A stretch of 63,586 nt of DNA, the filler included, from Chrysochromulina tobinii (taxonomy: Eukaryota): assembly GCA_001275005.1 (NCBI GenBank). It is 6 parts of 6 records of this genome, joined end to end, with 100 filler letters (N's around TTAATTAATTAA, not from the genome) between each part and the next. Parts side by side here need not be neighbours in the genome. Positions count along the whole stretch, not along the records: positions 32,492 to 54,466 come from JWZX01001268.1; 5 more parts are not named here. One strand, written 5' to 3'. Of this stretch, positions 1 to 63,586 are shown in pieces. The notes below the pieces were generated by a model that saw only the letters and a list, made by a program, of their open reading frames with translations, did not search any database and was not told where the DNA came from. Made by a program: the position numbers and the translations under genes. Every line of letters begins with the position of its first letter. Positions within the stretch are counted from its first letter, which is position 1.

Positions 1-2102
1 GGGGGTGAGGGCGGCGGGGGCAAGAGCGGCGGCGGCGGGTTGGCCAGCATCCCTTCCGCGGCGAAGATTACGAATGCATACACGCAAGTTGGGTTTTCCT
101 TCACGATAATGGTGACTGGCGCAGAAGGATCTCTGCGCGCGACGAGGCGCAGACTTGAAGCCGCTCCGACGCCGGCGTTGCAAGTGCCGAAGCCGCCTGT
201 GTATGATTGAGTCTTTATGGCGTTTACGGGACTCACGGATGAGCTTACGTATGAACCGAGATGCTGATTGTTGGGTGAACTAAGGCTGTTCCACAGTGTG
301 CGGCATTGGTCGTTGCTCGTCGCCTGACCCGCGGATCTCATGTCAATCCTTGTGCCAACGTCGATCCTGTAGCAGTTATCTCCCCACCCATGATTGCCGA
401 AGAGATAGACAACGACACCGGCGTAGCTGGCGGGGTCGAGCCGTAAGGCACAACAGCACCCGTATCCTGCCCCATGATCATCGGCAGCGAGCCATGTACC
501 AGGCGGATTCCCAGCCGAACCTTCACCCGTCGCGCACCCATATGTAAGAGTCCAATCGCAGGAGGCTGTGAACAACGGACTGTTGAAGATCTTGACACCA
601 GTGAGGGGGGTAAAGTTGATGCAGTCTGACGAGAGGGCGCACTTGCAGTTGTGGTCCGGGGCCACGATCGCGAACGCGTAGTTGAGCGACTTGCAGTTTG
701 AAATGCACTCGGCGTCGGTCCAAGTGTGCGGCGTTGGTCCATAAAAAACGGAGGACGGCAGGCAGTCTTGCCCTGATCTAGTCAAGGTCCACTCGTTGTA
801 GTACGCCGAATAGCAGTCAAGGGTCTCGAGAGTCACGCCAGGTGGCGAGGGCGGGGGCGAGGGTGCCGGCGAGGGCGGCGGGGGCGACGGCGAGGGCGGC
901 GGGGGCGACGGCGAGGGCGGCGGGGGCGACGGCGAGGGCGGCGGTGGTGCTGGAGGCGGCGGCGCTGGCGGGCTCCTCGGAGGCGGCGGCGAGACAGTCA
1001 GCAGGGATGCGGGTCCAGTTAGAGTGAATGAATACACACAGGTGGGATTCTCGACCTTGGTGCCCGTGATACTCGTCGCCGTCGGATCTGCAATCAACGT
1101 GAGCGTGCCGGTGTTGTTGCACGTGCCGTTGCCGTTGGCGTAGGAGTGGACGAACGCGTTCGTATTCACGTACGTACCGAGCGAGGTGGTAGGTCCGGCA
1201 GCATTCCAGGTGTTTGCACACCCTGCAGAACTTCCCTGGTCTCCAAACTGCTGGATGCGATCGCGGAGAGCGATGCGGTAGCACCACCCACCCACGGACA
1301 CGAATATGACCAGAGTGGCGCCGTTGTCCGCATTCAGACGCTCTCTCGCGCCGCTGGCATAGCCCGTCGAGCACACCTTCCCCATGGACGGGGAGTTTGT
1401 GCCCGTTTGCGCGTTCGGCTGGAAGAATACCTGGCCGTTGTGCGCGAAGCAGCCCTGCGGCCATTCGGCGCCGACTGAAGCCGCGCCGCGGCAAATGAAA
1501 GCGTTGCCGTCGTCACTTGCAATGGGTATTTCGGTGCCAGTCTGCCGTCTCATCTGGGCGTAGACTTTTGTACCGTGGATGAAGCAGCCTTGCCTCCAAC
1601 TCGTAGTGGCGTCCACGAGGTACGAGAAGGTGGTGAACGCAATGTTGTTGTCGTTGTTGCACTCGGCAACGCTCGCCATGGCCGTCGGGCCATTCGCGCA
1701 CTGCACCGTGCGGGCGTAATTCCACCAGGAGACACCAACGACCGAGCTTGCCTCCATGCAGCTGGCAATCGACGCGACGATGGTGGAGTTCCCAGAACAT
1801 GTCGACGACGTCGCAAAGCCTGAGCGGCACAGGAACAGACTGAAGCCATCGGCAGGGATCGGCCAGTCCGTGCCCGTCTGCGTGCTCGGCTGCCAGAATG
1901 CAAGCGTCCCGTGGAAGAAGCAGCCTTGAGGCCAGTTAGTGCCGGGGTCAAGGCCAGTGTTGTAGGCGTACACGCCGAGGGCTAGCGCCGCAGTCTGACA
2001 TTCCGACTCGGACGCAATGACCTGGTTGCCCGTGCACGCAGTCGCAGATCGCAGGTACGCGTGGCTGCGCGCCACGAGCACTAGGGCGAGGAGCAGGCGC
2101 AT
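1..2102 (-). CDS. Secreted mosaic Cys-rich glycoprotein (signal peptide, 3 WPQGCF repeats, 2 MRH-like domains, Pro-rich linkers, WSC-like domain); 3' end runs off the window
   Basis: Hand translation from ATG at 2102 (MRLLLALVLVARSHA...) stays open to base 1, so it is absent from the ORF track. Motifs: W(P/R)QGCFxH...QTGT x3; CYRI...LGxY...Y(A/T)xGxGTC...ENPTCVY x2; DCY...ECISNCKSLNYAFA...CKC; PPSPSPPP linkers. Confidence 0.8.
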   Translation of the reverse strand, partial: MRLLLALVLVARSHAYLRSATACTGNQVIASESECQTAALALGVYAYNTGLDPGTNWPQGCFFHGTLAFWQPSTQTGTDWPIPADGFSLFLCRSGFATSSTCSGNSTIVASIASCMEASSVVGVSWWNYARTVQCANGPTAMASVAECNNDNNIAFTTFSYLVDATTSWRQGCFIHGTKVYAQMRRQTGTEIPIASDDGNAFICRGAASVGAEWPQGCFAHNGQVFFQPNAQTGTNSPSMGKVCSTGYASGARERLNADNGATLVIFVSVGGWCYRIALRDRIQQFGDQGSSAGCANTWNAAGPTTSLGTYVNTNAFVHSYANGNGTCNNTGTLTLIADPTATSITGTKVENPTCVYSFTLTGPASLLTVSPPPPRSPPAPPPPAPPPPSPSPPPPSPSPPPPSPSPPPPSPAPSPPPSPPGVTLETLDCYSAYYNEWTLTRSGQDCLPSSVFYGPTPHTWTDAECISNCKSLNYAFAIVAPDHNCKCALSSDCINFTPLTGVKIFNSPLFTASCDWTLTYGCATGEGSAGNPPGTWLAADDHGAGYGCCCALRLDPASYAGVVVYLFGNHGWGDNCYRIDVGTRIDMRSAGQATSNDQCRTLWNSLSSPNNQHLGSYVSSSVSPVNAIKTQSYTGGFGTCNAGVGAASSLRLVARRDPSAPVTIIVKENPTCVYAFVIFAAEGMLANPPPPLLPPPPSP

Positions 2103-2936
2103 TCGGAAGGTTGCGCAAAACTTCGATGCAAATCTCGTAGGAATTCATTGGACGCAAATCTCGTTTAATTCATAAAATTACTGAGTTTTGTTGCGATATG
2201 CATGCCACTCCTGCGTGATGTTCCGATGCGGCAAGCAAGCAAGCACACATCTCATCCTCTCCGCCCACCCTTTCCTTAACCCTTTCCTAATACTCTGCTG
2301 GCTCCTGGGGGCACACTCAAAAGGCTTGGGGTATTCGGTTGCGCTTGTTATTCAAATATGTTTCAAAGGTATATGCGCTTGTGTGGTTTCGACTAAAAGC
2401 TTGCGATGTGGCTTGCCTGCTCGCTTGCTTGAGAGGAGGTGCTGGCTCCGCCACGGCTGCAGCGCTGGCCGGATGCCGCTGCTGCCCCCTTTCGTGCGCA
2501 GACGGGCGGGCTATGGCCTTCTCGAGCCGCTGGCGCACGGCACGAGAAGCAGGTGCGCACGAGCAAGCGAGCAGGTGAGCTCCAGCAGCAGCGCCGTCGA
2601 GTACCTGCAGCCGCAGCAGCTGAGGTACGGCATCGGGGGGCGCCGTGAGCTGTACCAGCTGTGGGAGATCTCGACAGGCAGTGAGCGTCACTTTAGCGTC
2701 ACTCTCGCTTAATTATAGTCATTTTGGTGTGGCCGTTAGAGCGAGTAGATCAATAGAATACATTCGCTTTAAACTCGACTTTATATAATATCGTATGTTA
2801 TTTCCAGGTCTGAAAAAAAAAACAGGAAATGCTGGTACTGGAACACTATCGCACACCCACACGCGCCGACCGACGCGCTCACTCACACATTTACGCCGCA
2901 CAAGAGTCACTTCTCGCCGCCGCCATCATGTCTTGA

Positions 2937-3566
2937 TCAAATCTTATCACCAAGCGCAACGAGCTCAATGTAAAAGACCAGGCTCGAGTTGGGCGGGATC
3001 TCCCCGAGGTCCTTGTCGCCATACCCGAACTCTGGTGGTATCTTGACGATGACCTTCTGGCCGAGCTTCATGCCTCCCACTACAGCTTCCCAGCCTGTAA
3101 TAACAGTCTGCTTGCCTAGGCGGAACTCGAAGGGCCGTTTCTTGTCGTACGCGCTGTCAAACTTGGTGCCATCCATAAGGTAGCCTGTGTAGTAGACCGA
3201 TACCTTCTGTCCTTGTTGTGGCTTGTCACCGTCGGGCTGGTTCAAGAACTTGTAGATGAACCCGTCATCGCGCTTCTTGAACGTGCTGTCGAAGAAGGCT
3301 TCCGTGAAGGCGCCGGTATGCTCTGCCCAGGCACCATCAGCTTTGATGACTTGGAGTGGTGGGAGCCCGATCTTGGCTCTGTTTGCGTTGATCTCCTCAA
3401 TTGGTGGGGCACCACGACCAAATAAAAGGTCCGCGTGAGCAGGAGCCACTCGTGCGACGCCCAACCATGCTGCTGCCGGCGCACCCACGGCAATCAAAGC
3501 TCGCCTGCTGAGAGCATTGCCTGCCGTGAGCCCGACCAATGCTACGGCCAGGCCGACAAATGACAT
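2937..3566 (-). CDS. FKBP-type peptidyl-prolyl isomerase, probably plastid thylakoid lumen
   Basis: VYYTGYLMDGTKFDSAYD...FEFRLG...VITGWE...IPPEFGYG...IPPNSSLVFYIEL. N-terminal signal peptide, twin-Arg SRRALI and AHA cleavage site. ATG at 3566 preferred. Confidence 0.93.
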   Translation of the reverse strand: MSFVGLAVALVGLTAGNALSRRALIAVGAPAAAWLGVARVAPAHADLLFGRGAPPIEEINANRAKIGLPPLQVIKADGAWAEHTGAFTEAFFDSTFKKRDDGFIYKFLNQPDGDKPQQGQKVSVYYTGYLMDGTKFDSAYDKKRPFEFRLGKQTVITGWEAVVGGMKLGQKVIVKIPPEFGYGDKDLGEIPPNSSLVFYIELVALGDKI

Positions 3567-3786
3567 CGAGAAAAACAAAGCCCCGCGCGGGAGGACCTCG
3601 TCGATCGAGATCGCATAGAATGACCTTTGCCAATTATGCCAGTTTTCGATGCGACGCCGCTTGCGCAAAAGCGTCCTCCCGAGCGTTTTTCAACTTGGCC
3701 ATGTTCAGACCGACTGTCGTTTCATCGGCAAGGACCGGGCACCTCTGTTTTTTCTTGTCCGGTCTCCAGCTCCGTCCAGCAGAGGC

Positions 3787-4572
3787 ATGAGTGTCCAGAC
3801 AGCGAAGAAGTACTCGGCTTCGGGCTACATGGTCGGCGGAATTGACGCGGCTGCCAAACGTCTTGAGGGCGTCGACTGGCTCCGGACGGCCTTCGACGCG
3901 TTTGACGTCGACAAGAGCGGGTACCTCGACCCGCACGAGCTCCGCGCCGCGCTCACGATGCTCGGCGTCCGCAGCTCCGGCAAAACCGGAGCCACTGCGC
4001 TCGAAAAGATGGGGATCGACGACAAGGACGGCGACGGGGTCGTCTCGCTTGAGGATCTTGATGTGGACGGCGACCAGAAGGTGGATTTCGAGGAGTTCAA
4101 GGTATTTGCTGCCGTGCTGCCAAAGCGCGACCACGCCATCTACAGGAACGCGCTCGCGGCCAGGCCGATCACGTTGCCAAAGGATACTTCCAAGGCGTCG
4201 GCTGTCGAGGTTGAGCGCGCCAAGGCGCAGGCTGCATGCAACATGGCGCTCAACAATGCGCTAGTGCGGCTGCGCAAGGCGCTCCGGTTGAATACAGACT
4301 CGAAGCTCATGAAGGACACCGTGCTGCTCAAGAAGTTCCAGGAGCTCGACGAATCGGGGGACTCGCGCGTGAGCTCCAAAGAGCTGGTGTCGTTCCTCGC
4401 AAAGGAGCACGGCGCGAAGCTCGCCAAGACGGACGTGTTTGCACTGCTGCACTTTTGCGACACGAATCACGATGATCATATGTCCTTCGACGAGTTCAAG
4501 CACATGATGCAGACGGTTGCGCGCTCCGTGGATATGGAGACAGAAGCAGGCACAGACGCCATCTACTCGTGA
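3787..4572 (+). CDS. Calmodulin-like multi-EF-hand calcium-binding protein
   Basis: Loops DVDKSGYLDPHE, DKDGDGVVSLED, DVDGDQKVDFEE, DESGDSRVSSKE, DTNHDDHMSFDE. In-frame ATG at 3787. Confidence 0.9.
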   Translation: MSVQTAKKYSASGYMVGGIDAAAKRLEGVDWLRTAFDAFDVDKSGYLDPHELRAALTMLGVRSSGKTGATALEKMGIDDKDGDGVVSLEDLDVDGDQKVDFEEFKVFAAVLPKRDHAIYRNALAARPITLPKDTSKASAVEVERAKAQAACNMALNNALVRLRKALRLNTDSKLMKDTVLLKKFQELDESGDSRVSSKELVSFLAKEHGAKLAKTDVFALLHFCDTNHDDHMSFDEFKHMMQTVARSVDMETEAGTDAIYS

Positions 4573-5259
4573 GTCGAGCATGCGGTGCCAGCCTCTGTGC
4601 GGTGCCAGCCTATGGACGGCTCAACCTGCGGGACTTTGTGGCCTCGCGTCGGTGGCGGCTCGGGGCTGGGCCGCGTTCACACGTCGTGGCAGTGCAGATA
4701 GCCACGACAGCGCTCGTCGACGGGGATCCGGTGCATGGTTGGAACGAGTGTTCGTACGTATCAAGGTGAATTTTCGCGCAGACCACTATTTGTGGGATGT
4801 GGCGTGCCCTGGGCCCCGCATCCCCGATTATGACATTTCGTGCAACACAGAACACTCGTCACTCCAAAACCGGCCGGCGGCCCCGGCCGGCGCCCGCGCC
4901 CCCGCGCGCCGGCCGCTGGGGGCGGCCACTCAGCCGGGACGCGTCACCGCGCGCCACCGAAGCGCATGGCGAGGCAGACCCCACCGGCACCCCCATCTCC
5001 CTGCCTGCCGGCCGCCGCCGTGACACACGGGTCGGGTCACCACCCCACACACTGGGCGTTACATCTTCCCAGTTTCCAAGCGGAAGTGCTACGCTCCCGG
5101 ACCCCACGCCTGTCTGACGCAGCCTTGCCCCCGACGCATCCCCCCACCTCCACAAGACCACCGTCACATGCTGACCACATGCTGGCAACACCGACCAGCT
5201 CTCAAGTGCGAGGGCGCGCGCCGCTTGTGAACGCTTGTGCAGGGCATCGAAGTGAGGGT

Positions 5260-7121
5260 TCAACTTCGGCGCCCCCTAGCAGCGCCTCGCGGGGCCCACA
5301 GAGGAGCCCCACCGAGAGAATATCCGCGACTTGCGGGACGGCCGCGGCTCAAGCGGGCTGGTTGCCAGCGCGCAGTGCGCTGGAAGCTCAGGTTGGCGAG
5401 CCCGGTGGCGCCGAGCCCCTGGTGCGCGCGCGGCCGAGCGGGTCAAGAGCAATGTGGTGAGCACTTGCAAGGCAGGTCATCAGTGGCAATCAACGTACCT
5501 GGTGCGCGGCCGAGCTCGCCACGATACGGTTGCCGCGCAGATCGATGGAAGCGAGCGAGCGGCTTGCTGAGATGCCTGCGAGGAGCTCGGCAGCGCCGTC
5601 CTCCTCGATCTCGTTGACGGCGAGCGAGAGGCTCACCAGCGCGTGGCACTCGGGCAGGCGCCAGGCGAGCTCCCACGCCCCGAGATCGCCAATCTCGTTG
5701 GAGCTCAGATCGAGCATGGCCACGCGGCTGCGCGCGAGCGCCGCCGCGAGGCGTCCGCAAGGTGCAGCCCCGACAGCGCAGCCGTCAAGGCTGAGGCTCG
5801 TGAGGCTCGGCGTGTCGGGCAGTGCGGCGGCGAGCGCAAGGGTGCCCTGAGGGCCGATGTGCGCGTTGGCCGACAGGCTGAGCGTCGTGATTCGACTGAG
5901 GGGTAGCGCGGCTGCCAGCAGCGTCACTCCATCTGCGGTCAGCCGATTGCCCGCCAGGTCGAGCACCTCGAGCGCACTGCCGCCGTCAATCCGCGCGCCG
6001 TTCAGTGCGAGGGCGAGGGCGGCGCACGCGCCGTCACCCACCCCCGTGAAGGGCACTGCGAGATACCGTAGGGTCGTGTTCGCAACGAGCGCGTGTGCAA
6101 GCCTGCTACAGCCCTCATCGAGGAGAGGATTGTGGTGAAGCTCGAGGCGTGCGAGCTTGGTGTTGGCGCACAGGGCGATCGCGAGCGAAGCGGCACCGGT
6201 GGCGTTGATGTACGAGCAGCCCAGCTGAAGGTCCTCAACGGACCGATTGATCGCAAGCGCCTGGCCGAAAGCGCTTGCCGCCTCCTCCCCCCGCAGGGCG
6301 CCGCACCCAGGCAGCACGAGCCGCCGCAGCGCGCACTCGGGCTTGGCGAGCAGCCGGATCACCTGCTTCACGCCGCGCACATCGAGGGAGCCGCGCGCGT
6401 CCAGCTCGACGAGGGAGCCCGTGCACCGCTGCAGCGTGAGCCCGAGAGCGCCAGGTGCATCGTCGACCTCACCGTCCGCCGCCGCGGTCGCGTCCTCGGC
6501 GCCCTCGCCGAAGACAGCAGCCGCCGCCACGGGCAGGGGTGCGGGAGGCGGTGAGATGGGCATCAACGTCTCGGGCGCGTGCGGCCCGTGGTGCAGCACC
6601 AGCCGGCGCGGCTGGATCGACTCCTCCTTTGCCAGCAGCCCAAGGTGCTCGTCGTCGAAGCCCTCGGCGCGGCAGTCGACCCGCAACAGGGCGAGCGATG
6701 GGCATAGGGCGACGAGGCGGCGAAGGTCGGCGACCGTCCACGAGGCAGAGCCGACTTGGAGGGCGTACAGGTCGTGCAAGTTCTGCGTCGAGCCGTAGCG
6801 CAGAGCCTTGAGGATGCCACCCTTGGTCAGCTGCTGGCAACCGCTGACGTTGAGTGATTTGAGCATGCTGCGCGGCACCCGCTGGAGCACAAAACGCAGC
6901 TTGTTGTCCGTGATCAGATCCTTGCACACGGTCAGATCGATGGCGCCAGCCTCGAAGAAGCCGTCGCTGCGGGCACGAAGCCCGTGGCTCACCTGGCAGA
7001 AGAGGAGCCATGCCGGCACGCCGCCGACGGCCAGGATTTCGTGCAGCACGTCGCTCGGAAGCAAGTCCAGCATCGAGGATGTCGAAAGGGTCACCGCCAG
7101 CGTCGTGGTCGGCGTCAGCAT
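5260..7121 (-). CDS. F-box plus RNI-like leucine-rich repeat protein (intron 5419-5498)
   Basis: N-terminal LDLLPSDVLHEIL...CQVSHGL (F-box-like); many LxxLxLxxNxIGxxG repeats. CAG|GTACGT donor and CACCAG acceptor give a short last exon ending TGA at 5260. Confidence 0.8.
5419..5498 (-). other. Degenerate repeat-cassette intron with exon duplicate at its 3' end
   Basis: Starts GTACGTTGATTGCCACTGATGACC. Ends GCTCGGCCGCGCGCGCACCAG, which copies the upstream exon end GCTCGGCCGCGCACCAG with a 4-bp CG expansion. Confidence 0.7.
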
Positions 7122-7391
7122 CGTCTCTGGACGGCTCGAGGATGCAGAGATGCAGGCCGATGCAGAAGCGCGAAAGGGTTCTCACGGGAGCTCCCGCTGA
7201 GAGATCTGCTTCGGTACATGTACATGTACCAAATGCTGAAGGGAGAGTGGTATGATCGAGACTGCAGAAACTTGTTACATGTACATGTAATGCTCCGGGA
7301 ATTGCGATTCACACCATTTTTGGGCTGTGTAATCCCTTTTCTTTGGCGGGGTGACCGAGGTCTCCAACGACCCGAAGTCGGCAGCGTCGCA

Positions 7392-8300
7392 ATGTCAGGC
7401 GAGTCAGAGATCTCGCCCATATCACCCGTGTCTCCCGCGGGCGCGGGCAAATTGCGTGCCTACGTCAAGCAGCATGCCATTGAGCCCCTTCTCGCAGAGG
7501 CGCTCAAGGCGGCGTGTGACACCGGGGCTAGCGATCCGGTGAGCTTCATCGGAAATTTCATGCTGAAGAAGGCAGCTCAAGCGTGCAAGGAGCGCCGTCT
7601 GAGCAAGGAGGCCGTAGCAGAGAGCGAGTACTTGCGCACCACCGCCCTCGGCATTGCAAGCCAACGCACGTGCTGGCTGCTCTTCTTCATGTTCGGGCTG
7701 CTGCTGACTGCAAATGTGCTGCACAAGTTCGAGGCGCTCCTTGAGCGAGAGCTCGAGCTCGCCTTCTTCGTGCCCCTCCTTATCGGCGCGGGCGGCAACT
7801 CGGGCGGCCAGACTGTCTCGACTGTCATTCGTGCCCTCGGCTCAGGCTCAGTCAAGCTGAGCGACGCGCCGCGCATCATCGCCAAGGAGGGGCTCTCCGG
7901 GTTGCTGCAGGCGTTCGTGCTCGTACTGGTGCTCGCGCCCTCGCTGCGCCTGGTCATGGATATCTCCGAGGATGTGACGGTGGTCGTCTGCCTCACTCTC
8001 CTCGGTCTCGGATTCGGCGCCAACAGCCTCGCCTCCGCGCTTACCTTCTTCGTCGCCTGGATGGGTAAGGATCCCGCCGTGATCGTCGGGCCGCTCATGA
8101 CGACCTCAGTCGATAGCATCGGTCTGATGAGCTACCTCGCGATCGCCACGCTCTACATCTCGAGCCCCGGCGGCCCGGATGACGTGAACGCTCTCGGCCC
8201 TGCTTGCAAGCGCAACTGGCACGGCGTCTGCATCCCCGCGAACGAGATGACGCCCTTTTGCAAGGGCAACGTCTTCTCTTCGTGCAAGCCCGTGGTCTGA
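7392..8300 (+). CDS. MgtE-family Mg2+ transporter membrane domain with N-terminal Dpy-30/RIIa-like docking motif
   Basis: FVPLLIGAGGNSGGQTVSTVIRAL, DPAVIVGPLMTTSVDSIGL; N-terminal YVKQHAIEPLLAEALKA...DPVSFIGNFM. ATG at 7392. Confidence 0.88.
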   Translation: MSGESEISPISPVSPAGAGKLRAYVKQHAIEPLLAEALKAACDTGASDPVSFIGNFMLKKAAQACKERRLSKEAVAESEYLRTTALGIASQRTCWLLFFMFGLLLTANVLHKFEALLERELELAFFVPLLIGAGGNSGGQTVSTVIRALGSGSVKLSDAPRIIAKEGLSGLLQAFVLVLVLAPSLRLVMDISEDVTVVVCLTLLGLGFGANSLASALTFFVAWMGKDPAVIVGPLMTTSVDSIGLMSYLAIATLYISSPGGPDDVNALGPACKRNWHGVCIPANEMTPFCKGNVFSSCKPVV

Positions 8301-8500
8301 CTCAGAGTCTACCAGCTCCCGTAAAAAGTCTCTAGTCTGTTGGGAAACACAAATCGAATCGAATATTATGAGTTTAATCTCCGCGTTCCGTTCACACTTT
8401 CGACGGGGATCCACCACGCATCTCTCAATCCTCCGCAACCAGGCACTCGCGCCGACGCCGCCGCACTACCTCTCATCCTCCGCACCACCAGCCCCTTTCG

Positions 8501-11500
8501 ATGACCAAGAAGAAGCACGCGAAGGCGCCAAGCGTTCAAGAAAACTACTACGTATGCGCGCCATGCGGCAAGGAGTGCAGCGGCGAGACGAGCCTGCTGC
8601 AGCATTGCATGGGCCTGGAGCACTTTCGGCGCGTGGGCCACCGCGGATTTGCGGGTTGCATCCCGAACAAGCTCGGGCAGATTCCACCGCTATCCGACGA
8701 ATTCTTCGTGCGCATCGCTCAGGGACCGGCCGGCCTCGAGCAGGTGCCCCCTGAAGGACCCATGAGCGAGTACGACCCACTGACGCAGCAGCCGGCAGGT
8801 GGATTGGGCGGCGGCGGCGGCAGCAGCGGCTTCGACGGCGCCGCGCCAACCACCGCCGCCTCCGCGGCGCAGACTGACAAGTTTTTCCAGACCTTGTACC
8901 GTTGCGCCGCTTGCGGCACGACCGTCTCGGGACACATCTCTTTCGTGGAGCATTGCCGCGGCAAGGCGCACATCAAGAAGGCGGGCTTTTCGGGCTTCGC
9001 CGGGCTGCTGCCGAATGACGCGGGCATCATCCCGCCCGTTCCCCCGCAGCTCCTCACCTCCATGCCCGCCGCGCAGCCGGCCATGCCCGACTTTGCCGTG
9101 GCAGCGGCGGCGGCGGCAGCCGCGCTCGTGGCGGCAGGCGATTCCGGCGCGCCCGGCGCTGCGTCTGGCACTGCCCCCGCCGTGGCCGCTGCCCCCGCTG
9201 TGCCCCCGCCGGTCAAAGAAAAGAAGGCGGTCTCGGTACGAATGAACCAAGCCTCGCTAGCGGCGCTCTCGCGGGCCGCGAGCAACCACGACCGGGAGAA
9301 GATTACCGGTAAGGGACCATCGGCCGGGGAGCGCGCAGCGGAGAAGGCAGCCAAGGCGGCAGCACGTGCCCTCGAGCGCAACAAGCACGGTGGCAACCGC
9401 GCGGGCCCCGTGCCGCAGCTCGAGGTCCCCTTCGGCCCCTTTGCTGCCGACCGCGCCAAACTGCCCATCGCCAACTTTCGCGAGACCGTGCTTCAGACGA
9501 TGCGGGCCAACCAGGTAACGGTACTGCAGGGCGACACAGGCTGCGGCAAGACGACTCAGGTACCCCAATTCATCCTCGAGGAGGCCGCGGCTACGGGCAC
9601 GCACATCTCGATAGTGTGTACCCAGCCGCGCCGCATCTCCGCGATGGGCGTGGCAGAGCGCGTCGCTCAGGAGCGAGGCGAGGCGGTGAGCTGCCCAGCC
9701 CATGGGCCGAACCCTACTCCGCCCCTTGCTTGCCCCTGCTCGCCTGCCCTCTCGCACAAGTGCCATGCTGCCCACGGCCTCATGCTGCCCACGGCCTCCT
9801 CTTGTCCGTCGGCCGTTTCTCACATGCTGCTCTCCCTTTCCGCCCCCTCAACCCGCCCTCGTGCGCGCAGCTCGGCCGGACGGTGGGCTATGCCATCCGC
9901 CTCGAGAACAAGTCATCCTCGGCGACGCGTCTGCTCTTTTGTACGACAGGGATCCTGCTGCGCCGTCTCGAGGAGGACCCCACACTGCAGGGCACCACCC
10001 ACGTCGTCGTGGACGAAGTTCACGAGCGGTCCGTCGAGTCTGACTTTCTGCTCATGGTACTGCGCGACACGCTGCGCGACCAGCGCCCCGACTTGCGCGT
10101 CATTCTCATGTCAGCCACGCTCGACGAGGACCTCTTCTCGTCCTATTTTGCCACAGCGCCCGGCACACCGCCGCCGCCGCCCCTGCTGCCGCCGCCGCCG
10201 CCTCTGCTGCCCATGCCGCCGACGAACAGTGTCGTTTCACTCGACGGCCTCGCCCCTAATAGCTCGACAGCTTCGCTCGACCAGCTCGTGACGAATCTCT
10301 CGGCCACTTCCCTCGAGGGGCTCGATGCCACTGCCCTCGGACCACCAGGCTCCGACCAGGGACCGCCGCCGGCGGCACCCACGCCGCCGCCCGAGGCGGT
10401 GCCACCGCGCGGGCTCAAAATGATCAACTACCAGACCCTGAATCGCGACAATTGGATTCCTGCGCCGTGCATCCGCGTGCCGGGGCGCACGTACCCCGTC
10501 ACCGTGTACCATCTCGAGGAGGTGCTTCAGATCACGCGCCACCACGTGCGCCCGAATGCCGAATGGGCGCGCAAGCTCAAGCCCGGCGAGCGGCCCGCGT
10601 ACATGCAAGACGAGGGCGGCTACGGCAAGGGCGGCGGCTATGGCGGCGGCTTCGGTGGAGGCTACGACGGCGGCTTCGGCGGTGGCAAGGGCTTCGGCGG
10701 CGGCAAAGGCTTCGGAGGACGCGGCTACTACCGGCGCGACCGCAAGAATGCGACGGCCGTGGCGAACGAGCAGTCGGAGGAAACGAAGAGCGAAATGCCT
10801 AAGGAGCCAACCGACGGCGAGCTCGACTACGACGAGATCCGCAAGCGATATGGTCATTATGGCGAATGGGTGCCGCGCGCGCTCGCGGCCCTTGATCACG
10901 CCGCCGTCAACGTTGATTTGATTGTACAGCTCATTGGGTGGCTGGCACACGTCAACGGCCCCGACGACGCGGCGCAGCGGATCAACGCGGAGCTGCCGCC
11001 GTCACCAGGCTCAGGACGGCGCGGCGGCCCACACCCCAACGGCAAGGGCGCGATGGCCGTCGTCGCGGCCCCGCCGCCGCCGCCGCCACCTCCGCCGCCT
11101 CCGCCTGGAGCTGACGGCGCGCCGCCGCTGCCCTTGGGCCCGCCACCGCCGCACGCATACCTGGTGGGGCAGCTGCCGCCCGCGGGCCAGGGTGACCCGG
11201 AGTCCAGCTACGGGGAGGCGCAGGCAGTGCTCGTCTTCTTGCAGGGCATTAAGGAGATTGTCGCCGTGCAGGATGCGCTGCTCTGCACGCGCGAGTACTC
11301 GCAGGAGCCAGCGCGCTCGTGGGTGCTCGCGGTGCACTCGTCGGTGCCTCCCGAGGAGCAGCGGATGGCCTTCAAGCGCCCGCCGCCCGGTGTGCGCAAG
11401 GTGGTGCTCGCGACGAACATCGCCGAGACCGCGATCACGATCGATGATGTCTCATTTGTCATCGACTGCTGCCGCATGAAGGAAAACCGTTACGACCCGG

Positions 11501-12430
11501 CCACGCGCATGGAGTCGCTTGATGACGTGCCCATCTCGCAAGCGAACGCCAAGCAGAGGCGCGGGCGCGCAGGCCGCTGCCGGCCGGGCGTCGCCTTCCA
11601 CCTCGTCACTAAGCGCACGCTCGACGCGGCGCCCACGCACCAGGCGCCCGAGGTGCAGCGCATGCCTCTCGACCGGCTCATCCTCGCAATTAAGGCGCTC
11701 AACTACGATCGCTCCGCCGCGAACGTGTGCGCGGCCCTCATCGAGCCGCCCTCGCCCGCAGCTGTGCAGCGCTCGATCGCCGAACCTGTGCGACCTCGAG
11801 GCTCTCTCCCGCACGACAGTCAAGGTGAAGCCAGCTGTCGAGGCGGAGGACGGCAAGGAGGCGCAGGAGGCGGAGTTTGAGATCGGAGAGGAGCTCACGT
11901 CCCTGGGCCTGCACCTGTCGCGCCTGCCTGTGGACGTGCACATTGGCAAGCTCATCTTGCTCGGTGCGATCTTCAACAGGACAAACGACGTGTTGACGAT
12001 CGCCGCGACCCTCTCGACACGCACGCCATTCCTCTCGCCGGTGCAGCGACGCGAGGAGGCCGATCAAGCCAAGCGGCGATTCGCCTTCAACCAGAGCGAC
12101 CACTTGACCATGCTCCGGGCTTACAATGAGTGGGACGCGCTCAGCGGCAATGCCAAGTTCGACTTTTGCCGCGAGAACTTTCTGGGTGTGCGCACTCTCC
12201 AGTCGATCTCAGGCCTCAAGCGGCAGCTGCTTGAGCTGCTCTGTGATGCGGGTTTCGTCAAGTCGTCGACGCCGTTGCGCGTGCGGGCTGTCGAAGCGCT
12301 TGGCCGGCGCGAAGATGGCTCGGACGGGGTCAAGCTCGCGCTCGTGGGCTTCCTTAGCGGCGAGGGCGTCTGCCCGCACTGCAGCAAGGTAGGGCACACG
12401 CCCTCCACGTGCCCCGTCAGGCTCTACGCT

Positions 12431-12473
<43 letters not shown>

Positions 12474-12892
12474 GCCGCCCCGAGGGGTACGGCGAGTGCA
12501 TGGCGTGCCACCAGTGCGCTGCGGGCGAGTTTGACGAGGACAGCTGTCTGTACTGCATGGATTGCTGGGCCTTGTGGCGGCAGGAGGCCGGCGCGCAGGA
12601 CATGGGCGGCGGCATGGGCGGCGGCATGGGCGGCATGCATGGCCAAATGAGCGCCCAGATGGGCGGCCAGATGGGCAGCGGCATGATGCAGTCGCCCCCG
12701 CCTCCCAGCATGCCTGGTATGGACGAGCACATGCTGCGGCAGATGGGCGGGATGCACCCGCAGATGCAGATGCAGATGCAGATGCAGCAACAGCAGCAGG
12801 TGCAGCAGCAGCAACAATTCCAGCAGCAGCAGCAACAGCAACAGCAGTTTCAGCAGCAGCAGCAATTTCAGCAGCAGCAGCAACAGCAATTT

Positions 12893-12936
<44 letters not shown>

Positions 12937-12978
12937 CCAATTTCAGCAGCAGCAGCAGCAGCAGATGCAGCAGCAGAT

Positions 12979-13028
<50 letters not shown>

Positions 13029-14198
13029 TGGGCCTGGGCATGGGCGGCGCCGCCGGCGGCCCCCATGTTGGCCGGTCTCGTCAACGGCCTACCGCCTCCT
13101 GTACGGGTGGGCATGGTCAACGGCGTGATGCCGTCCAATGGTGGTGCCATGGGCGGCCTGCCGGGCATGGGCGGTGGCATGGGTGGCGCGATGGGCGCCG
13201 CGATGGGTCAATTGCAGATGGGTGGCCAAATGGGAGCCCTCGGTATTGGGGCGTGTGGGCTGATGGGTGGGCCGTTGGGCGGTCAGGGTGCCATGCCGCC
13301 ACCGCCGCCGGGGGGCGTGATGGCACCCCAGCCGCCGGGTGGACCGATGGGCGGCGGCATGTTTGGAGGCATGGGTGGCATGGGTGGCATGGGCGGCATG
13401 GGCGGCATGGGTGGCGGCGTGGGCGGTGGCATGGGTGGCGGCATGGGGGGCGGTATGGGTGGCCAGATGGGTGGCCCGATGGGTGGCCCGATGGGTACCC
13501 CCCTGATGAGCAGCTCCGCTAGCTTTGAGTCGGGGCTGAGCAGCTTCGGTGCTGCAGAGGCGGAGCGGCTAAGGCTCAACGAGGCGGCGGCGGCGCAGAT
13601 GGACGCAGACGGCAAGCTGCTCGTGGGCCTCCTGTGCGCGGCACTCTATCCGCAGGTGATCGCCCTTGAGCGCGAGGAGACGAAGAAGAAAAAGGGCATG
13701 AACGCGCCCGTCAAGCTGCGCATCCGCGACCGCAACGAGGACGGCACCGGCGCGTCGGACCCTGTCGAGGTGGCCCTGCACCCGTCCTCGGTCAACGCGT
13801 CGCACGAAAAGGCGATCGCCTCATCATACCTGATCTACCACGAGAAGGTGCGCACGACGCGCGTATATGTGCGCGACTGCTCGCCCGTCTCCGCGTACGC
13901 GCTCATCCTCTTCGGCGGAGTTCTTTCTTCCCAGCCGGGTGTGCCGCCGCCGCCGCCGCCGGTGACCAAAAAGAATCGGCACCGGCCGCCACCGCCCCAA
14001 GTGGCCAAAGACGGCATCCTGGTCATCGACGGCTGGATTATGTTCTCAGTCTCCGTGCAAGAGCAGCGGCTGCTGCTCGGCGTGCGACAGAAGCTCGACG
14101 AGCTGCTCGCCTCCAAAATTGATTCTCCCGAGCTCGAGGTGGCCGAGGCGGGCAAGGAACTGCTCAGCGCGGTCTCGCAGGTGCTCGCCTCCAATTAA
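8501..14198 (+). CDS. DEAH/RHA RNA helicase (DHX57/DHX36/DHX29-like) with zinc fingers; intron 9686-9870; apparent single-base frameshifts near 11785 and 13064
   Basis: [53 protein letters not shown]2 region SDHLTML, OB-like HPSSVN...[12 protein letters not shown]. Two U1/matrin-type CxxC...HCxGxxH fingers at the N-terminus. Confidence 0.88.
12762..13030 (+). repeat. CAG/CAA polyglutamine tract inside the helicase
   Basis: Long CAG-rich run encoding QMQMQ...QQQFQQQ..., flanked by GGM repeats. Confidence 0.95.
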
Positions 14199-14657
14199 GC
14201 TAGGTCTCGCGTCCAAACAAGGCAGGCACTCGCAGCCTATATGCAGCGAGATGCACGCGATGAAGGTGAGAGCGCACGGGATGGACAGGGCCACGGGCCG
14301 GTGGACGGGCCGCGGAGCCGATCGAGGAGCGAGAAGCGAGAAGCTGCCGTTGCGCGCATGCGCACAGCAGGATGGCGGGCTGAGGGAACAAGCCTTTATG
14401 TACAACAAAGGCGGCGGGATCGCGTAGGTGCGCGGCGTGAGAAGCAGAACAGGGCCGGATGGGGTTTTGTTTCGTTATTTGTGTGTCGGAGCTTATTTGT
14501 AGTGTCGGAGGAGGGTCGAAACACTGCCACTGGGGCGTGTGGCGTGGCGACTGTGCAAGTTTTCACGATGCATCGTGGAAACGTAGTCCGCCCCCTGCTC
14601 GGTGAAACTCATCGTAGCGTCCTCGCCCTCGAAGCCTCCTCGTCATCCTTCTTCGCC

Positions 14658-16172
14658 TTACTGCTCCTCATCCGCGCCTTCCTCCTCGTCCTCGTCCTCG
14701 TCCTCCTCCTCGACGTCCTCCTCCTCGTCCTCCTCCTCCTCGTCCTCCTCCTCCTCGTCCTCCTCGTCCTCCTCGTCCTCGCCTTCCTCCTCATCGCTCT
14801 CGACACTCTCTCCTCCTCCTCCTCCTCCTCCTTGGACTGCTGCTCTCTTCGCAAGCTCCTGATCCAACCATTCCGCTGCCAACCTCGCTACTGGCGGCTC
14901 AACCGTTCGAGATGAAGTGTCCGAAACAGTCAAGGCGACGGCCACTGCCGCGCCCTTGAGCGTTCGCTCAAAAGCGGTGCGATCGAGCCCATACGCAAGC
15001 ACTCTGGAGACCAATGCATCCTTCAGACCCGCCGCTTCGTTGCCATACTTCAACTCACCCTGCGTGTTGCGACGGTATGCCAATTGATAGCATGCGGCAA
15101 GGAGTTCCCATGCGCGCGCCCTGCAGCTTGCTGGCCAGAGTGAATGAGACGCCGCATGCCACGGCATGCAAGCGGCAGCTACCAACTGAGCGGCCTCGTA
15201 CCCGGCCGTCCCCGATCCACGCTGCAAACTGCAAAAGGCACGCGATTGAAGGAATGCGTCCTGCTCTCGGCCACCCACGCGAAGCAGGGCCTTGCATTGC
15301 GAGGCAGAAAGGAGCTCGAGATAGTGCAACGGCGACGTATGGTTGCGTGTGCGGCGAAGCCAACGGCAGACAGTAGGGTAGCCAGCCGACTCTTGAATGG
15401 CTGTCGGAGCACCGGCCAGCTCTCGATTGGCACCATGCAAACACAGCTCCTGCACGTTGCGCAGATGGCCTTGACGTGCCGCTAAGAGAAGCGGCGTATT
15501 TCCGAAGCCATCTGTTTGGTCGATGTCGGCGCCCGCTTGCAGAAGGAACCGCATGCAGCGGACATAGTTGCGCTCTGAGTCGGCATGATCCGGGGGTTGA
15601 CGAGCAGCGTCATGCAAGGGCGTGCATCCATTTGCAGCCGCCGCCACCAGGCTAGCCCCCGCCCCGAGCTCATGCAGCGAACGCAAGCAGCTCACGTGGC
15701 CTTTCAGAGCAGCAAGATGCGCCGGGGCCCTTTCATCTGCATCCGCCGCCGACAGGCTGGCCGCCGCCCCGAGCTCATGCAGGGCATGCAAGCAGCTCAC
15801 GTGGCCTTTCAGAGCAGCAAGATGCGCGGGCATCCTTCCTTTTGCATCCGTCGCCGACAGGCTAGCCGCCGCCCCGAGCTCATGCAGCGCATGCAAGAAG
15901 CTCACGTGGCCTTCCATGGCAGCGAGATGCGCGGGCGTCTTTCCATCTGCATCCGCTGCCGACAGGCTGGCCGCGGCCCCGAGCTCATGCAGCGCACGCA
16001 AGCAGCTCACGTGCCCTTCCATAGCAGCGAGATGCGCGGGCGTCATTTTATGTGCACCCACCGCCGACAGGCTGGCCGCCGCCCCGAGCTCATGCAGCGC
16101 ACGCAAGCGGTGCACGTGCCCTTCCATAGCAGCGAGATGCGCGGGCGTCCATCCATTTTCATTCGTGGCCAT
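14658..16172 (-). CDS. Ankyrin-repeat protein with acidic C-terminal tail
   Basis: Five near-identical 35-aa repeats TPAHLAAMEGHVSCLRALHELGAAASLSA, two further ankyrin repeats, poly-E/D tail. Confidence 0.85.
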   Translation of the reverse strand: MATNENGWTPAHLAAMEGHVHRLRALHELGAAASLSAVGAHKMTPAHLAAMEGHVSCLRALHELGAAASLSAADADGKTPAHLAAMEGHVSFLHALHELGAAASLSATDAKGRMPAHLAALKGHVSCLHALHELGAAASLSAADADERAPAHLAALKGHVSCLRSLHELGAGASLVAAAANGCTPLHDAARQPPDHADSERNYVRCMRFLLQAGADIDQTDGFGNTPLLLAARQGHLRNVQELCLHGANRELAGAPTAIQESAGYPTVCRWLRRTRNHTSPLHYLELLSASQCKALLRVGGREQDAFLQSRAFCSLQRGSGTAGYEAAQLVAAACMPWHAASHSLWPASCRARAWELLAACYQLAYRRNTQGELKYGNEAAGLKDALVSRVLAYGLDRTAFERTLKGAAVAVALTVSDTSSRTVEPPVARLAAEWLDQELAKRAAVQGGGGGGGESVESDEEEGEDEEDEEDEEEEDEEEEDEEEDVEEEDEDEDEEEGADEEQ

Positions 16173-16459
16173 GAGGTTGCCAAGCGCAAGATCGCGAATA
16201 ATTTTGTCGTCTCTCCCTTTGCAGCAGCATTGTGCTCAGAAACCCTTTTCCATAAAAGGTTACTGCTGCTGCTGTGAAACACACACCGCGCGCGCTCTCC
16301 GGACCCCCAAGCACGGGGGCCGCTATCGCAATGGACGGAGGCGGTTACTGTTTTGCCGTGTTGGTTAGAATTCCTTCAGAGTGTTTGGGGCAACTTTTCA
16401 CTAGCCTCTCGTCCCCGGATACGTTCTCACACGGCCTTGCTGGAGGCGAGGCTTTGAGT

Positions 16460-17591
16460 TCAAATAATATCATGGCTGCTCACCGCGCTTCCGCTCTTGC
16501 TCACGCTTCGAGCACGCTCCATTGCGGCGGTATTGCGCGTCCCGCTCGCCGGCTGGGGGTGCGATGGAGGGCTCATGTCGGCGCCTGAGTGGGTCATTGT
16601 GCGAGTGAGCTTGCGCTCGTGCGGACTGGCACCGCCTGACTCACCGCCTGACTCGACGACCATCCCAGCGCGCGGGGTCTCGCCCGCTTGCTTCTTCTTG
16701 ATGTTCTTGTAGGCCCAGTAGCACAGGCAGAAGATGCCGGGGACGAGCACGAAGATGACGAACCCCACCCCGATGCCGGCGCCAACGTCGACGGCCCGGG
16801 ACAGGCCGGCGGCACTCGTCGTCGGCACGAGATCAATCGAGATCGAGGCTCGCGTCGAGGAGAACGAGACGCGCTGACCGATGAGCCCGCACGCGACCGG
16901 TACACCCGAAGGGTCGTGGATCACGAATGCGCGGAGCGAAACAGGCTGGGAGCGCGAGAGGCTGTAGCCGGGCACGAGGACCCCTACACTGCCCGGTGAC
17001 GTCGAGCCAAGTGACATGTTGAGCTGGACAACACCCTGAGTGTCGGTGGTGTAGAGAGGAGCTTGCTGCCACGGGTCGTACGGGCCGCCAAAATACGTGT
17101 CCATGATCCCTGCGGCGTCGGTGCAGCTCGTGCCTGCATGCACGTGCCACCTGCCGCTCTGCGAAGCGGGCAGGCCGGTGAGCGTGCCGCCCAGAACGAC
17201 GCTCGACGCGCCGCTGCTGCTCTGGGTCGCATCAGCGACGATGAGGAGGCCACGCACGTCAAGGGAGCCGGTATAGCCAGGGTAACGTGAGAGCGTGAGT
17301 GGCATGCCGCGTGCAGGCTCGATGACGCCACACGCGACCTTTACGTTTGCAGCGTCGTGGATGACGACGGTCCTTCCGAGCACGGCATGGGCGCCGCCGA
17401 TTCCCCGCAGCGCGCCGTCGCGGCTCAGGCCGTAGCCCGAGACAGAGTCCGCGAATTCGGCCACGCCGTTCGCATCACTCGCCCAGCGGCTCGCGATCCA
17501 AACGTCGGCCCCACCTGTCGGGTAGAAGTGCCCGCCCACTAAGTTGGAGCTGGCGCACGAGTAGCCGGTGTGCACGTGCCAACCGCCGGCC
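16460..17591 (-). CDS. Membrane-anchored Cu/Zn-SOD-fold repeat protein (at least 2 domains, 5' truncated by gap)
   Basis: GWHVHTGYSC...GGHF...GRTVVIHD...VACGVI and WHVHAGTSC...RAFVIHD...VACGLI, then TM helix GIGVGFVIFVLVPGIFCLCYW and KKK. Confidence 0.85.
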
Positions 17592-17691
17592 NNNNNNNNN
17601 NNNNNNNNNNNNNNNNNNNNNNNNNNNNNNNNNNNTTAATTAATTAANNNNNNNNNNNNNNNNNNNNNNNNNNNNNNNNNNNNNNNNNNNN
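17592..17691. other. Assembly linker (also at 32392-32491, 54467-54566, 57622-57721, 61025-61124)
   Basis: N44-TTAATTAATTAA-N44, a six-frame stop spacer. Confidence 0.98.
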
Positions 17692-18121
17692 AGCCCGGCA
17701 GCAACGCTCCGTGCCCGCCCCTTAGACAAAAAGAGGGTCGCTAGAACTCGGGAAACCTGGGACGAATTTTCACAAGGTGCAGACGGGCGGTCGCAGAGCC
17801 GAGTCGGACTGTGCGCGCTTAGTGCGCGCTCTCACAATACTTTCAGAGAAGGTGAAGGCTAACGCACAACGGTGGATCTGTTGGTTATATTAAGCTTATA
17901 TTAAGCTAAAAAACGTAAAACCCTAAACCGCGCCGGACGATTGCAAGCCGGCGGAGCGAACGCGAACGCCCGCGGTGGTGCATGTTGATGAATGTTGACG
18001 AAACGAATGGGGAAATTCCTGAGTCGAGATCGACAAGGTTCCCTGCCGGCCGGCGAGGCGCGTTCTCCGGTGGAGCAGCCCGCCCATCGCGTCGTATTGG
18101 GCACAGGAGGACTTTCGTCTC

Positions 18122-18976
18122 ATGTTTTTTGCCGCGAGCCTCGTCTCCGCAGCCGCCCTCTCCGTCCCCTGCGCACTCGACGGCTCCACGGGCGCGCACG
18201 CGACCGTTCACGTCGTAACTATCCAGGTTGAACCACCAGCGCTCGTGCCAGGCCACAGCGCCTGCATCGACGTCGCCGTCAGGTCATTGGTGCCGATCAC
18301 AGCCGGATGGAGCTTGCATGTGGCGCACGACCTTCTCGGTGACCTTGAGTTCGAGGTATGCGAGACCGATGCGCCCATGCGGCTGCCAAGCCGCGTGGGA
18401 GCCAAGTGTCCCGTCGCACCAGGCACCAACGTGAGCGGCCGCATGTGCCTGGCGGTGCCTCTAGCCGCGATGGTGCACTCAGGCGAGGCGACCGATCTGT
18501 CGATATCGTGGGCGGACGCTTCGGGCAAGCCCACGGCGTGCGTCCGGGTAGCAGTCAGCATCGCTGGGGAGGTGGCCGTCGATGAGCAAGTCGAGGCGCT
18601 AGCTGCTGATGTCCGCCAGCGCCTGCACCGCGCATTGGCAGAGGTAACCAAGCGGTCGAGCGCAGCCGCGCCCGCCGCCTCGGCTGCCGAGGCCGCGGGA
18701 GCAGCAACACACGGACCCAACCCAACCGCACTGCGGCAGGCGGTGCGGCCGCTGCTGCTGCAGGTGTACGATGCGCAGCCCGAGTGGGCCGAAGCGTTCG
18801 CGCGATGGCAGAGAGCGCATCGGAAGAAGTACCACGCCGACGAGGCTGAGGCGGCCGCCTTCACCGCCTTTCGCGATAACGTGCTCGCCGCCGTGCGATC
18901 GGGCCGACCGCTCGCGCTCGACGAGCGCTCCGATTTGAGCGGCGAGACCCGAAGGACTCTGAGCCACTTTGCATGA
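18122..18976 (+). CDS. Secreted protein: ML (MD-2-like lipid recognition)-like domain plus cathepsin propeptide inhibitor I29-like domain
   Basis: Signal peptide; C...VEPPALVPG...EVCE...KCPVAPG...PTACVRV; C-terminal FARWQRAHRKKY...AFTAFRDNV...LDERSDLS. Confidence 0.7.
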   Translation: MFFAASLVSAAALSVPCALDGSTGAHATVHVVTIQVEPPALVPGHSACIDVAVRSLVPITAGWSLHVAHDLLGDLEFEVCETDAPMRLPSRVGAKCPVAPGTNVSGRMCLAVPLAAMVHSGEATDLSISWADASGKPTACVRVAVSIAGEVAVDEQVEALAADVRQRLHRALAEVTKRSSAAAPAASAAEAAGAATHGPNPTALRQAVRPLLLQVYDAQPEWAEAFARWQRAHRKKYHADEAEAAAFTAFRDNVLAAVRSGRPLALDERSDLSGETRRTLSHFA

Positions 18977-19224
18977 TGAGACGCGTGAGTTAGACGGCCC
19001 TGTTGGGCGATCGCGTATACACTAGATCAAAGTGTTCAGCGCGCCGGCGCGCACATCAGGGCCACGCGCGCCGAACTCGGGCTCGGCCCGTTCTGTGGTG
19101 CACTCTGTGCAGGAGCCGGAACTTTTATTTTTTATATCGCAAGTTTTAACTACTAATGTTAGCGGATATACATATAGCCACTGGAAACAGGAAAGCGACC
19201 GTGTGGGTCACGCCCGCGTGAGCG

Positions 19225-19906
19225 TCATCGATCGATAAGCGAAGTCTTCATGGCAGCTTTATCACTTTCGACCCTTTTCTTCTGCGCACGCATCGCCACC
19301 AGGCCTTCCTCAAACTGCTCCAGAACGAGGGTGATTTCACGACGATCCGCCTCGACCAAGATGCTCTCATCAGTCATGAATACGCCAAGCTTGTCCTTGT
19401 CCTCGCGATTGGTAGCGCGTGCGAAGCGATTCTTCTGCGCCATGCGAATACTTTTCAGCCGATCCTGTTGCGGCGATATCGGAGCAGATGCAGAGTCAGT
19501 TAGGCATGGACCAGACGACGGCTGGTGCAAAAGGCGATCCATGGCCGATTCGCCGTGCATGCGGAGGTGGTTGTCAGCGATTCACAGGATTTGCATCGCA
19601 GAGAGCACATCTTGGCGGGCCACAGTACGACAGTGCTGAGATTGAGCACACCTCCTCCATCTGCTCCACCTTGCGTAGCTTTCTCAAATCGGTCAGCATC
19701 TGCTTCTCCTCCTGCTCCTCGCGCTCCAGCTCACGCTCATCTTCCTGAGTGGATCCATCCAGAACTAGACCATCCAGCGCTGGGCATGCGCCAACCATAG
19801 CGGCAGAGCAAGCGGCTGCTCCGGCGGTGATTATCCCTCGTCGGGGCAGCGGCCGAGCACTCGGAAGGGCGGTGGCGATGGCCAAGAGAAGCAGGCCCAC
19901 AGGCAT
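19225..19906 (-). CDS. Hypothetical coiled-coil protein, probably plastid-targeted (intron 19465-19651)
   Basis: Signal peptide and RR motif. GAG|GTGTGC...CAACAG|GAT joins the two ORFs in frame into a charged helical protein. Confidence 0.6.
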
Positions 19907-20118
19907 TCTCTGAAGGGCCGACCGAGTTCGAGAGATGACGAAAGTACAACTTTGGAGATCGCGAGAGATTTTTCTTCATGGATGCAGAGGAACTGAATAA
20001 CGGCATCAGTACATCAGCTGCGATGGACTGTGGTTGTGGGAGCAATGCTTGTTTGCACTTTTTACACTTGACGAGACATGAACGTGAACCGCGAAACGAC
20101 CGGACCCTTCCCAACACG

Positions 20119-20604
20119 ATGACCGTCCCAGGTCTGGACGCGCCGGCTCAGGCCATCCCAGACGGGGTGCCGAGTGAACTTGCGTCTCTGCTGGCAAAGG
20201 AAGATCCAACCGTAAGAATTATAGCGCAATCGTTCATGAACTCGGCGCACGCCATCAAGGAGAATGCGTTTCTGCTGCGCTCGCTGATGCCTGGCGGCAG
20301 GCCGCCGAAGCTCAAGCTTAACAAAGACGACGCGTCAAAGAGGGGGAGGAAGAAGAGGAAAACGGAGTCCTTGGACGGCGACGACATGGTCGAGAAGCCC
20401 GCAAAGAAGAAGCGAGCGGCGTCGGGCTACATTCTCTTTTCCAATCACATGAGGCCTAATGTGACGGGAACACCGCCAGCCATCATGAAGGAGCTCGGGT
20501 TCCTGTGGAATCAGTGCAGCGAGGAGAAAAAGGCGGAATGGAACGAGAAAGCGAAGACAACGGCAGCCGACGCTGACGCAGCGGGCGACGACGATGGCAA
20601 GTGA
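20119..20604 (+). CDS. HMG-box protein
   Basis: KKKRAASGYILFSNHMRP...IMKELGFLWNQCSEEKKAEWNEKA; basic NLS KRGRKKRK. Confidence 0.85.
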   Translation: MTVPGLDAPAQAIPDGVPSELASLLAKEDPTVRIIAQSFMNSAHAIKENAFLLRSLMPGGRPPKLKLNKDDASKRGRKKRKTESLDGDDMVEKPAKKKRAASGYILFSNHMRPNVTGTPPAIMKELGFLWNQCSEEKKAEWNEKAKTTAADADAAGDDDGK

Positions 20605-21072
20605 CAGCGATGAGTGAGACCAAGGACCGTCTGCGTGGCTACACGTAGCATTCTCTACACGTAGCGTTCTAGGATCTACGACCCCCGGCGGAGCCCAACT
20701 CTCGGAGCTGTGCGGACTCTTACCTATACCGAGCTTGCGGTGCGCATTGGCGGTGCTTCCCCGCCCGCATCGTGTCTGCAGGCGGCCTACCATAGATTGA
20801 GGCGACTTCAAGGAGACTCTCGGAGTCTCGGACACAGGATCCGGATACGAAATGTGACCTTGTGTAGTGTACTGTGATCGGTACCAAAACCATGAGAGCG
20901 CGGTGTTCTCTCAGTCCTAATGCAAATTGCGGAATATCCGGTAACATGCGATGCAATGGTAACTATTGTTTTATCATGGTTACCATTGTGGTTCGGTTTG
21001 TGCCAAATTTGAGCCATGGCATTCGGAGCGCATTGTCGATTGTTATACCATTGTTACCATTGTCGGTTAACG

Positions 21073-21377
21073 CCCGGTCGTTAACACCGCGTTAACGACC
21101 GGGGGAGCCGGACACACGATACAGTCTCACACGAACCACACAAACCGAACCACCTCAATAACCAAGTACCCCACCCCAGACCCACCAACTCAAGACGATG
21201 CTCCTTGCGCCAGACCACACCCGAACCGCCCGGAACGCACGCGTCGCCACAAACCACTCCACTCACCCAAGGGAGGTGGTGGTGACGGAGATGGCGACGG
21301 CGCCCAGACGAGGGAGCAGCGAGGGCGCGAGCGAGCACGACGTGTTTATACCGGTACCGGTGTGTCCCGGCTCCCCC
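21073..21377. repeat. Perfect 13-bp hairpin overlapping a pair of 17/18-bp inverted repeats (MITE-like)
   Basis: CCCGGTCGTTAAC-accgc-GTTAACGACCGGG (21073-21103). GGGGGAGCCGGACACAC (21101-21117) vs GTGTGTCCCGGCTCCCCC (21360-21377). Confidence 0.55.
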
Positions 21378-21564
21378 TTTTTACCGGCACCGGTACATGT
21401 AACTGCTCCCTTGCCCTTCTCTCTTGAATTGGCTGACCTATTTTCCAGTGGAAAGCCCAGCGAGCCAGGGTCGAATCGGCGTCCCGACGTGCAGTCCCGA
21501 CGATTCAAATTCACGAGGCATCCCTCTTGCCCCTCGCCACCACGCGCGAGCAGGTCTGATCGTC

Positions 21565-22773
21565 ATGTTGCCTTTTGCCAACCATTCGACCACAGCGCCG
21601 CGGCGTTCACTTGCATCGTTAGACTTCAGCTGCCCGTCCCTAGATCAGAGCACTAAGGAAATGCGCGCCAACGACCCTGTTGACTGTTGCTGCCGCATCA
21701 GCTGCAGTGGAACCAGGAGTTGTTCTTCAGCCTATGATGTGTGCCGCTCAGAGCTGCAGTGCACTAGTGTACGCCGTAGTGGAAACTGGGCGACGCTCAA
21801 GAGGGCACCACAATGGTGGATTCGAGCTCCAGGCCTGCAACAGTGCATGGATCTGGAAACTGACTTTGGATCTCGAAAAGAAGATCGGCAGCCGATGTTC
21901 AAAGCTTGGCGAAAGCATCACTGTGACGACTTCACTAACGGGGACCAACTTACAGTCAGTCGCAACCACAAGCTCATTTTTGACATCGGATTCCATTCAG
22001 GCGAAGATTCACTTTACTTCCTGAAGAAAGGCTATGACGTCGTTGCTGTCGATGCTAACCCATCACTGATCGAAGATGGGCTGTCCCGGCCAGTGATGCA
22101 TCTCGCAAGGCTATCAGGGCAGTTTCATGCTCTTGCGAGAGGAATAGTAGGCCGAGCCGCACAAGAGAATCAAACGCTGACTTTCTACGTGCATCGCAGC
22201 GTTACAGAGTGGAGTACCTTTGTTCCACCTTCACGCAGAACGAGGGGAGATTTCAGTGCGATTACCGTCCCCATCACGACCTGCGGCGACTTGATACGTC
22301 AATTTGGCACGCCATACTATATGAAGGTGCTGCGAGTGCCTCCACCCCATCACCCTTTTTTGCGGCTGTGCCGAGTGCCGCTGACGCACGGGAACGCATG
22401 CCGCCTATGCTCGGACATGCTGCAGGTTGATATCGAGGGTTTCGACAAGGAGTGCTTGCGATCCTTGGAAATTGGCCGATTGCCGACTTACTTGAGCACC
22501 GAGGATCCGCTGCAGCTGGACCACCTGCTTTCTCTGGGTTATCGCTCCTTCAGGATGGTATCCCAAAGTGTTGCCCGCCGCGGTGGTCGCCAATTTTCTG
22601 GTGGGGTGCCAGAAGAGATCAAGGTTGCTTGGGGGGAGGCTGCCAGCATCAGGACGCATCCCTTCTACTCAAGAGAGCACATGCACGAGCGGATGGACAT
22701 CCATGGGAATCGACTCCGCGAGGAGCACGATCTCCATGCAAGCTTGATCGTACATGGAACCAAATTTGCGTAA
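21565..22773 (+). CDS. FkbM-family SAM-dependent methyltransferase (intron 22327-22425; start uncertain)
   Basis: IFDIGFHSGEDS...VVAVDANP...YYMK|VDIEGFD after removing a 99-bp GT-AG intron. Confidence 0.85.
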   Translation: MLPFANHSTTAPRRSLASLDFSCPSLDQSTKEMRANDPVDCCCRISCSGTRSCSSAYDVCRSELQCTSVRRSGNWATLKRAPQWWIRAPGLQQCMDLETDFGSRKEDRQPMFKAWRKHHCDDFTNGDQLTVSRNHKLIFDIGFHSGEDSLYFLKKGYDVVAVDANPSLIEDGLSRPVMHLARLSGQFHALARGIVGRAAQENQTLTFYVHRSVTEWSTFVPPSRRTRGDFSAITVPITTCGDLIRQFGTPYYMKVLRVPPPHHPFLRLCRVPLTHGNACRLCSDMLQVDIEGFDKECLRSLEIGRLPTYLSTEDPLQLDHLLSLGYRSFRMVSQSVARRGGRQFSGGVPEEIKVAWGEAASIRTHPFYSREHMHERMDIHGNRLREEHDLHASLIVHGTKFA

Positions 22774-23839
22774 TCGGCGTGGCTGTGCAAGCATCTTGGC
22801 GCTATCCTGCTGTCCGTTGAGGTGAGAGAGAACAGTCTGTTAGCTCTGTGCACGTTCTCACGCGCTGCATGCACTCGCGCCAATGACTAGCGCCGCGCGC
22901 ATTCACGGTGTTGAACGGGGGTTCTATTGAATATGCCTCGACTCTGTCGTCTGTGTTGTACATATTTAACACCGATATATGTCGACACGCGCAAAGCCAA
23001 ATAGGCAAACGCGCGGATGTCCGAAAAATTCGAAATATATAACGATAGTCGCAAAGTCGGTTGTCGTGCCAGCCGGTTCGAGAATGAAGCGGTTTGACGG
23101 AGTCGCGGGACTGGAAGTGCACACGTCTCTCGCGTCCCTGGTACCGACCAAGCTAACGCCGGACGCGGGTGTGACGAGCGGTACTATCTTGATAATTGTG
23201 TTGTCTAATTGTGTTAGAGGCGTAAACGTTCCAATCGAATTAACGTTCTATAACGGAATTCAAATTCGAAATTGCGAGTACATGAGTACGGTAGCCCGAA
23301 CGAGCAAGTACTCAGCACTTGTGTTGACCGAAGGGTGCGCTGAGCCAACCTTTTGGAGACGGTGGTGTGGTGAAATAGCGTGGGGCGGGACCGCGCACCG
23401 CGCGGTCGAGTGGTTCTAAGCTACATGTAAAGTAACTAAGTAAGGAGCTTGACGGGCAGCTGGGGGAAAGGACAGATGTGGGAGGAACTGTGGATGTACT
23501 GAACAAACATCTACATGTAACATGCAATCCTGTGTTTCGTTAAATGTCATCTCATGTGTATCGTCATACGGGGGAGAAGTGTGAGTCTCCGTGTGTCGAG
23601 TGTTCGAGTTCAGGAAAAATCTCTTCACGATTGCGCTCTTCTCTCTCTCTCTCTCTCTCAGCCAGGTCAGGTCGAACCGCTCTCGACCGCTGATAACATG
23701 AAGCTCCATGACTCAAAACCACAGGATACTTCCTAGCGGTGGAGTTATGTTTTGATGAAACGAGCAATCATGGCGGAAAAGAGAACGCGACTCACGAGCG
23801 AAGACGGGCGCGTCCGCCGAGACAAGACGATTTCGCGTT

Positions 23840-24912
23840 ATGAACACAGAGGACTGGGTCGAGTGGGCTACACGGCAGCGGCGAGCGATGAACCAGCGTG
23901 CGCGCGAGAGGCGTGAGGCCTTGCAAAAGGCTCTCCCTTGCGCGGCGCCGGCGCCGACGGCAGTGCGGCCACGTACTGCAGCCGCCCAGCCGCCCGCAGG
24001 CCCGACGCCGCTAGCGGAGCGCGAGTTGCCTCATGCAAAAGTTGCCGCCGCAGCTCGGCTTGCATCGGCGCGCTCTCAATTTTCGGCAGCCAGCCGCGCG
24101 GCCGCCGCCCGTCGGAGGGAGCATCAGGAGAAGCTGCTCGCCAGAGAGAAACGGACTCGGCAACTGGCGAACGCGGTGGCGCCACTGCCCGACCACACGT
24201 CAGCAGCACCGCCGCTGCTGCCACCGCTGCCGCCAACCCCAGAAGATTTCGAAGGCCCGGGCAGCGAGTCTCTCGAGGACCTGGCGCTGCCGCTGGACAT
24301 CCCGCTCGAGCTGTTGACGCACGCGCCGAGCAGAGACGAGAGTGCCGACGCGTCAGGTTCCGACAGCGACCGCCTCTCGGAAGCGCGCGCGCTCTCGGCT
24401 CTGCTCCTCGAAGCGAGCAACGAGCGACGCTCGAGCGGCGGCATGGCCAGCGATGACTCTCCGGACGCGCGCTCAACGCCGGCTTCATGGCTGCCGCTGC
24501 TGCCCTCGACCGAGGACAGTCGGGCCTCGATCTCCAGAGTGAGCTCACTCAACGCCATCGCCGACGCCGACGCCACTGGAGATGAGGGTGACGAGCTCGC
24601 TTCGGAGGAGGCGCGGGTGGCTACGGACGAGGCGGACCGACAATCGTGGCTTCGGAAGGCGCAGGCAAACAGGGCACAGTGGGAGGCAAGCACGCAGTTC
24701 CCGTCGCCGGCGGCGCAGGCGGGTGCAGAGGCGGTGGCGACCGGATTGGCGGCCGCTGAGGCGGCCATCGAGGCGGCTGTGGCGGCGCAAGATGAGGCGG
24801 CGGCGGACGCGCGCTGGGCGGCCGAGGTGCGGAGGCACGAGGAGCTGGAGGAGTTGGCTCCGACGGCGGCCGCAGGCACGTTGCCGCCGCCGATGACGAC
24901 GCCACCGCCGCC

Positions 24913-24944
<32 letters not shown>

Positions 24945-27607
24945 CGCAGCAGGCGATGGCGGCGGCAGCGGTGCGCGCGGCGCAGCAGCAGCAGTATGCG
25001 GCACAGCAGGCGATGGTTGCGGCGGCGGCGATGCACGTGGCGGTGGCGGAACGCGGGCGCCAGCTGCGCCAGGCACAAGAGCTACAGCTCACCCACGTCG
25101 CCCTCGCCTCGCAACGCCAACACGTCGCGACGAAGTTGGACGCGGCCTTCAGTGGACTTCGCGGGACGCCTAACCAGGCAGGCCCGCCGACGCTGCAGCA
25201 GCAAGCAGCTGCCGTCTCCACGGACAGCGATGTCGCCGCCTCCGCCACCTTTGCCCATGTGGCTCAGGTACTGGTACCCGGCCAAACGCTTCTTCCGAAT
25301 TCGACCCCGCTGCTCTCCACACGCCCCACGCGGCGCCGCACCCACTCACCCGCTGCGGGGGAGACGCCGTCCACGGGCGCCTCGAGCTCCGGCGGCCTCG
25401 CTGCTGGCCTCGGTCGCGGAGGGGCAGGGCGCTGGCCGGCGCCGCTGTTGAGATCACCTCTGCCAAAGCCCCCTCTTGCCACGGAGTACGTGACGCGCGC
25501 GATGCCCCCACCTGCGTCGCCATTGGCATTCCGCACTTCGTCGCGCGCGTCCCGTCATGCCTCCCACGACGACGCGTCGCGTACCGCCTCGCCGCCGGCG
25601 CGCACCGCGCCGTCGGCTGCGGCAGCGGCGCCAGCGTACATGCCAAAATCGCCATCGCGCCTCGGAGCCGCTGCGCCGCCATACTCGACGCTCAACACGA
25701 CGCTCAACACGACGCTCAACACGACGCTGTGCCAATTCTCAGCCGCGCCGCCTCCGGCGATGGTGCACTCGCCCAAGCCCATGCGACTGACGCCCTCGCG
25801 CTCCGCTCCCGCTGCCGTGCATCACGCTGTGTGGCACGCCGCCCCGGCGTATTCGGCGACCTTCGGCGGCCCGGTGGCGTTCTCCTTCGGCGCTCCGGCG
25901 CCCATTACGTTGGCACAATTCGAAGCTGCCAAATTCAATTTGGCACAGTTCGAAGCTGCCAAATCCATCTTCGGTGGATGGGCTCGGCCGCCCACCACGG
26001 CGCCTTTCATGTTTGCATGCGCATCACCCGTGCCAGCACCCGCGGCAGCGGCAGACTTCGACGATGAGGCAGTTGCGGCCTCCACCGCTGCCGCCATCAT
26101 CGCCCTCGCCCTCGTCGCTCTGGATGACTTTTTGGATGGGCGGCAACGTCCTGAGGCTGCCGCACGGCCTCCTCCGCAAGTGCCACCAAAGTGCTTGGCC
26201 AACGCAGGAAGGGAAGTGCGCACGGCTACGGTCTCGTTGCCGTCGAAGCTAACGAAGCCCTCGAGGGCTGAGAGCGCCATGCCGATTGCTGGGAGCCTTC
26301 CAAAACTGCCCAACCACCGTCCCACTGCCAAGCGTCCCCAGACGGTAAGCAACACGCCGGATGCCGGATGCCGAGGAGACGCCCCGGAGGAGACTCCCCG
26401 GATGCCGGATGCCGCAGAGGAGACGCCCGCACCCGGGGAGGCCACCCAAAGAGGCTTTCGGAGAGAAGGGGAAACTCGCGGGGGGCTCGTAGATGAAGCC
26501 TCCTCGTCCGTGCCACCTTCGTCCTTGCGACCCTCGTCCACCATGCCGCCAGAGACGCCCCGATTGTCCTCGATGGAATCCTCGTCCACACCTCGTTCAC
26601 AGCCAGCAGCGCTCCCTTTCGCTGCGCTCCACGCCTTACCTGCCTATGCGCGCTCTTCGCCTGCTTCGCCTGCTGCTCCCTCGCCGCCGCTCCCATCGTC
26701 ATCCGCATTCGTGCCCTGGGCTGGGCCCCTGATGACGCCGCTCATCCGGACGGCTTCGCCCGAGCTGCTCCCCCATCGTGCACCGCCGCCCTCATCGCCG
26801 CCGCCCGCAGGCACTTTGGACTCCGTGGACCGTACCACGACGGCGCTCTTGATCCGTACCACTCCACCCGTACTGCCGTCGTCGTCGTCGTCGCGGCGCG
26901 CCTCGTCGTCGAGGCAGACTCCGGTCATCGCCGTTGATCTGGTCGAAGACATTGCCATCTCCCGCTTCGTGGCCGCGGCGCAGCGATCCGCGCAGCCGCC
27001 GCCGCGGAGCTCCACATCCCCAGTGCTCGTGACGGGCTTGGCTCGAAGCTTGGCAGCGAGCGCCGACGCCTCGGCAGAGGCGGCGCTGACGTCGTCAGTG
27101 CTGCCGCCGCCGCAATCGACGACACGGCGCGCGCAGTCGACGCACCGCTTGATAGATATCAGCTGGGGCGTGCCTGTCGTGGAATATGGTGGCGGGGGCT
27201 GCGGCAGCGGCAGCGTCGTCGGTGGCGGCATCCGAGACGAGGGCTATGCCGCGCGCCATCGGACCTCCGTCGCGCTGCCCTCGGGCTCCTCTGCCCCTGC
27301 CCGACCGGTATCCCGACGTGTGAGCGCTGCATCGGAGGCGCCTTCGGTCCCTGCATCGCTGCCAGGAGCACCGCTGGCGCAGGCGCAGCCGACGTCTACG
27401 CGTGTGGGGCCGCGGGCCCCGCCGCCCCGTGCCGCCCCGGCGCCGGTAGTAGCAGCGGCCACGATGTCGCCGGCATCCCCCCATGCCACGTCTGGACGTG
27501 GAGCCTCCCGTCTGCAAGAGCTCCAAGGGCGCTTGAAGCGCATCCGCCAGGTGATCAATTCCGTTGGCGCGGCGGGAACTGATCAATTGACGTTTTCGGC
27601 CGTTTAA
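23840..27607 (+). CDS. Large low-complexity Ala/Pro/Ser-rich hypothetical protein
   Basis: 1255-aa uninterrupted ORF flanked by AT-richer DNA; no recognisable domain. Confidence 0.55.
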
Positions 27608-28384
27608 ACCCACGGTAATAGCATATAATAGAAACTTATTTATTACCTAAAGCGAAGGTACGCAGCCGTTGATTGACGCTGAAAGTTACGTAAAATCGAA
27701 AAAGCCGTAACGGCTAACGCCGTACGTGTACGGTAATCGGTATAGAGAATAGACCCGCGCAAGGGTATACCGCGCGTGCCCGGTACGAGAGCGTTAGTCG
27801 GCCGCGGGTTCGGTCGGCTCCGGCGGCGTCCTTAAGCGGCGTCCAGGCGTCGCAGGGGTCGTGGCGTGCTGGTGAGGTGGAGTCCTGCGAGTGCTACATG
27901 TATGGTGGGTCGGGTTGGTTGAGAGGGTTCGTCTGTGTGATCGTGTCCCCGGGTATCCGCGGCATCCGGCAACATCGTGCTGCTGCACACGACAGTTTTT
28001 AGATGCACAGACGACCATGTGTAAATGTAAATGTTTACACATATGATGCGACATGAACCATCAAAGCACGCGTACACTCCGTACAGCTACAGGCGAGGCG
28101 CCCATTCACTTACCATTCACTCGTGACTAACGCATCATGTACACCCGCCAAACGGCCGGGAGACCTCTCCGCATCTCCCCTTCCCCCTGGCCGGGCCTTT
28201 GGTAGCTCTGACGACATTCATCATTCTCTTCAAACCTTAATTGTTGGGGTCAAGCCGGGCAGCCAAACACGTTTTCAGCAAATGTCGGGCAGCCACACCC
28301 GTCGTCGTCGTATCGTCGTCGACCGAGATGCCCTTCTTGTCGAGCACCACCTCGCGCATGCCGGCAGCCCATCAGGGCGTCAGG

Positions 28385-29308
28385 CTATGCCATGCTGTTG
28401 ATGCTGCCCTTACCGTCCCCGCAGAGTGGGTCGATCATGCACGACGGGATGCTGCCGCTTTGCGCATCCTGAACGATCCTCTTCAAACCTTTACTCACCC
28501 ATGGCAGCGACTTGTTGACCCACACGTCGTTGCCACGCACGCGCATAACAAAGGTATAGCCCTGCTTGCTCAGCATGCGGCGTACACTTCCATCCTGCTT
28601 GCTGAGGACGTTGGTCATGCCAGGGCACTCGAGCTCGACGATTCCGACACCGAAGCCGAAGTCTGTCCAGTTGATGGTCTTGAGCACCCGGAGCTCCTGC
28701 TGCTCAACATCCAAAGAAAAAAGGTCTGCAAACTTCAAGCCGGCGATCCTGAGGAATTCGGAGAGCGGTCGACATGGCACAACGCTCGTCCGCATATGTT
28801 TGTGCTGGCTCATGGTAGTCGCAGACCAACTAGATGCGGTGCCCATGTCGACCGAGTGACCGACCGCGGATTCGGCCGTTCCCAGACCGCCGTGCGTGAA
28901 GGTCATGTTGCCGCCAAAGCTTGCATCACACACAGCACCGCACATGATCACATCGTTGTGCCGGTTCTGGCCTAGTCTTGGGCACAGGTCTGGTGTGGCC
29001 TCAATGAGCACCCCTCGCCAACCGAGGTGGGTGTAGAGCGCGTGCGTGTTGCTCATGGAATGGCCGTCGTTGGCACCAAGCTCGAGGTATGTTCGCCGTC
29101 TCCTCGAGCGGCCATGGTCGTTGGCAACAAAGTAGCGATGGAAGAAGAAATCCTCGCATTGCTGTCCCGTGTATGCGAGGTGTAGTGGAGACCATGGGGC
29201 TAGGAATGCATCGACCATGTTTCGCATCCCCGGCATCGTGATGGCAAATGGCATGGTGTGGCCAAATGTCTCCGTGTGGCCAAATGTGTAATGTCGGGTG
29301 ATGCGCAT
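28385..29308 (-). CDS. FkbM-family methyltransferase
   Basis: YLELGANDGHSMSNT...GWRGVLIEATP...DLFSLDVEQQELRVL. Confidence 0.88.
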   Translation of the reverse strand: MRITRHYTFGHTETFGHTMPFAITMPGMRNMVDAFLAPWSPLHLAYTGQQCEDFFFHRYFVANDHGRSRRRRTYLELGANDGHSMSNTHALYTHLGWRGVLIEATPDLCPRLGQNRHNDVIMCGAVCDASFGGNMTFTHGGLGTAESAVGHSVDMGTASSWSATTMSQHKHMRTSVVPCRPLSEFLRIAGLKFADLFSLDVEQQELRVLKTINWTDFGFGVGIVELECPGMTNVLSKQDGSVRRMLSKQGYTFVMRVRGNDVWVNKSLPWVSKGLKRIVQDAQSGSIPSCMIDPLCGDGKGSINSMA

Positions 29309-29432
29309 GCAAACATGAAAGCCGTGTTTTTGAACCGGAACCGTACTGGGATACCGGGATGTGTCCCGGCTCCCCCGGTGTCATTTTACCTCCCCCGCGC
29401 TCACCACACCTACGCGCCCCAATGTGATATGA

Positions 29433-31099
29433 GGGGTGGGGGAGTACGTGCACGCGCTCACGCGTGCGTTGCCTTGGGCCGGTGTGTGGCCTTCGGTCGG
29501 CCGAAGATGAGCGTCTGGGGACACGCTGGTGCACGGAGCGCGCCTGCCAAAGTTGCATGCATTTCATTCCTCAGACCCCTTTTTTGGAACCTATTGGATC
29601 GGTTTCGATTTTTCTGTTCAGACGCCAACGGCCTCACCTTTGTCTGCAATACATGTACCACGCACGTGCCCAGACGCTCGGCACGGCAACGCGCTTGTAG
29701 GCGACCGGAGCGGTGCGACGTCCGTGCCCACCGTCGACGAGCACGGCGATGCGCTCGATCACGGCGCCGAGCGTCGCCTTCCCCACGCCCGTCCCATGAC
29801 TGCTGACGCGACGCTCGTTTCCACGTGATCTGGTTTCAAGTTAGGTTTCAAGACGTCCAGATGACGGCGAGCGGGACGTTCGAGCCGGAAGGAGCGGCTC
29901 CCTAACTTCGGCGTGCGGTGACTCTCCCTGGAATCGCCGCGGCTCTGCGGTCGGCGCATCGGGCCGTGTTCATGAGGCTTCTGGCAAGCTGTGACAGGTG
30001 CTCCAGCCGCTGGACGCTCATTGAGTTGATGGACGCTCCAATTGTTGAGCGGCAAAGGCCGGACGAAACATCCAGCCGAGCTCGCCACCGTGGCTGCGCA
30101 AGCATCTGAGCCACGCACGTCTAGCTGCGGTAGCCGGCTTCCAGTAGCAAACCGTGAGTATAACTGTGGTACTGTGAGGGACCTACCGTCCTAGTAACGT
30201 TCTCCCGCAGTACCGTTAGTGCAGTTAGAGTAGATAGCTCTTCTTACTTGTGAACACGAAAACACGCCCGTCGTCACACTGAAAACCAATCACCCCCTGA
30301 ATACTCACACCACCACCGTCACCGCACCGTCTCGACGGACGGCTCCGAGTAACACCGTCTCGACGGACGGCTACGGCACTGTTACTGCCCGCTCAGAATA
30401 CACACACCGTGTGAACTATACGTCGGAAAGGGGTGGGGGAGTAAGTGCACGCGCTCACGCGTGCGTTGCCTTGGGCCGGTGTGTGGCCTTCGGTCGGCCG
30501 AAGATGAGCGTCTGGGGACACGCTGGTGCACGGAGCGCGCCTGCCAAAGTTGCATGCATTTCATTCACCACATCCCTTTTTGGTACCTATTGGATGTTTC
30601 TGTTTCGAGTTTTCGGTTTCAGACGCCCCTGCACCAAAATTCTCTCGAGACACTCAATGGACACTCTCAACTGCGCACCAGATGGCGCTTCCGTGCGCTC
30701 ACGGTCACCCTCACGCTCGCTCGAGGTCGCACCCCAACACCCACCCACCACGCCCATCCGTGTTACCGAGAGTCAAGAACTGGTCATGACCCCAGACGTT
30801 GTTACGCCCGTCGATACGAGCTGCCCGGGCTGCCTGGCTCCTACGAGGCGTCTGAAGCACACATGTACGAAGGCACGCAGCGAGAACAAGCGGCACACTT
30901 CTCCCTCCGTCGATTCCCGCCATGCCAAGCGCTCGGGCACAGGGTCCGCACCCGCTCTCACGGCAACTGAAGCAGTCCAAATTCCAGGCTCCTCTCGGTA
31001 ACTAAATAGATACAAGGGGTGGGGGAGTGAGTGCACGCGCTCACGCGTGGCGTTGCCTTGGGCCAGTGTGTGGCCTTCGGTCGGCCGAAGATGAGCGTC
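29433..31099 (+). repeat. Three dispersed direct copies of a hairpin-rich element (about 29433-29626, 30430-30628, 31016-31099)
   Basis: Shared GGGGTGGGGGAGT...GCACGCGCTCACGCGTG...CTTCGGTCGGCCGAAGATGAGCGTC; copies 1 and 2 match for a further ~100 bp. Confidence 0.9.
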
Positions 31100-31299
31100 G
31101 CCTTCTCAAAGGACGGCTCCGCACCCCTGTATAACCACGTTGAACGTTCCTCGAACCGAACCATCGACGGGATGTCGGGATCCTTTCATCTTACAATCAA
31201 GCTTACAATGTATCCACTTCTACCCAAAGCCTTATGTAGAAATCGATACCTTTTTTGAGTGACAAACCTATGTAGAGCTCTACCCGCTGGCGCTCCATG

Positions 31300-31873
31300 T
31301 CACGCATCGGTGTCCGTGTTCACCTCAACGACAAGATCCTTGCCCATGATCGTCAGCACCTTCACTTTGAGCGACTCGCCCTCGTCAAAGCGTTTCACGA
31401 GCTCCTCGCCGACAGCGTCCCAACCCAAGCTGTCCTCGCCACGGCTCAGCATCGCATCCTCCTTTGGCTCGCCATCTGCGGTCAGAAGCGACAGCGTGCC
31501 GTCGCTCTTGTCCACATCCATGAGCGAGAAATGGGCATAGGCGGTGAGCGGTACATCGATGCCGTGAAAGCCGGCCGTGCAATTGATCGTGTCATCGTAC
31601 TTTTTCCCGGTGAACACCTGAAGGAGCACGCGTGTATCGATCAATGCAACAGCATAAGTTTATGAGGGCAGCGAGCCTCCATTGGTCGTCGTTGGGGGGG
31701 TTCGCTTCTCGCACATTAAGTCCAATGAGCTGCACTCGCTTATTGCCGTTGGCCGTCGCCTTTGGCAGCTGTGTCACCTCCAATAGTCTGCACGGATTAC
31801 CTTTGATCATCGCGTACCCATTCTTCTTGAGCTCCTCGGGCTGCACCTTGGTCGTCGCGCCTTCTTCGACCAT
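31300..31873 (-). CDS. eIF5A-like protein lacking the hypusine motif (intron 31618-31714)
   Basis: LKKNGYAMIKGNPCRLLEV...VQLIGLN|VFTGKKYDD...IDVP...GTLSLLTADGEPKED...FDEGESLKVKVLTIMG aligns by eye along eIF5A. Confidence 0.85.
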
Positions 31874-32303
31874 TTCGTTGTGCGCGCACTTCGTCCCGCC
31901 GCTCGACGTCTTCGGCCTCCGCTGTGCAGGTGCAGGGGTGCGCCGCTCGAAGCTGGGGTGTGAAGTGGCGGACCCCGGGGTCGTTTTCTTCTAGGATTTC
32001 GTTTACATGTAGCGGTTTTATCGGACGCAACGAGGCATCGCATTCTCTGGTGCCGTCGGAACGATGTTCATTGTGTCATTAACCCCCCCCAGTCCCTGAT
32101 TAGAGGTGCAACGCGATACATGGCGCAAAGTTGGCGCGGGGGCCGCTGAGGACCCCCTGCATGCAGGTCCCTGTCGGGGGGCGACGATGCTTGGCGTGGA
32201 CTTGGCGCCGCGGGAGCCACTGAGGACCCCCTACATCATCACCAGCGCGCACACCCTCGACTCCGGCAAAGGCCCCTGCCTTGCCTGGTCGACCGCCTCA
32301 CGC

Positions 32304-32391
32304 TTAGAAGATGGTGGGGGGGGCGGCGCCGCCGAGGCCGCCGGTCGGGTAGAGGGCGTCGACGCCGAGGAGCTCGTGGACGAGGCAGCCG
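32304..32391 (-). CDS. Possible 3' end of a light-harvesting complex (LHC/FCP) gene, truncated by gap
   Basis: GCLVHELLGVDALYPTGGLGGAAPPTIF-stop resembles the end of LHC helix 3 (GxxxHE); only 28 residues are visible. Confidence 0.4.
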
Positions 32392-32491
32392 NNNNNNNNN
32401 NNNNNNNNNNNNNNNNNNNNNNNNNNNNNNNNNNNTTAATTAATTAANNNNNNNNNNNNNNNNNNNNNNNNNNNNNNNNNNNNNNNNNNNN

Positions 32492-32623
32492 AGAGGTCAT
32501 CAGAGGCAATCAGAGGTGCCATCCAACGAAACGTGCCCACCTGCATGCAATGAGGGAGGCAATCAGAGGTCATCAGAGGTCATCAGAGGTAATCAGAGGT
32601 GCCATCCAACGAAACGTGCCCAC
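32492..32623 (-). other. Repeat-cassette intron F (stacked, at least 2 units, runs into gap)
   Basis: GAG|GTGGGCACGTTTCGTTGGATGGCACC + 10-mer repeats + CTCCCTCATTGCATGCAG, then the same 26-bp exon copy and repeats again. Confidence 0.85.
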
Positions 32624-35600
32624 CTCGACGGCGCCCGCGGCGCGCCCCTCACCCGAGGTGGCGAGGCCGAAGTCGGTGATGCGCACCTGATGAGGGAGGC
32701 AATTAGAGGTCCTCAGAGGCAATCAGAGCTCATTAGCGAAGACGGTGATGCGCACCACGCCTCCGGAGTCGAGGAGCAGGTTGGAGCACTTGAGGTCGAG
32801 GTGGAGGACCCCCTTGCGGTGCAGGTACGCCATCCCAGTCGCGACACCCTCGGCCACTGACCAGAAGAAGTTGCGAGGTCATCAGAGGTCATCAGAGGTC
32901 ATCAGAGGTCATCAGAGGTCATCAGAGGTCATCAGAGGTCATCACACACCTGACCAGAAGAAGTTGCGAGGGGTTGGTCGGTTGAGTGCCTGCCGTACGT
33001 CGCCGCCGTCGCAGTACTCGAGCACCAGGCAGTATGTGGGAGGCGCCGCAGCCGCGCCGAGGCAGCGTACGATGTTCGGATGGCGCAGTCGGGTGAGCGC
33101 CGCCACCTGATGAGGGAGGCAATCAGATGCAATCATATGCAATCAGATGCAATCAGCGCAGTCGGGTGAGCGCCGCCACCTCTGCACGCCAGCCCGCCAT
33201 GCCCGCCACCCCCGAGCACGCCACCTTGACCGCCACCGCCACGCCCTCCCAAGCGGCCAGGTAGGTCGCGCCCATCGCGCCGCCTCCGATGCGCCGGTGG
33301 AGCACTAGATCATCAAGCGAGATACGCCAGTCCACAGGGCAGTCCTCCGTCAGGTCACCTGATGAGGGAGGCAATCAGTGATCATCAAGCGAGATACGCC
33401 AGTCCACAGGGCAGTCCTCCGTCAGGTCACCTGATGAGGGAGGCAATCAGTGATCATCAAGCGAGATACGCCAGTCCACAGGGCAGTCCTCCGTCAGGTC
33501 ACCGTGCCGCCTTCCCAGCATGCGCGATCGTGCCGCGAGCTGCTCGTCCGCAGCGGCGGCCGCCAGCACCGGCGAATGCGGCGCTGTCGTGGGCAAAGGC
33601 GCTGTCGTGGGCAAAGGCGCTGTCGTGGGCACCGGCGAATGCGGCGCATTGTGGATGGCGAGGGAAGATGAGGGCGCTGCCGTGGGCAAAGGCGCTGTCG
33701 TGGGCACCGGCGAATGCGGCGCATTGTGGATGGCGAGGGAAGATGAGGGCGCTGTCGTGGGCAAAGGCGCTGTCGTGGGCAAAGGCGCATTGTGGATGGC
33801 GAGGGAAGATGAGGGCGCTGTCGTGGGCAAAGGCGCTGTCGTGGGCAAAGGCGCATTGTGGATGGCGAGGGAAGAGGAGGCGTGCGCGTGCACGCTGCTG
33901 AAGGCGCTGATGGCGCTGCTGACGGCGGCAGCGCCGCCGGTGCCCACGGCAGCGCGGGTGCCCACGGCAGCGCTGCAGACGGCGCTGGGGCTGTTGCTGC
34001 TGCTGCCATCGACGCCGACGAGCAGCAGCAACGCACGCTTGAGAGCAGCCGCAGGCAGCGCACGAAGTTGCGCCGCGAGGGCATCGTTTGCATGCTGAGC
34101 CTCCGCCGGCGTGGGCGTGGTGGTGGCGGTGGTGGTCGTGGTGGCGCGCAGGACAGCGGCGACCGCGGCCACGGCCGCCTCGTTCTCATCGATGCTGTCG
34201 CGACCGGCGCCCATCACGGCGCTCGGGACGCCCGTGACGGCGCTCGGGACGGCTGCCTCACTCATCACGGAGAATGCGCCACTGCCGCTGCCGGAGGAGC
34301 CCGTAGTGGGCGCTGCAATGGGCGCTGCAATGGGCGCTGTCGTGGGCGCTGTCGTGGGCGCTGTAATGGGTGGTCCGATCTCGCGCCCGATCTCGCGCAC
34401 GTCGCCTCTCCCCCGCCGGCCAACGGTCGGGCTGAGCGGCCACCCGTCATCTCCCCCGTCATCTCCCCCACATCTCCCCCGCCGGCCAACGGTCGGGCTG
34501 AGCGGCCACCCGGCCGGTAGAGATGTGAGCGTCGTGATGGGCGTTGGCTCGCCCGGGGCGTCGTGATGGGCGCCGGCCGGCGCGGAGCCGGCGAAGGCGG
34601 AGGGCACGGCGGCGGTGAGCTCCGCGAGGACCGCCGCTTCGATGGCTTGGAGCTTGTCGACGTGCTCCGTGTACAGGTCCCAGCAGCGGCGCACGGTGAG
34701 GGCCGTGCGGATGGCGTGCAGGTCGAACTCGGTCATGAGGCGCAAATGAGCCTGAGCGAGCTCCGGGTTCTCAATCGTGAAGCCTTTCGCCATGAGCTGC
34801 AGCAGCCGCGGCGGCGCCGAGGTCCGGAGAGAGTCCTGATACGCCTTCTGGTTCGAGGCGCAGATGACGAGGTCCGCAAAGGCGCGCGGGGGCAGCGCCG
34901 GGACGGCGCGCTCCGGCAGCGCAATCACGCCGGTGAGGAAGCCGCGCATGTAGGCGGTGGACTCCTTGAGCCTTGCGAACTTGGAGATGGAGGAGGCCCA
35001 TAGGGAACCGCCGCTCTCGTGCCACACCTGCATGCAATGAGGGAGGCAATCAGAGGTCATCAGAGGTCATCAGAGGTCATCAGAGGTCATCAGAGGTCAT
35101 CAGAGGTCATCAGAGGTCATCAGAGGTCATCAGAGGTCATCATCACGCACCTGACGCTCGACGAGCTGCAGCACCTCCTCGCACAGCGCCGAGTACGCGC
35201 GCAACACCGCATAGAAGACCTGCGCGCGCCCTGCCACGCCAGGGCCCGAGGCCAGGAAGCTCCGATCTCCCATCGAGGTCGCGGCTGGAGATCGAGGTCG
35301 AGATCTCCGATCTCCCATCGAGGTCGCGGCTGGCGCAGCGGGTGGCATCGAGGGCGGCGAGGAGACGGGTGCGGGGAAATCTGACGAGGAGATCTGACGA
35401 GGTGCGGAGAGATCTGACGAGGAGATCTGACGAGGTGCGGGGAAATCTGATGAATTGCCAAATTCATCAGACCATCGGCGAACTACTTCGGCATCCACCG
35501 CCTCGCGCTGCAGCTGCAGCCGATTGAGTAGCTCGGGAGCTGGCCCAGCCGCATCGGTGCGCCTACGGAAATCAGCGAGCTTGGCACCGAAGGAGCCGAG

Positions 35601-37682
35601 CGTGCCCCCACTCGCCACCCATGCGCACGTCACCCCCCGCTCGCGCTGGAGCGCGTGGAGTAGCAGCTCCCAGCGCGTCTTGCCGCCGCTGTCCGAGCCA
35701 CCGGCCGTCCCGGAGCCGCTGGCCGTTGGGCTGCCGGCGGCGCTCAGGACGGCGCTCAAACTGGCCGTTGGGCTGCCTCGTTGCTGCAGGGTTGGAGCCC
35801 AGTACGGCGCCCCGACCAGAGCGCCGCCGCCAGCCGCTCCGCCTGCCGCGCCCGCGCCCAGTACGGCGCCATCGAGCCACGAGTGCTCGCCCAGTACGGC
35901 GCCGTCTTTCACCTCGGCGGGCAGGTAAGAGAGGGTGGCGGCAGGTAAATGCCTCTCTCCATCCGTGGGCAGGTAAGAGAGGGTGGCAGATGCCGAGGGC
36001 AGGTACGAGAGGATGGCAGATGCCGAGGCAGCGGCGGCCGTGTCGTTCACCGTGGCGCCAGCATGCAGCACATTCACATTCACAGGGAGCGTGGCCGTCA
36101 ACGGGGCGAATGCCGCAAAAGGGGGGGATGCCGCAAAAGGGGGGGATGCCGCAAAAGGGGGGGATGCCGCAAAAGGGGGGGATGCCGAAAAAGGGGGGGA
36201 TGCCGCAAAAAGGGGGGATGCCGCAAAAGGAGAGGATGCTGCAAAAGGGGCGCTGCTGCCGGCCGGCGCGCCCTCGTGCGCGCCGTTGCGCCCATTGGTG
36301 ACTAGGAGCGAAGGCAGTTGACGTTCGACGAGGCGTCGCCAATCGATCGGCGCGAAGAAAGGGTCCGCTCGAACAGCATTCCCGCCCTCTCGCCCTGTGC
36401 CGCCTAGACGGCCCTCGGGCCGTAGGATCAGCAGCTTGGAGATAAGGAGCGACGCGCTCGCCGACACGCTCGGCGGCATCGCGTCCACGAGGACCGCGGA
36501 AGACGACGACCCTAATATGGACGCCGTCCCTAATATGGAAGACGTCCCTAATATGGAGGACGACCCACCCGCGCCGCTCCCCGCCGCCGTGCCCCGCCAC
36601 CTATGGGCGCCGTACTGGGCGGGGAGCACTCGGCCCGTCGGCTGGAGATCGTGATCGAGATTGTGCTCGAGATCGCTCGCCAGCTGCTTCATCTCCTCCT
36701 CTAAAGCAGTCATGCGACTGCCGTCAGCGCCGCCGCCGTGAGCGCCGCCGCCGTGGACGCCGCCGCCGACGTCGCCCAGCCTGTCCTCGTCCAACGTGAA
36801 CATGCCTTCGACCTCGCCGCTGTTGCTGCAGCGCGGCGACCTCACGCCGCCGCTGCTGCTCATGCTACCGGCACAGCTGTGGCCGCCGCAGCTGTGGCCA
36901 ACGCTCGCGTCGTGTTGGGCAAACCGGTCAGCGCCCGTGCCAACGCTCGCGTCGTGTTGGGCAAACCGGTCAGCGCCCGTGCCAACGCTCGCGTCGTGTT
37001 GGGCAAACCGGTCAGCGCCCGTGCCCCACGGGAGCTCTCCTACAAGCATCTCATAGAGCAACACGCCGATGGCCCACCAGTCCACCGCGAAGGTGTATGA
37101 CGCGCCGCGCAGCACCTCCGGCGCCATGTACTCGGGCGTGCCGACCTGCGAGCGCGCTGAGATCGAGGTGGAGCCGCCGAAGCTCGACGAGCCTAGCAAG
37201 CGCTTGGCGGTGCCGAAGTCGGCGAGGACCGCGTGGCCGTCGAGCCCGAGCAGCACGTTCTCGGGCTTAAGGTCGCGGTAGATGATCCCGTGCTCGCGGT
37301 GCAGGTGCTCAATCGCGTGGGTCATCTGGGCGAGCACGAGCCGCGCCGCCTCGGTGGCGAGAGGCCCGTGGACCTGCAAGTGGCTGAAGAGGTCGCCGCC
37401 GCCCACAAAATCGAGCGCCTGATAGAAGTGCGAGTGGTCCTCGAAGGCGTAGTGAAGCCGCACAATGTATGGATGCACAATCTGCTTTAGCAGCACACTC
37501 TCCTGCTCTACCCGCTGGATTGCGCGGGCCGAGCCCAGTGCCGCTTTGCTCACCACTTTGAGCGCAAAGAGCTTGCCGTTCGACGAGTGGCGCACGAGCA
37601 CCACCTCCGCCGAGCCCCCCTGACCCAATACCCTCAACGCCTCAAAGTCGGAGATCACCAGCGACGATGGAGGGGCCTCCAT
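32492..37682 (-). CDS. Dual protein kinase: AGC-type kinase, NIT-like sensor domain, TKL kinase; 6 introns; 3' truncated by gap
   Basis: Kinase 1: LGQGGSAEV, FALK, YRDLKPEN, DFG, GTPEYMAPE, VDWWAIG. NIT-like LHALQRERG...RRRTD...LKES. Kinase 2 after splicing: IGGGAMGATY, VAVK, LRHPNIV, HLDLKCSN, DFG, GTFRWMAP. Confidence 0.88.
32687..32755 (-). other. Repeat-cassette intron E (19-bp downstream-exon duplicate, 1 mismatch, decayed repeats)
   Basis: GTGCGCATCACCGTCTTCG...CTCTGATTGCCTCTGAGGACCTCTAATTGCCTCCCTCATCAG|GTGCGCATCACCGACTTCG; removal restores SGGV-VRITDFG. Confidence 0.88.
32857..32949 (-). other. Repeat-cassette intron D (mirror type, 22-bp upstream-exon duplicate at 3' end)
   Basis: CCTCGCAACTTCTTCTGGTCAG|GTGTGTGATGAC(CTCTGATGAC)6-CTCGCAACTTCTTCTGGTCAG|TGGCC; removal restores FFWSVAEGVATGMAYLH. 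Confidence 0.9.
33107..33179 (-). other. Repeat-cassette intron C (24-bp downstream-exon duplicate)
   Basis: GAG|GTGGCGGCGCTCACCCGACTGCGC + TGATTGCATC-type repeats + CTCCCTCATCAG|same 24 bp; restores RAEVAALTRLRHPNIV. Confidence 0.9.
33359..33502 (-). other. Repeat-cassette intron B (two 72-bp units: 51-bp exon duplicate plus 21-bp acceptor cassette)
   Basis: Three exact 51-bp copies (33308-33358 exon, 33380-33430, 33452-33502) separated by ACTGATTGCCTCCCTCATCAG. Confidence 0.9.
35028..35150 (-). other. Repeat-cassette intron A (9 x 10-bp repeat, only CAGGTG shared at the ends)
   Basis: CAG|GTGCGTGATG(ATGACCTCTG)9-ATTGCCTCCCTCATTGCATGCAG|GTGTGG; joins the 859-aa and 537-aa ORFs in phase 0. 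Confidence 0.9.
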
Positions 37683-37915
37683 GTCCTGTATCCCACCAAC
37701 CGCGGGCACTCTCGACCTCCGTCAAGGGGTGTGTGCTCTCTCGTCCTCCGTCCATGTCAAGTCAAGTCCACGGCCAATCGATCATGTTTTCGGCCATTTT
37801 CAAAACAATTAGCTCGAGAACGGCTCGGCTCATGGATGGTCGTGGCGGCGGTGCTCGTTCAAATTCCGTCGGAATCACGAGTTGTTACGCTCACTTGCAA
37901 GAGTGTGCGAACACA

Positions 37916-39559
37916 ATGCGGCTCACGGTCGTGGAGGAGACGCGAAGGCGTCGGGAAGCGCGGGCATTGGAGGAGGCCGATGCCCTGGCGCAGATGATGG
38001 CCTCTCGCGAGGTCGCACACGAGCTCGCACGCGTTGAAAAGCAGCTCATGGGCGTCAGGGCCGAGTGGACCAAACCCAGTAACTCGCTGCCCAACATCTA
38101 CCCACCGGGAAATCTTCCGCGCGCGATGACGCCAGGGGTCGGCCTATCGCCACAGTTTCGGAGAGGCGCCGACGCAGGGCGCGTCTTGCCTCAGCCACGG
38201 TCTTACATCCACCCTGAGGCGGCGTTCGAGTCGAGGGCGCGTGCACAGTCCTTGCCTGGTCGCATCCGTCGCAACGACAAGGTGTTGAGCGGGTTGAGGA
38301 GGGACCCTTGGGAGGGCGCCACGGTGCTGGTGCCGCTCAAGACCATCACGCCCGTGAACGCCAGGAACCTAGGGTCCCGAAAGTCGAAGAAGCTGCCGAC
38401 GACGACGACACGCCGATCTCCCCTCGACCCGCGCGCTCCACTGGTCGCACAGCTGCTCCACTACTTGCTGGCGGATCTGATCGAGGACCCCGAGATGTAT
38501 GTGGAGGCGACGAACCGCATCGCGCAGAGCTTCTCGGCCTGGGACACCGACGGCAGCGGCTCGATCAGCCGTTACGAATTTGCGAAGGCGATGGCCGTCA
38601 TCGGCTTCCCGTGTACCTCGGAAGAGCTCCACGCCCTCTTCCAGGAGCTCGATGCGGACGGCTCGGGCAGCATCACGTACGCCGAGCTGCTCGCCGCGAC
38701 GCGCGTGCACACGCCCATGTTCCACGGCAACGGGCTCCCACCCGCGCCTCCTCCGGCGGCGCGTACTCGACCCGGCGGCAGCGGCAACGCCCAATCCAGA
38801 GGCGCCGAGTACATCACATCCACCCAGAACCTTCCGCCGATCGAGGCGCCAATGTCGTGGGTCGATGGGCGCTCGATGGCGGGGCAGATTGCGGACATGC
38901 TCAAAGACCAGATGCGCCGTGTGACCGACACCTTCAAAAAATGGGACACGGACGGCCGCGGCACGCTCGAGTTCTCCGAGTTCTCGAGGGCGATGGCCGC
39001 CCTTGGTCTGAAATCGACGAAGAAGGTCGAGGAGCTGTGGAGGCAGTTTGATGCCGACGGCAGCGGCGCGATCAGCTTTGAAGAGTTGCGCATGGCGCTC
39101 GAGCCGTCGAAGCTCGGCGCGGTCGACACGGCCGGCGGTGCCGGCGGCATGATGGCCGTACCCGACGCTTACGGAGGCAACCAAAATACCTTGTCGAGCG
39201 AGACGATCAATAAGGAGATGCACGTAGGGCTCTCATCCAAATTACGCTCCCCGACCGAGCAGATGCACGAGGCCTTCGACGAGATGGCCACCGACCGCGT
39301 GCTCGACGTGTTCAAGGCGTGGGATGCGGACAATACGGGCACCCTCTCACGTGCCGAATTTGCCAAGGCGATGGTGCGCATGGGAGTGAAGTGCACCCGC
39401 GCAGAGCTCTTTAAGCTCTTCAACGAGATCGATCCAGATGGCTCGGGCGAGATTAATTACCGCGAGCTCTACTGGGCGATCAAGGAGAGACGTGGCTACG
39501 TCAAGGGCAGCCGCTCGCGCGACGTGACGAAGCCCGATGGCTGGGCTGAGGGGCGTTGA
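37916..39559 (+). CDS. Protein with three EF-hand pairs (start uncertain)
   Basis: DTDGSGSISRYE, DADGSGSITYAE, DTDGRGTLEFSE, DADGSGAISFEE, DADNTGTLSRAE, DPDGSGEINYRE. Confidence 0.9.
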   Translation: MRLTVVEETRRRREARALEEADALAQMMASREVAHELARVEKQLMGVRAEWTKPSNSLPNIYPPGNLPRAMTPGVGLSPQFRRGADAGRVLPQPRSYIHPEAAFESRARAQSLPGRIRRNDKVLSGLRRDPWEGATVLVPLKTITPVNARNLGSRKSKKLPTTTTRRSPLDPRAPLVAQLLHYLLADLIEDPEMYVEATNRIAQSFSAWDTDGSGSISRYEFAKAMAVIGFPCTSEELHALFQELDADGSGSITYAELLAATRVHTPMFHGNGLPPAPPPAARTRPGGSGNAQSRGAEYITSTQNLPPIEAPMSWVDGRSMAGQIADMLKDQMRRVTDTFKKWDTDGRGTLEFSEFSRAMAALGLKSTKKVEELWRQFDADGSGAISFEELRMALEPSKLGAVDTAGGAGGMMAVPDAYGGNQNTLSSETINKEMHVGLSSKLRSPTEQMHEAFDEMATDRVLDVFKAWDADNTGTLSRAEFAKAMVRMGVKCTRAELFKLFNEIDPDGSGEINYRELYWAIKERRGYVKGSRSRDVTKPDGWAEGR

Positions 39560-39971
39560 CGAAGCAAGTGACGAAATCAGATAGCAGGGCTCAGGGGCGT
39601 TGACGATGCGAGTGATGAAGCCAGATGGCTGGGCTGTGGGGTGTTGAGGTTCGGTTTCAGGCGACGTCGCATGATGATCCAACCCGATGTGAAGTATGAA
39701 ACTGGACGTTGGAGCATGGAGCGCCGCTGCACATCATTGTTGTTTGGATACAATGTAAGATCTAAATTTTGACCAAGGAAAGTGGTTGAACTTGAACTTG
39801 GCAGTCAACTTGGTTCCGTGAAACGTTGGGATCGAGACTGCAAAGGGAGACGCGATCTCCGAGCGATGTCGGATGTGTAACGATCGCTGACGAAACGTCT
39901 TTTCGTCCCCAAGCACGTCCGCGGGAGGCGCAGGGCCCAGACGGGCGGCTGAGGTTCCCACGCCCAGCTTT

Positions 39972-41312
39972 ATGCCAACTTTGGCCGTCTCGCTGCCGTC
40001 AACACCACGCTCCAGTCTCGCAGTCAAGACGTCTCCGATTAAGAAGCTCGTCGGTGCCACCAAGGCGGCCAGCATGGCTTCGCCTCGCTCCTCCACGCCC
40101 TCCTCACCTCGCACTCCGCCCGCGAGCAAGGACGCAACGACGACCGCGAGCCCGAGAACGATCAGCGCACCGAAAACAAAGTCTAGCTCATCTGTCTTGA
40201 CGTCTCCGCCACCTGCAAAGCTGAGCAAGTCGCCCAAGGGTGTGCTCAAGACGTGCAACAGCGAGGCCAACTCGCTCATGAGCGAGTTCACCAGCAAGTC
40301 GCCGCGCTCCAAGTCGCCCGCGCAGTTTTCGGACGACACGTCCTCTCGCACCAAGTCGCCCAGGCATAGCCGCCCGGCCACACCCTTGGCGGTTGATGGC
40401 GATCTCGCCGCCAAGAACGAGGCCCTCCTGCAGGAGCTGAGTGAGGCGCAGAAGGAGTTGCACGCAGCGAAGGAAGCGTATGATGCTCTGGCGCTGAGGA
40501 CAGAGGAGGTGCATGCAGAGGCGCAGAAGGCGCAGGCGGAGGCGGAGAGGGCGCAGGCGCAGGCGATGCGCCGCCAGTCGACTCTCGGCGAGGCGATGGC
40601 GGAGGCGGCGAAGCTGCGCGTGGCTTTGGAGGCTGCTGAGGACGCTCGCGCTGCCGAGGCCGAAGAGCGCGCTCGTTTGCAAGCCGAGTGCGAGGCGTTG
40701 CGGGACGCGCTCCGGGCAGCTGAGGAGCTCGAGCTTGAGCGCTCCAAGCTCAGATCGGGTCTCGAGGGCGCTGAGGAGCAAAAGCACCTGATGACGATCA
40801 AGCTCGCACAGTCGCAGGAGGCGGCCTCCATAGCCGCTGAGGAGGCGGCGCGCCTCAACCAGATGTTCGCCTCGTTCAATCGGCACGCTGTCGGGGTCGG
40901 CAAGGGCGTCAGCAGGCCGTACGGCGGCAGTATGGGCGTGCGCGGCTACGGACGGTTGGCAACCGGCCCATATTTGGCAACCAACCTCGTGCGAGCGCCG
41001 CTCGAGCAACGCGCGGCGCACTATAAAGCACAGGGAAGCGCGAGCTACCGGTCCGCCTCGCCCCGATTCGGCAAGAGCGTCGAGCTCGCGGCGCGAGGTG
41101 TGAAGGCGGGCACTAATGTGGCGCTCAGCGAGGAGCACCCGATGATGCCATGCCCGGGATCACACCACTCCAACCGCGACCACAAAGGCAAGTTTTGGGC
41201 GACTGGCTGCGCGACGAATGCGATGTTTGACTTGCCGCAGGCGCCGCCGCCGCTGGTGCAGGCATTTGCGCCGCCGCCGCCCGAGCCGCTCCGTCGGAAA
41301 ATGAGCTTTTGA
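39972..41312 (+). CDS. Hypothetical SP-rich plus coiled-coil protein
   Basis: 446-aa ORF; SPK/SPR-rich N-terminus and E/A/L heptad-rich centre. Confidence 0.65.
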   Translation: MPTLAVSLPSTPRSSLAVKTSPIKKLVGATKAASMASPRSSTPSSPRTPPASKDATTTASPRTISAPKTKSSSSVLTSPPPAKLSKSPKGVLKTCNSEANSLMSEFTSKSPRSKSPAQFSDDTSSRTKSPRHSRPATPLAVDGDLAAKNEALLQELSEAQKELHAAKEAYDALALRTEEVHAEAQKAQAEAERAQAQAMRRQSTLGEAMAEAAKLRVALEAAEDARAAEAEERARLQAECEALRDALRAAEELELERSKLRSGLEGAEEQKHLMTIKLAQSQEAASIAAEEAARLNQMFASFNRHAVGVGKGVSRPYGGSMGVRGYGRLATGPYLATNLVRAPLEQRAAHYKAQGSASYRSASPRFGKSVELAARGVKAGTNVALSEEHPMMPCPGSHHSNRDHKGKFWATGCATNAMFDLPQAPPPLVQAFAPPPPEPLRRKMSF

Positions 41313-41911
41313 GCCGACAGGATCCAGAAAGGTTACCAGGAAGGATCCAGAAAGGTTCCAGGAAGGTGCTCTCTCTCGTTGATGGCCGCGCGCTTGTGCG
41401 GAGCCGCCGTTACGTGTGCGAGATTCGTGATTACAATCCGATACATGTACAACCAGGTGTGACGAGGCTGTGTGACATGTGGCACGGCAGGCTGTGCCCT
41501 TCCGTTCGGCGCTTCGGCCGCACCTCAGGAAGGATGTTGACGTACCGACCACGGTCGGCGACCCGGTGGTCCACGTGCTCCCGTCCGCTGCGTGCGAGCC
41601 TGTCCCCCCCGGCCCGTGCGCATCGCGTCGGTGGCCCAGTTGTGGCCCAGCGGCGCCGGTGGCGTGGCGATGCTGTGCTTACGGACGATAATCACCGTTG
41701 TTGCTGTATGTTCTCCACACATGTCTTTTCCAACTTCCATGTTCGGTTACGGTTTCCGTGATATTCATACCGCAAAGCGTGTGTACCATTGCGCACGAAC
41801 GGTACGCGTTTGGACATGGCTTTGGACCGGGAGTCGGGCGCGTAGCGCAAACAGCTCACGTTAATGTCTTTAAAAGAGCCTCTTTACAGATCTCACCGCT
41901 TTTTTATTCGT

Positions 41912-44842
41912 TTAGGCCTGATAGGAACTGTCTGTGTCTGCCGTGCACAGCTTCTCGCCGCCTTTGCAACGGTGGTAGGCGATGAGGTAGTCGATGTGCA
42001 CGTACTCCGAGTGGAAGATAACAAACTCGCGGTAGCGCACAAGCCCGCCGGTGTCCACTGTTCCACTCGATATCAGCTCGGCGATCAGCGAATGGTGGAA
42101 GATTGGTGGCGTGACGCCCGGCACCGCCGAGAGCTCACGGTAGTTGACGGGGAAGATTTGCTCGCGAGTGTCCATCGAGGTGGCCTTCTGGCCCACCTGC
42201 CGTGTGCGTACGGGGTAGCCGAGGGCTGCGCGCACCACGAGAACGTAGAAGACGTCGTCTGGGTGGCGCACGGTTTCGCTGTACAGCCGCTTGTGCAGCT
42301 CACTGCTTGGGTTGTACGCGCTGTCGGGGCTGACGTACTGATCCGTCTTGCCAGCGTCCTCCGCGAGGTAGACGCCGTCGCCAAAGGCGGTGCCCGCGCC
42401 GGTGCCTGAGAAGCGCTCGTTCAGGCCCGTGGACAGCAGGTCTAGCAGCCGATCTGGGTTGGTGCCATGCAAGAGGATGACCTCATTGCAAGCCTGCGAG
42501 AGGGTGAAGCCGCGCGCACGAGCCGTCTTCACGGGCAGGCCGGGCACATAGGTGACATCCTTGCCCTTCTTCTCGAGCAGCTCGAGCTCATGCTGCACGC
42601 GCTCCACGCCGGCCGTGTACTTGGACAGGTTGCGTGGATGGTCGACCTTCCACGCACACGCGAGCTTCAGCGAGTCGTACGGGCCGTACCTTTTCGACAC
42701 GTCCTTGCCCTTGCCGAGCCACTCTGGGCGCTCTGTCTGGATGACTGCCTCGAGCGAGCGTAGCACGCGGGCATCAGACACCGGCCGAAGCGCGAAGCCG
42801 TCCTCCTCTAGAGCGCGATCTTGCGGCTCCGCGGCTGCCTTCTGCGTGGCCGCAGTCTCGGCCTCCGCCCTTTCCGCCGCCGCCTTCTGCACCGCCGCCT
42901 TCTCGGCGGCCGCTGCCTTCTCTGCAGCCGCCTTCTGCGCGGCCGCCTTGTGTGCCGCCCTCTTGTCCGCCGCCGCCCTGTATGCCGCCACGGCGCCTCC
43001 AGATAGCGAGCCGAAGAAACCCCGCTGCACGACCGCCTTTTCCGGCGCCTCTCCCCCGTGTTTCTCGTTCTCATTCAGGGCCTCCACCTGAGATCCTGTT
43101 TGGCAAGCCGACAACAAAGGCTCAGATGCGGCAGCGGTGGCGGGTACCAGTAGTGGCAGCGGAGTACCATCGGTCGCAGGCTGCCCCATGAACCCGGGCC
43201 CATCCGTTTGCCCATCCGTTTGCCCATCCGTGGGCGCATCCACACAGCTCTGCCTATCGGTATCCAGGTCCAACTTTGGAGACGAATTTTGGTCCAACTT
43301 TGGAGACGGGCACGTGTCGAGCCTTGCCTCCACCGGCCGCCCGGGGGCGAGCAAGAGCTGAGGTGCGTCCTCAAGAAGCACCGGCAAGTCGCGCCCCCGG
43401 GTCGCGCAAAAGAGGCCATACTGGGCGATTAAGGCCTGCAGGGGATTCCCGATCAGCGATGCGACCGAGCGCTCTCCGGCGTCACTGGCGAGCTCGGCTG
43501 CAAAGCTCTCAATCTCCGCCGCGGCGGTTTCGAGAGCGGCCGCCTTCGTGTTGCACTCCTCCTGCAGCTCCAGCAATTCGGCACGCTTCTTCGAGAGGCT
43601 GATTCGGGCATCTAATCTTGGATCCTCGGCGACCTTGGACTCGAGCTTACCAACCTCCTTGTACGCCGCGTCGCGCTTCGCCTGCAGCGTGCACAGCGCC
43701 TTGGCCTTCTTCTCGTACTCTTCTGCCTTCTCAACCCAAGCCTTGAAGAGCTGACGGCACAAGCCGAGCGCCTCGACCAGTGTGGCGACCGCCGTACGGC
43801 ACGCGCCACACGCCGCCGACAGCTCCGCCTCCGGCAGCCGGATCGCCTCGATGCGCGCCTTGACAGCCTCGTCCTCGATCTGCGCCGCGAGCGCCTCGAG
43901 CGTAGCCTCCTCCCTGAGGGGCGCGAGGAGCGTCTCGATGCGCCGCTTGACGAACTCCTCGAGCAGCGCCGCCGACGACTTGCACCGGCGCTTGGCCAGC
44001 GTCCACTGCATGATGTATGCCGCGAATCTTGCCTCTTTCTCCTTGGGCGCCTTGCGCACGACCAACGGGTTGTAGTCGGCCGACGGCTGCTGCTGGCCGT
44101 GCACCACAGCGGTCGAGCCACGCACAAAGTTGTGATAGGCGCTTGCGAGCATCGTCATCGCGTCACAAATCGGACCCGTCTCGGCCGCTAGCCGCCGCGC
44201 GCGCGCGGTATCGAGCGCCGCGGGCTTGGCCTCGATCTGAAGGCGCTTCATCTCTCTCTGCGCCTCGGCGATGTCGGCCAGTGCGCCGCCGCGCTTGAGC
44301 GCCTCTTGCGCCGCCTCGAGTGCATGGGTAGCGTCTCGCAGCTGCAGCTCGAACGCGTAGAGCCCCTCGAGGCTCTCGATCGCCATGCGCACGCCCTCAC
44401 GCAGTTTAGGTACCACCTGAGAGCCGATCGCCGAACGCTCCGCCACCATGAGGTCCTCGATAACCGCCAGCCGTGACGCGTCAAGGAAAAGCTGCTCGCT
44501 GCACGCGCTCGAGCCGCAGAAGAGCTCATGCTTCGGCCACTCAGCAAGCTCCGGCAGGCTAAGCATCACTTCCAGCGAGTGCGACACTCCAGCACTTCCC
44601 GCGCTGATAGCTGACGTTGTCGTACTTGACTTCTTCGGAGGCTCTGCATACTTGGCGTAGAAGGTCGCGGCGCTCTCAAGCGTCGTGCGCAGCCGGCGCA
44701 GCGAGTCTATCATCTCGGTTATCGAAGAGTCGATGGCCAGGCCCTTCACCTTGTTGTCGTGCGTCTTGTCCGGGTCGCTGCTCAAGAAAGAGGTGACCGA
44801 AGCGCCTCGAGCGGCGGAGGCCGCCGCACGTGCGAACAGCAT
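41912..44842 (-). CDS. Long coiled-coil protein with C-terminal PARP-type ADP-ribosyltransferase domain
   Basis: NEVILLHGT, AFGDGVYLAEDAGKTDQY, VRAALG, REFVIF...YLIAY (H-Y-E triad). ATG at 44842. Confidence 0.88.
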   Translation of the reverse strand: MLFARAAASAARGASVTSFLSSDPDKTHDNKVKGLAIDSSITEMIDSLRRLRTTLESAATFYAKYAEPPKKSSTTTSAISAGSAGVSHSLEVMLSLPELAEWPKHELFCGSSACSEQLFLDASRLAVIEDLMVAERSAIGSQVVPKLREGVRMAIESLEGLYAFELQLRDATHALEAAQEALKRGGALADIAEAQREMKRLQIEAKPAALDTARARRLAAETGPICDAMTMLASAYHNFVRGSTAVVHGQQQPSADYNPLVVRKAPKEKEARFAAYIMQWTLAKRRCKSSAALLEEFVKRRIETLLAPLREEATLEALAAQIEDEAVKARIEAIRLPEAELSAACGACRTAVATLVEALGLCRQLFKAWVEKAEEYEKKAKALCTLQAKRDAAYKEVGKLESKVAEDPRLDARISLSKKRAELLELQEECNTKAAALETAAAEIESFAAELASDAGERSVASLIGNPLQALIAQYGLFCATRGRDLPVLLEDAPQLLLAPGRPVEARLDTCPSPKLDQNSSPKLDLDTDRQSCVDAPTDGQTDGQTDGPGFMGQPATDGTPLPLLVPATAAASEPLLSACQTGSQVEALNENEKHGGEAPEKAVVQRGFFGSLSGGAVAAYRAAADKRAAHKAAAQKAAAEKAAAAEKAAVQKAAAERAEAETAATQKAAAEPQDRALEEDGFALRPVSDARVLRSLEAVIQTERPEWLGKGKDVSKRYGPYDSLKLACAWKVDHPRNLSKYTAGVERVQHELELLEKKGKDVTYVPGLPVKTARARGFTLSQACNEVILLHGTNPDRLLDLLSTGLNERFSGTGAGTAFGDGVYLAEDAGKTDQYVSPDSAYNPSSELHKRLYSETVRHPDDVFYVLVVRAALGYPVRTRQVGQKATSMDTREQIFPVNYRELSAVPGVTPPIFHHSLIAELISSGTVDTGGLVRYREFVIFHSEYVHIDYLIAYHRCKGGEKLCTADTDSSYQA

Positions 44843-45286
44843 GAATTTCGTTTCCTGCCCTTCCGCAAAGTTTGGCCGTCCTTGCAAGTTCAAATAAGAA
44901 TACCATTCTTGTCAAGTTCCTCGATTATTCGACTCGCATGGTTTCAAATGGAGCCAAGATACACCGTACCCGGCACCGTACAGAAGGGGACATGTATTTT
45001 GGTGGGCCTCTGGGCCATCTCCTTGATGGCAATGTACCGGCTTTTCCCCCTGGGCCTCATTGAAAAGTGTTTGCAGGGTCGTTTCGGCTCGAACTGACTG
45101 CGCTTTCTTCTTACACGTTCGCCGGTTGTCGCGTCTGTCGTGTTAACGTTCACGTTCGCGTGACACGTGACACTCTTTGTGCGAAAAGTCTGTGGGGTCC
45201 AGGTCGGACCGTCCAAGCGCGCACTTTTCCGCACAACCCGAAGTCCCCGCCAAGTGCGCGCTTCAGCGTCGTAGCACAGTGTCACG

Positions 45287-47444
45287 ATGATTCGGATTCT
45301 CACTCTTACGCTGTACACACTGGTCATCACTACGGGCCTCAAAATGCCCGTCCTCGATGCGGGTGGCTGTCCCAATGGGTTCACGTACAGCAACAGCGCC
45401 ACGTATGGCGTCTCCTACTCGCAGTGGGGCCATCTCCCACGCGGTGGGTGGCGCGGTGCCGTCCTCGGGCCGGACGGTGACAAGATTTACGGTATCCCTA
45501 CGAATGCTACCTCGGTGCGTGCCGAGCGTTGCAGCGCCACTCGCCATCGTCCCGCCCTCTCCACTCATGAGTGGTCCTCGTGCGCCCTCGTTATTCGTGC
45601 AGGTGCTCGAAATCGACCCGACTACGCGCACCGTTTCGACGTTTGGGCAGCTGGGCATGGCAAAGACGGACCAAGAGTGCCACGGTTCGATCCATTGCGG
45701 CGAGGAGAAGTGGATCGGCGGCGTCCTACTGCCCTCGGGAAAAATCATCGCCGTGCCTTATGCGGCTGAGACGGTGCTCGAGATCGACCCAAAGGCGCGC
45801 ACGACGAGCACCTTCGGTATCGTCTCCTCGTCCGTAAAGCGCAAGTGGCTCGACGGCGTCCTCGGGCGCAACGGCCTCGTGTACGCCATCCCCTACGACG
45901 CCGACGTGGTGCTCGAGATCAACCCGGAGACGCACGCGCTCATGCTCTTCGGCCGCGTCGGCTCAGACCCTTGCAAGTGGTACGGCGGCGTGCTCGGCCC
46001 GAACGGCAAGATCTACGCCATCCCGTATTCGTCGCCATACGTGCTCGAGATCGACACCGAGCGGCGCATCGCGCGCCCGTTTGCCATGACCTTTCCCCAC
46101 TGGGGCAAGTGGTCCGGTGGCGTGCTCGCCCCCAATGGCAAGATCTACGGCGTCCCCGCGCTCGCCAAGTCCATGCTTGAGATTGACGTGGAGCGCGAGA
46201 CAACGAGCCTGTTCGGCATGCTCCCCGGCGGCGAGGACCTTCAGGACAAGTGGTCCGGCGGCGTGCTCGCCCCCAACGGTCGCATCTACGCGATGCCATG
46301 GCGCGCAGATAAGGTCCTTGAGTTCGACCCAGCGACCAAAGCGATGGCGCTTCTCGGCTCGTCGCTGGGCGCATCCAACTTTTCGTGGGGCGGCGGCGTT
46401 GTCGCCAAGTCGGGTCGCATCGTCGCCGTGCCGTACAACGGCGCGTGGATCCTCGAGATTGGGGACAGCGTCTGCGTCCCGAGCCGACCCACAGCCGACC
46501 CGAATGCGGTCAAGCTCCCTCCTCCGCTCATCCTGCCCTCGAGCCTCGGCTCCACGCCAGCCCCCCATCTGAGCCACGCCATCCAAGCCCGCCTGCCCGG
46601 CGTGGCTTCGATGGGCCCTGCGCCCTCGTCCGCTCCGGTGGAGCTCAAGCCCGTCTCGGTCAAGGTCAGCCACGTTGGTGCGAGCCTCACCTTCGTGCTT
46701 GCCCAGGTCGGCTGCCCAGAGACGGCCAAGGCGGCCGACACGTGCTTCCGTCTCGCGCAACGCACGTGGCATTCGGTGATGGCGACGATTATGGGACCCG
46801 GCGCAACCCTCGAGGCCGTGCGCGAGCAAGTGGCCGCGGCGCGCCTCGCGCACGTCCCGACTGACTTTTGCTTCCTGTACAATGGGCACGCGCTCGACCC
46901 CAACGCCGAGGTGACCATCAAGGCGGAGGACGTGGCTATTCCAGTCTCGGCGGCTGCGGCGCAGCAGGCGTCGGCGGCGCAGCTGGGCCCGAGCACCGCG
47001 CCGCTGTTCATGATCCTGATCGACAGCGTGCAGTGCAACATCTTGCCCAACGGCCTGCTCGGATCGATGGTGTTCAATGTCGCGTCGGCCGCCAAGCGCT
47101 CGGGCGACGGCAAGAAGGCCACGCTGATCACTCTCATCCTGATCATGGTCCTGGTGCTCGTGCTGATTTTCGTGGCCACGTGCACTGGCACGGCGCGCTG
47201 GCTTGCGCGCTCCGAGTCGCGCCACGGGCACAATGTGTACTATGGCCAGTACAGCCGCGTGCCCGGCGAGGCGCTCGAGGCGCAAGGGCTCATCGAGAGT
47301 GGCTACCAAAGTGACAAGGGCAAGCCTGCAACGTCGCCGGCAACGTCGACGGTCTCGTTGGCAGTTAAGACTGTGCCCTGCCTGCGCCCCCTCTTCAAGC
47401 CGCGCGCCAAGGTGATCCAGATTGTCAAGGCAAACTTCGTCTGA
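45287..47444 (+). CDS. Single-pass membrane protein with ~7 WxGGVLxPNGKIYxxP beta-propeller repeats (intron 45515-45602)
   Basis: Signal peptide, seven ~43-aa repeats, TM helix LITLILIMVLVLVLIFVA. The 88-bp GT-AG intron joins the frames. Confidence 0.82.
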
Positions 47445-47937
47445 AGGGGGACGACGCTGTGTAACTGTAAACGGCTGTGCCATGGGCTGTGCGGGGGATC
47501 TTGGGGCAGGGGCGGCGAGGCTACGGTGAGGCCAGTGGGAGGAGCTGCGGAGTAGTTGCGGAGAGAGGGAAGCTGAGAGGGAAGCTGTGTTGGAGCTGAG
47601 GCGTTACTGAGGCGTCCAGCATACTCTGTACGCCAGTGAGTGAGCGTGAGAGTGAGTGAGTGAGGGGGAACGTGCGGAACAGAGGCATCCTCGAGGGTTG
47701 CATCAACGTCAGCGTGGGGAATTGCAGAACCACACAATTGCATGCGTCCGATATAGTCAGTGAGTCTACCGGTAGTAAATCTCCGTAATATATAGCTCCG
47801 TACGATATAGCTCGCGTGCTTGCTTCGAACACATGCATGCAACAAACTCGTTTCGAAAGGACGAGAGTTCTGCGAAGATCGCTCCCTTCCCAACCCACGC
47901 ACCCCAACCCAACTACACACAGCCCCTTGCCCAGCCC

Positions 47938-49213
47938 ATGTCGCGCCAGTATACATCAAGCTCCGTGTCTGCCGATCTTCAGCACGGCATGCTGCACGTC
48001 GTGCACAAATTCGTCGCCGACGCGCAGCATAATGCCAGCGCGATCACCGCCGTCTTCAACTTGCATGCCAACGCGACCCAAATTGTGCACTACGTTCACT
48101 CACAGTGGGGCGAGCGGTGGGTGGCGAGCATCTTTCACCGAGCGCTTTCAGGTATCAGGAATCGTTGTGATAGCAGCAGCAGCATGCTCGTGCTCGACGT
48201 AGGTGCGAATGCAGGTTACTATGGCATGCTCGCGCTCGCGCTTGGCGCGAATGTGATCTTCTTCGACGCCCAGCCAACCTGCTGGCGCTTTATTGCCACT
48301 GCCGTGAGCGCCTCGCCTCACTCGCAGCGCGCTCAGATCGTTCGCGGCGGGGTATCGACGCAGCCGTACCCCGTGCGCATCGACCTTACTGCTGGCACCG
48401 ATGCAAAATACAAGGATTGGCAGCAAGAATGCGACGGCCACTTCGGGATGCGTGGCCGGAAAGATGTCATGCGCCGCCATAGCCCGAGCCCGGATCAAGA
48501 TGGCGGCCCGGCGAGTCGACCGGCGAGCCGAGCACAAGGCGGCGCCAGCACAGTGGGCTATCCCTTGCCCACGTTCCGACAGGGCATGCTGGGCGACGCC
48601 CTGGCCGTTGGCGCTGAGCTCTCGTTCGTTAAGGTGGACGTCGAGGGTGCCGAGATGGGCATCTTGAACGCGAGTTTGCTTCCCTTGATGCGAGATCGAC
48701 GCGTTCGCCACTTGGTGATGGAGGCGTCGCCTGGCTTCTGGAACGGCAGCCTGGGGCACACCCACTCGCTTGCGTTTGCGCTGGACGTCATCGGAGAAGT
48801 CATCCAAATTGGGTACACGATGGAGACTCGCTTACTCCGAAAGCAGTGCGCTCGCCATGGCGCTCGGGCTCAAGGGGGCGCTGTGACGGCCCCGATGGTG
48901 GCGGGCGGGCGCAATGGAGGGCGCGGAGGGGAAACATGCAGGCGGCCCCCGCCAGGCAGGCTGCTGGCTCTGGCAGCCGGCGAGTGCGCAGCACTATGTG
49001 AAGCGGATGGCGTACGCGGAGGACCTCCACTTTGAGCGCATCGGCCCGCTGAGGATGACCAGGGTCCCCAGTCTCGACCTCGGCGCGGGGGCCAAGGCGG
49101 GGGCCTCCACCAACCTTTGCGACAGTCACAGCTTCGAGCTCGAGACGGGCGCCTCGTTGGCGGATATCGAGAAGCTTCGGGCGAGAGCTTTTCAGCCCCT
49201 TTCGCCGCTGTGA
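47938..49213 (+). CDS. FkbM-family methyltransferase (C-terminal frame ambiguous near 48850-48920)
   Basis: VLDVGANAGYYG...IFFDAQP...FVKVDVEGAE...HLVME. The overlapping ORF 48914-49213 may be the true C-terminus. Confidence 0.75.
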
Positions 49214-49280
49214 AGTTGTGTTTCACAGTGTTTCCTAAAGGTCGCGTGTGTGAGTGGCGACGTCGTCGTCCATCTCGCAA

Positions 49281-51989
49281 ATGGCGCCGGCTGCGTCGAG
49301 CCTCTTGGCCACCATCCTTCGCGACGTGGACGCGAACCCGGCCAACGTGCAGGGCGCGCTGGCTGTGCTGCGCGGGCGCACGCTAATCGCCGTGGTTGAT
49401 ACGCAAACGCTCGACGCGTGGAGCTCTCGCTTGCAGGCATTGCTTCGAGGCCCGGTGCCCGAGGCTCGGGTCGCGGCGGCGGCGCTGCTCAGCGAGACGG
49501 TGCAGCAGTGCACGCAGTTCGAATTTGCACGGCACCGCGAGCAGTGGGCGGCAGCTCTGCTCCACTTGCTCCAGCCCATCAGCGAGGCCACGTCCGAGGC
49601 GGCCATCGCTGCGGCCACCTCCGTGCGGCTCGCTGCCGCTGAGGCGCTCGCGCACATGGTGACAGTGTCGGCAGGCTGGCCGGGCGAGCGGCGTGAGCTC
49701 TCGGGCGCGGTATCACGCCTTGCGACCGCGCTGGTCTCGATGCTTGGCGAGGCAACCACGCAGCACGGTGCGCTGCTCGTGCTCAGCCGGCTGTGCGCCG
49801 CTGTGCCTCACAGCCTTCGGGCCCATCGCGACAAACTGGGCGCGGCTCTGCCGTCAATTGCGCTCGAGGCGGGCGCCCCGGCCGCACGCGCCGCCGCGGC
49901 GCTCATGGGCGTACTGCCCAGCTGCCTGCCGGTCGCCGCGGTCGAGGAGGCATGGCTGTTGCACGTGCAGCGGCTGGTCGGGACGATGCACCGGGCACTC
50001 GCTCTGCTGCTAGGCGCCGTCGTGAGCGCGCCACCGGTACGGTACGAGCTGCCTGCTTACGCGCTGCCCGCCGAGGCGCAGGCGAGCGCCGTCGTGGCGC
50101 CGTCCTTCGGAGTGCCCACGACGGCGCCGTCGGTGGCCGCTCAACACAGCGCTCGCACGAGCGCAGCGGCGCAGCGGCGGCGCTCGGCTTTAGTTCGGTG
50201 CGTCTCTCGTTGTGCTCTTGCGTTGCATTGTGGCTTGTGCCCGCCCTCGACGCCGGCGGACGCCCTGCCGATGCCCGTGCCGCTCGAGCTGCTGGTCAGC
50301 ACCGCCGCCTACATCCTCGACGCTGACGGCTTGGTCCCGGTTCGCGTACCGGTCACCGAGGCGGCCCTGCCGCTCGCGGAGGCGCTGCTCGTCCTGCCCG
50401 AGGTGCACCTTGCAGCGCTCCAGCTGCTGCACTCGACGGTGGCGTGTGCGCAGCGTCACGCCCTCGGCCACGTGTCGACCATCGCTCCGGTGAGTGCCGT
50501 TAATTGCTCTGATTGCCTCTGATTGCCTCTGATTGCCTCTGATTGCCTCTGATTGCCTCTGATTGCCACTCATTACGGCCACGTATCGACCATCGCGCAG
50601 CTCCTTCGGCGTTCGTGGCAGCGCACCTCGCCCTCCGGCCCGCCCCAGCTGCGCTGCGCCGAGCTACGCGCGGCCACATACGCTCTGTCGGCGGTGCTCT
50701 TGAAAGCCTTTGGGCCATGTGTGGTGGGCGCCATGGGGGAAGCGCTCGTGAGCCACGCTCTCCTCGACTTGACTGGTCAGCTGCCTTCCCGAGCCAGCGC
50801 TGCCGCTGCACACGACGGCGGCGCTGGAGCGCGCAAGCGACAGCGTCAGAATGAGGACGGCAGCGTCGGCGGCAGCGTCGGCGGCAGCGTCGGCGGCAGC
50901 GGCGTTGCCGCCAGTGGCGCTGCCGCCACCGGCGGCGGGCGGCCGGCTCCGGTGGGCGTGCAGTGTGCGGCCCTGAGCGCCGTGCACGCCCTCCTGCTAG
51001 TGGGCTCCGAGCTGCTCAACCTCGCTCTCCTCGGCCGGCTACAGCGGGCTCTCCTCTCGGCGTGCGTCGACGCGGCGCAGTGCGCGCCCGGGACGGCGCT
51101 GCACGCGCTGCTGCTCTCGGCGCTGGGCGCTGCGGTGGGCACCGGGCGCGCCGTGCATGGCGACGTACTGCCGCGCGCCATTGCGGTGCTGCAGGGCGCG
51201 GGCGTGCGCGCGCCCGTCGGCGTGGCGCGGGCAGCTGCGTTCAGCGCATTGCATGCATCGGATCCCCTGCTGCATCCGGGCGGGGTTGCATGCTGGAGCC
51301 TACCGGCAGAGGAAGAACGTGCCGCCGACGCCGCGGCTCGGCCGGCGGTTACGGCGGTTACTGGCGCCCACCACGACGCCGCGGCTCGGCCCGGAGCCAC
51401 CACGGCGCCTGCCTCCACGCTGGCCGGTGCCCCTGCCTCCACGCTGGCTGGGGCCCCTGCCTCCACGCTGGCTGGGGCCCCTGCCTCCACGCTGGCTGGG
51501 GCCCCTGCCTCCACGCTGGATCTCTCCTCCATTGCCCCTGCCTCCATTGCCGTTGGAGCTCGCCCCACCCTCCTGCCTGTGGGATCGGGCGCCGTCGTGG
51601 GCGCGACGGTCGAGGCGTCGAGATGGGCGCCCGCGACGACGCAGGGGCCGCCATCCGCGATGCCGTCCGCGCCGCCGCCGCCCGCACCGCCGCCCGCACG
51701 GGCTTCTGAGGCGCCAGCTCCACCCGCTCCACCCGCTCCACCCGCTCGGGCCGTCGCAATCTCGATGGCAATCTCGAAGGCCGCGCCGCCGGCCGCCCTT
51801 TCGCCGGGCTTGCGGACTGGAGCTCACGACGGCGCTCCGCTGCTGCACCTTCCAGGCGCAGCGTACGCTCACGACGGCGCGCCGATGGATGACGACGACG
51901 ACTCCGAGGTCGAGCTTGTCATGGCTCCTCCCGACGAGGCCGATCGGAGCGCCGTCGTGAGCGCCGGGCAGATCGGAGCGCCGTCGTGA
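49281..51989 (+). CDS. RIX1/PELP1-like ribosome biogenesis protein (intron 50490-50600)
   Basis: Helical N-terminus AWSSRLQALL...LLSETVQQC...WAAALLHLL, PxP-LHP motifs, Pro-rich region, acidic end DDDDDSEVELVMAPPD. Confidence 0.7.
50490..50600 (+). other. Repeat-cassette intron, mirror type, (CTCTGATTGC)6 plus 25-bp upstream-exon duplicate
   Basis: CGGCCACGTGTCGACCATCGCTCCG|GTGAGT...(CTCTGATTGC)6...CGGCCACGTATCGACCATCGCGCAG|CTC. Confidence 0.88.
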
Positions 51990-52126
51990 GCGTCGGGCAG
52001 ATCGGAGCGCCGTCGTGAGCGCCGGGTAGATCGGAGCGCCGTCGTGAGCGCTGGGCAGAACTGAGCGCCGTCGTGAGCACCGGGCAGATCTGAGCGCCGT
52101 CGTGAGCGCCGTGGCAGATCGGAGCG
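51942..52126 (+). repeat. 29-bp minisatellite (~6.3 copies) spanning the stop codon
   Basis: GATCGGAGCGCCGTCGTGAGCGCCGGGCA units at 51942, 51971, 52000, 52029, 52058, 52087. Confidence 0.9.
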
Positions 52127-52483
52127 GAAGAGTGCACTCACAGTGAACGGAGAGTGCTCCTCACACCTCCTCTGGACGAGCGGAACGCTCTGGGAACGCC
52201 TTGGGAGTTCAGTACTCCTGGGAACGCCCGCACACAGCAGGAACAGAAGAGCTGGGAACAGAACAGAAGGCCCGCAGCCGCCCAGGCATGGCTGGTGCTG
52301 CTGCGGCGCCTCAGCGGTTCCCTTGGTGCCGAGCTTCCGGCGATGCCGAGGGGCCGTTTCAGTTACAGCACAAGTTTTCCATTTTTGAAAGTGAAAAAGA
52401 ATCAGTGAAGGAATCTCAATGGGATCGCGTCGGTGGGGGGATACTGCCGAAGCCGCCCTTGTGCGAAGTGACCAGCGCCACAG

Positions 52484-53380
52484 ATGACGAGCCCCGCCGC
52501 CGCCTCGATTGGATTAGCGGAGCGCGCAGCCCTTGGTGCAGCAGGGGGTATTGGCGCCTCGTTCTTTTGCCACCCCCTCGACGTCATACGCGTTCAGATG
52601 CAAGTGGCGCAGTACAGTGGAACGGTGGACGCCGCGGTCTCAATCTTCAAAAAAGGCGGTATCGGCGGCATCTACGCGGGCCTCTCTGCTGCGTGGCTGC
52701 GCCAGGTCACATACGGCAGCGGTCGCCTGGGCATCTACAGCTACCTTCTCGACCGTGACAAGCGTAGCCGCCAAGCGAACGAGCAGCCCAGCTTTTTGGT
52801 CAAGCTCTCGTATGGGACCGTCGCGGGCTGCTTGGGCGCCGCCGTCGGATCCCCTGCCGAGCTTGCGCTCGTGCGGATGGGAGCGGACAGCTCCATCGCC
52901 GACCCAGCGAAGCGGCGCGGCTACGCCAACTCCATCGACTGCGTGATCCGCGTCGCCCGCGAGGAAGGGCTTGGGGCGCTGTACACGGGTGCGACGCCGA
53001 CCGTGCTGCGAGCTGGGATGCTCAACTCGACGCTGCTCGCGATCACCTCGCAGCTCAAGCCACTCATCGCCGAAAAGACGGGCTGGGGCGAGACGGACGT
53101 CAAGAACATGTTCGTCGCGACGACGGTCGCTTCGTTGTTCTCGACGCTGAGCTCGCAGCCGTTTGATGTGGTCAAGTCTCGGGTGCAGCAGGCCTCGAAG
53201 GGCGAGTACGCGGGCATGCTCGACTGCGCTCGCAGGTCCTTCGCCAAGGAGGGCGTCACCGTCTTTTGGAAAGGCTTCACTCCGGCCTTCGTCAAGCTCG
53301 CACCCTTCTCGATCATCAGCTTGACGTTGCTTGAAAAGTTGACGGCGCTCTACACGGGTGGCAAGTCGGGAGCACTTTGA
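52484..53380 (+). CDS. Mitochondrial carrier, dicarboxylate/2-oxoglutarate-malate type
   Basis: PLDVIRVQMQ, GLSAAWLRQVTY, PAELALVRMGAD, PTVLRA, PFDVVKSRVQ, FWKGF. Confidence 0.92.
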   Translation: MTSPAAASIGLAERAALGAAGGIGASFFCHPLDVIRVQMQVAQYSGTVDAAVSIFKKGGIGGIYAGLSAAWLRQVTYGSGRLGIYSYLLDRDKRSRQANEQPSFLVKLSYGTVAGCLGAAVGSPAELALVRMGADSSIADPAKRRGYANSIDCVIRVAREEGLGALYTGATPTVLRAGMLNSTLLAITSQLKPLIAEKTGWGETDVKNMFVATTVASLFSTLSSQPFDVVKSRVQQASKGEYAGMLDCARRSFAKEGVTVFWKGFTPAFVKLAPFSIISLTLLEKLTALYTGGKSGAL

Positions 53381-54000
53381 GCCGGTTGGCGACGCTCTAC
53401 ACGGGTGGCAAGTCGGGAGCACTTTGAGCCGTGTAGAGCGCCGTGTAGAGCACTTTGAGCCGTGGAGCGCCGTGTAGAGCGCTATGGAGCGCCGTGTAGA
53501 GCACTTTGAGCCGTGGAACCCTATGGAGCCCGAGGTGGCCGCACCCTGGCTGTGGAGCAGAGAGAGAGAGAGAGAGGGAGGGTTGAGCAGAAGTGATTCG
53601 GAACGATCTGCGCACAAGAATCGTGGCGCCATTCCCGCCAAAGGGGCTTGCAAAGGGGGGGCGGCTCCCTCCGCGCCGTGGCCGCGGAGACGCCGACAGG
53701 CGCGCTTGCTGATTAGAGCGTGCAACTTACCTTTCACGGTCCAGATGGGTTTGGGACATAAGTTCTCAAGAGTCAACTGTGTATACGATCTGCATCCTCG
53801 ACACCCAACACGCCGACCCTCCCCTTCAAATTCCCCACCGCAATTCAGTGGGTCCCTCTTGGTAGGGTGCTTGTTCAGTTAACAAATCTCTTTATTCAAC
53901 TGCGGAATGCGCGTCCGTCCAAAAATGCGCTGTGATGTGAATAGTCCGCAGATTATAAATAAAATCATAGAGGCCGTCCGGTAAGGCCGACCAGGTAACC

Positions 54001-54466
54001 ATGTCACGTCTATTCCAGGTGCTGGCTGCAGCTTGCCACATAGCAACAGCATCGGCTGCAGCCTATCCGCCGTCGTTTGAATCGCCGGAACCTTCGCCTC
54101 CACCACCACCCAGTCCGCTACCGCCTCCGCCAAATCCACCTGAGTCGCCTCCGCCACCCTTGCCACCACCTTGCTCGCCTCCACCACCTTTGCCACCACG
54201 CGCGCCGCCCTCGCCGCCGGCGCCGCCTGCCTCGCCGCCCTTGCCAAGCGCACCACAACCACCATCGCCTCCTCCACCTCCGTCGCCCCGTCCTCCGGAG
54301 CCCTCGCCGCCGCCCTCACCGCCGCCCTCGACACCGCCTCCGTCACCGCCTCCCTCACCGCCCTCGCCGCCACCGTCGCCGCCACCGCCATCTCCTCCAC
54401 CTTCACCTCCTCCACCTTTGCTGCCACCCTCGCCACCCCCACCATCCCCGCCGCCACCGTCGCCAC
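54001..54466 (+). CDS. Secreted extensin-like SPPP-rich protein, N-terminal fragment
   Basis: Signal peptide MSRLFQVLAAACHIATASA, then PPSPPP repeats up to the gap. Confidence 0.7.
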
Positions 54467-54566
54467 NNNNNNNNNNNNNNNNNNNNNNNNNNNNNNNNNN
54501 NNNNNNNNNNTTAATTAATTAANNNNNNNNNNNNNNNNNNNNNNNNNNNNNNNNNNNNNNNNNNNN

Positions 54567-57500
54567 TGCTGAGCCTGCTTTGCATGATGAGGATGCTGAG
54601 CCCGCTGAGCATGGCTGAGCATGATGAGGATGCTGAGCTCAATGAGCAGGCTGATCACGCTGAGCAGGCTGAGCAGGCTGAGCTTGCTGAGCTTGCTGAG
54701 CACGCTGAGCACGCTGGGCACGCACCGAGCACGCCACAGCGATCCCGGTGATGATGAGCCCGCTGAGCACAATGAGCTTGCTGAGCCCGCTGAGCATGAT
54801 GAGGATGCTGAGCACGCTGAGCATGATGAGGATGCTGAGCCCGATGGGCAGGTTGAGCAGGCTGAGCATAGGCTGAGCAGGCTGAGCTCGCTGAGCTTGC
54901 TGAGCACGCCGGGCACGCACCGAGCACACTGCAGCAATCCCGGTGATGCTGAGCCTGCTTTGCATGATGAGGATGCTGAGCCCGCTGAGCATGATGAGGA
55001 TGCCGAGCTCAATGAGCAGGCTGAGCACGCTGAGCAGGCTGAGCAGGCTGAGCTTGCTCAGCATGCTGGGCACGCGCCGAGCATGCTGCAGCGATGGCAG
55101 TGATGATGAGCCCGCTGAGCGCAATGAGCTTGCTGAGCCCGCTGAGCATGATGAGGATACCGAGCCCGCTGAGTATGATGAGGATGCTGAGCTCAACAAG
55201 CAGGTTGAGCAGGCAGAGCTCGCTGAGCTTCCTGAGCACGCCGGGCATGTGCTGAGCACGCTGCAGTGATGGCGGTGATGATGAGCCCGCTGAGCACAAT
55301 GAGCTTGCTGAGCCCGCTGAGCATGATGAGGATGCTGAGCCCGCTAAGAATGATGAGGATACTCTGCCCGCTGAGCATGCTGAGGATGATGAGCCCATTG
55401 AGCAGGGTAAGCAGGCTGAGCACGCTGGGCACGCGCCGAGCACGCTGCAGGGATTACGGTGATGATGAGCCCACTGAGCACAATGAGCTTGCTGAGCCCG
55501 CTGAGCATGATGAGGATGATGAGCCTGCTGAGCATGATGAGGATGATGAGCCCAATGAGCAGGTTGAGCTTTCTGAGCTTGCTGAGCAGGCTGAGCGGGC
55601 TGACCTTGCTGAGCTTGCTGAACACACTGACCTTGCTGAGCATGCTGAGCATGCGGAGCACGCTGAGCTTAACTTGCTCAGCACGCCTATCGGGCTCATT
55701 ATCACCATCCTTGCTACAGCGTGCTTGGTGTCTCAGCGTGCTCAGCAAGCTCAGCAGAATCAGCGTGCTCAGCAAGCTCAGCATGCTCATCGAGATCACC
55801 TTCCTCATCCTGCTCAGCGGGCTCAGCATCCATATCGAGCTCAGCATGCTCACCATCGCTCAACATTGCTGCAGCATGCTCTCATGCTTCACAGGGTCAG
55901 CAAGCTCAGCAAGCTCAGCAAGCTCAGCAAGCTCAGCAAGCTCAGCAAGCTCATAGTGCTCGGCATCCTCATATTGCTCATCAGAAGCTCAGCAGGCTCA
56001 CTCAGCATCCTCATTGTGCTCAGCGGGCTCATCATCCGTTGCCAACATCGCCACAGCGTAATCAGCGTGCTCTGCAGGCTGAGCAAGCTCCAATAGCCCA
56101 GGAAGCTAACAGGATGCTCAGCAAGCTCAGCAAGCTCAGCCTGCTCAATGAGCTCATCATTCTCATCGTGCTCGGCGCGCTCAGCATCCTCATCATGCTC
56201 AGCGGGTTCAGCAAGCTCATCGTGCTCAGCGGGCTCATCATCACCGCCATCGCTGCAGCTTGCTCGGCTCGTGCCCAGCGTGCTCAGCAAGCTCAGCCTG
56301 GTCAGCCTGCTCAATCTGCTCATCAGGCTCAGCATCCTCATCATGCTCAGCGGGCTACGCATCCTCATCGTGCTCAGCGGGCTCAGCAAGCTCATTGTGC
56401 TCTGCCGGCTCATCATCACTTCCATTGCTGCAGCGTGCTCAGCTTGCTCAGCAGGCTCAGCAAGCTCAGCGAGCTCAGCCCGATCAGCCTGCTCAGCCTG
56501 CTCATCAGAAATATCATCATCCTCAGCATGCTCAGTGGGCTCAGCATCCTCATTGTGCTCAGCGGGCTCAGCAAGCTCATCGTGCTCAGCGGGCTCATCA
56601 TCACTGCCATCGCTGCAGAATGCTCGGCACGTGATCAGCGTGCTCAGCGTGCTCAGCGTGCTCAGCGTGCTCAGCAAGCTCAGCAGAGTAAGCCTGCTCG
56701 TTGGGCTCATCATCTCAAACGTGCTTATCGCGCTCAGTATCCTCATCATGCTCAGCGGGCTCAGCGAGCTCATTGTGCTCTGCCGGCTCATCATCACTTC
56801 CATCGCTGCAGCGTGCTCAGCTTGCTCAGTAGGCTCAGCAAGCTCAGCAAGCTCAGCCCGATCAGCCTGCTCAGCCTGCTCATCGGGCTTAGCATCCTCA
56901 GCATGCTCAGTGGGCTCAGCATCCTCATTGTGCTCAGCTGGCTCAGCAAGCTCATCGTGCTCAGCGGGCTCATCATCACCGCCATCGCTGCAGCTTGCTC
57001 GGCGCGTGATCAGCGTGCTCAGCGTGCTCAGCGTGCTCAGCAAGCTCAGCAAGCTCAGCAGGGTAAGCCTGCTCAGCGAGCTCAGCCCGAACAGCCTGCT
57101 CAACCTGCTCATCAGAAATATCATCCTCAGCATGCTCAGTGGGCTCAGCATCCTCATTGTGCTCAGCGGGCTCAGCAAGCTCATTGTGCTCAGCGGGCTC
57201 ATCATCACTGTCATCGCTGCAGCTTGCTCGGCGCGTGCCCAGCGTGCTCAGCAAGCTCAGCCTGGTCAGCCTGTTCAGCGAGCTCAGCCCGATCAGCCTG
57301 CTCCACCTGCTCATCGGAAGCATCATCCTCAGCATGCTCAGTGGGCTCAGTATCCTCATCATGCTCAGCGGGCTCAGCAAGCTCATTGTGCTCAGCGGGC
57401 TCATCATCACTTCCATCGCTGCAGCTTGCTCGGCACGTGCCCAGCGTGCTCAGCAAGCTCAGCGATCTCAGCGAGCTCAGCCTGCTTACCCTGCTCATTG

Positions 57501-57621
57501 GGCTCATCATCCTCAGCATGCTCAGCGGGCTTAGCATCCTCATCATGCTCAGCGGGCTCAGCATCCTCATTGTGCTCAGCGGGCTCATCATCACCGTCAT
57601 CGCTGCAGCGTGCTCGGCGTG
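54567..57621. repeat. Complex satellite built from GCTGAGC-containing subunits, with an orientation switch near 55670
   Basis: GCTGAGC/ATGATGAGG units up to ~55668; the reverse complement GCTCAGC/CCTCATCAT afterwards. Confidence 0.93.
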
Positions 57622-57721
57622 NNNNNNNNNNNNNNNNNNNNNNNNNNNNNNNNNNNNNNNNNNNNTTAATTAATTAANNNNNNNNNNNNNNNNNNNNNNN
57701 NNNNNNNNNNNNNNNNNNNNN

Positions 57722-60700
57722 CGCCGAGGATGTTGATGGCCTTCGCATCCTCGAGGATGTTGCCCTCGCCCGAGAGCACCTCGAGGATCTTATCCTCAAT
57801 CTCCTTGAGCTGCTTCTTGTTCGAGGCCGACTCGAGCACGAGCCGCCCCTTCTCTTCCTCGAGGTCGGGGCGCTCCTTGGCGACCACGATGCCGAGCAGC
57901 TGATCCTCGAGGCCCGCGGGCGTGATCATGAAGTTGAGCAGCGTCACCTTGACCTGCAGCTCGGGCAGGTAGTGTGGGTTGCGCAGCTTGGTCGTGATGT
58001 AGAACTTGAACTCCTTCTGGTACTCAATGGTCGCGTCGCCGAGCCGGATGCACTCGACGCCGCCGCTCTTGAAGGTCTGCTTCACGAGCAGCGGCTCGAG
58101 CGCCGGGTCGAGCGCCTCGAGCACGTTCTCGCACATGACCGGCTTGCCAAATTGGATCGAGTTCTCGAGCGTGCGAAGGTAGTCCGACTGCGTGAGCTTG
58201 ATGATCTGCAGGCCGGCCGCGCCCTCCATGTTGCGGATCCACTTGTTCGCCTGGCCCTGCGGGTCGATCATGAGCGGCCAGCGCCGCGCGACGCTCGGCA
58301 CGATCGCATTGTCAATCGAGTAGTCGTCCGTCGGAAGGCCCTGCAGGATCCAGCCGCGCGTCTTCACCGGCTCGCCGATGACGGCCTGCAGCGCAAAGTG
58401 TTCAGACATGGGCACCCGTTTCTCAATGGCGAGCGATTGCCAGCCCGCGACCGCCTCCTTGCGGTACGGGATGAAGAAGGGGCCGAGGTACGCGATCACG
58501 CCCGACGAGATCAGCACGTCGCCGAGCAGGTTGTTGAACTTGGGCCCGAGCTCAGCCGAGATCTCGCCCCAGCGCACCCTCTCGCCGCCCAGGCCGCCCA
58601 TGAGCTTCTCGGCGCGCTCAAGCTTGTTGTTGCAGTCCTCGTACTGGCGCTCGAGCGACGTCTTCTTGGCGTCGAGCTCGGCGAGCTTGTCCTGCATGTT
58701 CTTGAGCTTGTCAAGCACAATCTTGAGCTCCGCCTGCTTGGCCGCAAGGCCCTTCACTGCCTCGGCGTACTCGCCCTCCGCGCTCGCGAGTTGCGCCTTC
58801 TTTGGGGCGACCACCTTCGCGACGCGGTCGTAGATCTCCATCGCGAGGATCCAACGGCAAAGCCCTTCGGCAGCCGACGAGCCCTTGGCCGCCGCCTCGG
58901 GCGTGAACATCTCCATGGGCTTGTACTTCTCGCGGATGACTTTCATGATCTTCGGATCGATGTTGTCCTTGTCGTACGTCTTGAGCGAGTCGATGAACAT
59001 CTTGACGTCGCCCATCATCTTCTTGGCCGGGCCGAAGAAGTCGTCGATCTTCTTGGTCTGGTCGTTCGGATCCTTGATCTTCTCCGCCTTGACGCCCATC
59101 ATGACGCACACGCCCTCGAGGATCAGCTTGACGGCCGCGGGCGGGTTGCCCATGCCCTTGACCAGATCAATGTCGGGCTTCTTGATCGTGTCGAGCGCCC
59201 GGACGGCGGACTCGAGCGCGGGCATCGCCTCGGCGAGGTCAGCCTCGCATTCGTCCTTCATCTGCTTCGCGCTCGCGGCCACCTTGGACACAGCGGCCTC
59301 CTCCTTGGCGACGAACTCCTTTTTGGGCTCGATGACCTCCTTGACCTCCTTGTCGATGATCACCGCCATCTTGCCCGCCTCGTCGACGGCGACGAGCAGC
59401 TTCGGCTTCAGATCAGTGAGCTCCTCCTGCATCTTGGTCACCGCATCGCCCGCCATGCGCAGCTGCTCGAGGCCGTTGTCGTACCGGTTACGAACGAGCT
59501 TGATCTCCTGCCGCTTCTTAGCGAGGAGCGTCTGGAAGACCTGGATCAGCTCGAGGTACGCCGTGGGCGTCACGTACACCAGCCGGCGCTCCGACGACTG
59601 GAACTTGGCCGCGAGCATGCGCACCGACTCGTGGAAGCTCTTGCACATCTCGACCACGGACTGCCGGTTGTGCTTCTCCATCTCCACCTCGGCCAGGAAG
59701 GTGGACGCGACCGCGTCGAGCGCGTCCGCGGGCCACGGCCGGAACCAATCGATCGTGCAGCAGTTGACCAGAGATGGGAACATGCGCAAGCGCGTGCGGA
59801 AGGCGTCGCCGATGGGCGACATGGCGAGGCACGTGTGGATCATCGCGCGGCAACGGTTGACAAAGTACGCGAAGTGCGTGGTAGGTGTGCCATCACCGTC
59901 GAGCCCCTCGTTGCGAGCTGCCTCGCGGACCTTGTCGGCAATCTCCGCCTTCTCGCTGTTCTCGAAAAGGTTGGGCACCTCGCCCGCATTGAGCAGGCCG
60001 TTGATGTCCTCGAGGTACGCCTCCTGCTTGATTTGGGTGTCGGCGAATAAGAAAACGATTGCCATGCCCGCGCGCCTGAGCACCTTCTTGATGTCCTCGC
60101 GCCAGTCGACGAGCGAATAGGACTTGGAGACCTCGATCGAGAAGACCTCCATATCGGACAGGTGCGCCGCGAGGCGCGTGACGGACTGACGTCCCGAGCC
60201 GCCCACGCCCGCGAGCAGCGCATTGCCTCGGGGCATCTGAAGCACGCGCGAGATCTTGCACACGTGCTGGACCGCGAAGAGGAAGAGCACGAGCTTCATC
60301 GGCTTGGACGAGATCTGGTTGTAGTCGTCCAGGTATTGGACCATGTTCTTCTGGAACACCGGAAGGTCGCGCACGCGCCGGTACGACTTTTTGGACGCCT
60401 TGGGGTCCGTGTAGCACGAGTAGAGCAGGTAGCGCACGTCGTCGTCGTCGACCTCGCCGTTGGAGTTTGTGTCAAACTCCTTGATTTATCCATCTCGACG
60501 TTGAAGTGGTTCACCGTGAGCACCTTCATTTGCTCGATGAACCAGAGCCGGTCGTCGTCTTCGGTGAGACGGTCGTAGAAGACGCGGAAGAGCTCATGCG
60601 ACTAAAGGAGCATCAGGTCGGCCGGCTTCTCGAAGTCTTCCTTGCTTGAGAGGAGCATGCCCTGCACGACGCGCGCAAAGTCGCGCAGGTTGAAGGTGTA

Positions 60701-61024
60701 GTGCGACTTGGAGGGCGTGGGTAGCAGGTTGAGCATTGCGGCCTTGTACATGTCCATCGTGGCCGCGATGATGGAGCCCGAGAGCTTGAGGAAGCCATTG
60801 TCGAATTGCTCCTTGGAGAGCCACCAGTCGAAGATCGACTGGAAGATGCGCTGCATTGAGGCGTCGTCGAAGGTCGAGTACGCGATGATGTTGAAGTGGC
60901 ACACGTAGCGCGGCGAGATCGAGTTGCGCCCGCCGTCGGGCGGGCCCATGGCCGCGAAGAACGAGAGGTCGACCAGCTTGCGGAAGACGAGCTCCTTGCG
61001 GTCGTACCAGCCGTCGTGGTCCAT
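57722..61024 (-). pseudogene. Axonemal inner-arm-type dynein heavy chain fragment (AAA3-AAA4-stalk-AAA5) with nonsense and frameshift lesions
   Basis: KSHYTFNLRDFARV, GVGGSGRQS, FPSLVNCCTIDWF, RWPLMIDPQGQAN, GLEDQLL. TAG at 60602-60604 and frame change near 60484. Confidence 0.8.
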
Positions 61025-61124
61025 NNNNNNNNNNNNNNNNNNNNNNNNNNNNNNNNNNNNNNNNNNNNTTAATTAATTAANNNNNNNNNNNNNNNNNNNN
61101 NNNNNNNNNNNNNNNNNNNNNNNN

Positions 61125-63586
61125 GCGTCCGCCGAGAAGGCCAGCTCCGCCCAGCGCTCGAGCAGCCGCATGGGCGTGGCCCGACCCGCGGCGGCGGGGA
61201 GCTCAGCCCCCAGCACCTGGAAGCCGTTCACGTGGGCGAACACCAGCGGCTGCAGGAGATAGGTCACAAAGAAGAGAACTACCCCACTGGCCGTGAGCTC
61301 GCCGAGCGCGACCAGTTGCGCCGTGGCGAGGCTCCGCAGGTCTGCGGTGTCAGTCGCGGTCATCGAGGGCAGCGCAATCAGGGGAGGCTCTGCCGGCGCT
61401 AGCTCAGCCAGGCAAGAGGGCGGGGCAACATCGCAATCATCAACATCGTGACCGACGAGAGGCCGAGACGCCGCCTCGCTACGCCTCTCTTCCGTGCCCA
61501 TGTATCCATGGCGCCCCAGAGTGCGAGAGGGCGACGGAGCCGGATCGTTCGCAGAGCCCTGCGCTTCCCGGCCCTGAGGCGGCGAGAGCGCAGGCGACGG
61601 CAGGAGCCACCGGCATGTTACGCTCTGGTGCGCGGGCACGCTCTGGTGCGCGGGCACACCATTCTCCTCGGGCTCACCACCTCCACGGGCGCGCGTTACT
61701 CGACGCGAGTCGCCAAGCTGAGGTGATGAGCCAGCAGGCGCAGAGCCCACCGACGGGCCCACGGGGGTCACCCGAGAAGAAATCGAAAGGAATCGAGCTG
61801 CGTGTACGCGACCGGCGACCCGCGACACGTCCGCTCCCGGGCTGCAGCGAGCTCGAGGCGCGTCCGCGCCTGGGCCGTCGCCAGCTCGTGGCGATACACA
61901 TTGCGGCAAGATAGACGTTGAGCACCCCCTGCGCTGCCCTGCAGGGGATGCGGCTCGAGGGGCAGGCGGCGCTGCCCCTGAGCTGTCCTCGGCTAGTCCA
62001 GCCGACGACTCGCGAAGGTTCCCGCGGGGGAGACCGACGCCCGGAATGAAGCCTTCTGAGAGAAGGTGAGCTCGACGCACCGCAGCCCTAGGATCCCTCC
62101 AGATCCAGTAGAGGAGCCACGGCACGAGGAGCAGCGGGAGAGAGAGGAGGAAGAGCACGGAGCCCTGGTTCAGATGTCCGTCACAGACATAGCCGCGCTC
62201 GCCTCACTTGGCAAACTTGGCTTTTTTCTTCTTATTGCCCTCCTCGTCACCGTCCGCTTTCAGCGCCGCCTTTGCAAAATGCCGGCATACGTAGGCGCCG
62301 TCGAAGTTCTTGGGCGCCACGTGCTTCTCGGAAGCAAGCGACGTGTGCCCCGGCTCTCCCCAGTGCGGGCAAAGGGCGAGCGCGTCGTTGGCCTTCATCG
62401 TTGACAGGAGGACTGGGAAGCAGTGATCTTGGTCAAGCGAGTAGAAGTCCGCAATCGCGCCGGTGTCGTAGATCTTTGAGCCCAGCCGCATGTGTGTCGC
62501 GTCGGTCCAGGAGACCACGGCCTTCATACAGCCCGGCTTCTTCCAGCCGCTACCGCCGCCGCCATCGCCACCACCTTTGCCTCCTCCGGCGCCACCGCCA
62601 CCGCCGCCGCCCTTGCCCTTGCCTTTGACGATGGCGGGCTTGGCGACCTCCGGGAGAGAGACCCCGGCGAGCGAACGCGGTGTCGACGGCGGCAGCAGCC
62701 CCGGGAAGGCGCGCCGCATATGGATGATAGGCGCTGCGCCCGCCATCTTCGACTTGATCTCTTTGTCGTACGGCCCGTCGAAGGCGAGGTGCCAGCTTAG
62801 CTTGGCATCCGCGGGCTCCGGGTGGGCAAGCATGCGCGCGTGGGACACGTCACACGCACGCAGCGCCTCGACGAAGATCTTCTGAGCGTGCGGGAGCAGG
62901 GTGCCGATCTCGAGCTCGCCTTGCTTGCGGATCCACTTCAAGTGCGAGAGCTGCTTTTGGAAGAGCGCGACCAGGGTGTAACCACCCGCCGCCTCGGGCG
63001 CCCAGCCCGCCGCGATCATCGTGGTCTTGACAAAGGGGATGATCTGCTCGAGCACCGATTCGACGATGAAGAGCTGGTCGGCCGGGCACCCAACGAAGGG
63101 TTCGGAGGCGTCCAGATTCATCAGCCCGAGCGCGCCGAGCGGCCCGAACCAATCGATCTCAGAGAGACGGCCCTTGAAGAGCAGGTCGCACTGGGTCGCA
63201 TCGAACAGCCAGTTCTCACGAAGCTCCGGGACCTCGTCCGAGCCGGGCTCGACGGCCTGGGCACCCCCGAAGTAGGCAGGCAGCTCGCTCAGGCACAGCG
63301 TAAGCGAGGCAAAGACAGCGTGCTTTGTCGCGAGGCAACTCGGGTTGGCAAAGAAACGCTGGAAGATTGAGAGCCCCGAGAGAAGAGTCGCCTCGAGCGC
63401 GCTCGAGCGGCCTTCGTTGGTCTCCAGGTCGAGGGCAGCAACCTCGTCGGCCACCTGCAGGAAAGTGTCACACTCCAGGATGGCACGGCGCAGAGCCGCC
63501 TCGGTTACGCCCCGCAACGAGACGGGCGCGGCAGCGCGCCCGGGCCCGTCGCAGTCGACACCTCGGGCGTACCCTCCGTCGGCGAC
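61125..63586 (-). mobile_element. Two intronless ORFs (62204 to window end; 61125-62158), possibly the 5' part of a retroelement
   Basis: The first ORF ends with a Gly/Lys-rich tract, a C...C...H...H cluster and a basic tail (Gag/ORF1-like). No RT or recombinase motif is visible. Confidence 0.3.

What the first reader, a model, noticed from the sequence alone, without database searches (positions are those of the whole stretch)
32492..35150. Intron-making system: 10-bp repeat cassette plus duplicated exon sequence builds new spliceosomal introns
Seen: six introns in one kinase gene share a core of tandem 10-mers (minus strand CTCTGATGAC, CTCTGATTGC, ATCTGATTGC; 1-9+ copies), five ending in a fixed acceptor tail CTCCCTCATCAG or CTCCCTCATTGCATGCAG. 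In B, C, E and F the 5' part is a 19-51 bp copy of the next exon, which happens to begin with GT and so supplies the donor. Removing each intron restores conserved kinase motifs exactly. There are no terminal inverted repeats, duplication length varies, and several junctions share microhomology with the repeat (e.g. ...GCACC-TCTGAT, ...GATGATC-ACTGAT). Each 10-mer carries a CTGAY branch-point-like motif. Established: Introner elements and tandem duplication are both known routes of intron gain. Inference: this hybrid fits repeat synthesis primed at a staggered break (telomerase-like or RT-templated addition, or templated end-joining) rather than cut-and-paste transposition. I cannot tell whether this family has already been described.
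Basis: partly seen in the sequence, partly recalled or inferred. Interest (0 to 1): 0.92.

Follow-up and report, generated by a model that had tools for sequence, protein, structure and literature searches.

The report
Introns copied from neighbouring introns
A gene of a freshwater alga has gained six short introns that its relatives mostly lack, each a shared repeat filler between two copies of the gene's own sequence, and they likely arise when DNA repair copies part of an existing, often nearby, intron into a break, which would be a self-spreading route to new introns that needs no transposon.

Summary
Real. The window is Chrysochromulina tobinii (99%). All six inserts exist. RNA contigs skip A, C, D, E and F; B is not shown spliced and C is often retained. 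Sister proteins (169/174 identical) read straight through sites B-F, and a 67% relative lacks all six, so these are recent gains. In metagenome loci 68 of 148 isolated arrays have a flanking duplication (null about 2%), median about 23 bp with no fixed length; the filler carries the acceptor, the donor or neither. Telomerase-like synthesis is not needed: a non-repetitive filler leaves the same scar, and site F has three alleles (empty, array, other filler). New here: introns A and F share their last 50 bases, and an intron's closest match lies in its own locus 12.7 of 44 times against 1.4 expected. Best reading (inferred): break repair copies part of an existing intron, the duplication supplies the other splice site, selection filters. 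No enzyme or template type is shown. An introner survey lists 0 families for this species. This scan noted the footprint before elsewhere in this genome (e1-2577349).

The parts
32492..37682 (-). Host gene: AGC-type kinase domain, NIT-like region, second (Tyr/Ser-Thr-type) kinase domain; cut by the N gap at 32491
   Evidence: Stop-free 1539-aa frame after removing inserts; Pfam PF00069, PF08376, PF07714; P0001 = C. tobinii KOO34293.1, whose model stops at insert C
35028..35150 (-). Intron A, phase 0: donor head, pure GAC array, long acceptor tail; 6-bp duplication; oldest of the six
   Evidence: Skipped in RNA contigs of 4 of 4 runs; position shared with sister ORFs P0002-4 (short tail there), absent in P0005; same in L056
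33431..33502 (-). Insert B, copy 1, phase 1: 51-bp copy of next exon plus one unit and short tail
   Evidence: Sequence; in L056; empty in P0002-4; no RNA joint shown
33359..33430 (-). Insert B, copy 2, identical tandem copy
   Evidence: DNA pieces at about 3.5 times single-copy depth; one unspliced RNA piece
33107..33179 (-). Intron C, phase 0: 24-bp copy of next exon, four TGC-type units, short tail; weakly spliced
   Evidence: Skipped in X12 record 3; retained in X13 and X15 contigs that skip D and E; empty in P0002-5
32857..32949 (-). Intron D, phase 1: mirror type, donor and array carried, acceptor from 22-bp copy of upstream exon
   Evidence: Skipped in 5 of 5 RNA runs; empty in P0002-5; head resembles intron A
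32687..32755 (-). Intron E, phase 0: 19-bp copy of next exon (one mismatch), variant units, short tail
   Evidence: Skipped in 3 of 5 RNA runs, 9-nt loose end fits in a fourth; spanned by a DNA contig; empty in P0002-5
32541..32623 (-). Intron F, phase 0: 26-bp copy of next exon, array, long tail; last 50 bases identical to intron A
   Evidence: X12 record 2 continues into kinase sequence without filler; suffix identity; empty in P0002/3/5, different filler in P0004/P0037
32492..32540 (-). Start of a further tandem F copy, cut by the N gap
   Evidence: raised DNA depth at 32513-32564
50490..50600 (+). Same family in a RIX1-domain gene: donor-carrying insert, 21-bp duplication, four extra bases in front of the donor; predicted intron
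   Evidence: sister ORFs P0038/39 are empty and read IAQ where this splice would give IAP; no RNA test
5419..5498 (-). Same family in an LRR gene: donor-carrying hybrid of 10-mer units and the second filler; predicted intron
   Evidence: no RNA test

Best explanation
These are recently gained spliceosomal introns, each a family filler between two copies of the host sequence, and they likely arise by error-prone repair synthesis that copies a piece of an existing intron, often one in the same gene, into a staggered break. Shown: the anatomy, the splicing of five of six, the empty sites in relatives, the either-end truncation of fillers, the sense-strand bias, the clustering and the excess likeness to introns of the same locus. 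Inferred steps: (1) two offset nicks or a stalled fork 10-55 bp apart; (2) a 3' end anneals by a few bases to a sibling intron and copies part of it (acceptor side, donor side or middle); (3) it switches back upstream, so the target is duplicated; (4) the duplicate supplies the missing GT or AG; (5) inserts that are not spliced are purged from coding DNA; (6) each new intron becomes a template, and slippage between the direct repeats or units later makes chains and changes unit number. A DNA template (polymerase-theta-like end joining or fork template switching) is my first choice over the gene's own pre-mRNA, about 60:40; neither is tested.
For: Empty sites: P0002/3 read through B-F, P0004/37 through B-E, P0005 through all six; RIX1 site empty in P0038/39; a 78-bp filled/empty pair at 98% identity (L033/L037). 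Duplications: 68 of 148 isolated arrays against 1.8% and 2.2% in two nulls; pooled n=84, median 22.5, quartiles 18-29, no fixed length, no mod-3 bias. Mirror classes: 21 acceptor-carried, 10 donor-carried, 8 both from the duplicate, 3 GC, 19 none of 61 clean events; in-register GT-AG on the filler strand 39, on the other strand 9 (3 only there). 21 of 25 tail-ending events have GT exactly in register, background 4.4%. Junction overlap mean 1.8 against 0.71; 3 or more bases in 12 of 40 against 6%. Second, non-repetitive filler: 23 of 39 with duplication, 11 spliceable in sense against 1 antisense, truncated at either end. Local source: A and F are each other's best match of 161, share 50 bases; best match in own locus 12.7 of 44, expected 1.4, maximum 7.3 in 500 permutations, six loci. 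Clustering 5.6, 3.4, 2.2, 0.85 per 10 kb with distance, 49 same strand to 3 opposite. Four bases in front of a carried donor that the empty allele lacks fit a template that spans an exon-intron junction, not an excised intron.
Against: B, C and E have no close match in their own gene (best ranks 37, 15 and 33 of 161), so most sources are not local or are not in my sample. Unweighted k-mer likeness within loci was not raised (0.158 against 0.188, p=0.94); the rare-word version was (0.054 against 0.030) but did not fall with distance. Local likeness could be later gene conversion: intron A has different tails in window and sister, and F has the same duplication with different fillers. 80 of 148 arrays have no detectable duplication and 19 of 61 have no in-register sites. 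Microhomology is modest; 13 of 40 junctions have none. Random repair does not by itself explain why fillers come almost only from these families. C is often retained and B has no RNA joint. No enzyme was identified; no genome was held.
Confidence: 0.58

Rival explanations
1. Non-autonomous retroelement (SINE- or Penelope-like) inserted by target-primed reverse transcription: read antisense, the filler ends in 3' tandem repeats, is 5'-truncated and sits in a variable target duplication; only copies that splice survive.
For: Variable-length duplications are the mark of LINEs and PLEs (PMC9977147 passages). Arrays and the second filler join in some copies (L014, window 5419-5498), as if parts of one master. 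Class I has a fixed end and a variable end.
Against: Truncation at both ends and donor-carrying copies with many different heads; only 1 of 39 second-type fillers has an array within 45 nt; antisense and non-coding copies are rare (14 and 13 of 134 against 37% and 23% of random window sites); likeness to the own locus. No RT domain among 79 window ORFs scanned, which says nothing about the rest of the genome.
Confidence: 0.17
2. Two steps: a plain tandem duplication (with AG|GT or a cryptic site) makes a weak intron first, and the filler is captured later by gene conversion from neighbouring introns, then grows by slippage.
For: Genome is duplication-prone: 8 perfect plain tandem duplications of 15-60 bp in the window, 0 in 5 shuffles; a plain 30-bp duplication differs between strains. 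Site F has one duplication with two fillers; intron A has two tails. 8 of 61 events take both sites from the duplicate.
Against: In 31 of 61 events one splice site is in the filler, so the bare duplicate would be an unspliced insertion, two thirds of them frame-breaking (no mod-3 bias). Alleles seen at B-F and RIX1 are empty or filled, none bare (few alleles seen).
Confidence: 0.14
3. Telomerase-like or other iterative RNA-templated synthesis adds 10-mers at a break and runs on into the fixed tail (first reader's favoured version; like telomeric repeats and TERC fragments at mammalian breaks).
For: Short arrays of variable number with a fixed tail and microhomology; TERC-flanked interstitial telomeric repeats have a similar anatomy (PMC2246262 section 7).
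Against: Array-free filler gives the same scar; many unit variants and locus-specific variants; haptophyte telomere repeat is TTAGGG; flank duplication is rare for ITS (6 of 130 rodent, 4 of 25 primate loci) but is the rule here; longest array in the sample 201 bp.
Confidence: 0.05
4. Classical introner: a MITE-like DNA transposon with short TIRs (CTGAT..ATCAG) carrying one splice site and taking the other from its target duplication.
For: Same splice-site logic as Symbiodinium, Polarella and Aureococcus introners; a 5-7-bp inverted match between unit and tail; several class I arrays begin at (C)TGAT.
Against: Duplications of 11-55 bp with no mode, against fixed 4 or 8 bp; no fixed ends; second filler lacks the inverted match; donor-carrying copies lack the tail.
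Confidence: 0.04
5. Assembly artefact, or old introns invaded by a microsatellite.
For: Arrays break short-read assemblies; the gene ends in a gap at an F copy; copy number of B and F chains is uncertain.
Against: Independent contig identical; DNA contigs span junctions and RNA contigs skip the inserts exactly; relatives have no intron at these sites.
Confidence: 0.02

Closest known systems
Intron gain at staggered double-strand breaks in Daphnia pulex (PMC4202315, passages; PMC4540971 passage)
   Same: Recent, polymorphic and parallel gains; a copy of adjacent exon at the far end of the new intron
   Different: Daphnia repeats are 4-12 bp (33 cases) and the filler's origin is not clear; here duplications are 11-55 bp and fillers belong to recurring families traceable to sibling introns
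Introners that carry one splice site and co-opt the other from the target duplication: Symbiodinium, Polarella classes 4/5 and 6/8/10, Aureococcus, marine Chrysochromulina MAG family (bioRxiv 2020.10.14.339549 part 1 of 4; bioRxiv 2022.06.06.494994 passages)
   Same: Families of similar new introns; carried plus co-opted splice sites; gene-biased; occur in haptophytes
   Different: Fixed 4- or 8-bp duplications and defined ends there; variable long duplications, either-end truncation and local sources here. C. tobinii GCA_001275005.1 is listed with 0 families (PMC12130899 supplement); both surveys removed low-complexity families by hand. Whether a marine Chrysochromulina MAG family is related could not be checked (consensus sequences not seen)
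Same-gene intron duplication / intron transposition in Oikopleura and fungi; R-loop reverse-splicing model for Micromonas (PMC3609843, PMC3443670, PMC4540971 passages)
   Same: New introns resemble other introns, sometimes in the same gene; sense-strand only; clustered
   Different: Those are whole introns inserted cleanly (82 same-gene cases in 24 fungi); here partial introns come with a target duplication and sometimes flanking bases, which reverse splicing does not produce
Intron gain by tandem genomic duplication of AGGT (PMC3443670 passages)
   Same: The duplicate supplies splice sites; class III events match it
   Different: No filler in the classical case; here a filler supplies branch-point-like motifs and usually one site
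Templated insertions of polymerase-theta-mediated end joining and fork template switching (recalled; titles and abstracts only)
   Same: Short inserts copied from nearby DNA, microhomology at junctions, tandem duplications
   Different: Known as one-off scars; not known to me as a self-feeding source of hundreds or more related introns
Non-LTR/Penelope elements and Replitron-1 with variable target duplications (PMC9977147, PMC10288648 passages)
   Same: Variable duplication length; Replitron-1 also carries bases from beside the parental copy
   Different: Those have a fixed end and an encoded enzyme; none found here

Membership tests
U2 spliceosomal intron | GT-AG ends and exact removal from RNA | tested here: met
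   A, C, D, E, F skipped in RNA contigs; B not shown; C also retained
U2 spliceosomal intron | Branch point used at the CTGAY motif | not testable with these tools
   Motif present about 16 nt before the AG; needs lariat reads
Recently gained intron | Absent from orthologues in relatives | tested here: met
   P0002-5, P0037, from protein sequences of ORFs on contigs of 3.4-14.2 kb; DNA not seen
Introner (broad definition) | Many similar copies in unrelated genes | tested here: met
Introner (broad definition) | Similarity reaches near both splice boundaries with consistent ends | tested here: not met
   One end is host duplicate of variable length; filler ends vary
MITE / DDE-transposon introner | Fixed-length target duplication | tested here: not met
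   11-55 bp, quartiles 18-29, n=84
MITE / DDE-transposon introner | Terminal inverted repeats | tested here: not met
   Only a 5-7-bp unit/tail match in acceptor-type arrays; absent from donor-type and second filler (by inspection)
Non-LTR / PLE retroelement | Variable target duplication | tested here: met
Non-LTR / PLE retroelement | Fixed 3' end with 5' truncation only | tested here: not met
   Both ends vary; mirror classes
Non-LTR / PLE retroelement | Partner element encoding RT | not testable with these tools
   No genome held; none among 79 window ORFs
Interstitial telomeric insertion | Repeat equals the organism's telomere repeat | tested here: inconclusive
   Haptophytes studied use TTAGGG; C. 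tobinii ends not seen
Reverse-spliced intron | Whole intron inserted cleanly, no duplication | tested here: not met
   Partial fillers, duplications, extra bases before a carried donor
Templated end-joining scar | Insert copied from nearby sequence | tested here: met
   For a subset: 12.7 of 44 against 1.4; not for B, C, E; later conversion not excluded
Templated end-joining scar | Junction microhomology | tested here: inconclusive
   Raised about 2.5-fold but absent at 13 of 40 junctions
Templated end-joining scar | Dependence on polymerase theta or alt-end-joining | not testable with these tools
   Needs mutants

The most novel reading that the evidence does not exclude
A transposon-free intron chain reaction: breaks in transcribed genes are repaired on the gene's own unspliced RNA, so pieces of upstream introns are written into downstream exons, each new intron seeds more, and this is the main ongoing source of introns in freshwater Chrysochromulina.
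Probability: 0.25. Interest if true: 0.93.

Novelty: new variant of a known kind. Interest (0 to 1): 0.79.

Why it matters
Where new introns get their sequence is a long-open question: break-repair gains (Daphnia) have no known source, and mass gains are credited to transposons. Here the source is visible (existing introns, often in the same gene), the scar is large and dated by empty alleles, and five introns entered under 1 kb of one gene while its protein changed by about 3%. The species grows in culture and has relatives with empty, filled and differently filled alleles, so rate, template and enzyme can be tested. Surveys that need similarity at both intron ends or discard repeat-rich families score this genome as zero, so the route may be undercounted elsewhere. 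The inserts also break gene models (KOO34293.1 stops at C) and assemblies.

Tried and rejected
No whole genome was held, so no genome-wide count, source mapping or RT/POLQ search. Viral contigs: 0 matches to the tail pattern, 1 to the array, no relative of P0004. Rfam: nothing at gathering score in the window. Folding of the six introns gave no common structure (-9 to -18 kcal/mol, no shuffle control). A filler-blind search for duplication-flanked introns (584 events) was too noisy to count; used only to notice other 10-mer fillers. The first duplication table was confounded by chains and replaced by isolated arrays (148 of 302 unique of 403 blocks). The first local-source count (23.3 of 97) included chains (L008, L043, L044, L045) and was replaced by the strict count. 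Direction of copying (upstream to downstream) could not be read from the few pairs. Apparent exon carry-over after second-type acceptors turned out to be gapped duplications in most cases and is not used. Summed contig depth over the array was about 3,400 times single copy, only a hint of thousands of copies. The E. huxleyi genome paper, which I recall reporting 10-11-bp repeats enriched in introns, is not held; that comparison is recalled only. The bioRxiv supplement of the 2022 survey was not seen; its PMC table was cut when stored, and files 13-14 of the 2025 survey were not searched, so an entry for these fillers under a marine MAG cannot be excluded.
Full report
1. What is there. The minus strand carries a gene for two kinase domains around a NIT-like region. 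Six inserts interrupt it: A 35150-35028, B 33502-33431 with an identical second copy 33430-33359, C 33179-33107, D 32949-32857, E 32755-32687, F 32623-32541 with a further copy running into the gap. Removing them gives 1539 codons without a stop. The exon after A is 99% identical to Chrysochromulina tobinii KOO34293.1. A, B, C, E and F carry an acceptor tail; in B, C, E and F the donor is the GT at the start of a 51, 24, 19 and 26-bp copy of the next exon; A has a 6-bp duplication; D is the mirror image. Two more members lie in the window, both donor-carrying: 50490-50600 (+) and 5498-5419 (-).

2. They are real and mostly spliced. Contig L056 repeats 33381-37728 at 4345 of 4347. RNA contigs from five runs: A skipped in 4 of 4 laid over it; D in 5 of 5; E in 3 of 5; C skipped in X12, retained in X13 and X15 contigs that skip D and E (X11 enters it by only 23 nt); F removed in X12, whose record leaves the window at 32598 into letters that I read by eye as EVVRREAYS, as in the sister protein; B shows only an unspliced piece (both tables were cut, so missing joints prove nothing). 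DNA contigs of two runs hold the inserts, with B and F pieces at 2-4 times single-copy depth.

3. They are recent gains. ORFs P0002 and P0003 (169 of 174 residues identical from B to the gap) begin inside an intron-A tail and read through B, C, D, E and F; P0004 and P0037 read through B-E but at F show the same duplicated peptide on both sides of a different filler, whose translation matches the second filler family of the loci; P0005 (67%, one 1653-aa ORF) lacks all six. This rests on proteins; their DNA was not seen. If P0002/3 came from transcripts retaining only A, F-empty would rest on P0005, but P0004/37, unspliced at both A and F, still show B-E empty. The RIX1 site is empty in P0038/39, and L033/L037 (98%) differ by a 78-bp insert with a 28-29-bp duplication.

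4. The family. Of 403 blocks, 302 were unique and interior and 148 isolated; 68 of these have a flanking direct repeat, against about 2% in two nulls. After dropping 7 whose duplicate itself holds filler: 21 acceptor-carried, 10 donor-carried, 8 both sites from the duplicate, 3 GC, 19 none; 39 in register on the filler strand, 9 on the other. A codon model trained on 14 window ORFs (checked in-sample only, 86 of 86) puts flanks sense for 107 of 134 arrays, antisense 14, non-coding-like 13; random window sites give 40, 37 and 23%. A second, non-repetitive filler (branch-point-like GCTCAC, pyrimidine tract, CAG) has the same scar: 23 of 39 with duplication, cut at either end. Pooled duplication median 22.5 bp, quartiles 18-29. 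Junction overlap is 1.8 against 0.71 bases. Unit numbers differ between strains at one site, so slippage suffices for array length.

5. Where the filler comes from. Members cluster: 5.6, 3.4, 2.2 and 0.85 neighbours per 10 kb at rising distance from 30 focal arrays, 49 on the same strand and 3 on the other. A and F share their last 50 bases and are each other's best match of 161 acceptor ends; F's target start also resembles the exon after A; D is A's best donor-side match (tied, of 54) and A is D's third. With chains collapsed (65 events, culture contigs only, 44 with a neighbour) the best match is in the own locus 12.7 times, expected 1.4, maximum 7.3 in 500 permutations; six loci contribute, at 0.4-3.7 kb. 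Against: B, C and E have no local match; plain k-mer likeness was not raised; conversion after insertion would look the same, and A's tail and F's filler differ between strains. At the RIX1 site four bases before the carried donor are absent from the empty allele (IAQ there, IAP predicted here), which fits a template spanning an exon-intron junction.

6. Mechanism. Best reading (0.58): repair synthesis at a staggered break or stalled fork copies part of a sibling intron and returns upstream, duplicating the target; the duplicate gives the missing splice site; selection keeps spliceable copies; each becomes a new template. GT sits exactly in register in 21 of 25 tail-ending events (background 4.4%), by microhomology with the source's own next exon (GT follows the short tail in 75 of 101 cases), by selection, or both. 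DNA or pre-mRNA template is open. Rivals: retroelement (0.17), duplication then conversion (0.14), telomerase-like synthesis (0.05), MITE (0.04), artefact (0.02).

7. Comparison with print. It works like Daphnia break-repair gain (4-12-bp repeats, unknown source; PMC4202315 and PMC4540971 passages) and uses the splice-site logic of introners, but fails the fixed-duplication, TIR and both-ends tests. Same-gene intron duplicates are known but whole and rare (PMC3609843 passages). The 2025 survey lists C. tobinii with 0 introner families (supplement row; 15 haptophyte rows, all E. huxleyi or Pavlovales); the 2022 survey scanned it and lists families only for marine MAGs in the rows I saw (file cut). 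The genome paper mentions introns once (PMC4580454 passages). Searches (Chrysochromulina or haptophyte with intron gain, introner, repeat, templated insertion, RNA-templated repair, neighbouring introns) showed no description of this family in the listings; the library lacks most subscription papers, and the E. huxleyi genome paper is recalled only. Also seen: PMC3443670, PMC10288648, PMC9977147, PMC8469720, PMC3622300, PMC13518057 (passages), PMC2246262 (outline, section 7). Polymerase-theta biology is recalled plus the listing.

8. Verdict. Observation confirmed; interpretation partly supported. A new variant of break-associated intron gain with a visible, partly local source and dated empty alleles. 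Interest 0.79.

Noticed in passing
window 32492-37682 (-): Unusual architecture: AGC kinase, NIT-like nitrate/nitrite-sensing region and a second kinase in one protein; kept in a 67% relative (P0005), while P0006 has NIT plus one kinase.
   Followed up: partly
L024 ~1039, L033 ~180, L044 ~1590 and ~3374, L066, L092: Other 10-bp repeat fillers (GATCTC-type, GAGATCGCAC, CCCCTAATTA) also sit between duplications, some joined to the second filler; the route is not tied to one unit.
   Followed up: partly
window 34375-34481, 35264-35450: GAGATC/GATCTC-type repeats between short duplications inside the open frame of the kinase gene, absent from the sister proteins' text; possibly unspliced in-frame inserts of the same process.
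   Followed up: no
window 33580-33880, 36110-36250, 36897-37025: Many coding tandem duplications of 18-75 bp in this gene that the sister ORFs lack; the gene or strain is a duplication hot spot.
   Followed up: partly
L001, L007, L012, L022, L092; window B and F: Chains of two to five duplicate-plus-filler units with different unit counts per copy.
   Followed up: partly
window 35028-35150 against P0002-4: The same intron A ends in the long tail here and the short tail in sister strains; the tails differ by six bases.
   Followed up: partly
window gaps at 17592, 32392, 54467, 57622, 61025: Five identical spacer blocks (44 N, 12 letters, 44 N): the window joins separate contigs, so genes across them need not be neighbours.
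   Followed up: no
window ~31620-31720 (-): An ordinary-looking intron without filler in the eIF5A gene; not all introns here belong to the family.
   Followed up: no
L143 (IMG/VR): One viral-collection contig carries the array; probably a host fragment.
   Followed up: no

Follow-up and report, generated by a model that had tools for sequence, protein, structure and literature searches.

The window analysed here, a stretch of 63,586 nucleotides from the alga Chrysochromulina tobinii, which we take to be a haptophyte, is stitched from contigs at five 100-base gaps (17592-17691, 32392-32491, 54467-54566, 57622-57721 and 61025-61124), so that adjacency across them is not real evidence. Each gap consists of two N runs around a 12-base insert, the insert at 32436-32447 being an all-frame stop linker. 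The region of interest is a protein kinase gene with five intron positions within about 130 codons (Table 1). Elsewhere the window contains a PARP-domain gene (41915-44911, minus strand), an EF-hand gene (37562-39556, plus strand), an MgtE gene (6858-8297, plus strand) and an FkbM methyltransferase gene (28388-29380, minus strand), together with a long 9/18-bp satellite (54567-57618) whose orientation is opposite on either side of about 55700. The kinase gene also bears exonic tandem repeats (33598-33980), and a contig of run X16 joins 33597 to 33981, corresponding to a length polymorphism of ~380 bp.

The introns are classed here by the source of their splice sites: donor-type introns carry the donor and take the acceptor from a duplicate of exon sequence, acceptor-type introns do the reverse, and complete introns carry both sites.

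Table 1. Introns and related features of the window and of metagenome locus L026
Feature	Position	Strand	Description	Evidence
Host gene	32624-35027	minus	Ser/Thr/Tyr-type protein kinase exons	Pfam matches on exons flanking D; open frame once spliced
Intron A	35028-35150	minus	Complete form, 123 nt	Skipped in 3/3 RNA runs
Intron(s) B	33359-33502	minus	Two 72-bp units, each ~51-nt duplicate + 21-nt acceptor tail	Sequence
Intron C	33107-33179	minus	Acceptor-type, 73 nt, 24-nt duplicate	Skipped in X2; still present in X1 and X4 contigs
Intron D	32857-32949	minus	Donor-type, 93 nt, GT..AG	Sequence; skipped in X1, X2 and X4 RNA contigs
Donor head of D	32938-32949	minus	GTGTGTGATGAC	Head type otherwise only in intron A
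10-mer array inside D	32875-32944	minus	7.0 perfect 10-mers	Repeat analysis
Intron-side duplicate of D	32857-32878	minus	22 nt, supplies AG	Sequence comparison
Exon-side duplicate of D	32950-32971	minus	22 nt, upstream exon end	Sequence comparison
Intron E	32687-32755	minus	Acceptor-type, 69 nt	Skipped in X1 and X4 (2/3 RNA runs)
Intron F	32541-32623	minus	Acceptor-type, last 50 nt common to A	Sequence comparison
Second donor-type intron (candidate)	50490-50600	plus	RIX1-domain gene, 111 nt	Duplicate and restored frame
Third donor-type intron (candidate)	5419-5498	minus	LRR gene, 80 nt	Sequence
L026 composite introns	~9838-10145 and ~13986-14180 (0-based, reverse strand)	minus		Sequence

Intron D and its mirror-image neighbours

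Read on the minus strand from 32949 to 32857, intron D opens with its GT head, continues with seven 10-mers and closes with a copy of the preceding exon end, a layout already described in the first-pass annotation and borne out by the identity of the two 22-nt duplicates and by RNA. The span assigned to it there, 32857..32971, stands as a sequence pattern and not as the extent of the intron, since it comprises the intron plus the exon copy. At D the match of the duplicate extends 22 nt upstream and 0 nt downstream of the junction, whereas the corresponding upstream/downstream values are 2/24 for C, 1/13 for E and 2/33 for F, so that the opposite arrangement proposed for D is confirmed against these three. 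The repeats nevertheless lie on the sense strand in all of these introns (A, C, D, E and F), again as had been noted, and no inverted pairs were detected in D, A or the intron at 50490.

A perfect pair of 22-mers in register with GT and AG is far beyond chance, and a single one of the 23 equivalent cut positions at D yields GT..AG. The duplicate contains no AG|GT, and the donor and the branch-like repeats come from foreign filler. Every 10-mer of D includes the branch-site-like motif CTGAT, the final one 26 nt from the acceptor. The first 4 nt of the intron-side duplicate also prolong the 10-mer repeat, which amounts to microhomology, and the last 5 nt of the exon-side duplicate are the same as the last 5 nt preceding the donor of A. 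The ends of A have only 3+3 nt in common (CAG|GTG), and a second copy of the unit of F extends into the gap at 32491. In the candidate at 50490-50600 the duplicates (50465-50485 and 50576-50596) are followed by 4 nt that differ at the junction, and the putative intron at 5419-5498 is ordered as head, repeats, a truncated second acceptor module and then a duplicate with a 4-nt indel.

The predicted boundaries of D agree with RNA: exactly its 93 bases, with CT..AC ends, are skipped in contigs of all three RNA runs, which as contigs rather than reads do not place the cut within the 22 ambiguous bases. The kinase frame has 0 stops with D removed, compared with 6 when D is retained. Since intron removal looks like an empty allele in sequence, DNA lacking D had to be considered. 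Contigs of X1 and X4 lack D and keep C partly or wholly, whereas C is absent in X2, a pattern indicative of partial splicing and not of a second allele. The retention of C in two runs may reflect slower splicing of this intron. D is the only simple donor-type intron with RNA confirmation, the two simple donor-type introns of L026 being absent among the RNA joints listed.

A family of duplication-flanked inserts

The sample comprised 129 metagenome loci plus the window (743,790 bases); the loci, all picked with the same repeat pattern, represent a small and biased fraction of the genome. Related introns gave at least 140 matches at unlinked metagenome sites, and a search of a viral collection for the family returned no match. 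Out of 854 repeat blocks, 802 had enough flanking sequence and 357 a flanking duplicate; once 10 repeat-like ones had been removed, the remainder represented 215 independent events, of which 68 were acceptor-type and 27 donor-type, 30 had both sites in the duplicate and 90 had none in register. In-register GY..AG was thus found in 125/215 inserts, compared with 23.5% in shifted controls. The proposition that duplicates always begin with GT or end with AG is too strong in the face of this fraction; by inspection, many of the 90 unclassified inserts are secondary events inside introns or carry small junction indels. A gap-tolerant classifier was dropped, as decoy dinucleotides scored as well as GT/AG.

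The more general proposition, that the duplicate supplies the missing splice site, is well supported. Where an acceptor tail abuts the duplicate, GT or GC is in register in 44/57 cases (background 17%), and where the insert carries GT, AG is in register in 12/21 (background 6%), the latter figure coming from a strict test that replaced a looser count (23/43) that included GTs inside the duplicate. Downstream of the 27 donor-type inserts, GT follows in 11, GC in 7, and an unambiguous non-GT/GC sequence, as at D, in 9; the 18 cases with GT or GC next may be duplications in front of older introns. Neighbouring arrays less than 1 kb apart have their strand in common in 237/251 cases, and those farther apart in 47/76.

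The duplications are 11-59 bp long (median 23), with the commonest length in 9/95 and the detector blind below about 11 bp; the inserts measure 31-245 nt and have variable ends, with a terminal inverted repeat in 1/94 and poly(A) in 0/94. The short duplications of fixed length (3-9 bp), fixed ends and terminal inverted repeats of MITE-type introners are therefore not what we observe. Target duplications of variable length, a trait of non-LTR elements, do occur, and acceptor-type inserts have a fixed 3' end and a variable 5' end, a polarity that is reversed in donor-type inserts including D; the repeats of acceptor-type inserts are internal and do not form a 3' simple-repeat tail. The far end of the intron does repeat the adjacent exon end in direct orientation, a trait of break repair. 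The trait of tandem duplication, both sites derived from an AG|GT inside the duplicate, is absent from D and applies to up to 30/215 relatives.

The idea of one consensus cassette did not hold up either. Heads are varied, at least three acceptor tails occur in the family, unit usage differs between the types (31/68 versus 3/27, p=0.002), and in 5/27 donor-type inserts the last part is a truncated acceptor-tail fragment. An unrelated 6-mer satellite filler of GAGATT/GAGATC units lies between duplicates of 17-29 bp at L026 + 7844, L030 + 3374 and L048 + 8164, which shows that the process is not tied to the 10-mer; the same filler is seen in the window at ~35259-35330. A second, non-repetitive acceptor module consists of a conserved ~24-nt branch-site-like core, a variable pyrimidine tract and the end CCCCACAG. 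It was seen in L001, L005, L011, L017, L046, L063, L069 and others, as well as in the window at 5419-5498 (minus strand). Its 111 cores, 61 of them independent (22 acceptor-type, 4 donor-type, 14 both, 21 none), are in register in 40/61 cases compared with 32% in controls, and leave the same long-duplication footprint as the 10-mer inserts. Duplication-flanked introns are also numerous in a family-A DNA polymerase gene at L069 1904-2113 (minus strand), whose best structure match is polymerase nu (E 7.5e-12).

Some complete introns result from two events at a single site, one donor-type and one acceptor-type, and repeated rounds are seen in L026. Its two composite introns begin with a head and repeats, followed by a fossil copy of the exon junction in its uninterrupted state, then further repeats and a tail, meaning that complete introns can be assembled from two half events and that the complete form need not be ancestral. 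One of these composites is skipped whole in an X4 RNA contig, and RNA from another L026 intron reveals the use of a donor carried by the insert together with an acceptor that came from duplicated target sequence.

Similarity between neighbouring introns

Across the whole 0.74-Mb sample, the head type of D is found only in A and D, which lie 2.2 kb apart and have in common the 5 exon bases before GT, while F shares the last 50 nt of A, compared with at most 24 nt among 54 other acceptors of that type. The suggestion that A is the complete local form thereby gains support. As judged from these alignments, D corresponds to the 5' half of A and F to its 3' half, and A is likely to have been the local template for both, matches that were noticed after the fact; gene conversion between neighbours could be an alternative source of them. 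A similar pair occurs in L061, where two donor-type introns 356 bp apart on the minus strand (~6416 and ~6772) have a common head, cassette end and 7 upstream exon nt. Although the two cassettes are almost the same, one of these introns has a duplicate with differences at about 5 of its 23 positions, which is surprising.

Local similarity was examined in seven ways, with uncorrected p values: three tests were positive, three negative, and one gave an excess without a p value. The longest shared tail was that of a neighbour in 8.1/82 cases versus 2.1 expected (p=0.0045), and the two further positive tests gave p=0.014 and, for acceptor-type inserts, p=0.024; donor-type inserts displayed a small excess (2.0 versus 0.49). 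The tail-based tests cover mostly the CATCAG tail, their pattern having caught 0 perfect TTGCATGCAG tails, of which a separate search found 56. No local excess was detected in 8-mer content (p=0.27), mean tail mismatch (p=0.57) or unit spectra (p=0.55), and most best matches are non-local, with near-identical heads at unlinked loci. Copying would accordingly be local only in part.

Clean variable junctions carry microhomology averaging 2.8 nt in donor-type inserts (9/21 scorable) and 2.6 nt in acceptor-type inserts (12/42), compared with 0.66 nt in simulations. Mismatches between duplicates concentrate at the splice junction (21/140 versus 18/413, and 24/300 versus 25/908), which is consistent with carry-over of 1-4 nt of the template exon; selection on splice sites or small indels could also produce them.

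Origin of the inserts

Direct observation covers the anatomy and splicing of D, the existence of the family, duplications of variable length, microhomology at the junctions and an excess of local look-alikes. On balance, we think that D probably arose by templated insertion at a staggered break or stalled fork, with the front half of an existing intron, probably A, serving as the template. The template for such an insertion would be a pre-existing intron, in many cases one close by, copied from either of its ends. Two 3' overhangs would be left by offset nicks or by a stalled fork, and their fill-in would make the duplication; one 3' end would anneal by a few bases at the exon-intron junction of another family intron and copy inward, in the case of D over the 5 shared bases before GT; and synthesis would come off the template within the repeats, where 2-4 nt match, and rejoin upstream, duplicating the target. 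Top-strand priming would give donor-type and bottom-strand priming acceptor-type inserts, and because either strand can prime, both mirror types would be in sense orientation. In coding exons splicing would act as a filter, such that the survivors are inserts whose duplicate starts with GT or ends with AG and so provides the missing site, with the 10-mer repeats likely providing the branch site, and repeated events at one site would create tandem series and complete introns of composite origin. No empty allele corresponding to a D-like site without the intron was found among the small number of loci that overlap, so that insertion is read from the anatomy only. An apparent empty allele in L009/L090 was rejected, as it reflected a tandem series within sequence that is 100% identical. 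Telomerase-like addition was set aside by reasoning, since it leaves fixed heads and tails at opposite ends unexplained.

Alternatively, the reverse transcriptase of a non-LTR element might prime at a break on pre-mRNA or intron RNA and copy part of an intron, which we regard as rather unlikely. Target-primed reverse transcription would explain the long, variable duplications and the variable truncation, and the acceptor-type inserts have the polarity and the fixed 3' end expected of it; local templates would fit the gene's own transcript, and microhomology priming inside the repeats could yield donor-type inserts. Ordinary target-primed truncation, however, leaves a fixed 3' end and a variable 5' end, the reverse of what donor-type inserts display, poly(A) is lacking from all 94 inserts, and neither a reverse transcriptase domain nor a transposase was present in the 70 long ORFs checked of the 255 found. 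Carry-over at the junctions speaks against an excised intron as template, though not against pre-mRNA.

Another possibility, which we consider improbable, is that no new positions were created and that slippage and tandem duplication across the junctions of old introns reshaped them, the original half being lost afterwards. Tandem series and junction-spanning duplications are indeed common (the 30 both-site inserts and many of the 90 unclassified ones), GT comes next in 11/27 donor-type inserts, and RNA reveals stacks spliced as one intron. This history does not account for D and 8 other donor-type inserts followed by exon sequence without GT or GC, nor for the density of intron positions in the kinase gene, nor for the fossil of an uninterrupted exon junction preserved inside the L026 composites.

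A non-autonomous DNA transposon (an introner or MITE) that brings one splice site with it and recruits the other from the duplicated target site appears highly improbable. Splice-site co-option from the duplicate is a known introner rule (PMC9860276), and the many look-alike introns and common heads at unlinked loci are what a mobile element would leave; yet the duplications lack a modal length and greatly exceed 3-9 bp, which largely refutes this reading, and the near absence of terminal inverted repeats, the variable ends, the occurrence of both types on one strand and the several unrelated fillers point the same way. Overall, a fixed transposon-like cassette fits less well than copying from existing introns.

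Collapsed or mis-joined repeats are a scarcely conceivable source of D, despite the repeat-rich surroundings and the adjoining assembly gap: both ends of D are present on contigs of the independent run X16, roughly 1-2% diverged, which shows that D is not confined to this assembly or created by it; its removal in RNA takes place at canonical ends, and another assembly (L041) matches the A/B part at 99.93% identity.

Relation to known modes of intron gain

The closest known system is intron gain by break repair in Daphnia, where repair of staggered double-strand breaks left repeats of 4-12 bp (33 cases) around filler of mostly unknown source (PMC4202315, PMC3443670); such gain is also treated in PMC3296678 and PMC8469720. 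As in Daphnia, the new intron is filler between direct repeats of the adjacent exon end, and repeated rounds at one site lead to mosaic introns. Unlike in Daphnia, the duplications span 11-59 bp, the filler can be recognised as part of another intron, often a neighbour, and one of the splice sites comes from the duplicate.

Introners, including a marine Chrysochromulina family, take one splice site from the target-site duplication, and not all of them have terminal inverted repeats (PMC9860276); co-option of one site is also described for Polarella introner classes 6/8/10 (bioRxiv 10.1101/2020.10.14.339549) and in PMC11282704. The present family resembles introners in carrying one site and recruiting the other from the duplicate, in its perfect splicing and in its many copies per genome. 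It differs in that the known introner duplications are of fixed length, 3-9 bp, and introner ends are fixed, whereas here both vary and terminal inverted repeats are missing, and in that the templates are partly local. Two-way use in the Polarella classes, as described, results from insertion in either orientation, whereas here both types lie on one strand.

In tandem genomic duplication across AG|GT (PMC3443670), the duplicated exon supplies the splice sites, as it does here, and this route fits up to 30 both-site cases; D differs from it in that its duplicate is devoid of AG|GT and its donor and branch-like repeats are foreign filler. End-joining of 3' overhangs, which in mouse cells gives tandem duplications, microhomology and occasional in-cis templated inserts (PMC5730883), shares all of these features with the family (see also PMC8355091), although it was demonstrated in engineered mammalian cells and not as a source of introns.

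A literature search, with most subscription journals outside its reach, found no description of this intron family. A 2025 introner screen reported 0 families for one Chrysochromulina species, perhaps not the organism of the window, and three motifs of the present family are absent from the material of that study (12/14 supplements searched; PMC12130899). Introner screens may thus miss such families.

Implications

Three things are new in this work: a mirror type on the same strand with RNA support, introns that are half-copies of one close by, and the assembly of complete introns as composites. How the sequence of new introns originates is an open question: mass gain is at present credited almost wholly to transposons, and the source in break-repair cases is mostly unknown (PMC4202315, PMC12130899). 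In the present family the sequence itself reveals that source, with template, junction homology and duplication legible at hundreds of sites, so that a repair-driven route can be tested across the genome. We tentatively propose, as a plausible generalization that is still somewhat short of probable, that introns can multiply without transposons, with host break repair copying the front or back halves of introns, often within the same gene, the duplicate completing the splicing signals and stacks of such events building complete introns. If true, the copying of intron halves would name a source of new intron sequence, and break repair would account for hundreds of intron gains in one algal genome.

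What the first reader, a model, noticed from the sequence alone, without database searches (positions are those of the whole stretch)
50465..50600. Same intron family in an unrelated plus-strand gene, with diverging duplicates
Seen: the RIX1-like gene has GTGAGT...(CTCTGATTGC)6...CACTCATTA plus a 25-bp copy of the upstream exon with 3 mismatches. The intron copy ends CAG while the exon copy ends CCG. The repeats are again sense to the host gene. Inference: the family is dispersed and oriented by transcription, and selection kept the AG only where it serves as acceptor.
Basis: partly seen in the sequence, partly recalled or inferred. Interest (0 to 1): 0.7.

Follow-up and report, generated by a model that had tools for sequence, protein, structure and literature searches.

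The report
Young intron born with exon duplication
A 111-base intron in a ribosome-assembly gene of a freshwater alga is cut out of the RNA, has no counterpart in the uninterrupted proteins predicted for a sister lineage and more distant relatives, and ends in a 25-base copy of the exon before it, so it likely arose recently when a piece of another repeat-rich intron was pasted in during DNA repair, a process that likely also added five introns to a nearby gene.

Summary
A GT-AG intron (50490-50600) interrupts a RIX1-domain gene of a Chrysochromulina alga. Its 86-nt insert carries the donor and six 10-mers; its last 25 nt copy the upstream exon (3 mismatches) and supply the AG. RNA contigs of two runs skip exactly these 111 nt. 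Sixteen of 16 close orthologues read STIAQLL without a break, as predicted. A closer relative has the same intron with CAG in both copies and a GC donor, so the exon's CCG is one late Gln-to-Pro change, not evidence of selection on the AG. A kinase gene on the same contig holds five more such introns, absent in its sister lineage. Their duplications run about 13-51 nt; the insert supplies the donor (2 of 6) or the acceptor (4 of 6). Variable long duplications and half-intron fillers fit repair or template switching that copies part of an existing intron better than a fixed-footprint Introner; that step is inferred. Orientation by transcription cannot be told from survival of spliceable inserts. 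The scan noted this family before elsewhere in this genome (e1-2577349). A new variant of intron gain with target duplication.

The parts
49281..50489 (+). Exon 1 of a RIX1/PELP1-like gene (403 codons)
   Evidence: ATG at 49281; Pfam RIX1 PF08167, E 5e-16, above cut-off; RNA contigs cover most of it
50465..50489 (+). Exonic copy of the 25-bp duplication, ending CCG (derived; CAG in L027, Gln in orthologues)
50490..50600 (+). 111-nt phase-0 GT-AG intron, spliced
   Evidence: joint in RNA contigs of X12 and X13; stop codons in frame if retained
50490..50575 (+). 86-nt insert: GTGAGT donor, six CTCTGATTGC units, then CACTCATTA, which resembles the family's acceptor end without the final G
   Evidence: four units and a GC donor in relative L027
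50576..50600 (+). Intronic copy of the duplication; its CAG is the acceptor
   Evidence: identical in L027
50601..51989 (+). Exon 2 to the stop codon
35028..35150 (-). Kinase gene: complete 123-nt family intron with only CAG|GTG at both ends; older, shared with the sister lineage
   Evidence: P0023-P0025 begin with its translated 3' end; no RNA joint among those shown
33359..33502 (-). Kinase gene: acceptor-type intron, two tandem units of 51-nt exon copy plus 21-nt insert
33107..33179 (-). Kinase gene: acceptor-type intron, 73 nt, 24-nt exon copy
   Evidence: retained in one X12 RNA contig, no joint shown
32857..32949 (-). Kinase gene: donor-type intron, 93 nt, perfect 22-nt exon copy supplying the AG (same layout as the RIX1 intron)
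   Evidence: spliced in 3 of 3 RNA runs
32687..32755 (-). Kinase gene: acceptor-type intron, 69 nt, exon copy of 13 nt exact or 19 nt with one mismatch
   Evidence: spliced in 1 of 3 RNA runs
32541..32623 (-). Kinase gene: acceptor-type intron, 83 nt, exon copy of about 27 nt; a further array follows at the contig end
   Evidence: no RNA joint shown

Best explanation
This is a spliced GT-AG intron whose donor lies in an 86-nt repeat-rich insert and whose acceptor lies in a 25-nt copy of the upstream exon, and it likely arose in one recent event in which repair of a staggered break, or a template switch, copied part of an existing intron of the same family into the gene and duplicated the target. 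Shown: splicing; absence from the predicted proteins of the sister lineage and more distant relatives; presence in a closer relative; CAG as the older state. Inferred steps: synthesis left the exon at its CAG, entered a family intron at its CAG|GT junction, ran through the 10-mer array and rejoined the gene 25 nt upstream. Read from the other side, the same move gives the acceptor-type introns. Survival then kept only sense inserts that splice cleanly. Afterwards the array changed length (4 against 6 units), the donor came to differ (GC against GT) and this strain's exon CAG became CCG, likely tolerated because GTGAGT is a strong donor. Whether the template was DNA or RNA is open.
For: Splicing in 2 of 3 RNA runs. 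STIAQLL unbroken in 16 of 16 close orthologues from contigs of 2.8-16 kb and unbroken frames in 6 of 6 at 47-48% identity. Of 21 hits examined from 71 in the HMMER search, 16 cross the site without a gap. L027 groups with the window (97.9% against 91.6% aa identity) and has the intron. Duplication length varies (25, 22, 24, 13-19, 51, about 27 nt) and either end can come from the insert. Inserts look like halves of a complete family intron: the 93-nt intron matches the 5' end, and the 83-nt intron the last 58 nt, of the older intron in the same gene. Two of 6 inner junctions show 4-nt microhomology against a one-sided background of 0.0055 (a hint, since junction placement inflates it). P0023 and P0024 come from unspliced DNA and lack all five duplicated introns. 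P0025 and P0027 appear to carry a different filler with a like duplication at one site (from translation only). End joining of breaks with overhangs makes tandem duplications in mouse cells (PMC5730883, abstract).
Against: No source locus was found for the RIX1 insert; no whole genome was held. The RIX1 inner junction has only 1 nt of microhomology, and 4 of 6 junctions have 0-1. The match at the outer junction is also what splicing demands, so it does not discriminate. All six events splice with no added or lost residue, tidier than random repair unless selection is strict. Five events in about 1 kb of one gene, with one elsewhere in 63 kb, are not explained by plain repair. Orthologue absence rests on predicted proteins, not DNA; close orthologues are one lineage; some distant ones may come from transcripts. 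L027's donor and CAG lie in the first bases of a single contig. Three of five duplicated kinase introns show no RNA joint among those listed, and one is retained in an RNA contig.
Confidence: 0.55

Rival explanations
1. RNA route: a reverse transcriptase (LINE-type target priming, or copying of a reverse-spliced or unspliced RNA) inserts truncated copies of intron RNA and leaves a variable target duplication.
For: One end of every insert stops exactly at a splice site, as an excised intron would; 4 of 6 have an intact 3' end and a ragged 5' end; duplications are variable; all are sense; five cluster in one gene and two match that gene's older intron. Reverse-transcription template switching is a proposed route (PMC3443670, passages).
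Against: The two donor-type inserts, including this one, are 3'-truncated, which target priming on sense RNA does not give; no poly(A); no reverse transcriptase was looked for or found. The same intron end also occurs at another locus (table 5c), so the cis match is not unique.
Confidence: 0.18
2. The intron is older and the duplication came later: a break inside the intron was part-repaired on spliced mRNA, copying exon sequence across the junction (an aborted intron loss), while relatives lost their introns cleanly.
For: Explains why every duplication ends exactly at the splice junction and why both types exist. Joint loss of adjacent 3' introns in P0023/P0024 would look like cDNA-mediated loss; P0025/P0027 have an intron at one of the sites.
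Against: For RIX1 the sister lineage and many distant lineages cross the site unbroken, which favours gain. The one kinase intron shared with relatives is the one without a long duplication.
Confidence: 0.13
3. A non-autonomous DNA transposon (Introner or MITE) inserted; the 25 nt are its target-site duplication and TGAGTG/CACTCA its terminal inverted repeat.
For: Carrying one splice site and taking the other from the duplication is the Introner pattern, reported for a marine Chrysochromulina (PMC9860276, passages). The insert's ends can pair. The family is abundant.
Against: Published duplications are 3-9 bp and fixed per class (PMC9860276; bioRxiv 2020.10.14.339549); here about 13-51 nt and variable. 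The 6-bp inverted match is seen only in this member and uses ordinary splice motifs; the intron folds worse than shuffles (z +1.89). Inserts are 21-86 nt with one ragged end; no intergenic copy in the window.
Confidence: 0.12

Closest known systems
Introners that carry one splice site and take the other from the target duplication (Chrysochromulina sp. MAG, 4-bp TSD, no TIR; Symbiodinium and Polarella classes; PMC9860276, bioRxiv 2020.10.14.339549)
   Same: Recent gain, multi-copy related sequence, one splice site from the insert and one from duplicated exon, precise splicing.
   Different: Duplication about 13-51 nt and variable instead of 3-9 bp and fixed; inserts are partial, low-complexity and of both donor and acceptor type; that survey's both-ends and low-complexity filters would exclude them.
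Daphnia pulex neointrons ascribed to staggered double-strand-break repair (PMC4202315; PMC3443670)
   Same: A copy of the adjacent exon end at the opposite end of a new intron; presence/absence among close relatives; possible parallel gains at one site.
   Different: Daphnia repeats are 4-12 bp and the filler mostly has no known source; here repeats are longer and the filler matches other introns of the same genome.
Intron gain by tandem genomic duplication of an AGGT-containing exon segment (PMC3443670)
   Same: Duplicated exon sequence becomes intronic and supplies a splice site.
   Different: Here foreign filler supplies the other site; the RIX1 target had CAG|CT, not AG|GT.
Intron transposition and reverse-transcription template switching (PMC3443670)
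   Same: New introns resemble existing introns and lie sense to the gene.
   Different: Those models insert a whole intron without a long duplication.

Membership tests
Spliceosomal GT-AG intron | GT...AG ends and removal from RNA restoring the frame | tested here: met
Recently gained intron | Absent from sister lineage and outgroups, present in a nested clade | tested here: met
   Predicted proteins cross the site; L027 has it and groups with the window. Orthologue DNA not seen.
Introner (Gozashti et al. 2022) | Similarity between members at both intron ends | tested here: not met
   One end of each duplicated intron is a copy of local exon; criterion from PMC9860276 section 15
Introner (Gozashti et al. 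2022) | Not low-complexity | tested here: not met
   60 of 86 insert nt are one 10-mer; filter
Introner (Gozashti et al. 2022) | Short target duplication (3-9 bp) of fixed length, where present | tested here: not met
   25, 22, 24, 13-19, 51, about 27 nt
Introner (Gozashti et al. 2022) | One splice site carried, one recruited from the duplication | tested here: met
   6 of 6 duplicated introns; splicing seen for 3 of 6
MITE / DNA transposon | Terminal inverted repeats | tested here: inconclusive
   6-bp inverted match in this insert only; fold z +1.89
MITE / DNA transposon | Copies outside genes and an autonomous partner | not testable with these tools
   No whole genome held; none outside genes in the window
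Staggered-break neointron (Daphnia type) | Direct repeat of the adjacent exon end at the far end of the intron | tested here: met
Staggered-break neointron (Daphnia type) | Repeat of 4-12 bp | tested here: not met
   25 nt here; range from PMC4202315
Tandem genomic duplication intron | Both splice sites from the duplicated exon, no foreign filler | tested here: not met
   86-nt insert supplies the donor
Non-LTR retroposed insert | Intact 3' end with 5' truncation and variable duplication (features recalled) | tested here: inconclusive
   4 of 6 fit; this one and the 93-nt intron do not
Structured RNA family (Rfam) | Match at gathering score | tested here: not met
   One chance-level hit outside the intron, E 0.97

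The most novel reading that the evidence does not exclude
In this alga introns breed introns with no transposon: a half copy of an existing intron, possibly taken from the same gene's pre-mRNA, is written into a nick or break at a CAG or GTG, and a long exon duplication completes it. This is running now, leaves alleles with and without the intron, can hit one site twice, and would be a direct footprint of transcript-templated intron gain that current Introner screens filter out.
Probability: 0.22. Interest if true: 0.85.

Novelty: new variant of a known kind. Interest (0 to 1): 0.6.

Why it matters
Where new spliceosomal introns come from is still open outside Introner-bearing lineages; most recent gains have no traceable source (PMC3443670, PMC4202315). 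Here the source (other introns), the target (restored by removing insert plus one copy) and the age order (empty in a sister lineage, filled in a closer relative) can all be read, in a cultured alga with public RNA. The largest published screen listed this species among its genomes, and its filters would drop such introns, so a route of intron gain may have been overlooked. The CAG|GC against CCG|GT pair also catches the first steps by which a duplication footprint decays.

Tried and rejected
(1) My early idea that the last four exon bases came from the insert, not from the duplication: rejected, since L027 reads CTCAG there. (2) Exonic or in-frame reading of the 111 nt: stops in frame. Other GT/GC-AG pairs keep the frame, but RNA shows only this joint. 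(3) Ancient shared intron: not supported; P0030, P0034 and P0052 break upstream at other positions. (4) Pattern scans for more family loci: viral contigs gave 0, 0 and 2 AT-rich single matches; genome contigs gave 23, of which the 8 inspected were unrelated bacterial DNA or one contig end; genome G001 gave nothing useful. (5) Lake DNA run X18 gave only short scattered pieces on the kinase stretch; no inference drawn. (6) Lack of RNA joints for four kinase introns is not taken as lack of splicing: cover is patchy and 11 joints were not shown. (7) Replitrons (PMC10288648, passages): nothing relevant. (8) Rfam: nothing. (9) Telomere-repeat filler, as in other notes of the scan: not tested; the inserts carry non-repeat splice ends. 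(10) Look-up of earlier findings by this sequence: none.

Full report
Observation. The + strand carries a gene from ATG 49281 with a Pfam RIX1 domain (E 5e-16). A 111-nt phase-0 stretch, 50490-50600, begins GTGAGT and ends CAG. Left in, the frame stops at 413 aa; taken out, it runs 865 aa to 51989. The last 25 nt of the stretch match the last 25 nt of the exon at 22 positions, in exact register with both splice sites (about 3e-9 by composition). The other 86 nt are the donor, a short spacer, six CTCTGATTGC units and CACTCATTA.

Organism. A protein annotated as Chrysochromulina tobinii matches the kinase gene on the same contig as the RIX1-like gene, so this is most likely that freshwater haptophyte. 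The window is six contigs joined by linkers. No whole genome was held.

Splicing. RNA contigs of runs X12 and X13 skip exactly these 111 nt; the X12 contig has 412 and 190 letters on the two sides with no mismatch, so the mRNA carries CCG. X17, a lake run with a few differences, has no cover upstream and shows only the unspliced 3' part; X13 also has an unspliced piece; DNA run X9 shows no joint. That is 2 of 3 RNA runs.

Age and polarity. All 16 close orthologues seen (P0001, P0002, P0005-P0018; 15 of the 21 members of one cluster were listed) read STIAQLL without a break, and so do the frames of 6 of 6 at 47-48% identity. They lie on contigs of 2.8-16 kb, mostly far longer than the gene, so they are probably genomic; I saw no DNA for them, and the close ones are one lineage. 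From the HMMER search I examined 21 of 71 hits: 16 cross the site without a gap, 3 break upstream at other points, 1 does not cover it and 1 is the window-type unspliced peptide; some distant ones may come from transcripts. Locus L027 (97.9% aa identity to the window, 91.6% to P0005) has the same intron with four units and an identical last 44 nt, and begins CTCAG|GCGAGT. So the intron was gained after the split from the P0005 lineage, the duplication ended in CAG in both copies, and CAG to CCG is a late change in this strain. L027's first bases are a contig end, but they agree with the orthologues' Gln. The mismatch at -4 is shared with L027; it and the one at -16 cannot be polarised.

Selection claim. 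With 3 differences over two 25-nt copies, an unconstrained AG stays intact with probability 0.88. The exon change is Gln to Pro at residue 399 of the orthologue model, inside helix 394-408 (local pLDDT about 71-78; whole model poor, mean 53). One such change does not show selection sparing the acceptor, though an acceptor must of course keep its AG. GC with CAG in L027 against GT with CCG here looks compensatory; that is inference from one pair (for weak GC donors generally, PMC3167603, abstract only).

The family. A kinase gene on the minus strand has six introns with the same 10-mer; removing all six gives 740 codons without a stop. One (35150-35028) is complete and has only CAG|GTG at both ends; relatives P0023-P0025 start with its translated 3' end, which shows that they come from unspliced DNA and share it. 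The other five carry exon duplications of 51 (twice), 24, 22, 13-19 and about 27 nt, and P0023 and P0024 run through all five sites. One is donor-type like the RIX1 intron; four are acceptor-type, where the insert ends in the AG and the first copy gives the GT. RNA joints were seen for the 93-nt intron (3 of 3 RNA runs) and the 69-nt intron (1 of 3); the 73-nt intron is retained in one X12 contig; none is shown for the rest, with 11 joints not listed. P0025 and P0027 seem to carry a different filler with a like duplication at the last site (translation only). In DNA run X9, 1268 contigs lay on the RIX1 stretch, 1024 fitting two places, with summed depth 121,262 on the array against 38-47 on the long unique contigs: not a copy number, but the repeat is plainly genome-wide.

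Orientation. The motif occurs 5 times in the RIX1 intron and once alone on +, and 29 times on -, all in the kinase gene. Every array is sense, but two genes and no intergenic copy cannot separate a transcription-linked mechanism from survival of spliceable inserts.

Mechanism. The duplications are long and variable, and the inserts look like halves of a complete family intron: the 93-nt intron matches the 5' end, and the 83-nt intron the last 58 nt, of the older intron in their own gene, though that 3' variant also occurs at another locus. Two of six inner junctions have 4-nt microhomology (one-sided background 0.0055; junction placement inflates the match), four have 0-1 nt, RIX1 among them. 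I therefore favour repair of a staggered break, or a template switch, that copies part of an existing intron and rejoins upstream or downstream (0.55). Rivals: an RNA and reverse-transcriptase route (0.18), a secondary duplication by aborted intron loss (0.13), a DNA transposon (0.12). The narrower claim, recent gain with the duplication supplying the AG, I put near 0.9. The RIX1 insert has a 6-bp inverted match at its ends, but folds worse than shuffles (z +1.89) and other members lack the match.

Comparison with what is known. It works like Introners that carry one splice site and recruit the other, including a marine Chrysochromulina family with a 4-bp duplication (PMC9860276: passages, methods section 15, supplement search), and like Polarella classes with 3-8-nt duplications (bioRxiv 2020.10.14.339549: parts 1-2 of 4). 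It fails their tests of similarity at both ends, complexity and duplication length. In the stored supplement, which was cut, C. tobinii appears only in the list of genomes surveyed; the uncut file could differ. Daphnia neointrons share the footprint with 4-12-bp repeats (PMC4202315, passages). The mechanism review PMC3443670 (passages) lists no route with this anatomy in the passages I saw. The C. tobin genome paper mentions introns once, as a count (PMC4580454, passages). PMC5730883 (abstract) links overhang repair to tandem duplication. I recall that the Emiliania huxleyi genome paper reports 10-11-bp tandem repeats in introns and many GC donors; it was not held, so this is unverified. Searches (listings only, unless named above) found no description of these introns; subscription journals are not covered.

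Earlier notes. e1-2577349 describes a repeat-flanked intron in another gene of this genome and more than a hundred related ones in lake metagenomes, and read them as a mobile family; I checked the footprint on other loci here, not its counts. It and notes e1-9786341 and e1-7135070 gave me leads to papers; e1-7377310 offered the telomere-filler analogy, untested.

Verdict. A real, spliced, recently gained intron; one member of a set whose long variable duplications and half-intron fillers differ from described Introners. New variant of a known kind; interest 0.6.

Noticed in passing
P0025 and P0027, at the site of window 32623: Two near-identical relatives of P0023/P0024 repeat the peptide VSLDGT around a different filler, which implies an intron of about 73 nt with a like duplication at the same site as the window's 83-nt intron: a parallel gain or an old polymorphism. 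Read from translation only.
   Followed up: partly
window 32492-37721, minus strand: Gene with an N-terminal kinase domain and a NIT-domain hit and a second, C-terminal kinase domain; five duplicated introns fall in about 1 kb of the latter. The clustering is unexplained.
   Followed up: partly
window 17592-17691, 32392-32491, 54467-54566, 57622-57721, 61025-61124: N runs around a 12-nt linker: the window is six contigs joined end to end, so neighbours across these points are not linked.
   Followed up: yes
L027 1-15: The relative has a GC donor with CAG before it where the window has GT with CCG: a possible compensating pair. One contig end.
   Followed up: partly
window about 31618-31714, minus strand: A 97-nt GT-AG intron candidate without 10-mers or duplication in a gene that looks like eIF5A (name recalled, not tested): ordinary introns coexist with the family.
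   Followed up: no
window 51938-52126 and 53338-53502: Tandem duplications (29-mer about 6.5 times; 47-mer twice) straddle the stop codons of the RIX1-like and mitochondrial-carrier genes; short tandem duplication seems common in this genome.
   Followed up: no
window 54567-57620: About 3 kb of degenerate 9-mer repeats whose two halves run in opposite directions around 55700.
   Followed up: no
P0030, P0034, P0052: More distant orthologues lose homology at other points upstream of the site (P0030 about five residues before it), suggesting lineage-specific introns nearby.
   Followed up: no
L001, L008, L009, L011, L013, L018: A dispersed repeat of at least 60 bp in two bacterial MAGs contains the same 18-mer with unrelated flanks; not linked to the algal family.
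   Followed up: no
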